A stretch of DNA of 64,000 bases, taken from the NCBI GenBank assembly GCA_030390025.1, contig CM059431.1:147376001-147440000 (forward strand), in the 5' to 3' direction. Below the pieces are notes generated by a model. It was not told the DNA's origin and did no database searches. It was given only the letters and a program-made list of their open reading frames with translations. Made by a program: the position numbers and the translations under genes. The DNA comes from Squalus acanthias. Lineage: Eukaryota. The first letter of the stretch is position 1. The number at the start of each line of letters is the position of its first letter. Of this stretch, positions 1 to 64,000 are shown piece after piece.

Positions 1-400
1 GAAATGTGCACAGTACTCCAGGTGTGATATGGAGACCAGAACTGCGCACAGTAACTCCAAGTGTGATATGGAGACCAGAACTGTGCACAGTGCTCCAAGT
101 GTGATATGGAGACCACAACTGTACAAATTAATCCAGGTGTGATATGGAGATCAGAAATGTGCACAGTACTCCAGGTGTGATATGGAGACCAGAACTGCGC
201 ACAGTAACTCCAAGTGTGATATGGAGACCAGAACTGTGCACAGTGCTCCAAGTGTGATATGGAGACCAGAACTGTGCACAGTGCTCCAAGTGTGATATGG
301 AGACCAGAACTGTGCACAATACTCCAAGTGTGATATGGAGACCAGAACTGTGCTCAGTGCTCCAAGTGTGATATGGAGACCAGAACTGTGCACTAGACTT
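1..400. repeat. 38-bp minisatellite (GTGTGATATGGAGACCAGAACTGTGCACAGTGCTCCAA), runs off the window start; derived from antisense CR1 ORF2
   Basis: Unit recurs at 61 and 99, giving a 38-bp period. The reverse complement reads HLEYCAQFWSPY, matching the RPHLEYCxQFWxPY segment of the CR1 copies at ~57700 and ~62800. Confidence 0.92.
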
Positions 401-673
401 CAAGTACTGTCTAACTAAGGTTCAGTACGTGTGCATGTTGACAGTGAGAAGATGTTTAAAGTGGAGAGGATGATGAGACAGAGCGCATTTATTCATTGCC
501 CACAGACCATTCAGATGTGTGAGGTGTCTGATTGAGAAATTTAAGAAAGGGGAAGTGTTTTGACTTTGTCACATGAGCTACATTAAACCTGCTGAGCGAC
601 TAATTTCTTGCAGAGTGTACCTGATTGTGAAGACAAGTTGTTTTATTGCCGGAATCCTTGTGCTGAAGTAAAG

Positions 674-710
674 ATGGAGTGGCTGTTTCACATTCTGTTC
701 CTGACGTCCT
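674..710 (+). CDS. Ecto-ADP-ribosyltransferase gene copy 1, signal-peptide exon (MEWLFHILFLTS, phase 1)
   Basis: ATG at 674, hydrophobic leader, canonical donor GTGAGT at 711. Upstream acceptor ctaatttcttgcag ends at 613. The phase fits the acceptor at 1360, and the same exon is conserved in the paralog at 17219-17255. Confidence 0.85.
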
Positions 711-819
711 GTGAGTACCACAACGCTGACTTCAATTCCCCAAACCCTTTGTCCTCTCCTGCTGCATATCTTCCTGATCAATGACTTTCTTTCCTACCCG
801 TCAGTCGTGGCTCAGTGGG

Positions 820-1325
820 TCTCAGTCTCTCTCTCTCTCGCCTCTGAGTCAGACGGTCCTGGGTTCCAGATTCTCCACTCCAGAGACTCGAGCCACATAA
901 TCCCAGGCTGACACTCCCTGGTTGCCCAGTACTGAGGGAGCGCTATACTCTCGGAGGGGCAGTACTGAGGGAGCGCCGCACTGTCGGAGGGGCAGTATTG
1001 AGGGAGCGCTGCACTGTCGGAGGGGCAGTACTGAGGGAGCGCTGCACTGTTGTCTGAGACATTAAACCGAGGCCCCGTCTGCCCTCTCAGGTAGACCTAA
1101 AAGGTCCCACGGCCACTATTGGAAGAATAGTAGAGGGGAGTTCTGCCCGGTGTCCTGTGGCCCAATATTTACCCCTTGTCCAACATCACTTAAAAATAAA
1201 ACAGATTATCTGGTCCTTTATCACATTGCTGATTTTGGGAGCTTGCTGTGCGCAATTGGCCCCCGCGTTTCTTGCATCACAACAGCGACCACACATCAAA
1301 AGCACTTCATTGGTGGTGAAAGGCG
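820..1325 (+). mobile_element. tRNA-headed Deu-domain SINE (SacSINE1/AmnSINE1-like) in the ART intron, with ~4 copies of an internal 33-bp unit
   Basis: A-box-like GTGGCTCAGTGG and B-box-like GGTTCCAGATTC, followed by GAGACATTAAACCGAGGCCCCGTCTGCCCTCTCAGG...CCCGGTGTCCTG, which I recognise as Deu-domain sequence. Family name is from recall. Confidence 0.7.
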
Positions 1326-1360
1326 CGGTAAAATTGCAGTTCTGTCTTTCTGATTGGCAG

Positions 1361-2232
1361 GTCGGAGTCTGGTCAGTTTACCAGTGAATCCGAAGGGTAC
1401 AGATTGTCAGATTCTACCTCCAAGCTCAGTGTTGAACATGGCAGAAAATTCTGCCGCCTATTACTTCTCGCGGAGCGAGGCGTCCGATGAATCGGCGATA
1501 AAATTCCTGCAGGCAGAGCTGGAGAATAACGCGGCATTTGTGAAATACTGGAAAAAAGCCAAGGACAGTTGGGAAGGCAAGACCGTGCCTGGTGGTCTCC
1601 GAAAGGAGCATGTCATCGCTATCACCGCCTACACCATTAATGGAAGTTTGTATGAAACCTTCAACAATGGGGTTCGAAGCTATGGCGGTGACCTCAAGAA
1701 ATACAATGACTGCTTTAAACTGAAGAGCTTTCACTACCTTCTGTCTGTCGCCCTGGATGTGTTGAAAAACAGTTCCATTGGGCCGGTGGTGTATCGGGGA
1801 ATAAAGAGTCAGGTCTCTGGGACACTGGGAACAGAGATGAGGTTTGGAATATTTGCCTCCACTTCCTTCAATGAGGTGGTGGCTAAGGAGTTTGCGAAGT
1901 CTAAATCAGGCACTGTCTTTGAAATAAACACATTGTACGGTGTCGACCTCCGAAAGTTCACGGTGAACGTGACGCAAGAGGAGGTCTTGATCCCGCCTTA
2001 TGAGAAGTTCAAAATCACAAAGCCCTCAGGAAGCAACAGATACACCCTCGTCTCGACAGGCTACAAGGGAGTGAGAGTGAGGGTGGAGCGGCTGCCAGAC
2101 GGTTCCGGTCTCAAGATCGTTTATTCCGCCAAAACCCCCTGGTGGGTCTGGTTTCTGACCGCTTTGGGAATCTTAGTCTTTCTGGTGGTAGTTGGTGGTC
2201 TCACCTGGTACTGCTACAATAAATACTTCTGA
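1361..2232 (+). CDS. Ecto-ADP-ribosyltransferase (ARTC/ART1-5 family) copy 1, catalytic + transmembrane exon; spliced product 302 aa, intact
   Basis: Acceptor tctttctgattggcag ends at 1360. Motifs LNMAENS, AYT, Y.TFN, FHYLL, VYRG (R), RFGIFASTS (S), GTVF, QEEVLIPPYE (E). Hydrophobic WWVWFLTALGILVFLVVVGGLTW is followed by the short tail YCYNKYF. Confidence 0.93.
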
Positions 2233-2234
2233 AT

Positions 2235-4465
2235 CCCACCTGACCAACCCCAAACCCTCGCACCCCTCAACCCCACCTAACCCCTCACACCTCAACCCCA
2301 TCTATCCCCTCACCCCTCAACCCCACCGAGCCCCTCACCCCTCAACCCCACCTAGCCCCTCACCCCTCATCCCTCAACCCCACCTAGCCCCTCACCCCAC
2401 AAACCCACCTAGCCCCTCACACCTCACCCCCACCTAGCCCCTCACCCCACAAACCCACCTAGCCCCTCACACCTCACCCCCACCTAGCCCCTCACCCCAC
2501 AACCCCACCTAGCCCCTCACCCCCACCTAGTCCCTCACACCTCACCCCCACCTAGCCCCTCACACCTCACCCCCACCTAGCCCCTCACCCCCACCTAGCC
2601 CCTCACACCTCACCCCCACCTAGCCCCTCACACCTCACCCCCACCTAGCCCCTCACCCCCACCTAGCCCCTCACACCTCACCCCCACCTAGCCCCTCATC
2701 CCTCAACCCCACCTAGCCCCTCACCCCCACCTAGCCCCTCATCCCTCAACCCCACCTAGCCCCTCACCCCTCAACCCCACCTAGCCCCTCACACCTCACC
2801 CCCACCTAGCCCCTCACCCCTCAACCCCACCTAGCCCCTCACCCCTCAACCCCACCTAGCCCCTCACCCCTCAACCCCACCTAGCCCCTCACCCTTCACC
2901 CCCACCTAGACCCTCACACCTCACCCCTCAACCCCACCTAGCCCCTCACCCCCTCACACCTCAACACCACCTAGCACCTCACCACTCAACCCCACCTAGC
3001 CCCTCACACCTCACCCCTCACACCCACCTAGCCCCTCTCCCCACACAGCCCCACACACCACAACCCCACCTAGCCCCTCACAACTCACCCCTAAACCCCA
3101 CCTAGCCCCTCACCCCACAACCCCACCTAGCCCCTCACCCCACACCCCTCAACCCCACTATGCCCCTCACCCCTCAACCCCACCTAAACCACTCACCCCA
3201 CACCCTCTCACCCCCACCTAGCCCCTCACCCTCTCACCCCCACCTAGCCCCTCACACCTCACCCCAACCTAGCCCCTCCCACCTCACCCCTCAACCCCAC
3301 CTAGCCCCTCACCCCCTCACCCCTCAACCGCACCTAGCCCCTCACACCTCACCCCCACCTAGCCCCTCACCCCTCACCCCTCAATCCCACCTATCCCCTC
3401 ACCCCCTCACCCCTCATCCCCAACTAGCCCCTCACAACTCAACCCCTCAACCCCACCTAGCCCGTCACCCCTCACCCCCACCGAGCCCCTCACCCCCTCA
3501 CCCCCACCAAGCCCCTTCACACCTCACCCCTCACCCCACCGAGCCCCTCACCCCCTCACCCCTCAACCCCACCGAGCCCCTCACCCCTCACCCTCACCCC
3601 CACCGAGCCCCTCACACCCCACCCTCACCCCCACCGAGCCCCTCACACCCCACCCAACCGCTCTCCCTCTCCAACCCCTCTCCCTCTCCAACCCCTCTCC
3701 CTCTCCAACCCCTCTCCCTCTCCAACCCCTCTCCCTCTCCAACCCCTCTCCCTCTCCAACCCCTCTCCCTCTCCAAGCCCTCTCCCTCTCCAACCCCTCT
3801 CCCTCTCCAACCCCTCTCCCTCTCCAACCCCTCACTCCTTCTAACACCTCATCCCATCACCCCCCCAACCCTCTCTGCCTCCTCCCACTTCACACTCCCA
3901 ATCTTCAAACCCTCCTACCTAAGCCTCCGCCTCCCTAACCCCTCTCCCTCACACACCTCTCCCCTCACACTCCTCCCTCAACCCTCCCACCCCACACCTC
4001 ACACCCCCAGCCCTCACACCCCTCTCCTCCCTCCCCCCACCTCATCAACCTCAAACCCTCACAACCCTCTAACACCCCCACCCATCACACCCTCAAACCT
4101 CGCCGCCTCCCCCACCTCACGCTCTCCCCCAACCTTCAACCTCATCCCCCCCCACCTCCCCAAGCCTCTCCCGCCCCACACACCCCCCTCCCAACCCCTC
4201 ACCCCCGGCTCCTCCAAACCACCCCCAACCACAAACCCACAACCCTCGACACCTTTCGTACTTCTCCCCCTGACTCCTCTCTCCTCACACCCCCCCCGCC
4301 CCCACACTCTCCCGCCCCACACACCCCCCCGCAACCCCTCACCCCCGGCTCCTCCAAACCACCCCCAACCACAAAACCCCCAACCCTCAACCCCCGACAC
4401 CCTTCATACTTCTCCCCCTGACTCCTCTCTCCTCACCCCCGCCCCCCGACCCCCACACTCTCCCA
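2235..4465. repeat. C-rich degenerate tandem/low-complexity tract (CCCCACCTAGCCCCTCA-type, then CCAACCCCTCTCCCTCT-type)
   Basis: Direct inspection. The Pro/His/Ser ORFs here are repeat translations. Confidence 0.9.
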
Positions 4466-4466
4466 A

Positions 4467-4871
4467 CTGCAGACTGGTCAGTTGTCTGAAATCAGACGTC
4501 AAGTCATCGACGAATTGACCAATCGCTGGTGTTAGTACATGTGCGGTGTTTTGCTTATTGTCGCCTGAGCTTAAAGTAAAGGGATAGCCCTGTGTCTGCT
4601 AAAGTATAATCAGCAATTGTGATACGCAACATAACTGTCGGATACTTGCTTGCAATCTATTGCTGATTTTTAAGTAAATGAAGTGTATAAATGTAAGGTT
4701 GTTCAAGCAGCACGAAAAGGCCCATGCCTAGGTCCGCGTGCTCTATCTGTGCCAATACTCCACTTCGTAAATTGCTTTTTATGCTGAAGTTAATGAATAA
4801 AATGTTTATAACCAGAAGACTGAAATCGTTATTAGTCAAGTGAACAAACAGAAGTAGGTTTAGGACAACAC
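4467..4871 (+). mobile_element. LTR-like interspersed repeat fragment
   Basis: 4467-4680 is clearly homologous to the reverse complement of 55518-55612 plus 53685-53800. It contains TATAAA (~4686) and AATAAA (4796-4801), and ends in ...GGACAACA. Confidence 0.5.
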
Positions 4872-5891
4872 TGTGTAACAGGCTCGAGGGGCTGAATGGC
4901 CTCCTCCTGTTTCTGTGTAACAGGCTCGAGGGGCTGAATGGCCTCCTCCTGTTCCTGTGTAAGAGGCTCGAGGGGCTGAATGGCCTCCTCCTGTTCCTGT
5001 GTAACAGTCTCGAGGGGCTAAATGGCCTCCTCCTGTTCCTGTGTAACAGGCTCGAGGGGCTGAATGGCCTCCTCCTGTTCCTGTGTAACAGGTTCGAGGG
5101 GCTAAATGGCCTCCTCCTGTTCCTGTGTAACAGACTCGAGGGGCTGAATTGCCTCCTACTGTTCCTGTTTAACAGGCTCGAGGGGCTGAATGGGCTCCTC
5201 CTGTTCCTGTGTAACAGGCTCCAGGGGGCTGAATGGCCTCCTCCTGTTCCTGTGTAACAGGCTCCAGGGGGCTGAATGGCCTCCTCCTGTTCCTGTGTAA
5301 CAGGCTCGAGGGGCTGAATTGCCTCCTACTGTTCCTGTTTAACAGGCTTGAGGGGCTGAATGGCCTCCTCCTGTTCCTGTGTAACAGGCTCCAGGGGGCT
5401 GAATGGCCTCCTCCTGTTCCAGTGTAACAGGCTCCAGTGGGCTGAATGGCCTCCTCCTGTTCCTGTGTAACAGGCTCCAGGGGGCTGAATGGCCTTCTCC
5501 TGTTCCTGTGTAACAGGTTCAAGGGGCTGAATGGCCTCCTCCTGTTCCCGTGTAATAGGCTCGAGGGGCTGAATGGCCTCCTCATGTTCCTGTGTAACAG
5601 GCCCGAGGGGTTGAATGGCCTCCTCCTGTTCCTGTGTAACAGGCCCGAGGGGCTGAATGGCCTCCTTCTGTTCCTGTGTAACAGGCTCGAAGGGCTGAAT
5701 GGCCTCCTCCTGTTCCTGTGTAACAGGATCGAGGGGGCTGAATGGCCTCCTCCTGTTCCTGTGTAACAGGCTTGAGGGAGCTGAATGGCCTCCTCCTGTT
5801 CCTGTGTAACAGGCTCGAGGGGCTGAATGGCCTCCTCCTGTTCCTGTGTAACAGGCTCGAGGGGGCTGAATGGCCTCCTCCTGTTCCTGTG
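4872..5891 (+). repeat. 42-bp minisatellite (AACAGGCTCGAGGGGCTGAATGGCCTCCTCCTGTTCCTGTGT) derived from the CR1 3' tail
   Basis: 14-codon periodicity (NRLEGLNGLLLFLC). The unit matches the CR1 tail GCAGGCTCGAGGGGCC..TGGCCTACTCCTGCTCCT seen at ~11495 and ~58212. Confidence 0.9.
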
Positions 5892-6038
5892 TTTTTTTTT
5901 ATTCGCTTATGGGATCTGGGCATCGCTGGCAAGGCCAGCATTTATTACCCATCCCTAGTTGCCCTTGAGAAGGTGGTGGTGAGCCGCCTTCTTGAACCGC
6001 TGCAGTCCGTGTGGTGAAGATACTCCCACAGTGCTGTT
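5892..6038 (-). mobile_element. Short 3' tail fragment of a non-LTR retrotransposon (LINE)
   Basis: The minus strand ends an ORF (HGLQRFKKAAHHHLLKGN*) followed by AATAAA and an A-rich tail (T-run at 5892-5900 on plus). Confidence 0.6.
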
Positions 6039-9000
6039 AAGATAACTCCACGAGAACATTCGATTGTGGCAAGTCCCTCTACAATATTTAATGGTCTGAA
6101 ACCTGACTTTAAGATATTTACAATCTGGATATAGCGAACGGGTTCTGGTCCATACCATTGGCAGAGGAATCACAATGGAAATTCGCCTTTACTGTCGGGG
6201 ATAGACAGTATACATGGACCAGGGTCCCGCATGGGTTCCACAATAGTCCAAACATATTTCACCGTGTACTGAGTCAACCCTTGGATGAGTTAGATCTATC
6301 AGAGTACCAGAACGCCCTACTCCAATATGTCGATGACAATGATTGAATCAGAGGACGCCAAAGGACACATGGGAGCAATACTAGCCACCCTCCAGGCACT
6401 TAAAAAAGCTGGCTTTAAACTGAACCCCAAAAAGGCACATGTCGGACTGTCCAAAGTAAAGTATCTAGGACACGAAATTAGCCAGGGGTAAAAGGCACTC
6501 CCGCAGGAATGAAAGGCAGCCATAAAAGACATGCCAAGGCCAGTGACCATCCGGGGAGTGAGGAAAGTGTTGGGACTATTTAACTACTGCAGGAATTTTA
6601 TATCAGACTTTGCAGGGAAAGCAGAGCCGATTCAACGGTTAGTTAAAGGAGGGAGACCCACCACTGATAAGATAGAATGGGAATCGGAGCAGGACGAGGC
6701 TTACGCAAAATTAAAAGCAGCCCTGACGTCCGCACCCGCACTAGGATTGCCAAATATAGTCACACCATTCCATATATACTATAATATAGACGGGAACTTC
6801 TATAACGCCGTAGTCACTCAAGAGTACGGGGGAGATATGAGGCCAATTGCCTATTACTCCATCCAACAAACCCCTGTGGCTAAAGGAATGGTGAGATGCG
6901 TGGCGGCCCTCGACTGTGCCGCATGGGCGGTGCGGATACGCGAGCCCGTCACTATGTCAGGACAGCTGATATTACACACGCAACACACAGTGGTGGAATT
7001 GCTAAACACAGGTAAAATGAAGGCTGTATCAAACAGAAAGAGGGCGGCTTGGGAAGCAGTATTGATACCCAAGGACAGATGAGTCCAGATTATAAGGGAA
7101 CATAGAGTCAACCCCGCGGAGGGAATGCTATCGGAGGGTGAGGCACACGAGTGTCAGTTAGTAATCGAAGAAGAGGTCAGAGGAACCGTATCAGAATCAC
7201 CCCTTGAAAATCCCGAAAACACCTTTTATGTAGACGGATCTCGCCGATATATAAATGGGGAGCCACACACCGGTTGGGAAGTAGTATCCGAGAACGGAGA
7301 AACAGTTGCAAAGGGAGGGCTTGAAGGAGGAACCTCAGCGCAGGTAGCAGAACTAGTGGCTCTCACGGGAGCATTGAAATTAGAAAAAGGAAAACGAGTA
7401 AATATATACACAAACAGTAGGTATGCGTTTGGGGTAGTGCATGACTATATGAAAGCGTGGAATAGGAGAGGATATGTAACCTCCAGAGGAGGACAAATAC
7501 AGCATGAGGAGGTAGTGAGAGACCTAGTAGAATTTACAGAAATTTACAGAACAAACGGGTAACTGTTCAACCTCCGTCGCCTCCAGTCCAGATCCAAGGT
7601 TGTCCCATCCTCTGTCGTCGAATTACAGTGTGCAGACGACGCTTGCGTCTGCGCTCACTCGGAGATCGAACTCTAAACCATCGTCAACACCTTCACCGAA
7701 GCGTACGAGAGCATGGGCCTTGCACTAAACATCCGTAAGACAAAGGTCCTCTACCAACCTGCCCCCGCCACACAGTACTGCCCCCCGATTATCAAAATCC
7801 ACGACAAGGCCTTGGACAACGTGGACCACTTTCCATACCTCAGGAGCCTACTGTCAACAAGGGCAGACGTCGACGACGAAGTCCAACACCGCCTTCAGTG
7901 TGCGAGTGCAGCCTTCAGTCGCCTGAGGAAGAGAGTGTTTGAAGACCAGGAGTTCAAACCCGGCACCAAGCTCATGGTCTACAGAGCAGCAGTGATACCC
8001 GCCCTCCTGTATGCCTCAGAGACATGGACCATGTACAGCAGACACCTTAAAGCACTGGAGAGGTACCACCAACGCTGTCTCCACAAGATTCTGCAAATCC
8101 ATTGGCAGGATAGGCGCACCAACGTCAGTGTTCTCGCTCAGGCCAACATCCCCAACATCGAAGCTTTGACCACGCACGATCAGCTCCGATGGACAGGCCA
8201 CATCATCCGCATGCCCGATACGAGACTCCCAAAACAAGCGATCTACTCGGAGCTCCGGCACGGCAAGAGAGCCCCAGGTGGGCAGAGGAAACGCTTCGAG
8301 GACACCCTCAAAGCCTCCTTGAAAAAGTGTAACATCCCCACCGACACCTGGGAATTCCTGGCCCAAGACCGCACAAAGTGGAGGAGAAGCATCCGGGAAG
8401 GCGGCAAACACCTCGAGTCTCTTCGCCGGGAGCAAGCGGAAGTCAAGCGCAGGCAGCGCAAGGAGCGCACGTCAACCCAAGCACCCCACCCACCCGCCCC
8501 TTCAACCACCGTCTGCCCCACCTGTGACAGAGACTGTCGGTCCCGCATTGGACTCATCAGTCACCCGAGAACTCATTTGTAATGTGGAAGCAAGTCATCC
8601 TCGGTTCCGAGGGACTGCCTGAGAAGGGAAGAAGCGGTAAAACGAGCAGAAGAGGTAGCAGTGATTAAAATAAAGGCACACCGCAAGATAGTGAGCTAGC
8701 AACAAAAAGGAAATATGTTAGCTGATCAGGCAGCAAGAGCAGTGGCGGACACAGAGATGCCGACACCAAGAGCAGCAGGTAGAATAGGAGCAGGGGAAGT
8801 GAACATTAAGAGAATCCAAGAGGAGACCGAAATGGAGGAGCAGGAGCAGTGGACAAAGAGAGGCGCAGCCAGAGGTAGAGATGGAATATGGAAAAAGGAT
8901 TTCAGGGTGGTAGCCCCTCGCTGTATTGAGGAGAATTCGTTGAAAATATACCATGAGCCAGACCATGGGGCGGCGGAATTGTATGATAGGTAGGCTAAGT

Positions 9001-9994
9001 ATAGATTGGTGGTGGAGTGGAATGGGACAAGATGTGGCAAAATACTGCAGACGCTGCATCATCTGTGGACAGCACAACCTGGGTAGGCCCATAAAGGTTA
9101 GAATGGCCCACCAGCCACGACCCAAAGGCCCCTGGGAAAACCTCCAGATGGACTTTACTGGACCCCTACCCAACAGCAGAAGGAAGAAATACTGCCTAGT
9201 GATCATAGACCAGTTTACAAGGTGGGTGGAAGCATTCCCCACCAGAGACTGTAGTGCTCAGACTGTGGCCTGAATATTTGCATACGACGTGATACCGAGA
9301 TGGGGGATCCTGTTGCAAATAGATTCAGATCAAGGCACCCACTTTACGGGAAAGGTAATGAAAGAAGTTTCTAAGCTACTGGGAGTAAGACAGAAGTTCC
9401 ATATCCCCTATCATCCGCAAAGCTCAGGCATGGTAGAGCGAATGAACAGAACCCTGAAAACAGCCTTAAGCAAGGCCATAGCCGAAACCGGACAGGGATG
9501 GGTGGATGTCCTCCCGTGTATCCTGATGAGGCTGAGAGCCACCCCAAACAGGGTGACCGGACTGACACCATATGAACATGACTGGACGAGCAATGCATCT
9601 GCCGGAAGGAGTAGCATCTGGTAGCGAGGGACTAGGACTCTTAAAAGATAAAATTAGGAAATGCGTACAAACATTGGATAATCAATTGAAGGAGCTCAAA
9701 GAAGAAGTTAAAGAACAGCAAGACATCAGAGATAAAAATACACAAAAGCAGGGGGCCTTGGAGCCCCTACCCAAGGTGGGCGAGCAGGTATTTGTTAAAA
9801 TATCGCCAGAGAGATCGGGATTCTCACCTAGATGGACCGGACCATTTGAGGTTATCATGACCAGCGATACGTGCGCATGTATAGATATGAGGGGAAAGGG
9901 TAGATGGAAACATTGGACCCAATTAAAACGATACAGCAATAACCCACCTGATCTTAAATCCCACAGGAAAAATGGAATAAACACCGGAGATTAG
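6039..9994 (+). pseudogene. pol: Degraded retroviral pol: RT (YVDD), degenerate RNase H tether, RNase H, integrase
   Basis: RT: LDIANGFWSIPL, FAFT, YTWTRVPHGFHNSP, QYVDD. Tether: RPIAYYS. RNase H: FYVDGS, SAQVAELVAL, NIYTNSRYAFG, IKAH, GNMLADQAA. Integrase: H..H/C..C zinc finger, LQMDFTG / IDSDQG / GMVERMN (DDE), WTGPF. About 9 stops or frameshifts, plus an RTE insertion. Confidence 0.93.
7533..8633 (+). mobile_element. 5'-truncated RTE-clade LINE inserted into the proviral RNase H
   Basis: RT C-terminus (…ALLYASETW…RWTGHIIRMPDTRLPKQ…GGQRKRF…CPTC..C..RIGL.SH). Removing it restores DLVE|AVKRAEEV. AGAA is duplicated at 7529-7532 and 8630-8633. Confidence 0.9.
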
Positions 9995-10046
9995 CTAACA
10001 TCTGGTGTCGACCAGGCTTCTGCTTAATTTACAGGGAAACTTCACC

Positions 10047-12013
10047 ATGAAGGTGGGATTACTGCTGGGAATCGTATGCATCACGAAATAAGCGAAGGGA
10101 CATCCCACATTACACGACAAGTACATGATGAGGAAGCACCGTGTTTTAATGGAACAATCACATTCGGAGTCTCATCCACGGCTCCCAATACACAGAAAGA
10201 AGAGACAAGCGAACCGAGGATGCTACAATGTCCAGATATGAAACCTGGACCTATGAATGGACTAGTATTATTTACCGAGGGAGAACAATTGTATGATAAC
10301 GTGAGACACGAAATTGTACCGGTACTAATGAACTTAACCATGTTACAATGGCCAGGATATTGTGAGAGGTTTAACAAAACTAGAGAATTGTATGCATATA
10401 TGATGAAGAATGTAATTAGCCAAGCTGCTGATGCGACAGGGGCCACTAGTTTCAGGGGACATGCTGCATTCCACCAAAGGATTAAGGGGAGTTTAGGAAC
10501 CGACATACTCCCGGGAATAATCACAGGGACATCATTCATCAATGCCTTAGATATACAAGGAGTCCAGAGTAGTGTGGAACGACGACAAATGGTAATACAA
10601 CAGATTTTACAGACGGAAACTGGTTTGGTTCGACAAGGATCAGAGTTAGGAGGACACACGATGAGGAAATTACTCGAGGGAATCAAGGTTATAGAGGCCC
10701 ATGCTAGCGTTATCAACAAACTAAACCATAGAGATGAGGAACAGGCAAAAGACGGGGTAGGGAGAGGCTTGTGTCATGCCTACGGCCAATGGATCACCGG
10801 ACAGTTGAAACATAATCTGGTACAGATACAGCGAGGTGAGGTACCAGACTGGATTAACAGCACACAGCTCCATGGCCTGAGCCAGAAACCAGGCCCCCTG
10901 AGTGCTTACACCCTCAAAGGGATGACCAGAGTGTATCCAGTGATACAAAAATGTAAAGCAGAAGTGACAGCAATGATAGGTATGGTACTCCTGATACCAG
11001 TGGTGGGACTAGACACTGCTCCATACCCACAGTACCAGGTAACAAACATAGGCATAGTGAGGGGTGAGACATACCTCCAATACTATTCGATCGATACCTA
11101 TGCCATCAGGAAGAATGGTACTATGAGAGGAGTCTCCCTAAACGGATGCCACGGGAAAGGCACGCTTACGATATGCCCACATCCGGTAGGAGAAGGCCCT
11201 AAGGATGAGTGCGGCTATAATAAGACACAGGGGTGTGTGTTGGAATTATCACATGTTGACCACCATCACACCCGCTCGGGATATAGAGGCGAAGGGGAGT
11301 ATTGTATAGCCACCACGGAGACTGAGTACCAATATAGTAACCTTGTGTGTGCAATCACAATGCCCAACTTCTGCTTTACGCCAAAGATCCTGCTCCTATT
11401 TCGTGTGTCCAATTCTGTTAGGTTCAGGAGATGGTTCTGTGATAGTAGATTGGCGGTTAGGATCAGATCAGCTGTGATCTTATTGAATGGCGGAGCAGGC
11501 TCGAGGGGCCAATTGGCCTACTCCTGCTCCTATTTCTTATGTTCTTATGTTCTTATGATCCCTGTGACAATTGGACACACCAGATTGGTGTATGTACATT
11601 CAATAGAGGAGATAAAACTAAATGTGCCAGATAATTTAAGGGAAGAGTTGGTCAATTATGAAGACCCGGGAGGGGCCCCAATACCCCGCCTGCAAGAGGA
11701 TCTGCAAGAAATGAAAGAGGATTTAAGCAAGATGGTGAAACAATACATAGTGTTACAAAGGAATCTTGGGGAATTAGAAAGGGACATAGAGGTAGGGCTA
11801 CAAGAAGTCCCGTGGTATGAGAAGCTGTGGGATTGGGGAATGAATGTCAACATACACCCATGGATCCGCATCATTTCTCATATATTAGTGATAGTACAGT
11901 TAGGCATGGCTATAGGATGGGGAATGGCAGCGAGCACCGCTTGTAAAAAGAAACGGACCAAACAAAGAGCTAAAGCGAGTCGGAAAGAGCTGGAAGACAC
12001 AAGGTTGCTCTAA
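10047..12013 (+). CDS. env: Envelope glycoprotein (class I fusogen, F-protein-like); signal peptide frameshifted, 57-aa in-frame retroposon insertion
   Basis: Splice acceptor ttctgcttaatttacag ends at 10034. ATG 10047 gives MKVGLLLGIVCIT, which is out of frame with the 645-codon ORF. RIKG (degenerate furin site), then a hydrophobic fusion peptide, heptads, Cys-rich region, HR2, PWYEKLWDW, TM helix and basic tail. Confidence 0.85.
11391..11561 (+). mobile_element. 171-bp CR1 3'-tail (or CR1-tail SINE) insertion in env with GATCC target-site duplication
   Basis: GATCC at 11386-11390 and 11557-11561. Ends in GAATGGCGGAGCAGGCTCGAGGGGCC...(TTCTTATG)n, like the CR1 tails at 56050-56140 and 58200-58266. 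Confidence 0.9.
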
Positions 12014-12121
12014 ACATGATGGGTATGCAGGGCCTCCCGAACCAGTGACTGATCACCGCATGGGGCAAGAGGCACAGTGATGCTTATACATGTGGTTTAA
12101 CTTGGGCAGGGGCCAAGTACC

Positions 12122-12133
12122 AAAAGGGAGGAT
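12122..12133 (+). promoter_or_regulatory. Polypurine tract
   Basis: AAAAGGGAGGAT immediately before the TG at 12134, about 120 bp after the env stop. Confidence 0.75.
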
Positions 12134-12949
12134 TGCAGTGGGGAAAGAGTTAAAAATCATTGCTGGCAGGTCACAGAGTGCTGTAAGAGAGACAGTTGCT
12201 AACATGAACGGCCTGATCCATAACGTGTGGTCAAGATAACTGACCTTTGAAGACTAAAAACAACTCCGTTGAGATATGTTTAGCGCTTCAGCCGCCCTTC
12301 GGGGTTTGTGATCTGGGTCGCAGACATCAAAGGTATCTTTTAATCAGTGTTCAGCAGTTTGAGTGACTGATTGAGGAGTCAGCTTACACACGTTTACCTG
12401 AGGACATGTAACCCAATCCTTGAAGGTGCCTGCGGGCCAAGATCCAATCAGGCAGCAGGAATGAAATGTGTATGAGCCGGGCCATGTGTATTTTAATGTA
12501 TAAAAATGTAGGGCTGGATTTTCAATGCCCCGTGGAGGCGGGTTTGGAGGCGTGTGGGGGGTTAAAGTTGCAGATTCGGGGGTCCCGACTCCATTCCGCC
12601 TCCACGCAATTTTGACAAAATCGGTCGCGGGGTTCCCGACTCCGTCCCGCCCCCAAGAGGCGGGAGAAGCCATTAAAGCCCTTAACCAGCCCTAAATTGG
12701 CTCTGTAATACCATTTTGAAACGTTTTAGCTAGTTTAACCCTTTTCCCACGTGAAGCACGCCTGATGTGAAACACGCCAGTGAAACCTGGCGGGAGCACA
12801 AGTGGATAGCTGACTATCAGCTGCAGGTCCACTATTAGAACGGAGATGTGATGAAGGTAGTAGTAGTATTAGGTCTGCAAGTCGCCTCTGATGCTGCTGC
12901 ATTGAATGTCTTCAGAGACTGCCTGGGAGGACTTGGTTGCAAAAAAATT

Positions 12950-12981
<32 letters not shown>

Positions 12982-13401
12982 AGATGCTGCTCATTTTGCA
13001 TCCAGGTCCTTTCACAGCAAAGGCCAGGCAATCTCTGAGACCAGGCAGTCAGTCTCTGACCTGCAATGATGACATCATCAGAGGCGACTTTCAGACTGAA
13101 ACCACCAATTGGTTCATGGGTTCCCACATGCTGGAACTCAATTGCCCAATTAAGTGAAAATTGCATCATTCATCCACATTAATCTGGAGTCGGGGTGCGG
13201 GGGGGGGGGGGGGGGGCAACACAAAATGCAGGTAACACGACCCCAACCCGACCCCAAGACAAAATCCAGCCCGTAGTGTTTGCTGTAACAATTTGGAGAA
13301 GTCTCCTGGCACGCCAGTAGAGATTGTCTCCCCACTAAAGACAACTTGACTATCGATCTGAAAAACTTGTGTCGAGTGTTGGTTTAAAATACTCCACAAC
13401 A
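12134..13401 (+). mobile_element. 3' LTR (~500 bp after removing the nested MITE)
   Basis: Begins TGCAGTGGGG after the PPT and ends CTCCACAACA (imperfect terminal inverted repeat) abutting the 38-bp array. TATAAAA at ~12499. Confidence 0.7.
12511..13272. mobile_element. MITE (PIF/Harbinger-like), 762 bp
   Basis: Perfect 12-bp TIR GGGCTGGATTTT / AAAATCCAGCCC; 3-bp TSD GTA at 12508-12510 and 13273-13275. Confidence 0.85.
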
Positions 13402-16400
13402 GAGACCAGAACTGTGCACAGTGCTCCAAGTGTGATATGGAGAACAGAACGCTGCGCAGTGCTCCAAGTGTGATATGGAGAGAACAGAACCCTGCACAGT
13501 GCTCCAAGTGTGATATGAAGACCAGAACTGTGCACAGTGCTCCAAGTGTGATATGGAGCCCAGAACTGTGCACATTATTCCAAGTGTGATATGGAGCCCA
13601 GAACTGTGCACAGTGCTTCAAGTGTGATATGGAGACCAGAACTGTGCACATTATTCCAAGTGTGATATGGAGACCAGAACTGTGCACAGTGCTCCAAGTG
13701 TTATATAGAGACCAGAACTGTGCACAGTGCTCCAAGTGTGATACGGAGACCAGAACTGTGCACATTATTCCAAGTGTGATATGGAGACCAGAACTGTGCA
13801 CAGTGCTCCAAGTGTGATATGGAGACCAAAACTGTGCACAGTACTCCAAGTGTGATATGGAGACCAGATCTGTGCACAGTACTCCAAGGGGTAAAAATTC
13901 ACTTGGTTGCGCCACCCATTAGCGCCTTAAGAGGGCGCTAATGGGGCGCAAAGCCGCTAACGCCCGGGCGCAGCGATGTTTGCGCCGCTCGAGAACTTAA
14001 CTTGAGATTGTGCGGCGGCGCTAAAACTTACCGCTGCGACCACCTGCGCGCGCAGATTGTGACGTCATTCCATGGTGCAACGCCCTTGGGGCGCCCCGTA
14101 GCGGAAATTGAGTGGCGCCCCCTGCCTTACCGCCTGGCGCTTCCAACGACCAGAAGACTGGAACGCTATCAATCGCTGTGGGGCTGGGGGGGGGCGCTAT
14201 TTAAAGGGGGCCTCTTCCTGTCTTTTATTGTTGGTGGCATTTTTGAACTACGCATTCTGAGAGAGAGAGGGAGAGACTTCTGGAGAGATTCAACGTTGTG
14301 TGAAGGAGTTTTGGGTACTGAGCAGCACTTTGCAGGTTCATTTTGATTTGCCATTCCTTGTATCGATTTAGCAGAGACCGTGGGAGCTGCACTCTGAGCT
14401 CTTTGCCTGGTGCTCTCCATTGTTCTTTCCAACACATTTGATGTGCAAGTCTCTCCAGGCCGAGATTCAAGGCAGCAATGAACAGGATGTGGATGGAAAG
14501 CAAGATTAACCATCCCCTTTAAGAACTGGCCCGTGCCATTGTGTGTGTGTTCTATTGCTGACTGACATTACATGAGCTTCGCCAGCGCTCCGAGTTAGCG
14601 CCTCACTCCTTGGCCTTTGCGCCTTAAGAGAGGTGTGCAGCGCCTGCTTTAGCGCTCCACTCACCTCCCGGGGCAGTAAAAGTGAAGTTTCCCGTCAGTG
14701 GCGATAATTAGCGCCAGGCGCTAATATTTGCGTCCGGACGATATTTGCGCCCCAAATGGGGCGCGACCTAATTTCTACCCCCAAGTGTCATATGGAGACC
14801 AGAACTGTGCACAGTGCTCCAAGTGTGATATGGAGACCAGAACTGTGCACAGTACTCCAAGTGTGATATGCAGACCAGAACTGTGCACAATGCTCCAAGT
14901 GTGATATGGAGACCAGAACTGTGCACAGTGCTCCAAGTGTGATATGGAGACCAGATCTGTGCACAGTACTCCAAGTGTGATATGGAGACCAGAAATGTGC
15001 ACAGTGCTCCAAGTGTGATATGGAGACCAGAACTGTCCACTGTGCTCCAAGTTTGATATGGAGACCAGAACTGTGCACATAATTCCAAGTGTCATATGGA
15101 GACCAGAAATGTGCACATAATTCCAAGTGTGATATGGAGACCAGAACTGTGCACAGTGCTCCAAGTGTGATATGGAGATCAGAACTGTGCGCAGTACACC
15201 AAGTGTGATATGGAGACCGGACCTGTGCACAGTGCTCCAAGTGTGATATGGAGACCAGAACTGTGCACAGTACTCCAAGTGTGAGAAGAAGACCTGAACT
15301 GTGCACGGTGCTCCAAGTGTGATATGGAGACCAGAACTGTGCATAGTGCTCCAAGTGTGATCTGGAGATCAGAACTGTGCACATAATTCCAAGTGTGATA
15401 TGGAGACCAGAACTGTGCACAGTGCTCCAAGTGTGATCTGGAGATCAGAACTGTGCACATAATTACAAGTGTGATATGGAGACCAGAACTGTGCACATAA
15501 TTCCAAGTGTGATATGGAGACCAGAACTGTGCACATAATTCCAAGTGTGATATGGAGACCAGAAATGTGCACATAATTCCATGTGTGATATGGAGACCAG
15601 AACTGTGCACAGTGCTACAAGTGTGATATGGAGACCAGAACTGTGCACATTACTCCCAGTGCGATTTGGAGACCAGAACTGTGCACAGTACTCCCAGTGT
15701 GATATGGAGATCAGAACTGTGCGCAGTACTCCAAGTGTGATATGGAGACCAGAACTGTGCACAGTAACTCCAAGTGTGATATGGAGACCAGAACTGTGCA
15801 CAGTGCTCCAAGTGTGATATGGAGATCAGAACTGTGCGCAGTGCACCAAGTGTTATATGGAGACCGGACCTGTGCACAGTGCTCCAAGTGTGATATGGAG
15901 ACCTGAACTGTGCACGGTGCTCCAAGTGTGGTATGGAGACCAGAACTGTGCATAGTGCTCCAAGTGTGATCTGGAGATCAGAACTGTGCACATAATTCCA
16001 AGTGTGATATGGAGACCAGAACTGTGCACAGTGCTCCAAGTGTGACCTGGAGATCAGAACTGTGCACATAATTCCAAGTGTGATATGGAGACCAGAACTG
16101 TGCACATAATTCCAAGTGTGATATGGAGACCAGAACAGGGCACATAATTCCAAGTGTGATATGGAGAACAGAACTGTGCACAGTGCTACAAGTGTGATAT
16201 GGAGATCAGAACTGTGCACATTATTCCAAGTGTGAGATGGAGAACAGAACTGTGCACAGTACTCCAAGTGTGATATGCAGACCAGAACTGTGCACAGTAT
16301 CCCAAGTGTGATATGTAGACTAGAACTGTGCACAGTGCTCCAAGTATGATATGCAGACCAGAACTGTGCACAGTGCTCCAAGTGTGATATGCAGACCAGA

Positions 16401-16950
16401 ACTGTGAACAGTGCCCCAAGTGTGATATGGAGACCAGAACTGTGCACAGTACTCCAAGTGTCATATGGAGACCAGAACTTTGCACAGTACTCCATGAGTA
16501 ATATGGATACCATAACTGTGCAAAGTAACTCCAAGTGTGATATGGAGACCAGAACTGTGCACAGTACTCCAAGTGTCATATGGAGACCAGAACTTTGCAC
16601 AGTACTCCATGAGTAATATGGATACCATAACTGTGCAAAGTAACTCCAAGTGTGATATGGATACCATAACTGTGCAAAGTAACTCCAAGTGTGATATGGA
16701 GACCAGAACTGTGCACAGTACTCCAAGTGTCATATGGAGACCAGAACTTTGCACAGTACTCCATGAGTAATATGGATACCATAACTGTGCAAAGTAACTC
16801 CAAGTGTGATATGGAGACCAGAACTGTGCAAAGTAACTCCAAGTGTGATATTGAGTCCAGAACTGTGCAGTGTGCTCCAAGACTGATATGGAGACCAGAA
16901 CTGTACACAATATCCACTGGAAACCAAAGCTGTGCACGGGAGTCCAAGTG
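13402..16950. repeat. 38-bp CR1-derived minisatellite array (interrupted by a MITE)
   Basis: Same unit as 1-400. Variant units (CCATGAGTAATATGGATACCATAAC) recur at 16490-16800. Confidence 0.93.
13888..14781. mobile_element. MITE (PIF/Harbinger-like), 894 bp, inserted in the minisatellite
   Basis: TIR GGGGTAAAAATT / AATTTCTACCCC (1 mismatch); TSD CAA at 13885-13887 and 14782-14784. Removal restores the repeat unit ACTCCAAGTGT. Confidence 0.88.
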
Positions 16951-17344
16951 CGGTCTATCCAAGGTTCAGTATGTGTGCATTTTGACAGTGAGAATTTGTT
17001 TAAAGTGGAGAGGATGATGAGTTGGAGCGCATTTATTAATTGCCCACAGGCCATTCAGATTGTGTTCTGCCCAGATTGACAAGTTTATGATAGGAGGAGG
17101 TAGTTTCACTTTGTCACGTGGATTACATTAAACCAGCTAAGCGCCGAATTTCTTGCAGAGTGTAGCTGATTGTGAAGACAAGTTGGCTGATTGTCGAAAT
17201 CCTTGTGTTGAAGTAAAGATGGAGTGGCTGTTTCACATTCTCTTCCTGACGTCCTGTGAGTACCACAACGCTGACTTCAATTCCCCAAACCCTTTGTCCT
17301 CTCCTGCTACATATCTTCCTGATCAATGACTTTCTTTCTACCTG

Positions 17345-18630
17345 TCAGTCGTGGCTCAGTGGGTCTCAGTCTCTCTCTCTCTCTCGCCTTCGAGTCAGAC
17401 GGTCGTGGGTTCCAGATTCTCCACTCCAGAGTTGAGCTCCATAATCCCAGGCTGACACTCCCTAGTTGCCCAGTACTGAGGGAGCGCCGCACTGTCGGAG
17501 AGGCAGTACTGAGGGAGCGCTGCACTGTCGGAGGGTCAGTACTGAGGGAGTGCTGCACTGTCGGAGGGGCAGTACTGAGGGAGCGCTGCACTGTCGGAGG
17601 GGCAGTACTGAGGGAGTGCTGCACTGTTGGAGGGGCTGTACTGAGGGAGCGCTGCACTGTCGGAGGGTCAGTACTGAGGGAGTGCCGCACTGTCGGAGGG
17701 GCAGTACTGAGGGAGCTCTGCACTGTCGGAGGAGCAGTACTGAGGGAGCGCTGCACTGTCGGAGGGGCAGTACTGAGGGAGTGCTGCACTGTCGGAGGGG
17801 CAATACTGAGGGAGCGCTGCACTGTCGGAGGGGCAGTACTGAGGGAGCGCTGCACTGTCGGACGGGCAGTACTGAGAGAGTGCTGCACTGTCGAGGGGCA
17901 GTACTGAGGGAGCGCTGCACTGTCGGAGGGGCAGTACTGAGGGAGTGCTGCACTGTCGGAGGTGCAATACTGAGGGAGCGCTGCACTGTCGGAGGGGCAA
18001 TACTGAGGGAGCGCTGCACTGTCGGAGAGGCAGTACTGAGGGAGCGCTGCACTGTCGGACGGGCAGTACTGAGAGAGTGCTGCACTGTCGAGGGGCAGTA
18101 CTGAGGGAGCGCTGCACTGTCGGAGGGGCAGTACTGAGGGAGTGCTGCACTGTCGGAGGGGCAGTACTGAGAGAGTGCTGCACTGTCAGAGGGACAGTAC
18201 TGAGGGAGCACTGCACTGTCGGAGGGGCAGTACTTAGCGAGCGCTGCACTGTCAGAGGGACTGTACTGAGAGAGCGCTGCACTATCGGAGGGGCAGTACC
18301 GAGGGAGCGCTGCACTGTTGGACGAGACATTAAACCGAGGCCCCATCTGCCCTCTCAGGTAGACCTACAAGATCCCACGGCCACTATTAGAAGAATAGCA
18401 GAGGGGAGTTCTCCCCGGTGTCCTGTGGCCCAATATTTATCGCTCGTCCAATATCACTTAAAAATAAAACAGGTTATCTGGTCCTTTATCGCATTGCTGT
18501 TTGTGGGAGCTTGCTGTGCGCAAATTGGCCCCCGTGTTTCCTACATCACAACAGTGACCACACTTCAAAAGTACTTCATTGGTGTGAAGTGCTTTGGGAC
18601 ATCCTGAGCTCGAAAAGGCACGGTATAAAC
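17345..18630 (+). mobile_element. Deu-domain SINE in the intron of ART copy 2, with the internal 33-bp unit expanded to ~26 copies (17472-18320)
   Basis: Head and tail align with 820-1325; unit GTACTGAGGGAGCGCTGCACTGTCGGAGGGGCA. Confidence 0.78.
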
Positions 18631-19009
18631 TGGAGTTCTGTCTTTCTGATTGGCAGGTCGGAGTCTGGTCAGTTTACCAGTGAATGGCGAGGGTCCAAAC
18701 TGTGAGAGTATGAACAAAAGCTCAGTGTTGAACATGGAAGAAAATTCTGCCGCCTATTTTTTCTCGCGGAGCGAGGCGTCCGATGACTTGGCGATAAAAT
18801 TCCTGCGGGCAGAGCTGGAGAGGGACCCAGATTTTGAGGAGATCTGGAAAAAAGCCACCGCCAGTTGGAAACAGAAGAATCTCACAGTGCCTGATGGTCT
18901 CCGAGAGGAGCATGTCATCGCCATGACCGCCTACACCATTGGTGGAAATTTGTATCGTAGCTTCAACGATGGGGTTTGAAGCTATGGCGGTGACCTCGAC
19001 AAATACAAT

Positions 19010-19764
19010 GGGCCAGAAATTCGGCTCTTGCGCGCTGTGTACTCACCCGTAAGGCCACCTGAAGTAATGGTTTCACGCATGCACTGCGCATGCGCGGGAA
19101 ACCGGATCTTCCGTTCCCCTGAAGGGAGGGGTTCAGAAGTCGAACACGTGCGCGGGAGAGGCTGCGTGCACGCAGTGAAGTTCAGGTTTTTTTTTCAGGT
19201 TTCTCCGTGAGGGTAAGTATGGAGAAGCTGCGCTTTTAAAAAGGAGGCACAAGGCCTGTTTTTAACAAGGTAAGTGGTTAATTAATTACAATTTAAACAT
19301 TTTTTCAACCGGTTTATCATGATTACATACTTTAAAGAAAGGTAAGTTTATTTTTAGCACCGTTAAAAAGTATAATTAATTTTTTCAAACATTAAATTTT
19401 TTGTTTAAAGTAGTTAATTTATGTAACTGATAGTTATTTTAAAAATGTGATTTTAAAAAAAAAATGTATTTGAAGTTTAAGTGTGGTTTTGGGGCCGATC
19501 TCTATTCATAGATTTGACAGGTCTTCCTGTCAAATCTATGAATGAAAATGCCATGTTAGGATTGGCTCTCCATGGCCCACGTGATCCCAGGGGACGCTTC
19601 GAACTAACTGCGCTCCTGGGATACGCGAGCACTGCGCGCCAGCAGCTGCAGGAGGCCCAGGAGCTGAATTCCACGTGGGCCCGAAGCACAACGGCAGGCG
19701 CGGTAGGTAAGTACGCGCGCGATCCTTGCACCCGCAGGAAGCCGCAGAGCCCAATTTCTGGCCC
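19010..19764. mobile_element. MITE (PIF/Harbinger-like), 755 bp, inserted in the ART copy 2 catalytic exon
   Basis: TIR GGGCCAGAAATT(C/G)GGCTCT; TSD AAT at 19007-19009 and 19765-19767. Copy 1 shows the empty site (AAATACAATGACTGCTTT). Confidence 0.92.
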
Positions 19765-20274
19765 AATGCCTGCTTTAACCTGAAGAGCATGCACTACCTT
19801 CTATCTGTCGCCCTGGAAGTGTTGAGAAACAGTTCCATTGGGCCGGTGTATCGGGGGACAAAGAGTCAGATCTCTGGGACACTGGGAACAGAGATGAGGT
19901 TCGGAATATTTGCCTCCACTTCCCACAATAAGAAGGTGGCTGAGGAGTTTGGGACAGGCACTGTCTTTGATATAAAGACATCGTACGGTGTCGACCTCCA
20001 AATGTTCTCGGTCAACGTGACACAAGAGGAGGTCTTGATCCCACCTTACGAGACATTCAACATCACAGAGACCTCAGGAGGGAACAGAGACACCCTCGTC
20101 TCGACAGGCAAACAGGGAGCGGAGGTGTGGCTGCAGTTAGACGGGTCTGTTCTCATGATCGTTCAGCCCACCAAAACCCCTGGTGGGTCTGGCTTCTGAC
20201 TGCTGTGGGGATCTCAGGCTTTCTCGGGGGAGGTGCAGGGTCCACGTGGAGATATGACAAAAATTCCTCCAGAA

Positions 20275-22072
20275 TCCCACCTCCCCAACCCCAAACCCTC
20301 GCACCCCTCACTCCTCTATCCCCTCACCCCCTCACCCCTCTAACCTCTCACCCCTCAACCCCACATAGCCCCTCACCCCTCTATCCCATCACCCCTCTAA
20401 CCCCTCACCCCTCTAACCCCTCACCCCTCTAACCCCTCACCCCATCTAACCCCTCACCACTCTAACCCCTCATCCCTCTAACCCCTCACCCCCTCTAACC
20501 CCTCACCCCCTCTAACCCCACACCCCCTCTAACCCCTCACCCCCTCTAACACCACACCCGCTCTAACCCCACACCCCCTCTAACCCCACACCCCCTCTAA
20601 CCCCACACCCAATCTAACCCCTCACCCCCTCTAACCCCTCACCCCCTCTAACCCCACACCCCCTCTAACCCCTCACCCTCTCTAACCCCTCACCCTCTCT
20701 AACAGCACACCCACTCTAACCCCACACCCGCTCTAACCCCTCATCCTCTCTAACCCCTCACCCTCTCTAACACCACACCCCCTCTAACCCCACACCCCCT
20801 CTAACCCCACACCCCCTCTAACCCCACACCCAATCTAACCCCTCACCCCCTCTAACCCCTCACCCCCTCTAACCCCACACCCCCTCTAACCCCTCACCCT
20901 CTCTAACCCCTCACCCTCTCTAACACCACACCCCCTCTAACCCCTCACCCCCTCTAACCCCACACCCCCTCTAACCCCTCACCCTCTCTAACCCCACACC
21001 CCCTCTAACCCCTCACCCTCTCTAACACCACACCCCCCTCTAACCCCTCATCCCTCTAACCTCTCACCCCCTCTAACCCCTCACCCCCTCTAACCCCTCA
21101 CCCCCTCTAACCCCTCACCCCCTCTAACCCCACACCCCCTCTAATCCCTCACCCCCTCTAACCCCTCACCCCCTCTAACCCCTCACCCCTCTAACCCCTC
21201 ACCCCCTCTAACCCCTCACCCCCTCGAACCCCTCACCCCTCTAACCGCTCACCCCCTCTAACCCCTCACCCCTCTAACCCCTCACCCCTCTTACCCCTCA
21301 CCACTCTAACCCCTCACCCCCTCTAACACCTCACCCCTCTAACCCTCACCCCCTCTAACCCCTCACCCCTCTAACCCCTCACCCCCACTAGCCCCTCACC
21401 CCTCTAACCTCTCACCCCTCAACCCCACCTAGCCCCTCACCCCTCTTACCCTCACCCCTCTAACCCCTCACCCCTCTAACACCTCACCCCTCTAACCCTC
21501 ACCCCTCTAACCCCTCACCTCCTCTAACCCCTCACCCCCACTAGCCCCTCACCCCTCTAACCTCTCACCCCTCAACCCCACCTAGCCCCTCACACCTCTA
21601 GCCCCTCACCCCCACACTCCTCTAATCCCTCTCCCCCTCACTCCTCTAACCCCTCACGCCTCTAACTCCTCACCCCCTCTAACCCCTCACCCCCCCTAAC
21701 CCATCAGCCCCCTCACCCCTCTAACACCTCACCCCCTCTAACCCCTCACCCCAGTCCCTCACCCCTCTAACCCCTCACCCCTCTAACCCCTCACCCCAGT
21801 CCCTCACCCCTCTAACCCCTCACCCCTCTAACCCCTCACCCCAGTCCCTCACCCCCTCTAACCCCTCTAACCCCTCACCCCTCAGTCCCTCACCCATCTA
21901 ACCCCTCACCCCCTCACCTCTAACCCCTCACCCCCCTCTAACACCTCACCGCTTAACCCCATCTAACTCCACACCCTTCAACCCCCTCTAACCCTTCACC
22001 CCTCACCCCGTAACCCCCTCTAAACCCTCACCCCTCAACCCCCTCTATCCCTACACCCCTCACTCCTCAAAT
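20275..22072. repeat. C-rich degenerate tandem repeat (CCCCTCTAACCCCTCA-type)
   Basis: Direct inspection. It occupies the same position as 2235-4465 in copy 1. Confidence 0.9.
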
Positions 22073-22762
22073 CCCTCCTGTTCCTGTGTAACAGGCTCGA
22101 GGGGCTGAATGGCCTGCTCCTGTTCCTGTGTAACAGGCTCGAGGGGCTGAATGGCTTCCTCCTGTTCCTGTGTAACAGGCTCGAGGGGCTGAATGACCTC
22201 CTCCTGCTCCTGTGTAACAGGCTCGAGGGGCTGAATGGCCTCCTCCTGTTCCTGTGTAACAGGCTCGAGGGGCTGAATGGACTCCTCCTGTTCCTGTGTA
22301 ACAGGCTCGAGGGGCTGAATGGCTTCCTCCTGTTCCTGTTGTAACAGGTTCGAGGGGCTGAATGGCTTCCTCCTGTTCCTGTGTAACAGGCTCGAGGGGC
22401 TGAATGGCTTCCTCCTGTTCCGGTGTAACAGGCTGGAGGTGCTGAATGGCCTCCTCCTGCTCCTGTGTAACAGGCTCGAGGGGCTGAATGGCCTCCTCCT
22501 GTTCCTGTGTAACAGGCTCGAGGGGCTGAATGGCTTCCTCCTGTTCCTGTGTAACAGGCTCGAGGGGCTGAATGGCCTCCTCCTGTTCCTGTGTAACAGG
22601 CTCGAGGGGCTTAATGGCTTCCTCCTGTTCCTGTGTAACAGGCTCGAGGGGCTGAATGGACTCCTCCTGTTCCTGTGTAACAGGCTCGAGGGGCTGAATG
22701 GACTCCTCCTGTTCCTGTGTAACAGGCTCGAGGGGCTGAATGGCCTCCTCCTGTTCCTGTGT
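22073..22762 (+). repeat. 42-bp CR1-tail-derived minisatellite
   Basis: Same unit as 4872-5891. Confidence 0.92.
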
Positions 22763-22907
22763 CGCTGTATATATCTTTTCACACTGTGAAGATTGTAAGA
22801 TTGTCAATGCTTTGGATGTTTAATGAAAAATGCTGATATAAAACATTGTCTGTAAATTTCCAAACTCTTTGCCTGTCTTATTGCCTTATTCAGTGGAGCA
22901 ATATTTC

Positions 22908-22913
22908 AATAAA
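22908..22913 (+). terminator. Candidate poly(A) signal of the ART transcription unit (copy 2)
   Basis: AATAAA in unique AT-rich sequence (22765-22945) just downstream of the 42-bp array. Confidence 0.4.
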
Positions 22914-22948
22914 CGTTCTCTCTCAACACTCCAACTATCTCACCTGAT

Positions 22949-23290
22949 CAACAACAACAACAACAACTTATATCTATATAGCGCCTTTAACGTAGTAAAA
23001 CGTCCCAAGATGCTTCACATGAGAATTATAAGAGAAAAATTTGACACCGAGACATATAAGGAGAAATCAGGGCAAAGCTTGGTCCAAGAGGTCGGTTTTA
23101 AGGAGAGTCTTAAAGGAGCAGAGAGAGGTAGAGAGGCTGAGAGGTTTAGGCAGGGAATTCCAGAGCTTAGGGCCCAGGCAGCTGAAGGCACGGCCGCCAA
23201 TGGTGGAGCGATTTTAATCAGGGAGGCTCAAGAGGCCAGAATTGGAGGAGCGCAGATATCTCGGGGGGTTGTCGGGGCTGGAGGAGGTTA
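22949..23290 (-). mobile_element. L2-type LINE 3' end that runs directly into the 37-bp satellite
   Basis: (AAC)n tail on plus, then TATATAGCGCCTTT...; the minus strand reads RSTIGGRAFSCLGPKLWNSLP, typical of an L2 ORF2 C-terminus. Confidence 0.72.
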
Positions 23291-26200
23291 CAGCGATAGG
23301 GAGGATTGTAGGGGCTGGAGGAGGTTAGAGAGATCGGGAGGGTTGTAGGGGCTGGAGGACGTTACAGATATAGGGAGGGTTGTAGGGGCTGGAAGAGGTT
23401 ACATAGATAGGGAGGGTTGTAGGGACTGGAGGAGGTTACAGAGATAGGGAGGGTTGTAGGGACTGGAGGAGGTTACAGAGATAGGGAGGTTTGTAGAGGC
23501 TGGAGGATGTTACAGAGACAGGGAGGGTTGTAGGGGCTGGAGAGTGCTACACAGATAGGGAGGGTTGTAGGGGCTGGAGGATATTACAGAGATAGGGAGG
23601 GTTGTAGGTACTGGAGGAGGTTGCAGAGATAAGGAGGATTGTAGGGGCTGGAAGAGGTGACAGAGATAGGGAGGGTTGTAGGGCTGGAGGATATTACACA
23701 GATAGTGTGAGTTGTATGGGCTGGAGGAGGTTCCAGAGATAGGGAGGGTTGTAGGGGCTGGAAGAGGTTACATAGATAGGGAGGGTTGTAGGGACTGGAG
23801 GAGGTTACAGATATAGGGAGGGTTGTAGGGGCTGGAAGAGGTTACATAGATAGGGAGGGTTGTAGGGACTGGAGGAGGTTACAGAGATAGGGAGGGTTGT
23901 AGGGACTGGAGGAGGTTACAGAGATAGGGAGGGTTGTAGGGGCTGGAGAGTGCTACACAGATAGGGAGGGGTGTAGATGTTGGAGGAGGTTACAGAGATC
24001 GGGGGGATTGTAGGGGCTGGAGGAGGTTACAGAGATAGGGAGGATTGTAGGGGCTGGAGGAGGTTACAGAGATCGGGAGGGTTGTAGGGGCTGGAGGAGG
24101 TTACAGATATAGGGAGGGTTGTAGGGGCTGGAAGAGGTTACATAGATAGGGAGGGTTGTAGGGGCTGGAGGAGGTTACAGAGATAGGGAGGGTTGTAGTG
24201 ACTGGAGGAGGTTACAGAGATAGGGAGGGTTGTAGGGGCTGGAGAGTGCTACACAGATAGGGAGGGTTGTAGTGCTGGAGGAGGTTACAGAGATAGGGAG
24301 GGTTGTAGGGGCTGGAGGATATTACACAGATAGGGAGGGTTGTAGGGACTGGAGGAGGTTGCAGAGATAAGGAGGATTGTAGGGGCTGGAAGAGGTGACA
24401 GAGATAGGGAGGGTTGTAGGGCTGGAGGATATTACAGAGATAGTGTGAGTTGTATGGGCTGGAGGAGGTTACAGAGATAGGGAGGGTTGTAGGGGCTGAA
24501 GGAGGTTACAGCGATAGGGAGGGTTGTAGAGTCTGGAGGATATTACAGAGATAGGGAGGGTTGTAGGGGCTGGTGGAGGTTGCAGAGATAAGGAGGTTTG
24601 TAGGGGCTGGAAGAGGTGACAGAGATAGGGAGGGTTGTAGGGCTGGAGGATATTACAGAGATAGGGAGGGTTGTAGGGGCTGGAAGAGGTTACAGAGATA
24701 GGGAGGGTTGTAGGGACTGGAGGAGGTTACAGAGATAGGGAGGATTGTAGGGGCTGGGAGAGCTAACAGAGATAGGGAGGGTTGTAGGGGCTGGAGGAGG
24801 TTACAGCGATGGGGAGGGTTGTAGGGGCTGAAGGAGGTTACAGCGATAGGGAGGGTTGTAGAGCCTGGAGGATATTACGGAGATAGGGAGGGTTGTAGGG
24901 GCTGGAGGAGGTTGCAGAGATAAGGAGGTTTGTAGGGGCTGGAAGAGGTGACAGAGATAGGGAGGGTTGTAGGGCTGGAGGATATTACAGAGATAGGGAG
25001 GGTTGTAGGGGCTGCAAGAGGTTACAGAGATAGGGAGGGTTGTAGGGACTGGAGGAGGTTACAGAGATAGGGAGGATTGTAGGGGCTGGAAGAGGTGACA
25101 GAGATAGGGAGGGTTGTAGGGGCTGGAGGAGGTTACAGCGATAGGGAGTGTTGTAGGGGCTGGAGGAGGATACAGAAATAGGGAGGGTTGTAGGGGCTGG
25201 AGGAGGTTACAGAGATAGGGAGGGTTGTAGGGGCTGGAGGAGGTTACAGAGATAGGGAGGGTTGTAGGGCTGGAGGATATTACAGAGATAGGGAGAGTTG
25301 AAGGGGCTGGAGGAGGTTACAGAGATAGGGAGGATTGTAGGGGCTGGAAGAGGTGACAGAGATAGGGAGGGTTGTAGGGCTGGAGGAGTTTACAGCGATA
25401 GGGAGGGTTGTAGGGGCTGGAGGAGGATACAGAAATAGGGAGGGTTGTAGGGGCTGGTTGAGTTTACAGAGATAGGGAGGGTTGTAGGGGCTGAAGGAGG
25501 TTACAGCGATAGGGAGGGTTGTAGGGGCTGGAGGATATTACAGAGATAGGGAGGGTTGTAGGGGCTGGAGGAGGTTGCAGAGATAAGGAGGTTTGTAGGG
25601 GCTGGAAGAGGTGACAGAGATAGGGAGGTTTGTAGGGCTGGAGGATATTACAGAGATAGGGAGGGTTGTAGGGGCTGGAAGTGGTTACAGAGATAGGGAG
25701 GGTTGTAGGGACTGGAGGAGGTTACAGAGATAGGGAGGATTTTAGGGGCTGGAAGAGGTGACAGAGATAGGGAGGGTTGTAGGGGCTGGAGGAGGTTACA
25801 GCGATAGGGAGGGTTGTAGGGGCCGGAGGAGGATACAGAAATAGGGAGGATTGTAGGGGCTGGAGGAGGTTACAGAGATAGGGTGGGTTGTAGGGGCTGG
25901 AGTGGGTTACAGAGAGAGGGTGGGTTGTAGGGGCTGGAGGAGGTTACAGAGATAGGGAGGGTTGTAGGGGATAGAGGAGGTTACAGATATAGGGAGGGTT
26001 GTAGGGCTGGAAGAGGTTACAGAGATAGGGAGGGTTGTAGGGGATAGAGGAGGTTCCAGATATAGGGAGGGATGTAGGGCTGGAGGAGGTTACAGATATA
26101 CGGAGGTTTGTAGGGCTGAAGGAGGTTACAGATATAGGAAGAGTTGTAGGGGCTGGAGAAGGTTACAGAGATAGGGAGGTTTATGGGGCTGGATGAGGTT

Positions 26201-29200
26201 ACAGAGATATGCAGGTTTGTAAGGCTGAAGGAGGTTTCAGATATAAGGAGAGTTGTAGGGGCAGGAGAAGGTTACAGAGATAGGGAGGGTTGTAGGGGCT
26301 GAAGGAGGTTACAGCGATAGGGAGGGTTGTAGGGGCTGGAGGAGGTTACAGAGATCGGGAGGGTTGTAGGGGCTGGAGGAGGTTACAGATATAGGGAGGG
26401 TTGTAGGGGCTGGAAGAGGTTACATAGATAGGGAGGGTTGTAGGGACTGGAGGAGGTTACAGAGATAGGGAGGGTTGTAGGGACTGGAGGAGGTTACAGA
26501 GATAGGGAGGGTTGTAGGGGCTGGGGAGTGCTACACAGATAGGGAGGGGTGTAGATGTTGGAGGAGGTTACAGAGATCGGGGGGATTGTTGGGGCTGGAG
26601 GAGGTTACAGAGATAGGGAGGATTGTAGGGGCTGGAGGAGGTTACAGAGATCGGGAGGGTTGTAGGGGCTGGAGGAGGTTACAGATATAGGGAGGGTTGT
26701 AGGGGCTGGAAGAGGTTACATAGATAGGGAGGGTTGTAGGGGCTGGAGGAGGTTACAGAGATAGGGAGGGTTGTAGGGACTGGAGGAGGTTACAGAGATA
26801 GGGAGGGTTGTAGGGGCTGGAGAGTGCTACACAGATAGGGAGGGTTGTAGTGCTGGAGGAGGTTACAGAGATAGGGAGGGTTGTAGGGGCTGGAGGATAT
26901 TACACAGATAGGGAGGGTTGTTAGGGACTGGAGGAGGTTGCAGAGATAAGGAGGATTGTAGGGGCTGGAAGAGGGGACAGAGATAGGGAGGGTTGTAGGG
27001 CTGGAGGATATTACACAGATAGTGTGAGTTGTATGGGCTGGAGGAGGTTAAAGAGATAGGGAGGGTTGTAGGGGCTGAAGGAGGTTACAGCGATAGGGAG
27101 GGTTGTAGAGTCTGGAGGATATTACAGAGATAGGGAGGGTTGTAGGGGCTGGAGGAGGTTGCAGAGATAAGGAGGTTTGTAGGGGCTGGAAGAGGTGACA
27201 GAGATAGGGAGGGTTGTAGGGCTGGAGGATATTACAGAGATAGGGAGGGTTGTAGGGGTTGGAGGAGGTTACAGAGATAGGGAGGGTTGTAGGGACTGGA
27301 GGAGGTTACAGAGATAGGGAGGATTGTAGGGGCTGGGAGAGCTAACAGAGATAGGGAGGGTTGTAGGGGCTGGAGGAGGTTACAGCGATAGGGAGGGTTG
27401 TAGGGGCTGAAGGAGGTTACAGCGATAGGGAGGGTTGTAGAGCCTGGAGGATATTACGGAGATAGGGAGGGTTGTAGGGGCTGGAGGAGGTTGCAGAGAT
27501 AAGGAGGTTTGTAGGGGCTGGAAGAGGTGACAGAGATAGGGAGGGTTGTAGGGTGGAGGATATTACAGAGATAGGGAGGGTTGTAGGGGCTGCAAGAGGT
27601 TACAGAGATAGGGAGGGTTGTAGGGACTGGAGGAGGTTACAGAGATACGGAGGATTGTAGGGGCTGGAAGAGGTGACAGAGATAGGGAGGGTTGTAGGGG
27701 CTGGAGGAGGTTACAGCGATAGGGAGTGTTGTAGGGGCTGGAGGAGGATACATAAATAGGGAGGGTTGTAGGGGCTGGAGGAGGTTACAGAGATAGGGAG
27801 GGTTGTAGGGGCTGGAGGAGGTTACAGAGATTGGGAGGGTTGTAGGGCTGGAGGATATTACAGAGATAGGGAGAGTTGAAGGGGCTGGAGGAGGTTACAG
27901 AGATAGGGAGGATTGTAGGGGCTGGAAGAGGTGACAGAGATAGGGAGGGTTGTAGGGCTGGAGGAGTTTACAGCGATAGGGAGGGTTGTAGGGGCTGGAG
28001 GAGGATACAGAAATAGGGAGGGTTGTAGGGGCTGGTTGAGTTTACAGAGATAGGGAGGGTTGTAGGGGCTGAAGGAGGTTACAGCGATAGGGAGGGTTGT
28101 AGGGGCTGGAGGATATTACAGAGATAGGGAGGGTTGTAGGGGCTGGAGGAGGTTGCAGAGATAAGGAGGTTTGTAGGGGCTGGAAGAGGTGACAGAGATA
28201 GGGAGGGTTGTAGGGCTGGAGGATATTACAGAGATAGGGAGGGTTGTAGGGGCTGGAAGTGGTTACAGAGATAGGGAGGGTTGTAGGGACTGGAGGAGGT
28301 TACAGAGATAGGGAGGATTTTAGGGGCTGGAAGAGGTGACAGAGATAGGGAGGGTTGTAGGGGCTGGAGGAGGTTACAGCGATAGGGAGGGTTGTAGGGG
28401 CCGGAGGAGGATACAGAAATAGGGAGGATTGTAGGGGCTGGAGGAGGTTACAGAGATAGGGAGGGTTGTAGGGGCTGGAGTGGGTTACAGAGAGAGGGTG
28501 GGTTGTAGGGGCTGGAGGAGGTTACAGAGATAGGGAGGGTTGTAGGGGATAGAGGAGGTTACAGATATAGGGAGGGTTGTAGGGCTGGAAGAGGTTACAG
28601 AGATAGGGAGGGTTGTAGGGGATAGAGGAGGTTCCAGATATAGGGAGGGTTGTAGGGCTGGAGGAGGTTACAGATATACGGAGGTTTGTAGGGCTGAAGG
28701 AGGTTACAGATATAGGAAGAGTTGTAGGGGCTGGAGAAGGTTACAGAGATAGGGAGGTTTATGGGGCTGGATGAGGTTACAGAGATATGCAGGTTTGTAA
28801 GGCTGAAGGAGGTTTCAGATATAAGGAGAGTTGTAGGGGCAGGAGAAGGTTACAGAGATAGGGAGTGTTGAAGGGGCTGAAGGAGGTTACAGCGATAGGG
28901 AGGGTTGTAGGGGCTGGAGGAGGTTACAGAGATCGGGAGGGTTGTAGGGGCTGGAGGAGGTTACAGATATAGGGAGGGTTGTAGGGGCTGGAAGAGGTTA
29001 CATAGATAGGGAGGGTTGTAGGGACTGGAGGAGGTTACAGAGATAGGGAGGGTTGTAGGGACTGGAGGAGGTTACAGAGATAGGGAGGGTTGTAGGGGCT
29101 GGGGAGTGCTACACAGATAGGGAGGGGTGTAGATGTTGGAGGAGGTTACAGAGATCGGGGGGATTGTAGGGGCTGGAGGAGGTTACAGAGATAGGGAGGA

Positions 29201-32200
29201 TTGTAGGGGCTGGAGGAGGTTACAGAGATCGGGAGGGTTGTAGGGGCTGGAGGAGGTTACAGATATAGGGAGGGTTGTAGGGGCTGGAAGAGGTTACATA
29301 GATAGGGAGGGTTGTAGGGGCTGGAGGAGGTTACAGAGATAGGGAGGGTTGTAGGGACTGGAGGAGGTTACAGAGATAGGGAGGGTTGTAGGGGCTGGAG
29401 AGTGCTACACAGATAGGGAGGGTTGTAGTGCTGGAGGAGGTTACAGAGATAGGGAGGGTTGTAGGGGCTGGAGGATATTACACAGATAGGGAGGGTTGTA
29501 GGGACTGGAGGAGGTTGCAGAGATAAGGAGGATTGTAGGGGCTGGAAGAGGGGACAGAGATAGGGAGGGTTGTAGGGCTGGAGGATATTACACAGATAGT
29601 GTGAGTTGTATGGGCTGGAGGAGGTTACAGAGATAGGGAGGGTTGTAGGGGCTGAAGGAGGTTACAGCGATAGGGAGGGTTGTAGAGTCTGGAGGATATT
29701 ACAGAGATAGGGAGGGTTGTAGGGGCTGGAGGAGGTTGCAGAGATAAGGAGGTTTGTAGGGGCTGGAAGAGGTGACAGAGATAGGGAGGGTTGTAGGGCT
29801 GGAGGATATTACAGAGATAGGGAGGGTTGTAGGGGCTGGAAGAGGTTACAGAGATAGGGAGGGTTGTAGGGACTGGAGGAGGTTACAGAGATAGGGAGGA
29901 TTGTAGGGGCTGGAAGAGCTAACAGAGATAGGGAGGGTTGTAGGGGCTGGAGGAGGTTACAGCGATAGGGAGGGTTGTAGAGTCTGGAGGATATTACAGA
30001 GATAGGGAGGGTTGTAGGGGCTGGAGGAGGTTGCAGAGATAAGGAGGTTTGTAGGGGCTGGAAGAGGTGACAGAGATAGGGAGGGTTGTAGGGCTGGAGG
30101 ATATTACAGAGATAGGGAGGGTTGTAGGGGCTGCAAGAGGTTACAGAGATAGGGAGGGTTGTAGGGACTGGAGGAGGTTACAGAGATAGGGAGGATTGTA
30201 GGGGCTGGAAGAGGTGACAGAGATAGGGAGGGTTGTAGGGGCTGGAGGAGGTTACAGCGATAGGGAGGGTTGTAGGGGCAGAGAGGAGGATACAGAAATA
30301 GGGAGGGTTGTAGGGGCTGGAGGAGGTTACAGAGATAGGGAGGGTTGTAGGGGCTGGAGGAGGTTACAGAGATAGGGAGGGTTGTAGGGCTGGTGGATAT
30401 TACAGAGATAGGGAGAGTTGTAGGGGCTGGAGGAGGTTACAGAGATAGGGAGGATTGTAGGGGCTGGAAGAGGTGACAGAGATAGGGAGGGTTGTAGGGC
30501 TGGAGGAGGTTACAGCGATAGGGAGAGTTGTAGGGGCTGGAGGAGGATACAGAAATAGGGAGGGTTGTAGGGGCTGGTTGAGTTTACAGAGATAGGGAGG
30601 GTTGTAGGGGCTGAAGGAGGTTACAGCGATAGGGAGGGTTGTAGGGGCTGGAGGATATTACAGAGATAGGGAGGGTTGTAGGGGCTGGAGGAGGTTGCAG
30701 AGCTAAGGAGGATTGTAGGGGCTGGAAGAGGTGACAGAGATAGGGAGGGTTGTAGGGCTGGAGGATATTACACAGATAGTGTGAGTTGTATGGGCTGGAG
30801 GAGGTTACAGAGATAGGGAGGGTTGTAGGGGCTGAAGGAGGTTACAGCGATAGGGAGGGTTGTAGGGGCTGGAGGAGGAGGTTACAGAGATCGGGAGGGT
30901 TGTAGGGGCTGGAGGAGGTTACAGATATAGGGAGGGTTGTAGGGGCTGGAAGAGGTTACATAGATAGGGAGGGTTGTAGGGACTGGAGGAGGTTACAGAG
31001 ATAGGGAGGGTTGTAGGGACTGGAGGAGGTTACAGAGATAGGGAGGGTTGTAGGGGCTGGAGAGTGCTACACAGATAGGGAGGGGTGTAGATGTTGGAGG
31101 AGGTTACAGAGATCGGGGGGATTGTAGGGGCTGGAGGAGGTTACAGAGTTAGGGAGGATTGTAGGGGCTGGAGGAGGTTACAGAGATCGGGAGGGTTGTA
31201 GGGGCTGGAGGAGGTTACAGATATAGGGAGGGTTGTAGGTCTGGAAGAGGTTACATAGATAGGGAGGGTTGTAGGGGCTGGAGGAGGTTACAGAGATAGG
31301 GAGGGTTGTAGGGACTGGAGGAGGTTACAGAGATAGGGAGGGTTGTAGGGGCTGGAGAGTGCTACACAGATAGGGAGGGTTGTAGTGCTGGAGGAGGTTA
31401 CAGAGATAGGGAGGGTTGTAGGGGCTGGAGGATATTACACAGATAGGGAGGGTTGTAGGGACTGGAGGAGGTTGCAGAGATAAGGAGGATTGTAGGGGCT
31501 GGAAGAGGTGACAGAGATAGGGAGGGTTGTAGGGCTGGAGGATATTACACAGATAGTGTGAGTTGTATGGGCTGGAGGAGGTTACAGAGATAGGGAGGGT
31601 TGTAGGGGCTGAAGGAGGTTACAGCGATAGGGAGGGTTGTAGAGTCTGGAGGTTATTACAGAGATAGGGAGGGTTGTAGGGGCTCGAGGAGGTTGCAGAG
31701 ATAAGGAGGTTTGTAGGGGCTGGAAGAGATGACAGAGATAGGGAGGGTTGTAGGGCTGGAGGATATTACAGAGATAGGGAGCGTTGTAGGGGCTGGAAGA
31801 TGTTACAGAGATAGGGAGGGTTGTAGGGACTGGAGGAGGTTACAGAGATAGGGAGGATTGTAGGGGCTGGAAGAGCTAACAGAGATAGGGAGGGTTGTAG
31901 GGGCTGGAGGAGGTTACAGCGATAGGGAGGGTTGTAGGGGCTGAAGGAGGTTACAGCGATAGGGAGGGTTGTAGAGTCTGGAGGATATTACAGAGATAGG
32001 GAGGGTTGTAGGGGCTGGAGCAGGTTGCAGAGATAAGGAGGTTTGTAGGGGCTGGAAGAGGTGACAGAGATAGGGAGGGTTGTAGGGCTGGAGGATATTA
32101 CAGAGATAGGGAGGGTTGTAGGGGCTGCAAGAGGTTACAGAGATAGGGAGGGTTGTAGGGACTGGAGGAGGTTACAGAGATAGGGAGGATTGTAGGGGCT

Positions 32201-35200
32201 GGAAGAGGTGACAGAGATAGGGAGGGTTATAGGGGCTGGAGGAGGTTACAGCGATAGGGAGGGTTGTAGGGCCTGGAGGAGGATACAGAAATAGGGAGGG
32301 TTGTAGGGGCTGGAGAGGTTACAGAGATAGGGAGGGTTGTAGGGGCTGGAGGAGGTTACAGAGATAGGGAGGGTTGTAGGGCTGGAGGATATTACAGAGA
32401 TAGGGAGAGATGTAGGGGCTGGAGGAGGTTACAGAGATAGGGAGGATTGTAGGGGCTGGAAGAGGTGACAGAGATAGGGAGGGTTGTAGGGCTGGAGGAG
32501 GTTACAGCGATAGGGAGGGTTGTAGGGGCTGGAGGAGGATACAGAAATAGGGAGGGTTGTAGGGGCTGGTTGAGTTTACAGAGATAGGGAGGGTTGTAGG
32601 GGCTGAAGGAGGTTACAGCGATAGGGAGGGTTGTAGGGGCTGGAGGATATTACAGAGATAGGGAGGGTTGTAGGTGCTGGAGGAGGTTGCAGAGATAAGA
32701 AGGTTTGTAGGGGCTGGAAGAGGTGACAGAGATAGGGAGGGTTGTAGGGCTGGAGGATATTACAGAGATAGGGAGGGTTGTAGGGGCTGGAAGTGGTTAC
32801 AGAGATAGGGAGGGTTGTAGGGACTGGAGGAGGTTACAGAGATAGGGAGGATTGTAGGGGCTGGAAGAGGTGACAGAGATAGGGAGGGTTGTAGGGGCTG
32901 GAGAAGGTTACAGCGAAAGGGAGGGTTGTAGGGGCCGGAGGGGGATACAGAAATAGGGAGGATTGTAGGGGCTGGAGGAGGTTACAGAGATAGGGAGGGT
33001 TGTAGGGGCTGGAGTGTGTTACAGAGAGAGGGTGGGTTGTAGGGGCTGGAGGAGGTTACAGAGATAGGGAGGGTTGTAGGGGATAGAGGAGGTTACAGAT
33101 ATAGGGAGGGTTGTATGGCTGGAGGAGGTTACAGAGATAGGGAGGGTTGTAGGGGATAGAGGAGGTTCCAGATATAGGGAGGGTTGTAGGGCTGGAGGAG
33201 GTTACAGATATAGGGAGGTTTGTAGGGCTGAAGGAGGTTACAGATATAGGAAGAGTTGTAGGGGCTGGAGAAGGTTACAGAGATAGGGAGGTTTATGGGG
33301 CTGGATGAGGTTACAGAGATATGCAGGTTTGTAAGGCTGAAGGAGGTTTCAGATATAAGGAGAGTTGTAGGGGCAGGAGAAGGTTACAGAGATAGGGAGG
33401 GATGTAGGGCTGGAGGAGGTTACAGAGATGGGGAGGATTGTAGGGGCTGGAGGAGGTTACAGAGATCGGGAGGGTTGTAGGGCTGGATGAGGTTACAGGG
33501 ACAGGGAGGGTTGTAGGGACTGGAGGAGGTTACAGAGATAGGGAGGGTTGTCGGGCTGGAGGAGGTTACAAAGATGGGGAGGATTATAGGGGCTGGAGGA
33601 TGTTACAGCGACAGGGAGGGGTGTAGATGCTGGAGGAGGTTACAGAGATAGGGAGGATTGTAGGGGCTGGAGGAGGTTACATAGATAGGGAGGGTTGTAG
33701 GGCTGGAGGAGGTTACAGCGATAGGGAGGATTGTCGGGGCTGGAGGAGGATACAGAAATAGGGAGGATTGTCGGGGCTGGTTGAGTTTACAGAGATAGGG
33801 AGGGTTGTAGGGGCTGAAGGAGGTTACAGCGATAGGGAGGGTTGTAGGGGCTGGAGGATATTACAGAGATAGGGAGGGTTGTAGGGGCTGGAGGAGGTTA
33901 CAGCGATAGGGAGGGTTGTAGGGGCTGGAGGATATTACAGAGATAGGGAGGGTTGTAGGGGCTGGAGGAGGTTACAGCGATAGGGAGGGTTGTAGGGGCT
34001 GGAAGAGGTGACAGAGATAGGGAGGGTTGTAGGGCTGGAGGATATTACAGAGATAGGGAGGGTTGTAGGGGCTGGAAGAGGTTACAGAGATAGGGAGGGT
34101 TGTAGGGACTGGAGGAGGCTACAGAGGTAGGGAGGATTGTAGGGGCTGGAAGAGGTGACAGTCATAGGGAGGGTTGTAGGGGCTGGAGGAGGTTACAGCG
34201 ATAGGGAGGGTTGTAGGGGCTGGAGGAGGATACAGAAATAGGGAGGGTTGTAGGGGCTGGAGGAGGTTACAGAGATAGGGAGGGTTGTAGGGGCTGGAGG
34301 AGGTTACAGAGATAGCGAGGGTTGTAGGGCTGGAGGATATTACAGAGATAGGGAGAGTTTTAGGGGCTGGAGGAGGTTACAGAGATAGGGAGGGTTGTAG
34401 GGACTGGAGGAGGCTACAGAGATAGGGAGGATTGTAGGGGCTGGAAGAGGTGACAGTCATAGGGAGGGTTGTAGGGGCTGGAGGAGGTTACAGCGATAGG
34501 GAGGGTTGTAGGGGCTGGAGCAGGATACAGAAATAGGGAGGGTTGTAGGGGCTGGAGGAGGTTACAGAGATAGGGAGGGTTGTAGGGGCTGGAGGAGGTT
34601 ACAGAGATAGGGAGGGTTGTAGGGCTGGAGGATATTACAGAGATAGGGAGAGTTGTAGGGGCTGGAGGAGGTTACAGAGATAGGGCGGGTTGTAGGGACT
34701 GGCGGAGGTTACAGAGATAGGGAGGATTGTAGGGGTGGAAGAGGTGACAGAGATAGGGAGTGTTGTAGGGCTGGAGGAGGTTACAGCGATAGGGAGGGTT
34801 GTAGGGGCTGGAGGAGGATACAGAAATAGGGAGGATTGTACGGGCTGGTTGAGTTTACAGAGATAGGGAGGGTTGTAGGGGCTGAAGGAGGTTACAGCGA
34901 TAGGGAGGGTTGTAGGGGCTGGAGGAGTTTGCAGAGATAAGGAGGTTTGTAGGGGCTGGAAGAGGTGACAGAGATAGGGAGGGTTGTAGGGCTGGAGGAT
35001 ATTACAGAGATAGGGAGGGTTGTAGGGGCTGGAAGAGGTTACAGAGATAGGGAGGGTTGTAGGGACTGGAGGAGGTTACAGAGATAGGGAGGATTGTAGG
35101 AGCTGGAAGAGGTGACAGAGATAGGGAGGGTTGTAGGGGCTGGAGGAGGTTACAGCGATAGGGAGGATTGTAGGGGCTGGAGGAGGTTACAGAGATAGGG

Positions 35201-38200
35201 AGGGTTGTAGGGGCTGGAGGAGGTTACAGCGATAGGGAGGGTTGTAGGGGCTGGAGGAGGATACAGAAATAGGGAGGATTGTAGGGGCTGGAGGAGGTTA
35301 CAGAGAAAGGGAGGGTTGTAGGGGTTGGAGGAGGTTACAGAGATAGGGAGGGTTGTAGGGGCTGGAGGAGGTTACAGAGATAGGGAGGGTTGTAGGGGCT
35401 GGAGGAGGTTACAGAGATAGGGAGGGTTGTAGGGGCTGGAGCAGGTTACACAGATACGGAGGGTTGTAGGGGCTGGAGGATATTACAGAGATAGGGAGGG
35501 TTAAATGGCTGGAAGAGGTTACAGAGAGAGGGAGGGTTGTTGGGACTGCAGGATATTACAGGATAGGGAGGGTTGTAGGGCTGGAGGAGGTTTCAAAGAT
35601 AGGGAGGGTTGTAGGGGATAGAGGAGGTTCCAGATATAGGGAAGGTTGTAGGGCTGGAGGAGCTTACAGATATAGGGAGGTTTGTAGGGCTGAAGGAGGT
35701 TACAGAGATAGGAAGATTTGTAGGGGCTGGAGAAGGTTACAGAGATAGGGAGGTTTATGGGGCTGGATGAGGTTACAGAGATATGCAGGTTGTAAGGCTG
35801 AAGGAGGTTTCAGATATAAGGAGAGTTGTCGGGGCAGGAGAAGGTTACAGAGATAGGGAGGGATGTAGGGCTGGAGGAGGTAACAGAGATGGGGAGGATT
35901 GTAGGGGCTGGAGGAGGTTACAGAGATAGGGAGGATTGTCGGGTCTGGAGGAGGTTACAGAGATCGGGAGGGTTGTAGGGGCTGGAGGAGGTTACAGAGA
36001 TAGGGAGGGTTGAAGGGGCTGGAGGAGGTTACAGAGATAGGGAGTGTTGTAGGGGCTGGAGGAGGTTACAGAGATAGGGAGGGTTGTAGGGGCTGGAGGA
36101 TGTTACAGAGATAGGGAGGGTTGTAGGGGCTGGATGAGGTTACAGAGATAGGGTTGTAGGGCTGGAGGAGGTTACAGAGATAGGGAGTGTTGTAGGGCTG
36201 GAGGAGGTTACAGCGATAGGGAGGGTTGTAGGGGCTGGAGGAGGATACAGAAATAGGGAGGATTGTACGGGCTGGTTGAGTTTACAGAGATAGGGAGGGT
36301 TGTAGGGGCTGAAGGAGGTTACAGCGATAGGGAGGGTTGTAGGGGCTGGAGGAGTTTGCAGAGATAAGGAGGTTTGTAGGGGCTGGAAGAGGTGACAGAG
36401 ATAGGGAGGGTTGTAGGGCTGGAGGATATTACAGAGATAGGGAGGGTTGTAGGGGCTGGAAGAGGTTACAGAGATAGGGAGGGTTGTAGGGACTGGAGGA
36501 GGTTACAGAGATAGGGAGGATTGTAGGAGCTGGAAGAGGTGACAGAGATAGGGAGGGTTGTAGGGGCTGGAGGAGGTTACAGCGATAGGGAGGATTGTAG
36601 GGGCTGGAGGAGGTTACAGAGATAGGGAGGGTTGTAGGGGCTGGAGGAGGTTACAGCGATAGGGAGGGTTGTAGGGGCTGGAGGAGGTTACAGAGATAGG
36701 GAGGGTTGTAGGGGCTGGAGGAGGTTACAGAGATAGGGAGGGTTGTAGGGGCTGGAGCAGGTTACACAGATAGGGAGGGTTGTAGGGGCTGGAGGATATT
36801 ACAGAGATAGGGAGGGTTAAATGGCTGGAAGAGGTTACAGAGAGAGGGAGGGTTGTTGGGACTGCAGGATATTACAGGATAGGGAGGGTTGTAGGGCTGG
36901 AGGAGGTTTCAAAGATAGGGAGGGTTGTAGGGGATAGAGGAGGTTCCAGATATAGGGAAGGTTGTAGGGCTGGAGGAGGTTACAGATATAGGGAGGTTTG
37001 TAGGGCTGAAGGAGGTTACAGAGATAGGAAGATTTGTAGGGGCTGGAGAAGGTTACAGAGATAGGGAGGTTTATGGGGCTGGATGAGGTTACAGAGATAT
37101 GCAGGTTGTAAGGCTGAAGGAGGTTTCAGATATAAGGAGAGTTGTCGGGGCAGGAGAAGGTTACAGAGATAGGGAGGGATGTAGGGCTGGAGGAGGTAAC
37201 AGAGATGGGGAGGATTGTAGGGGCTGGAGGAGGTTACAGAGATAGGGAGGATTGTCGGGTCTGGAGGAGGTTACAGAGATCGGGAGGGTTGTAGGGGCTG
37301 GAGGAGGTTACAGAGATAGGGAGGGTTGAAGGGGCTGGAGGAGGTTACAGAGATAGGGAGTGTTGTAGGGGCTGGAGGAGGTTACAGAGATAGGGAGGGT
37401 TGTAGGGGCTGGAGGATGTTACAGAGATAGGGAGGGTTGTAGGGGCTGGATGAGGTTACAGAGATAGGGTTGTAGGGCTGGAGGAGGTTACAGAGATAGG
37501 GAGTGTTGTAGGGCTGGAGGAGGTTACAGCGATAGGGAGGGTTGTAGGGGCTGGAGGAGATTACAGAGATAGGGAGGGTTGGAGGGGCTGGAGGCGGTTA
37601 CAGAGATTGTCAGGGTTGGAGGGGCTGGAGGAGGTTACAGAGATAAGGAGGGTTGTAGGGGCTGGAGAGGTTACAGAGATAGGGAGGGTTGTAGGGGCTG
37701 GAGGAGGTTACAGAGATAGGAGGTTTGTAGGGGCTGGAGGAGGTTACAGAGATAGGGAGGGTTGTAGGGCTGGAGGAGGTTACAGAGATAGGGAGGGTTG
37801 TAGGGCTGGAGGAGGTTACAGAGATAGGGAGGGTTGTAGGGCTGGAGGAGGTTACAGAGATAGGGAGGGTTGTAGGAGCTGGAGGAGGTTACAGAGATAG
37901 GGAGGGTTGTAGGGGCTGGAGGAGGTTACAGAGATAGGGAGGGTTGTAGGGGCTGGAGGAGGTTACAGAGATAGGGAGGGTTGTAGGGGCTGGAGGAGGT
38001 TACAGCGATAGGGAGGGTTGTAGGGGCTGGAGGAGGATACAGAGAATAGGGAGGGTTGTAGGGGCTGGAGGAGGTTACAGAGATAGGGAGGGTTGTAGGG
38101 GCTGGAGGAGGTTACAGAGAAAGGGAGGGTTGTAGGGCTGGAGGAGATTACAGAGATAGGGAGGGTTGTAGGGGTGGAGGAGGTTACAGAGATAGGGAAG

Positions 38201-38858
38201 GTTGTGGGCTGGAGGAGGTTACAGAGATAGGGAAGATTGTGGGGCTGGAGGAGGTTACAGAGATAGGGAGGGTTGTAGGCGTTGGAGGAGGTTACAGAGA
38301 TAGGGAAGGTTGTGGGGCTGGAGGAGGTTACAGAGATAGGGAGGGTTGTAGGACTGGAGGTGGTTCCAGAGATAGGGAGGGTTGTAGGACTGAAGAAGAT
38401 TACAGAGATAGGGAGGGTTGTAGGGGCTGGAGGAGGTTACAGAGATAGGGAGGGTTGTAGAGCTGGAGGAGGTTACTGAGATAGGGAGGGTTGTAGGGGC
38501 TGGAGGAGGTTACAGAGATAGGGAGGTTTGTAGGGGCTGGAGGAGGTTACTGAGATAGGAAGGGTTGTAGGGGCTGGAGGAGGTTACAGAGATAGGGAGG
38601 GTTGTAGGCGTTGGAGGAGGTTACAGAGATAGGGAGGGTTGTAGGGGCTGGAGGAGGTTACAGAGATAGGGAGGGTTGTAGGGGTTGGAGGAGGTTACAG
38701 AGATAGGGAGGGTTGTAGGGGTTGGAGGAGGTTACAGAGATAGGGAGGGTTGTAGGGGTTGGAGGAGGTTACAGAGATAGGGAGGGTTGTAGGGGCTGGA
38801 GGAGGTTACAGAGATAGGGAGGGTTGTAGTGGTTGGAGGAGGTTACAGAGATAGGGAG
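23265..38858. repeat. ~15.6 kb G-rich 37-bp satellite (GTTACAGAGATAGGGAGGGTTGTAGGGGCTGGAGGAG), roughly 420 units, with higher-order structure
   Basis: Direct periodicity. The diagnostic variant TGCTACACAGATAGGGAGGGGTGTAGATG recurs at 23951, 26529, 29107 and 31065. Confidence 0.95.
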
Positions 38859-39342
38859 ATGGATGAGGCCGTCCTAAACCTCACTCCTCAGCGAACTCAG
38901 CACAGGCCGGGAATGGAGCCTGGGCCTTTCCTGCTCTGTGTGTGTGTGTGTGGGGCTCAGTACCACACCCGGTGTGAGATCAGGCTAACTCAGCACAGGC
39001 CGGGGATGGAGCGTGGGCCTTTCCTGCTCTGTGTGTGTGTGTGGGGGGTCTGATCATTGGAACTTAAATCAGGAGATGACCGAGCACCCTCTGGTTCCTC
39101 CTCATCAATAAACCGCCCGCACTCCTCGATTTGATTCCAGACTTTAACGGTCAAACTTTAATCTTTAAACAACTGTAATAAACGGCCCTAAACATGCGGG
39201 AAAACAATTCAGAAACAGTTCCCAGACAATGGAGCATTCTGGAATAGTTTGTTGCCTCTTTGGAAAAAAACGACGGAGAAACCATCGACCACAAAACGAT
39301 AACGTGCTCCCGACAAAAGATTCCACCTCAAGGGTGAAATAT

Positions 39343-39828
39343 TGTCCTCGGAGTGGGTGCAGCGAAGGTTCACCAGAATGATACCGGGGCTAAAAGGGTT
39401 AAATTCCGAGGGCAGGTTGCACAGACTAGGCTTGTATTCCCTCGAGTGTAGAAGATTAAGGGGCGATCGAATCGAGGTGTTTTAAGATGATTAAAGGAGT
39501 TGATGGGGTCGATAGAGAGAAACTATTTCCTCTGGTGGGGGGAGTCCAGAACAAGGGGGGCATCGCCTTAAAATTAGAGCCAGGCCGTTCAGGGGTCATG
39601 TCAGGAAGCACTTCTTCACACAAAGGGGAGTGGAAATCTGGAACTCTCTCCCCCAATAAAGCTGTTGAGGCTGGTGGGGGGTCAATTGGGAATTTCAAAA
39701 CTGAGATTGATAGATTTATGTTGGGTGAGGGTATTAAGGGTTACGGAACCAAGGCGGGTAGATGGACATAGCACACAGATCAACCATGATCTCATTGAAT
39801 GGCGGAGCAGGCTCGAGGGGACCGAATG
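39343..39828 (+). mobile_element. CR1 LINE 3' fragment
   Basis: VQRRFTRMIP…LGLYSLE.RRLRGD…FKTEIDRF and the tail GAATGGCGGAGCAGGCTCGAGGGG. Confidence 0.88.
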
Positions 39829-39869
39829 AGGGAGCAGTCACTATAGGTTAATTCAACACCAACAACCTC

Positions 39870-40080
39870 ATTGGTTGATCCCAGTGCCGGTAGGGCAAAG
39901 ATCTGATTGGTTGAACCCAAGGCTAGGAGATGGATGGTCTGATTGGTTGATCCCAAGGCTGGGAGATGGATGTTCTGATTGGTTGAACCCCAGGCTGGGA
40001 GATGGATGGTCTGTTTGGTTGAACCCCAGGCTGGTAGATGGATGTTCTGATGAGTTGAATCCCAGGCTGGTAGAGGAATC
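39870..40080. repeat. 36-bp minisatellite (CTGATTGGTTGAACCCCAGGCTGGGAGATGGATGGT), ~5-6 units
   Basis: 12-codon periodicity (STNQNIHLPAWG). Confidence 0.8.
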
Positions 40081-40269
40081 TCCTGATGGCTTTCTGGCCC
40101 AGTTGGGAGACAGAGGTGGACAATCCGCAGGAGATCCCGCCCATCTCTGCAAGGTCCTGAGCAACGACAGGGATCAGAGACCAATTTGTGGGTTCCAGTA
40201 GTTCTGGATGGAAGTATTGAACCTGCCCTGCTGCCCATCGCAAAGCCTCTCCTCCGGATCGTGACTCTC

Positions 40270-40317
40270 TCACTCATTCTCCAATAGCCACAGGTGCTCC
40301 ACGGTCACATGTACAAC
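40270..40317 (-). CDS. Putative terminal coding exon of hidden gene (VVHVTVEHLWLLENE*)
   Basis: Branch-like GCTGAC plus ctcttcctttccaag acceptor. Phase 0 matches the donor at 51047. Candidate ATTAAA on minus at 39157-39162. Confidence 0.5.
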   Translation of the reverse strand, partial: VVHVTVEHLWLLENE

Positions 40318-40418
40318 CTTGGAAAGGAAGAGCGTACAGTCAGCGCAAAAACGGTTCAAGTCACCTCGACCCCCACCGGCCAATCAGTCAACCTCACTAG
40401 TAGGAGCACGATAATTGG

Positions 40419-43400
40419 TCAGTGTAGAGGGAGCTTTACTCTGTATCTAACCCGTGCTGTACCTGCCCTGGAAGTGTTTGATGGGACAGTGCAGAGTGAG
40501 CTTTACTCTGTATCTAACCAGTGCTGTACCTGCCCTGGAAGTGTTTGATGGGACAGTGTAGAGGGAGCTTTACTCTGTATCTAACCCCTGCTGTACCTGC
40601 CCTGTGAGTGTTTGATGTGACAGTGTAGAGGGAGCTTTACTCTGTATCTAACCCGTGCTGTACCTGCCCTGGGAGTGTTTGATAGGACAGTGTAGAGGGA
40701 GCTTTACTCTGTATCTAACCCGTGCTGTACCTTCCCTGGAAGAGTTTGATGGGACAGTGCAGAGGGAGCTTTACTCTGTATCTAACCCATGCTGTACCTG
40801 CCCTGGGAGTGTTTGATGGGACAGTGTAGAGGAAGCTTTACTCTGCATCTAGCCCATGCCGTACCTACCCTGGGAGTGTTTGACGGAAGAGTGTAGAGGT
40901 AGCTTTATTCTATATCGAAATCGTGCTGTACCACCCCAGGGAGTGTTTGATTGGAATGTGTGAAAGGAGCTTTACACTGTATCTAACCCGTGCTGTACCT
41001 GCCCTGGGAGTGGTTGACGGGACAATGTAGAGGGAGCTTTACTCTGTGTCTAACCCCGTGCTGTACCTGCCCTGGGCGTGTTTGAAGGGACAGTGTAGAG
41101 GGAGCTTTACTCTGTATCTAACCCGTGCTGTACCTGCCCTGGGCGTGTTTGAAGGGACAGTTTAGAGGGAGCTTTACTCTGTATCTAACCCGTTCTGTAC
41201 CTGCCCTGGGAGTGTTTGCTGTGTCAGTGTAGAGGCAGCTTTACTCTGTATCTAACCTGTGCTGTCCCTGCCCTAGGAGTATTTGATGCGACAGTGTAGA
41301 GGGAGCTTTACTCTGTATCTAATCTGTGCTGTACCTGCCCTGGGAGTGTTTGATGCGACAGTGTAGAGGGAGCTTTACTCTGTATCTAACCCGTGCTGTA
41401 CCTGCCCGTGGAGTGTTTGATGGGACAGTGCAGAGGGAGCTTTACTCTGTATCTAACCCGTGCTGTACCTGCCCTGGGAGTGTTTGATAGGACAGTGTAG
41501 AGGGAGCTTTACTCTGTATCTAACCCGTGCTGTACCTGCCCTGGGAGTATTTGATGCGACAGTGTAGACGGAGCTTTACTCTGTATCTAACCCATGCTGT
41601 ACCTGCCCTGGGAGTGTTTGATGGGGCAGTGTAGAAGGAGCTTTACTCTGTATCTAACCTGTTCTGTACCTGCCCTGGGAGTGTTTGATGGGACAGTACA
41701 GAGGCAGCTGTACTCTGTATCCAACCCATACTGTATCTGCCCTGGGAGTGTATGATGGGGCTGTGTAGAGGGAGCTTTACTCTGTATCTAACCCGTGCTG
41801 TACCTGCCCTGGGAGTGTTTGCTGGGACAGTGTAGAGGGAGCTTTACTCTGTATCTAACCCGTGCTGTACCTGCCCTGGGAGTGTCTGATAGGACAGTGT
41901 AGAGGGAGCTTTACTTTGTATCTAACCCGTGCTGTACCTGCCCTGGAAGTGTTTGATGGGACAGTGCAGAGTGAGCTTTACTCTGCATCTAACCAGTGCT
42001 GTACCTGCCCTGGAAGTGTTTGATGGGACAATGTAGAGGAAGCTTTACTCTTTATCTAACCCATGCTGTACCTTCCCTGGAAGAGTTTGATGGGACAGTG
42101 TACAGGGAGCTTTACTCTGTATCTAACCCATGCTGTACCTGCCCTGGGAGTGTTTGATGGGACAGTGCAGAGGAAGCTTTACTCTGCATCGAGCCTATGC
42201 CGTACTTACCCTGGGAGTGTTTGACGGGAGAGTGTAGAGGTAGCTTTATTCTATATCTAAATCGTGCTGTACCAGCCCAGGGAGTGTTTGATTGGAATGT
42301 GTGAACGGAGCTTTACACTGTATCTAACCCGTGCTGTACCTGCCCTGGGAGTGGTTGATGGGACAGTGTAGAGGGAGCTGTACTCTGTGTCTAACCCCGT
42401 GCTGTACCTGCCCTGGGCGTTTTTGAAGGGACAGTGTAGAGGGAGCTTTATTCTGTATCTAACCCGTTCTGTTCCTTCCCTGGGAGTGTTTAATGGGACA
42501 GTGCAGAGGGAGCTTTACTCTGTATCTATCCCGCGCTGTACCTGCCTTGGGAGTGTTTGATGGGACAGTGTAGAGGGAGCTTTACTCTGTATCTAACCCG
42601 TGCTGTACCTACCCTGGGAGTGTTTTATGGGACAGTGTAGAAGGAGCTTTACTCTGTATCTAACCTTTGCTGTACCTGCTATGGGAGTGTTTGATGGGAC
42701 AGTACAGAGGCAGCTTTACTCTGTATCCAACCCATACTGTATCTGCCCTGGGAGTGTTTGATGAGGCTGTGTAGAGGGAGCTTTACTCTGTATCTAACCC
42801 GTGCTGTACCTGCCCTGGGAGTGTTTGCTGGGACAGTGTAGAGGGAGCTTTACTCTGTATCTAACCCGTGCTGTACCTGCCCTGGGAGTGTTTGATAGGA
42901 CAGTGTAGAGGGACCTTTACTCTGTATCCAACCCGTGCTGTACCTGCCCTGGAAGTGTTTGATGGGACAGTGCAGAGTGAGCTTTACTCTGTATCGAACC
43001 AGTGCTGTACCTGCCCTGGAAGTGTATCATGGGACAGTGTAGAGGGAGCTTTACTCTGTATCTAACCCGTGCTGTACCTACCCTGGGAGTGTTTTATGGG
43101 TCAGTGTAGAGGGAGCTTTACTCTGTATCTAACCCGTGCTGTACCTGCCCTGGGAGTGTTTGATGGGACAGTGTAGAGGGAGCTTTACTCTGTATCTAAC
43201 CCGTGCCGTATCTGCCCTGGAAGTGTTTGATGGGACAGTGTAGAGGAAGCTTTACTCTGCATCTAGTCCATGCTGTACTTGCCCTGGGAGTGTTTGACGG
43301 GACAGTGTAGAGGGAGATTTACTCTGTATCCAACTCAGTGCTGTACCTGCCCTGGGAGTGTTTGATGGGATAGTTTAGAGGGAACTTTACTCTGTATCTA

Positions 43401-46400
43401 ACCCGTGCTGTACCTGCCCTGGAAATGTTTGATGAGACAGTGCAGAGGGAGCTTTACTCATATATAACCTGTGCTGTACCTGCCCTGGGAGTGTTTGATG
43501 GGACAGTGTTGATGGAGCTTTACTCTGTATCTAACCCATGCTGTACCTGCCCTGGAAGTGTTTGCTGTGTCAGTATAGAGGCAGCTTGACTCTGTATCTA
43601 ACCCGTGCTGTACCTACCCTGGGAGTATTTGATGCGACAGTGTAGAGGGAGCTTTACTCTGTATCTAACCTGTGCTGTACCTGCCCTGGGAGTATTTGAT
43701 GCGACAGTGTAGACGGAGCTTTACTCTGTATCTAACCCATGCTGTACCTGCCCTGGGAGTGTTTGATGGGACAGTGTAGAGGGAGCTTTACTCTGTATCT
43801 AACGCGTGCTGTACCTGGCCTGGAAGTGTTTGATGTGACAGTGCAGAGGGAGCTTTACTCTGTATCTAACCCGTTCTGTACCTGCCCTGAGAGTGTTTGA
43901 TGGGACAGTGTAGAGGGAGCTTTACTCTGTATCTAACCCGAGCCGTACCTGCCCTGGGAGTGTTTGATGAGACAGCGTAGAGGGAACTTTACACTGAATC
44001 TAATCTGGGCCGTACCTGCCCTGGGCTTGTTTGAAGGAACAGTGTAGAGGGAACTTTACTCTGTATCTAACCCGTGCCGTACCTGCCCTGGGAGTGTTTG
44101 AAGGGACAGAGTAGATGGAGCTTTACTCTGTATCTAAACCGTGCTGTACCTTCGATGGAAGTGTTTGATGGGACAGTGCAGAGGGAGCTTTACTGTGCAT
44201 CTAACCCATGCTGTACCTGCCCTGGAAATGTTTGATGAGACAGTGTAGATGGAGCTTTACTCTGTTTCTAACCCGTGCTGTACCTGCCCTGGAAGTGTTT
44301 GATGGGGACAGTGTAGAGGGAGTTTTACTCTATATCTAACCCGTGCTGTACCTGCCCTGGGAGTATTTGATGCGACAGTGTCGACGGAGCTTTACTCTGT
44401 ATCTAACCCATGCTGTACCTGCCCTGGGAGTGTTTGATGGGACAGTGTAGAAGGAGCTTTACTCTGTATCTAACCTTTGCTGTACCTGCTATGGGAGTGT
44501 TTGATGGGACAGTACAGAGGCAGCTTTACTCTGTATCCAACCCATACTGTATCTGCCCTGGGAGTGTTTGATGAGGCTGTGTAGAGGGAGCTTTACTCTG
44601 TATCTAACCCGTGCTGTACCTGCCCTGGGAGTGTTTGCTGGGACAGTGTAGAGGGAGCTTTACTCTGTATCTAACCCGTGCTGTACCTGCCCTGGGAGTG
44701 TTTGATAGGACAGTGTAGAGGGACCTTTACTCTGTATCCAACCCGTGCTGTACCTGCCTGGAAGTGTTTGATGGGACAGTGCAGAGTGAGCTTTACTCTG
44801 TATCGAACCAGTGCTGTACCTGCCCTGGAAGTGTATCATGGGACAGTGTAGAGGGAGCTTTACTCTGTATCTAACCCCTGCTGTACCTGCCCTGTGAGTG
44901 TTTGATGTGACAGTGTAGAGGGAGCTTTACTCTGTATCTAACCCGTGCTGTACCTGCCCTGGGAGGGTTTGATAGGACAGTGTAGAGGGAGCTTTACTCT
45001 GTATCTAACCCGTGCTGTACCTGCCCTGGAAGTGTTTGATGGGACAGTGCAGAGTGAGCTTTACTCTGTATCTAACCAGTGCTGTACCTGCCCTGGAAGT
45101 GTTTGATGGGACAGTGTAGAGGAAGCTTTACTCTGTATTTAACCCATGCTGTACCTGCCCTGGGAGTGTTTGATGGGACAGTGTAGAGGAAGCTTTACTC
45201 TGCATCTAGCCCATGCCGTACTTACCCTGGGAATGTTTGACGGGAGAGTGTTGAGGTAGCTTTATTCTATATCTAAATCGTGCTGAACCAGCCCAGTGTT
45301 TGATTGGAATGTGTGAACGGAGCTTTACACTGTATCTAACCCGTGCTGTACCTGCCCTGGGAGTGGTTGACGGGACAGTGTAGAGGTAGCTTTACTCTGT
45401 GTCTAACCCCGTGCTGTACCTGCCCTGTGCGTGTTTGAAGGGACAGTGTAGTGGGAGCTTTGCTCTGTATCTAACCCGTTCTGTACCTGCCCTGGGAGTG
45501 TTTAATGGGACAGTGTAGAGGGAGCTTTACTCTGTATCTAACCCGTGCTGTACCTGCCCTGGGAGTGTTTGATGGGACAGTGTAGAAGGAGCTTTACTAT
45601 GTATCTAACCTTTGCTGTACCTGCTATGGGAGTGTTTGATGGGACAGTACAGAGGCAGCTTTACTCTGTATCCAACCCATACTGTATCTGCCCTGGGAGT
45701 GTTTGATGAGGCTGTGTCGAGGGAGCTTTACTCTGTATCTAACCCGTGCTGTACCTGCCCTGGGAGTGTTTGCTGGGACAGTGTAGAGGGAGCTTTACTC
45801 TGTATCTAACCCGTGCTGTACCTGCCCTGGGAGTGTTTGATAGGACAGTGTAGAGGGACCTTTACTCTGTATCCAACCCGTGCTGTACCTGCCCTGGAAG
45901 TGTTTGATGGGACAGTGCAGAGTGAGCTTTACTCTGTATCGAACCAGTGCTGTACCTGCCCTGGAAGTGTATCATGGGACAGTGTAGAGGGAGCTTTACT
46001 CTGTATCTAACCCCTGCTGTACCTGCCCTGTGAGTGTTTGATGTGACAGTGTAGAGGGAGCTTTACTCTGTATCTAACCCGTGCTGTACCTGCCCTGGGA
46101 GTGTTTGATAGGACAGTGTAGAGGGAGCTTTACTCTGTATCTAACCCGTGCTGTACCTGCCCTGGAAGTGTTTGATGGGACAGTGCAGAGTGAGCTTTAC
46201 TCTGTATCTAACCAGTGCTGTACCTGCCCTGGAAGTGTTTGATGGGACAGTGTAGAGGAAGCTTTACTCTGAATCTAACCCATGCTGTACCTTCCCTGGA
46301 AGAGTTTGATGGGACAGTCTAGAGGGAGCTTTACTCTGTATTTAACCCATGCTGTACCTGCCCTGGGAGTGTTTGATGGGACAGTGTAGAGGAAGCTTTA

Positions 46401-49400
46401 CTCTGCATCTAGCCCATGCCGTACTTACCCTAGGAATGTTTGACGGGAGAGTGTTGCGGTAGCTTTATTCTATATCTAAATCGTGCTGAACCAGCCCAGG
46501 GAGTGTTTGATTGGAATGTGTGAACGGAGCTTTACACTGTATCTAACCCGTGCTGTACCTGCCCTGGGAGTGGTTGACGGGACAGTGTAGAGGTAGCTTT
46601 ACTCTGTGTCTAACCCCGTGCTGTACCTGCCCTGGAAGTGTTTGAAGGGACAGTGTAGTGGGAGCTTTGCTCTGTATCTAACCCGTTCTGTACCTGCCCT
46701 GGGAGTGTTTGATGGGACAGTGTAGAGGGAGCTTTACTCTGTGTCTAACCCGTGCCGTACCTGCCCTGGAAGTGTTTGATGGGACAGTGTAGAGGAAGCT
46801 TTACTCTGCATCTAGCCCATGATGTACTTGCCCTGGGAGTGTTTGACGGGAGAGTGTGGAAGGAGCTTTACTCTGTATCTTTCCCGCGCTGTACCTGCCT
46901 TGGGAGTGTTTGATGGGACAGTGTAGAGGGAGCTTTACTCTGTATCTAACCCGTGCTGTACCTACCCTGGGAGTGTTTGATGGGACAGTGTAGAAGGAGC
47001 TTTACTCTGTATCTCACCTGTGCTGTACCTTCCCTGGAAGAGTTTGATTGGACACTGTAGAGGGAGCTTTACTCTGTATCTAACACATGCTGTACCTGCC
47101 CTGGGAGTGTTTGATGGGACAGTGTAGAGGAAGCTTTACTCTGCATCTCGCCCATGCTGTACTTGCCCTGGGAGTGTTTGACGGGAGAGTGAGCGGTAGC
47201 TTTATTCTATATCTAAATTGTGCTGTACCTGCCCTGGGAGAGTTTGATGGGACAGTGCAGAGGGAGCATAACTCGGTATCTAACCCATGCTGTCCCTGAC
47301 CTGGGAGTGTTTGATGGGGCAGTGTAAAGGGAGCTTTACTCTGTATGTAACCCGTGCTGTAACTGCCCCGGGAGTTTTTGATGGGGCTGTGTCGAGGGAG
47401 CTTTACTCTGTATCTAACCCGTGCTGTACCTGCCCTGGAAGTGTTTGAAGGGACAGTGTAGAGGGAGCTTTACTCTGTATCTAACCCGTGCTGTACCTGC
47501 CCTGGGAGTGTTTGATGGGACAGTGCAGATGGAGCTTTACTCTGTATCTAACCGGTGTTGTACCTGCCCTGGGAGTGTTTGATGGGACAGTGCAGATATA
47601 GCTTTACTCTGTATCTAACCCGTGCTGTTCCTGCCCTGGAAGTGTTTGATGGGACAGTGTCGAGGGAGCTTTACTCTCTATCTAACCAGTGCTGTGCCTG
47701 CCCTGGGAGTGTTTGATGGGACAGTGTAGAGGGAGCTTTACTCTGTATCTAACCCGTGCTGTACCTGCCGTGGAAGTGTTTGATGAAACAGTGTGGATGG
47801 AGATTAACTCTGTAAGTAACCCGTGCTGTACCTGCCCTGGGAGTGTTTAATGGGACAGTGTAGAGGGAGCTTTACTCTGTATCTAACCCGTGCTGTACCT
47901 GCCCTGGGAGTGTTTGATGGGACAGTGTAGAGGGAGCTTTACTCTGTGTCTAACCCGTGCCGTACCTGCCCTGGAAGTGTTTGATGGGACAGTGTAGAGG
48001 AAGCTTTACTCTGCATCTAGCCCATGATGTACTTGCCCTGGGAGTGTTTGACGGGAGAGTGTGGAAGGAGCTTTACTCTGTATCTTTCCCGCGCTGTACC
48101 TGCCTTGGGAGTGTTTGATGGGACAGTGTAGAGGGAGCTTTACTCTGTATCTAACCCGTGCTGTACCTACCCTGGGAGTGTTTGATGGGACAGTGTAGAT
48201 GGAGCTTTACTCTGTATCTCACCTGTGCTGTACCTTCCCTGGAAGAGTTTGATTGGACACTGTAGAGGGAGCTTTACTCTGTATCTAACACATGCTGTAC
48301 CTGCCCTGGGAGTGTTTGATGGGACAGTGTAGAGGAAGCTTTACTCTGCATCTCGCCCATGCTGTACTTGCCCTGGGAGTGTTTGACGGGAGAGTGAGCG
48401 GTAGCTTTATTCTATATCTAAATTGTGCTGTACCTGCCCTGGGAGAGTTTGATGGGACAGTGCAGAGGGAGCATAACTCGGTATCTAACCCATGCTGTCC
48501 CTGACCTGGGAGTGTTTGATGGGGCAGTGTAAAGGGAGCTTTACTCTGTATGTAACCCGTGCTGTAACTGCCCCGGGAGTTTTTGATGGGGCTGTGTCGA
48601 GGGAGCTTTACTCTGTATCTAACCCGTGCTGTACCTGCCCTGGAAGTGTTTGAAGGGACAGTGTAGAGGGAGCTTTACTCTGTATCTAACCCGTGCTGTA
48701 CCTGCCCTGGGAGTGTTTGATGGGACAGTGCAGATGGAGCTTTACTCTGTATCTAACCGGTGTTGTACCTGCCCTGGGAGTGTTTGATGGGACAGTGCAG
48801 ATATAGCTTTACTCTGTATCTAACCCGTGCTGTTCCTGCCCTGGAAGTGTTTGATGGGACAGTGTCGAGGGAGCTTTACTCTCTATCTAACCAGTGCTGT
48901 GCCTGCCCTGGGAGTGTTTGATGGGACAGTGTAGAGGGAGCTTTACTCTGTATCTAACCCGTGCTGTACCTGCCGTGGAAGTGTTTGATGAGACAGTGTG
49001 GATGGAGATTAACTCTGTAAGTAACCCGTGCTGTACCTGCCCTGGGAGTGTTTAATGGGACAGTGTAGAGGGAGCTTTACTCTGTATCTAACCCGTGCTG
49101 TACCTGCCCTGGGAGTGTTTGATGGGACAGTGTAGAGGGAGCTTTACTCTGTGTCTAACCCGTGCCGTACCTGCCCTGGAAGTGTTTGATGGGACAGTGT
49201 AGAGGAAGCTTTACTCTGCATCTAGCCCATGATGTACTTGCCCTGGGAGTGTTTGACGGGAGAGTGTGGAAGGAGCTTTACTCTGTATCTTTCCCGCGCT
49301 GTACCTGCCTTGGGAGTGTTTGATGGGACAGTGTAGAGGGAGCTTTACTCTGTATCTAACCCGTGCTGTACCTACCCTGGGAGTGTTTGATGGGACAGTG

Positions 49401-50793
49401 TAGATGGAGCTTTACTCTGTATCTCACCTGTGCTGTACCTTCCCTGGAAGAGTTTGATTGGACACTGTAGAGGGAGCTTTACTCTGTATCTAACACATGC
49501 TGTACCTGCCCTGGGAGTGTTTGATGGGACAGTGTAGAGGAAGCTTTACTCTGCATCTAGCCCATGCTGTACTTGCCCTGGGAGTGTTTGACGGGAGAGT
49601 GTAGCGGTAGCTTTATTCTATATCTAAATTGTGCTGTACCTGCCCTGGGAGAGTTTGATGGGACAGTGCAGAGGGAGCATAACTCGGTATCTAACCCATG
49701 CTGTCCCTGACCTGGGAGTGTTTGATGGGGCAGTGTAAAGGGAGCTTTACTCTGTATGTAACCCGTGCTGTAACTGCCCCGGGAGTTTTTGATGGGGCTG
49801 TGTCGAGGGAGCTTTACTCTGTATCTAACCCGTGCTGTACCTGCCCTGGAAGTGTTTGAAGGGACAGTGTAGAGGGAGCTTTACTCTGTATCTAACCCGT
49901 ACTGTACCTGCCCTGGGAGTGTTTGATGGGACAGTGCAGATGGAGCTTTACTCTGTATCTAACCAGTGTTGTACCTGCCCTGGGAGTGTTTGATGGGACA
50001 GTGCAGATATAGCTTTACTCTGTATCTAACCCGTGCTGTACCTGCCCTGGAAGTGTTTGATGGGACAGTGTCGAGGGAGCTTTACTCTGTATCTAACCAG
50101 TGCTGTGCCTGCCCTGGGAGTGTTTGATGGGACAGTGTAGAGGGAGCTTTACTCTGTATCTAACCCGTGCTGTACCTGCCGTGGAAGTGTTTGATGAGAC
50201 AGTGTGGATGGAGATTAACTCTGTAAGTAACCCGTGCTGTACCTGCCCTGGGAGTGTTTGATGGTACAGTGGAGAGGGAGCTTTACTCTGTATCTAACCC
50301 GTGCTGTAGTTGCCCTGGGCGTGTTTTATGGGACAGTTTAGAGGGAGCTTTACTCTGTATCTAACCCGTGCTGTAGTTGCCCTGGGCGTGTTTTATGGGA
50401 CAGTTTAGAGGGAGCTTTACTCTGTATCTAACACGTGCTGTACCTGCCCTGGGAGTGTTTGATGGGGCAGTGTAGAGGGAGCTTTACTCTGTATCTCACC
50501 TGTGCTGTACCTGCCCTGGGAGTGTTTGATGGGACAGTGTGGAGGGAGCTTTACTCTGTATCTAAGCTGTGCTGTACCTGCCCTGTGAGTGTTTGATGGG
50601 ACAGTGTAGAGGGAGCTTTACTCTGTATCTAACCCGTGCTGTACCTGCCCTGGGAGTGTTTGATGGGACAATTTATTAGCAGCTTTACACTGTATCTCAG
50701 CTGTGCTGTACCTGCCCTGGGAGTGTTTGATGGGACAGTGTGGAGGGAGCTTTACCCTGTATCTAAGCTGTGCTGTACCTGCCCTGGGAGTGT
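40419..50793. repeat. ~10.4 kb 67-bp satellite (GTGTTTGATGGGACAGTGTAGAGGGAGCTTTACTCTGTATCTAACCCGTGCTGTACCTGCCCTGGGA), ~155 units
   Basis: Period 67 (40474 to 40541). Identical variant blocks at 47087 and 48292 are 1205 bp apart, i.e. 18 units. Confidence 0.95.
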
Positions 50794-51047
50794 TTGATGG
50801 GGCAGCGACGCCCCCCACAGTAACCCAGCGCCAGGGTCCGTGCGAGCATGGGACCAGGTGAGGACGGGAATGGAATTCTGCCGCGATGCACGCCACATGC
50901 GAATATCCCTCCGAAACTGACAGCCTGGGGCTCGGGGCGGGAGGAGGGCGAGGTGAGATACCAGGGGCATATAATCCCAGGATTCCTCTCCCTCCAGGAC
51001 TCCCTCCCCCTCCCCCAGAACGGGTAACACTCCCGTACGATCCTTAC

Positions 51048-51179
51048 CCTGCTGTGCTGTGGGTCCGGATAATCACGCAGCTGTCCGGGGAAGGCCTGGC
51101 GCACAGCCTGTTTCAGCTCCCGCGGGTAGACGTAGGTCGGCCACGGGCAGTGCTGGAGTCCGAGCCCAGCTTTCCACTG
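51048..51179 (-). CDS. Putative internal exon of hidden gene ((Q)WKAGLGLQHCPWPTYVYPRELKQAVRQAFPGQLRDYPDPQHSR)
   Basis: Polypyrimidine tract plus NAGNAG acceptor (GAG/CAG), donor AGG|GTAAGG, open in phase 0, GC3-rich codons. Confidence 0.65.
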
Positions 51180-52001
51180 CTCGGGAGAGAGAGAGGGGGA
51201 GTTAACGTTGATCTGCGGATCGAGGGTTGGTGACTGAAGACCGTTAGTGTCGCACTGAGTCGGGGGGAAGGTTTGGGGTCAGGGAAGGTTTCAGAGGTCG
51301 GGGGTAATGTTTGGGGGTTTAAGAAATGTTTGGAGGTCAGGGGAAGGTATAGGGTCAAGGGAAAGGTTTAGGGGTCAGGGGTCGGGCAAAGTTTTGGGGG
51401 TCAGGGGTCGGGGAAAGGTTTTGGGGTCGGCAAGAAAGGTTTGCGGGTCGGGGGAAATTTCGGGGAAAGATTTAGGGGTCGGGGAAAGATTTGGGGGTCA
51501 AGGCTCATGGAAGGATTTAGGGTCAGGGGTCGGGGAAAGATTTGGTGGTCAGGACTCGGGGAACGGTTTTGTGGTCAGGTGTCGGAACAGTTTTGGGGTT
51601 AGGAGTCAGGTATGGGGGTCAGGGGTCAGGGAACGGCTTGGGGGCTGGGAGTCAGGTTTGGGGGTCAGTGGTCAGGGAACGGCTTGGGGGCTGGGAGTCA
51701 GGTTTGGGGGTCAGGGGTCAGGGAACGGTTTGGGGGTCGGGGAACAGTTTGGGGGTCGGGGAACAGTTTGGGGGTTGGGGAACAGTTTGGGGGTCGGGGA
51801 ACAGTTTGGGGGTTGGGGAACAGTTTGGGGGTTGGGGAACAGTTTGGGGGTTGGGGAACGGTTTGGGGGTTGGGGAACGGTTTGGAGGTTGGAGAACAGT
51901 TTGGGGGTTCGTGTTCGGGGGAATGGTTTGGGGGTCGGTCGGGATAAGGGGGGTCGGGCTATGGGAGGGGCTGTCGGTGAATCCCCGGCGAGTTGCCCTA
52001 C

Positions 52002-52101
52002 CAGTCTCCGTCCAATCAGTCGATACGCCTCGTGTCTCCGGCTCCGGTTCCGTCTCTTGCGGGTGGCGGTCTCCAGGATGCGGGCGATCCAGAGCGGGAG
52101 G
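52002..52101 (-). CDS. Putative internal exon of hidden gene (LPLWIARILETATRKRRNRSRRHEAYRLIGRRL)
   Basis: Acceptor cttcctcctcttcccgtag, donor CTG|GTAGGG; 100 nt, phase 2 to phase 0, consistent with both neighbouring exons. Confidence 0.65.
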
Positions 52102-52139
52102 CTACGGGAAGAGGAGGAAGACGGGCTCGCGTTATACAA

Positions 52140-53400
52140 GGGAGGGGATAGAGAGATAGAAAGAGAGAGATAGAGAGATAGAAGGAGAGAGGGATAGAGA
52201 GAGCAATAGAATGGGAGAGAGACAGAACGGGAGAGAGGGATAGAGAGAGAGGAATAGAGAGAGAGATAGAACGGGAGAGAGAGATAGAGAGATAGAAAGT
52301 GAGGAGACAGAAAGGGATAGAGAGACAGAGAAAGGGATAGAGAGAGATAGAATTCGATAGAAAGAGAGATATTAAGGGAAAGGGAAAGAAAGAGAGAGCC
52401 AGGGATAGAAAGAGATATAGAGACAGAGGGATAGAAAGGGAGAGATAAAAAGTGAGAGATAGAAACAGAGAGATCGAAAGAGAGCTAGAAAAGGAAAGTG
52501 ATAGAGAGGGATAGAGAGAGAGATAGAAAGACGCAGACAAAGACAGAGGGCGGGATACAGAGAGAAAGCGAGAGAGATTAAAAGGAGAGAGATAGAGAGG
52601 AATAGAGAGAGAGTGGATAAAGAGAGAGAGATAGAAAGGGAGGGAGCGGGAAATCTATCCACACCTCACCCCTGCTCTGTCTCTCTCCCTACATCCCCTG
52701 CACTCTTCCCTAACTCTCACCCACTCTCTCTCCTCTTCACTCCCCCTCACTCTCTCCCTCCCTCTCCCCTTTTCCTGACCCCTCTTTCTCCCTCTCCCCT
52801 TTTCCTCTCCCTATCTCTCCCCTCTCTATCACTCCCCCTCTCTATCACTCCCCTTCTCTCTCCCTCTCTCGTTCCCTCTCTCCGCCTCTCTTTCTCCCCC
52901 TCTCTCTCTCTCTCCCCCTCTCGTTCTCTCTCCCTTTTTCTCTACCCCACTCTCATTCCCTTTCTCGCCCCCTCTCCCTCCCCTCTCTCGTTCTCTTTCT
53001 CCCCACTCGCTCTATCCCCCTCTCTCCCACTCTCTCTCTTTCTCTACCCCTCTCATTCCTTCTCTCTCCCCTCCCCCTTCCCACTCTCTCCCTCCCTCTC
53101 TCGTTTCCTCTCTCCCCACTCTCTCACTCTAATCCCCCCTCTCCCCCTCTCCTGTTCTCTCTCTCCCTCTCTTGTTCTCTCTCTCTACCTGTCTCTCTTC
53201 ACTCTCTCTCTCCACCTCTCCTTCTCTCTCCCTATCACCCTCTCCTTCTCTCTCCCTCTCTTTTTCCCTCTCTCTCCACCTCTCCCGCTCCCCACTATCT
53301 CCCCTCTCTCTCCTTCCCCTCTCTCGTTCTCTCGCTCCCCTCTCTCGTTCTCTCTATCCTCCTCTCATTCTCCCTCACTCTCTCGTTCCCTCTCTCACCC
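52140..53400. repeat. GA-rich tract (52140-52650) followed by CT-rich tract (52675-53400); a G-rich GGGGAACAGTTT-type repeat lies at 51250-51950
   Basis: Direct inspection; low complexity. Confidence 0.88.
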
Positions 53401-53589
53401 CCATTCCCCACACTCCTCTCTGGAAACCTCCATAATCGCCTGTCCAGCCCCACCCCCATTGATGACATCACCCCACCATGGCCCCGCCCACCTGCTCCTC
53501 TTAAAGGCACAGTTCACTCCCCCCAGATGGAGGCTGCAGTTTGGTTCGTTGACGAGTTGCTCCAGCCTCCCGACACTGTCATTACTTCT

Positions 53590-55768
53590 TGTAAGACGCC
53601 TCGCCCCGTCCAACATTGTCCAAAGTTCAGACCCCCTCGAACAGACAACACAAAAAACCAATGAATCTGCGAAAACTTCTTTCACTTAAAAATCAGCACG
53701 AGATTGCAAGCAAGTATCCGACAGTTATGTTGCGTATAACAATTCCTGATTGTACTTTAGCATACACAGAGCTATCCCTTTACCTTAAGCTAAAGCGACA
53801 GTTCTTCTCTTCTCTGTTCTTAGGCAGTCCCTCGGAACCGATGCGGGACCTACAGTCTTTGTCACAGGTTGGGCAGACGGTGGTTGAAGGGGCGGGTGGG
53901 TGGGGTGCTTGGGTTGACGTGCGCTCCTTGCGCTGCCTGCGCTTGACTTCCGCTTGCTCCCGGCGAAGAGACTCGAGGTGTTCGGCGCCTTCCCGGATGC
54001 TTCTCCTCCACTTTGTGCAGTCTTGGGCCGGGGATTCCCAGGTGTCGGTGGGGATGTTACACTTTTTCAAGGAGGCTTTGAGGGTGTCCTTGAAGCGTTT
54101 CCTCTGCCCACCTGGGACTCTCTTGCCGTGTCGGAGCTCCGAGTAGAGCGCTTGTTTTGGGAGTCTCGTATCGGGCATGCGGACGATGTGACCCGTCCAT
54201 CGGAGCTGATTGAGCGTGGTCAAAGCTTCGATGCTGGGGATGTTGGCCTGAGCAAGAACACTGATGTTGGTGCGCCTATCCTGCCAATGGATTTGCAGGA
54301 TCTTGCGGAGGCAGCGTTGGTGGTAACTCTCCAGTGCTTTGAGGTGCCTGCTGTACATGGTCCATGTCTCTGAGGCATACAGCAGGGCGGGTATCACTGC
54401 TGCTCTGTAGACATGAGCTTAGTGCCGGGTTTGAGGTCCTGGTTTTCAAACACTCTCTTCCTCAGGCGACCGAAGGCTGCACTGGCACACTGAAGGCGGT
54501 GTTGGACTTCATCGTCGACGTCTGCCCTTGTTAACAGTAGGCTCCTGAGGTATGGAAAGTGGTTCACGTTGTCCAAGGCCTTGTCGTGGATTTTGATAAT
54601 CGGGGGGCAGTACTGTGTGGCGGGGGCAGGTTGGTAGAGGACCTTTGTCTTACGGATGTTTAGTGTAAGGCTCATGCTCTCATACGCTTCGGTGAAGGTG
54701 TTGACGATGGTTTGGAGTTTGACCTCCGAGTGAGCGCAGACGCAAGCGTTGTCTGCATACTGTAATTCGACGACAGAGGATGGGACGACCGTGGATCTGG
54801 ACCGGAGCCGACGGAGGTTGAACAGTTTCCCGTTTGTTCTGTAAATTAGCTCCACTCCAGCGGGGAGCTTACTGAGGGTGAGATGGAGCATTGCAGCAAG
54901 GAAGATCCAGAAGAGCGTTGGTGCGATAACACAGCCTTGCTTGACCCTGGTTCGTACGTGAATTGGGTCTGTGGTGGAACCGTTGGTCGGGATCACGGCT
55001 TGCATGTTGTCGTGAAGCTGGCGGAGGATGGTGACAAACTTTTGAGGGCAGCCGAATTTGCGGAGGACACTCCATAATCCCTCAGGGTTGACAGTGTCGA
55101 AGGCCTTTGTGAGATCAAAGAAGGTCATGTACAGCGGTTGGTGCTGTTCCCTGCATTTCTTTTGTAATTGACGCGCGGTGAAGATCATGTCCATTGTGCC
55201 CCTTAGTGGGCGGAATCGCATTGCGACTCTGGGAGGAGCTCTTCAGCCACTGGGAGAAGGCGATTGAGGAGGATTCTTGTGATGACCTTCCCTGTGGCAG
55301 ACAGCAGGGAAACTCCTCTGTAATTACCGCAATCGGACTTGTCACCTTTCTTGAAGATGGTCACAATTACGGCGTCTCTGAGATCCCCTGGCATGCTCTC
55401 CTCCTTCCAGATAAGAGAAATTAGTTCATGAATTCGCGCCAGTAGTGCTTCTCCGCCATGCTTTAGTGCCTCGGTGGGGATTCCATCTGCTCCTGAGGCC
55501 TTGTTGTTCTTCAGTTGTAATAAGCAAAACACTACATACGTACTAACACTGGGGATTGGTCAATTCGGCAATGACTAGATGTATGATTTCAGACAAATGC
55601 CAAGGCTGCAGCCTCGAGTGTCTTTTTACAGCACCTTCTATACCTTAAAACCTGGCAAACCTCCCACTGCGTACGTGTCCCAAACTTATACAAAGAATAG
55701 TCAGAAGTTGTTTTTCTCTTCTTATCAGTGGTCAGTCAGTCAGTCAATGGGCCGCAAGGCCTGTTACA
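53590..55768 (-). mobile_element. Solo-LTR-like element (~460 bp net) interrupted by an RTE LINE
   Basis: Termini TGTAA...TTACA; flanks TTCT/TTCC (4-bp TSD, 1 mismatch); internal homology to 4467-4680 on both sides of the RTE. Confidence 0.55.
53801..55517 (-). mobile_element. 5'-truncated RTE-clade LINE (RT domain, frameshifted), same family as 7533-8633
   Basis: KASGADGIP…KKGDKSDCGNYRGVSLLS…FFDLTKAFDTV…KQGCVIAP.LF…LQYADN; the C-terminal region is nearly identical to the copy in pol. Confidence 0.93.
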
Positions 55769-55780
55769 TTCCAAAGTCTG

Positions 55781-58266
55781 ATTAACGATTTGGAGGAGGG
55801 GACCAAGTGCAACGTATCCAAGTTTGCAGACGATACAAAGATGGGAGGGAAAGCAGTGAGTGAGGAGGACATAAAAAACCTGCAAAAGGACAGAGGCAGG
55901 CTAAGTGAGTGGGCAGAAATTTGGCAGATGGAATATAATGTTGGAAAGTGTGAGGTTATGCACTTTGGCAGAAAAAATCAAAGAGCAAGTTATTATCTAA
56001 ATGGAAAGAGACTGCAAAGTGCTACAGTACAAAGGGATCTGGGGGTCATAAGAGCATAAGAAATAGGAGCAGGAGTAGGCCAATCGGCCCCTCGAGCCTG
56101 CTCCGCCATTCAATAAGATCATGGCTGATCTGATCCTAACCTCAAATCTAAAGAACACAAGAAGTAGGAGCAGGACCCAGCCACTCAGCCCCTGGGCCCG
56201 CTCCGCCACCCACAGGGCCTTGACCGATCCGAACTCAGCCTCATGTCCAATTTCCTGCCCGCTCCCCGTAACCCCTAATTCCCTTTACCTCTAGGAAACT
56301 GTCTATTTCTGTTTTAAATTTATTTAATGATGTAGCTTCCACAGCTTCCTGGGGCAGCAAATTACACAGACCTACTACCCTCTGAGTGAAGAAGTTTCTC
56401 CTCATCTCAGTTTTGAAAGAGCAGCCCCTTATTCTAAGATTATGCCCCCTAGTTCTAGTTTCATCCATGCTTGGGAACATCCTTATCGCATCCACCCGAT
56501 CAAGCCCCTTCACAATCTTATATGTTTCAATAAGATCGCCTCTCATTCTTCTGAACTCCAATGAGTAGAGTCCCAATCTACTCAACCTCTCCTCATATGT
56601 CCACCCCCTCATCCCCGGGATTAACCGAGTGAACCTTCTTTGTACTGCCTCGAGAGCAAGTATGTCTTTTCTTAAGTATGGACACCAAAACTGTATGCAG
56701 TATTCCAGGTGCGGTCTCACCGATACCTTATATAACTGCAGCAATACCTCCCTGTTTTTATAATCTATCCCACTAGCAATAAAAGCCAACATTCCGTTGG
56801 CCTTCTTGATCACCTGCTGCACCTGCATACTAACTTTTTGATTTTCTTGCACTAGGACCCCCAGATCCCTTTGTACTGCAGTACTTTCCAGTTTCTCGCC
56901 ATTAAGATAATAACTTGCTCTCTGATTTTTCCTGCCAAAGTGCATAACCTCACATTTTCCAATTTTGTATTGCATCTGCCAAATCTCCACCCACTCACCC
57001 AGCCTGTCTATATCCCCTTGTAGGTTTTTTATGTCCTCCTCACTTTCTACTTTCCCTCCCATCTTTGTATCATCTGCAAACTTTGATATGTTACACTCGG
57101 TCCCCTCCTCCAAATCGTTAATATAGATTGTAAAGAGTTGGGGACCCAGCACCGACCCCTGCGGAACACCACTGGCTACTGGTTGCCAGTCCGAGAATGA
57201 ACCACTTATCCCAACTCTCTGCTTCCTGTTAGATAACCAATCCTCCACCCATGCCAGAATATTACCCCCAATCCAGTGATTTTTTATCTTGAGCAATAAT
57301 CTTTTATGTGGCACCTTGTCGAATGCCTTCTGGAAGTCTAAATACATTACGTCCACTGGTTCCCCTTTATCCACCCTGTACGTTATGTCCTCAAAGAACT
57401 CGAGCAAATTTGTCAGACATGACTTCCCCTTCATAAAGCCATGCTGACTTTGTCCTATTAAATTATGTTTATCTAAATGTTCCGTTACTGTCTCCTTAAT
57501 AATAGACTCCAAAATTTTACCCACCACAGATGTTAGGCTAACTGGTCTATAATTTCCTGGTGCATGAAACACAGCAGGTTAGCATGCAGGTACAGCAGGT
57601 GATCAGGAAGGCCAATGGAATCTTGGCTTTTATTGCAAGGGGGATGGAGTATAAAAGCAGGGAAGTCTTGCTTCAGCTATACAGGGTACTGGTTAGGCCA
57701 CACCTGGAGTACTGCGTACAGTTTTGGTTTCCATATTTAAGAAAAGATATACTTGCTCTAGAGGCAGTTCAGAGAAGGTTCACTCGGTTGATTCCGGAGA
57801 TGAGGGGGTTGACTTATGAGGAAAGGTTGAGTAGGTTGGGCCTCTACTCATTGGAATTCAGAAGAATGAGAGGCGATCTTATCGAAACATAGAAGATTGT
57901 GAGGGGGCTTGATCAGGTGGATGCGGGGAGGATGTTTCCACTGATGGGTGAGACTAGAACTAGGGGGCATAATCTTAGAATAAGGGGCTGCCGTTTCAAA
58001 ACTGAGATGAGGAGAAACTTCTTCACTCAGAGGGTAGTAAATCTGTGGAATTTGCTACCTCAGAGAGCTGTGGAAGCTGCGACATTAAATAAATTTAAAA
58101 CGGAGATAGACAGTTTCCGAGCTGATAAGGGAATTAAGGGTTATGGGGAGCGGGCAGGGAAGTGGACGTGAGTCTAGGTTCGGATCAGCCATGATCCTAT
58201 TGAATGGCGGAGCAGGCCCGAGGGGCCGTATGGCCTACTCCTGCTCCTACTTCTTATGTTCTTATG
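55781..58266 (+). mobile_element. 5'-truncated CR1 LINE, split by a nested antisense CR1
   Basis: SKFADDTK…QRDLGV (to 56047) resumes LVHETQQVSMQ…RPHLEYC…(from ~57558) and ends in the (TTCTTATG)n tail. Confidence 0.92.
56048..57557 (-). mobile_element. CR1 LINE (open ~440-codon RT/C-terminal ORF) nested in the opposite orientation
   Basis: PGNYRPVSLTS…YLDFQKAFDKVPH…SGVPQGSVLGP…FADDTK…; its own 3' tail at 56048-56240 carries two tandem copies of the terminal motif. Confidence 0.95.
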
Positions 58267-58959
58267 ATATTCCTGTTCAATAGCTTCTTCTCCACAGAAC
58301 TCTCAAGATCTGTTTCCCTTATCTGTTAAAATGCAGCCGGCAGACCATACATCTTGCAACCATAGCAGTCTGTTCCACATTTCAGCGGAAAGTCTCTGTT
58401 TCTGTGCACGTTCTTCTTTATCTGTGAACAGTTTTCGCACAAACTTCCCACAGGAACCAACCTCTCGGCCTCGAACAAACAACCTCAATTTTTTTTGTAA
58501 TCCAATTTAAAAAAAGTACTTTCAATAAGTCCAGATACATTTTCTACCAGACACGATCAGAAACCATGGCAACCATAACTTCAAGGCTGAAGCTTATCTT
58601 TTGTAAAACAAACTGCCTCTGATTTACAGTTAGCTGTACAATCCGTCCCAGTCAAAGTATATCCACAGCGGTGTATTTAACTTAAAAAATGCAAATCACA
58701 AAGTTTCTCCCACTTCTAGGTGCACGATCTTAAATTGAAATGAGCGTATTTAACACATCCACACTCTCTTAAAACCACCAACATCCAAGACAAGACTACA
58801 AAGGGTTAAATGGCCTTTAGCTCTATGCACAGAGAAGCAGGTGGAGCTAAAACAAACACAACAGACACTTTCTTTCAAAGGTGGACTTTCAGACAAAAGG
58901 AATATTGTAACTTTTTAAAATTCATAGTCAGGAAAACTTCCACACTTTAACACACAGAG

Positions 58960-59165
58960 AGGGAGGGGTTAACAGTCTGAGGGGAGGAGTTAACAGTTGG
59001 GGGAGGGGTTAACATGTGGAGGGGGAAGGGGTTAACAGTGGGAGGGGAAGGGTTAACAGTGGGAGGGGAGGGGTTAACAGTGGGAGGGGAGGGGTTAACA
59101 GTGGGAGGGGCGGGGTTAACAGTGGGAGGGTCAAGGGTAACTGAGGGGTGGGGTTAACAGTGGGC
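58960..59165. repeat. 21-bp G-rich minisatellite (GGGAGGGGAGGGGTTAACAGT)
   Basis: Period 21 at 59053 and 59074; lies in the presumed FAM111 3' region. Confidence 0.85.
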
Positions 59166-59283
59166 AGATGGCCAGGAGCACATTGGAATAGTTGAGTCTG
59201 GATGCAAGAGAGGCATGGATGAAACAAGGGTGAGAATTTTAAATGCGGGATATTTAAACTGAAACTCGTTAGATTGCCTCCAT

Positions 59284-61041
59284 TTAGTCGGTGTCCATTG
59301 GAACTTGCTTCTGGTCATCGGATGGCATGTTCTGATCGCCCTGGACCTGGTTACGATTGGTGAAGAGCGACCAGTCAAATCCTGGATGGTGTTTCTTCAT
59401 GTGGGCAGCAATGGCTTCAACAGTCGGCCCGAATTCGATCACACTGTTCTTCCTGTAGCCGTTGTCATACGGGTATCCTCCAGCGTGCATCCCCACAAGC
59501 TCACCAGAGAAATTGAACACGGGGGAACCAGAAGCACCATGGAAGAAGCAAGTATTGTAGGTAATCCTGTCTGAACTTCGCATTTCACTGAAAGTGTACT
59601 TAGTGCCAACTTGGAAGAATTGTGGATGATTTTTAACTTCCACCTTTCGTTGTTTGAGAGCGATGATGACGCAAGTGTCGGTGGATTTGGGAACCCCACC
59701 AGGGTGACCTATAATGTAGACCACTCCGTTCTGGGGCGGGGTGGTTGCCCTGGGTGACACACCTGGTGGAAGACCTGGTCCTTGGCCATCAGGGACCTCC
59801 AGTCTCAGCAGCGCATAGTCAAGATCTTGGCAGTAGACTTCGAGCCACGGATCAACTTTGTACCAAACACTGGTCGGAAGGTCATCTTTGTAGGTGAAGC
59901 TTATGTCAGTAAACTTCTTTATTATGGCTGCCCACTCACCCTCAGACACTCAGTCCCCTACGATCATCTTCACCACGTGGTAACATGTCAGAATGTAGTA
60001 GTCACTGAGGAGGAAGCAGGAGGCGAAGCCTTGATTCCCATTGTTAGTCCATCTGACAAATCCAACGGACTCGCTCAATTGTACCAGCATCTCGTGGGTC
60101 CGAACGGTAACTGCCTCGCTCGTGATCTTCCCAAAGTTTTCCTTGAGCACGTTCCATTGCTTGCAATTCAACTTCCTGTCACTTTCCTTTCCCAAACATT
60201 CATCAACCTCCTCTTTCAGCTCGCGGAGCAGCTCGTTCCCTTCTCCTGCCACATTCCTCTCCTCTTGGCTCTCGCTGGGGTCGGCACCGCCTGCCTTACT
60301 CCCTGCGTGATACTTCTTGCTACTCAGTTGAACTTCAAAGTGTCGGTTGTGAAGGTCATTCACGGTGAGGGTGAACTGAAGAGACTTTTGCCCTTCGAGC
60401 AGGTTCCACATATTGTCATTAATTTCGGACAAGAACCTCCCGTCCTCACACAGAGCCTCTCGGATAGTCTCGCCCTCAAAGGCGAAAATGCACAGGTCAC
60501 ATCCATCGCTTCGCAGCGATTCGGACTTGATAATATGTCTGGCTCCTGTGCTAAGTTTGCCAGATGATTTTCCAGTGCTCCGGACGTGGAATATAACGCA
60601 CTGCTTACCTGAAGAATCGGCATTCCGATAGCATAACTCACTGTTATTTCGGAAGAATATCACTTCGAAATGGGCTTTCCGTGGCAGACATTTGCAAGGC
60701 ATCCCTAGGTTGACAGCACCCGTGAACTCTCTCTTCCCAATTACATGGAATTCCTTCCCCTTGTTTTTCTCTTCTTCCTTGAACGCCTCGGAAGACTTCA
60801 GAGCAGAAAGCAAATTCTCGTCCGGTGCCCCTCTCGCCACGTGCTCCGTGCTGTCCCTTTGGAAACTGAACATGAACTCTTTCACTCTGTCCTCTTCACT
60901 GTGATCTGCAACCTTGCCCATGGTCGCCTCTGGCATTTTACCCATGTCGTTTGAGGCATTTCGTGCAGAGAGAGGTTCTCGCTTTTCGGTGTGGGCCTTT
61001 TCACCCGGCACTGGAGTGGGAGGTTGATTTGTATCTTTCTC
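59284..61041 (-). pseudogene. FAM111: FAM111-like serine protease, large coding exon, with a single in-frame TGA at 59950-59952
   Basis: Acceptor ttcctctcctctccag, exon starts at 61041 in phase 0. Ubiquitin-like-region motifs NLGMPCKCLP and GETIREALCEDGRF; trypsin triad ILTCYHVV / DLDYALL / FFHGASGSPVF; IIGHPGG..K; IEFG. The two ORFs share a frame. Confidence 0.9.
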
Positions 61042-61082
61042 CTGGAGAGGAGAGGAAAGTCATAATTGAGTGGAACTGAAAT

Positions 61083-62150
61083 GGAACAGGAGCAGGCCAT
61101 TCAGCCCCTCGAGCCTGTTACACAGGAACAGGAGGAGGCCATTCAGCCCCTCGAGCCTGTTACACTGGAACAGGAGGAGGCCATTCAGCCCCTCGAGCCT
61201 GTTACACAGGAACAGGAGGAGGCCATTCAGCCCCTCGAGCCTGTTACACAGGAGCGGGAGGAGGTCATTCAGCCCCTCGAGCCTGTTACACAGGAACAGG
61301 AGGAGACCATTCAGATCTAAAACCTGTTACACAGGAACAGGAGGAGGCCATTCAGCCCCTCGAGCCTGTTACACAAGAACAGGAGGAGGCCATTCAGCAC
61401 CTCAAGTCTGTTACACGGGAACAGGAGGAGGCCGTTCAGCCCCTCGAGCCTCTTACACAGGAACAAGAGGAGGCCATTCAGCCCCTCGAGCCTGTTACAC
61501 AGGAACAGGAGGAGTCCATTCAGCCCCTCGAGCCTGTTACAGAGGAACAGGAGCAGGCCATTCAGCCACTCGAGCCTGTTACACAGGAACAGGAGGAGCC
61601 CATTCAGCCCCTCGAGCATGTTACACAGGAACAGGAGGAGGCCATTCAGCCCCTCGAGCTTGTTACACAGGAACAGGAGGAGGCCATTCAGCCCCTTGAG
61701 CCGGTTACACAGGAACAGGAGGAGGCCATTCAGCCCCTCGAGCCTGTTACACAGGAACAGGAGGAGGCCATTCAGCCCCTCGAGCCTGTTACACCGGAAC
61801 AGGAGGAGGCCATTCAGCCTCTCGAGCCTGTTACACCGGAACAGGAGGAGGCCATTCAGCCCCTCGAGCCTGTTACACAGGAACAGGAGGAGGCCATTCA
61901 GCGCCTCGAGCCTGTTACACAGGAACAGGAGGAGGCCATTCAGCCCCTCGAGCCTGTTACACCGGAACAGGAGGAGGCCATTCAGCCTCTCGAGCCTTTT
62001 ACACCGGAACAGGAGGAGGCCATTCAGACTCTTGAGCCTGTTACACAGGAACAGGAGGAGGCCATTCAGCCCCTCGAGCCAGTTACATAGGAATAGGAGT
62101 AGTCCATTCATTCCCTCGAGCCTTAATCACACAGCAACAGGAGGAGGCCA
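61083..62150 (-). repeat. 42-bp CR1-tail-derived minisatellite, inverted relative to the other two arrays; intronic to FAM111
   Basis: Unit ACACAGGAACAGGAGGAGGCCATTCAGCCCCTCGAGCCTGTT. Confidence 0.92.
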
Positions 62151-63360
62151 AAGAGGAACCGGTAGATGTGGTGTATCTGGATTTTCAAAAGTTCTTCGAT
62201 AAGGTCCCACACAAGAGGTTGGTGAACCAAATTAGGGCACATGGAATTGCGGGTAATATACTAGCATGGATTGAGAATTGGCTAACAGACAGAAAACAAA
62301 GAGTAGGGATAAAGGGTCTTTTTCAGGATGGCAGGCTGTGACTAGTGGGGTTCTGCCAGGATCGGTGCTTGGGCCCCAGCTATTCACAATCTATATCAAT
62401 GATTTGGATGAGGGGACTAAATGTAACATTTCCAAATTTGCTGATGATACAAAGCTAGGTGGCAGTGTCAGTTGTGAAGAGGATGTGAAGAGGCTTCAAG
62501 GGGATCTCAACAGGCTCAGTGAGTGGGCGAGAACATGGCAGATGGCATATAATGTGGATAAATGTGAAGTGATCCACTTTGGTCGAAAAAAACAGAAAGG
62601 AAGAGTATTTCCTAAATGGTGAAAGATTGGGGAGTGCAGATGCTCAAAGGGAACCTGGGTGTCCTTGTACATGAGTCACTGAAAGTGAATGTGCAGGTGC
62701 AGCAAGCCATTAGGAAGGCAAATGGTATGCTGGCCTTCATTACAAGAGGATTTGAGTACAGGAGTAAAGAAGTCTTACTCCAATTATATAGGGCCTTGGT
62801 GAGACCACACCTGGAGTACTGGTTACAATTTTGGTCTCCTTACCTAAGGAAGGATATACTTGCCATAGAGGGAGTGCAATGAAGGTTCACAAGATTGATT
62901 CCTGGGATGGTGGGACTGTCGTATGAGAAGAGATTGAGTAAACTAGGCCTGTATTCTCTTGAATTCAGAAGAATGAGAGGGGATCTCATTGAAGCATACA
63001 AAATGATTACAGGGCTTGATAGGATGGGTGCTGGGAGAATGTTTCCCTCTGCTGGGGAGTCAAGAACCAGGGGCCACAGCCTCAGAATAAAGGGTAGGCC
63101 ATTCAGGACTGAGATGAGAAGAAATTTCTTCACACAGAGGGTGGTGAATCTTTGGAATTCTCTACCCCAGAGGGCTGTGGAGGTTCAGTCATTGGGTATA
63201 TTCAAAACTGAAGTCGATAGATTTCTGACTGGTAAAGGCATCAAGGGATATGGCGACAGGGCCGGTGAATGAAGTTGAGGCAGAAGATCAGTCCTGATCT
63301 CATTGAATGGCTTGAAGGGCCGAATGGCCGACTTCTGCTCTTATTTCTTATGTTCTTATG
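62151..63360 (+). mobile_element. Degraded 5'-truncated CR1 LINE
   Basis: VDVVYLDFQK…SVLGPQLF…FADDTKL…RPHLEY…RRMRGDLIE and tail TTCTTATGTTCTTATG; contains frameshifts and stops. Confidence 0.92.
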
Positions 63361-63915
63361 TAGGCCATTCAACTGCTCGGACATGTTACCCAACAAAAAT
63401 CTATCCATCTCACTTTTGAAATTTTCAATTGACCCCCAGCCTCGACAGCTTTTTGGGGGAGAGAGTTCCAGATTTCCACCACCCTTTGTGTGAAGAAGTG
63501 CTTCCTGACATCACCCCTGAATGGCCTGGCTCTAATTTTAAGGCGATGCCCTCTTGTTCTGGACTCACCCATCAGAGGAAATAGTTTCTCTCTGTCGACC
63601 CCATCAACTCCTTTAATCATCTTAAAACACCTCGATTTGATCACCCCTTAAACTTCTATATTCATAGAATGGTTGCAGCACAGAAGAGGCCATTCAGCCT
63701 GTCAAGCCCGTGCCGGCTCTCTGCAAGAGCACTTCAGCTAGTTCCACTCCCCCGCCCTTTCCCCGTAGCCCTGCAAATATTTTTCCTTCAGGTACATATC
63801 CAATTCCCTTTTGATCTGCCACTATTGAATCTGCCTCCACCACCCTTTCAGGCAGTGGATTCCAGCTCATAACCACTCGCTGCGTAAAAAGATTTTCCTC
63901 ATGTCGCCTTTGGTT
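63361..63915 (-). mobile_element. Two further CR1 3' fragments in antisense orientation (63361-63660 and 63664-63915)
   Basis: GVDREKLFPL.GESRTRGH.LK…FFTQRVV.IWNSLP; and FTQRVVMSWNPLPERVVEA followed by a tail. Confidence 0.8.
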
Positions 63916-64000
63916 CATCTAAGTAATTGATGCAGATTGTGAATAGCTGAGGCCCAAGTTCTGATCCTTATAGAGTCTCTGGGGGAAAAATTCAGTCTCG

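Follow-up and report, generated by a model that had tools for sequence, protein, structure and literature searches.

A conserved four-exon gene of an unnamed animal protein family in the shark Squalus acanthias, and its possible distant relationship to the P2X7 ballast

The window analyzed here is a 64,000-nt stretch of the 3.7-Gb genome of Squalus acanthias (G000:C7:147376001-147440000), composed mostly of tandem arrays and transposon debris. Two ecto-ADP-ribosyltransferase (ART) genes (PF01129) are located on its plus strand at 1354-2232 and 18650-20199; one is open and encodes a C-terminal membrane segment, and one is broken. A broken retrovirus-like element, with pol/integrase-like pieces recognized by eye, occupies approximately 6500-12000 of the same strand, and an env-like open frame of 661 aa (10028-12013, plus strand) gave no significant Pfam match. 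Very long tandem arrays of a 37-mer (424 copies) and a 67-mer (155 copies) extend over 23266-38858 and 40420-50805, respectively. The minus strand carries a copy of a FAM111-like trypsin-fold gene (61059-59284) with an in-frame TGA at 59952-59950, a neighbour of the gene described below and separate from it. Several FAM111-like paralogues with open frames of 585-603 aa were observed on unplaced contigs.

On the minus strand there is almost certainly a real, conserved protein gene, an intact locus of four exons encoding a 103-residue member of an unnamed animal family. Coding exon 1 (53433-53399, 35 nt) comprises the ATG, 11 codons plus 2 nt and a phase-2 donor (GG/GTGAGA). Exon 2 (52101-52002, 100 nt) encodes a PxW helix and a long basic helix with R34, Y38 and R39, exon 3 (51176-51048, 129 nt) the motifs G-x-G, PTYVYP, K67, R71, FP and DYPDP, and exon 4 (40317-40270, 48 nt including TGA) a V-x-x-x-T-x-E-D-L strand and a helix. 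The frame of the coding sequence (35+100+129+48 = 312 nt, 103 aa) is unbroken, and the introns of 1297, 825 and 10,730 nt are all of the GT-AG type, with six intact splice sites. Nearly all of intron 3 (51047-40318) consists of the 67-bp tandem array (155 copies). The segment 53588-53434, conserved in paralogues, is the likely proximal promoter and 5′ UTR; it contains a TATA-like TTTAAGAG at 53505 (72 nt upstream of the ATG) and, at 53489, a GC box. The product (12 kDa, pI 9.9) has no hydrophobic stretch.

An earlier note on this DNA had proposed four exons with GT/AG ends and phases 2, 0 and 0. These ends and phases held for 52101-52002, 51179/51176-51048 and 40317-40270, whose translation (exons 2-4) reads as claimed, but not for the long first exon, 58488-53492. 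Splicing evidence was sought by comparing runs X1, X2, X3 and X5 with positions 51000-52140; X2 comes from a related organism (B) in one study, and its RNA type is a guess. In one X2 contig, 52002 is followed directly by 51176 across an intron with GT..AG ends, the shorter side of the joint measuring 30 letters; acceptor 51176 is thus used, and the optional glutamine that the NAGNAG alternative at 51179 would add is excluded. Loose ends of X2 (51046, 52000) continue into the initial bases of exon 4, which shows both the exon 3-4 junction, entered from 51048 as had been anticipated, and an exon-3-skipping form. That isoform (52002 to 40317) stays in frame, but its product would be deprived of the best-conserved portion of the protein. 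Another X2 contig crosses the exon-2 acceptor unspliced, and no 52002/51176 joint was found in X1, X3 or X5 over 51000-52140.

A phmmer search of 1.84 billion representative proteins with exon 3 as the query returned 19 matches at E ≤ 1e-3, of which 18, sharing 38-54% identity with the shark protein, were kept as relatives; P0117 was discarded as a chance match. A source was named for seven of ten clusters (two frogs, a turtle, Phoxinus/Siphateles, Aldrovandia, Albula and Liparis) and for one of nine further clusters (the coral Porites), so that teleosts, frogs, a turtle and a coral are among the named relatives. No bird or mammal occurs among the named matches, 11 clusters carrying no source name. 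The uncharacterised proteins XP_077092169 (Siphateles), KAJ8405212 (Aldrovandia), XP_077148481 (Ranitomeya) and KAM4020079 (Anomaloglossus) (both from frogs), CAM2103446 (Caretta) and CAH3196293 (Porites) share the conserved blocks and 44-53% identity with the shark protein over aligned columns; all six are known solely as database models, and the ends of several are incorrect. G51, P58-T59-Y60 and K67 are invariant in the relatives covering these sites. In one frog model the block encoded by exon 3 is duplicated precisely, and in another model an insertion falls on the exon 2/3 border, which suggests that the exon borders are likely to be conserved across the family.

The relatives are labelled uncharacterised, hypothetical or unnamed, with the exception of the Liparis model (P0115, TNN61167), which is named CHCHD7 and whose C-terminal part belongs to the small-gene family; it is probably a fused gene model, hinting at a fish gene beside chchd7. 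No Pfam family was found over the family region in the 19 phmmer matches or in six further members, and, as had been stated earlier, no named gene can be assigned, the relatives carrying neither a function nor a Pfam family. A literature search by family motif and accessions, covering the main texts of mostly freely accessible papers, found no paper on the family.

Likeness of the peptide to the cytoplasmic ballast of P2X7 (PF20478), proposed in the earlier note, was borne out in part. In the hhalign register, the equivalent of R546 is R34 (7/7 relatives) and that of R578 is R71 (18/19). Y550 corresponds to Y38 (7/7), I/V568 to V/I61 (19/19), P570 to P63 (18/19), F/Y581 to F74 (13/19), P582 to P75 (16/19) and Y588 to Y81 (16/19). 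The spacing of the equivalents of R546, Y550, I568, P570, R574, R578, F581-P582 and Y588 is shared with the ballast. Two contacts differ: at H547 there is His in the shark only and R or K in the seven others, and the K583 position is variable, with K in one of 19 proteins. According to PMC7016195, K583 has been lost in nanor too. PF20478 did not score above its curated cut-off in single exons, in the 19 phmmer matches or in the six further members, including full-length P0125, and a genome scan for it gave no match in the small-gene cluster. The earlier observation that the zinc-binding PSCC cysteines are absent was confirmed, since at least 18 of 19 relatives have variable non-cysteine residues at those positions.

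It is quite possible, if somewhat doubtful, that this conserved gene encodes an independent small fold, whose succession of a basic helix and a P...R..FP helix resembles the ballast by chance. Against this, the sequence register and the structural alignment converge on one P2X7 region, near-invariant basic residues coincide with three of the five GDP contacts (of which R546 and R578 are retained by every ZCD protein), and the predicted order of the helices agrees with that of the ballast, ZCD proteins and nanor (PF20478; PTHR36981). The structure is predicted to be a compact body of four helices held together by a clamp of two short strands. The reading that we prefer, that the small protein is a remote ballast relative, falls just short of an even chance.

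Two further candidate families were considered. A zf-CW domain, suggested by Atlas features for P0125 (0.91, recognition 1769, weak), was rejected; the family does not conserve the cysteines, and Pfam zf-CW has no match in P0125. For MADF/Myb-SANT, hhalign gave a probability of 0.2% against 30 MADF-like repeats of the genome, a low-diversity set, and Pfam MADF matched none of the single exons, phmmer matches or six further members. At least 150 scored MADF-like matches on many contigs resemble one dispersed repeat family.

Genome-wide matches were obtained for exon 2 (n = 17), exon 3 (n = 16), exon 4 (n = 17) and coding exon 1 (n = 10), at C7:147.30-147.58 Mb and on unplaced contigs. The copy number is about 17, and the unplaced contigs may include second haplotypes. 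Exon 1 is present in nine of the 17 copies examined, and in eight of the 17 exons 1-3 are open and have GT donors. Of the eight copies lacking exon 1, six carry a stop or a destroyed donor (p = 0.015; the copies are not independent), and pN/pS between paralogues is 0.61 (p = 0.09). The copies arose through segmental duplication, and the duplicated block often includes an ART gene as well; many of the 37 ART matches in the genome lie within duplicated blocks of the small gene.

The earlier note also placed the gene directly downstream of FAM111 on the same strand, which is correct for the window copy but not elsewhere. The 3′ flank of the FAM111 duplication unit (53589-58960), a dispersed repeat broken by LINE fragments and containing LINE-like ORFs, is common to all four fetched FAM111 paralogues and ends at approximately 53589-53599, beyond which they diverge, and paralogues of the small gene share sequence with the window only from 53588 onward. 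At about 53589 the flank abuts the promoter of the small gene. Two duplication units thus meet in the window copy, whose position beside FAM111 is atypical and results from a rearrangement observed in this copy alone.

Whether the window copy is active is an independent question. That it is a silent or impaired duplicate of a real family, which the rearrangement would have severed from its upstream region, is conceivable but rather doubtful. Just 155 nt of its original 5′ sequence remain before the junction, position 96 is His where six of six relatives have Asp, the adjoining FAM111 copy carries a stop, and nine of the 17 copies are broken or lack exon 1. However, the ORF, ATG and six splice sites of the window copy are all unbroken, and it retains the TATA-like and GC boxes.

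The long first exon of the earlier model, broken by transposons and spliced at 53492, is highly improbable. Its donor is in phase (score 8.1 with a rough matrix) and one of nine paralogues (L016) has an in-frame ATG, but 58488-53492 is mostly high-copy repeat plus promoter (the dispersed repeat at 58960-58265 has 2225 candidates in the genome, and that at 53800-53599 has 985), and its frame is stopped approximately 36 codons before the donor in eight of the nine paralogues carrying 53588-53492. Moreover, it is unlike the relatives' N-termini, which 53433-53399 resembles. This exon, found by scanning for ATG-to-phase-2-donor exons once relatives were known, is present in eight of 16 fetched paralogue loci as well as in the window; 12 codons align without gaps with the N-termini of three teleost relatives, all of which keep Cys8, Pro14 and Trp16. 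Judged from these alignments, the true first coding exon is 53433-53399, within an intron of the earlier model.

Equally improbable is an ART-ballast fusion in which exons 2-4 are 3′ exons of an upstream ART gene: in several copies such a gene lies 6-9 kb upstream on the same strand, and a phase-2 GT precedes the ART transmembrane segment, but the small gene has its own ATG exon matching fish N-termini, neither the peptide nor PF20478 occurs in any of 72 ART homologues (160-511 aa), and the closest shark ARTs terminate in an identical membrane segment.

The gene is thus real, overlooked and widely conserved, and the first exon of its model has been corrected. Taken as a whole, the explanation that we favour, an intact gene for an intracellular phosphate-ligand binder with a zinc-free, ballast-like pocket, has about an even chance. 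The small basic protein, presumably soluble given its pI and the absence of a hydrophobic stretch, would act inside the cell as a stand-alone module; its origin may lie in the C-terminal half of the ballast/KolX fold. R34, K67 and R71 of the predicted pocket might contact a phosphate-bearing ligand, either guanine nucleotide or nucleic acid. Binding of guanine nucleotide specifically is rather unlikely. We consider just as unlikely the fuller proposal of a zinc-free stand-alone ballast module, ranging from corals to turtles, that kept the phosphate-binding residues, replaced the zinc scaffold with a PTYVYP/DYPDP clamp, serves as a guanine-nucleotide sensor and was co-expanded in the shark with ART genes.

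Whether or not it is related to the ballast, a 12-kDa protein with approximately 45-50% identity among shark, bony fish, frogs and turtle, and with a coral relative, for which we found no name, Pfam model or paper, represents a tractable unknown. If the relationship is real, nucleotide binding would have been separated from zinc binding within the ballast fold, the fold would be used by a host gene family besides nanor and P2X7, and the protein would offer a small soluble model for the role of the P2X7 GDP pocket, which is still an open question.

Among known systems, the family may be remotely related to the nucleotide-binding tail of P2X7, from which it would differ in lacking zinc. Like nanor, it consists of small stand-alone proteins, and like ballast, ZCD and nanor proteins it ranges from cnidarians to vertebrates. 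In ZCD proteins zinc is bound by seven or eight cysteines, which form three clusters (PxWCxCxxC, LCC and PSCC), whereas the shark protein has two cysteines. In PMC7016195 the ZCD is defined by its cysteines and typical ZCD proteins are reported in cartilaginous fish; no cysteine-free family appears in the parts consulted. A canonical nanor/ZCD gene (PF20478, E = 4e-35) was observed in the shark genome at G000:C1:169189797-169190198 (L047), and proteins from other cartilaginous fish share 80-92% identity with its product. PMC9587614 links KolX to the ballast and describes cysteine-poor KolX-like proteins in a few piggyBac families, a precedent for ballast-like proteins without most of the cysteines; at the place of RRKAY in the small-gene family, one of the listed piggyBac proteins shows RKxAY (compared by eye). 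In contrast to KolX of Kolobok elements, which accompanies a transposase and terminal repeats, the small gene belongs to the host, contains introns and has relatives throughout the vertebrates, and no transposase was noticed among the ORFs of the window.
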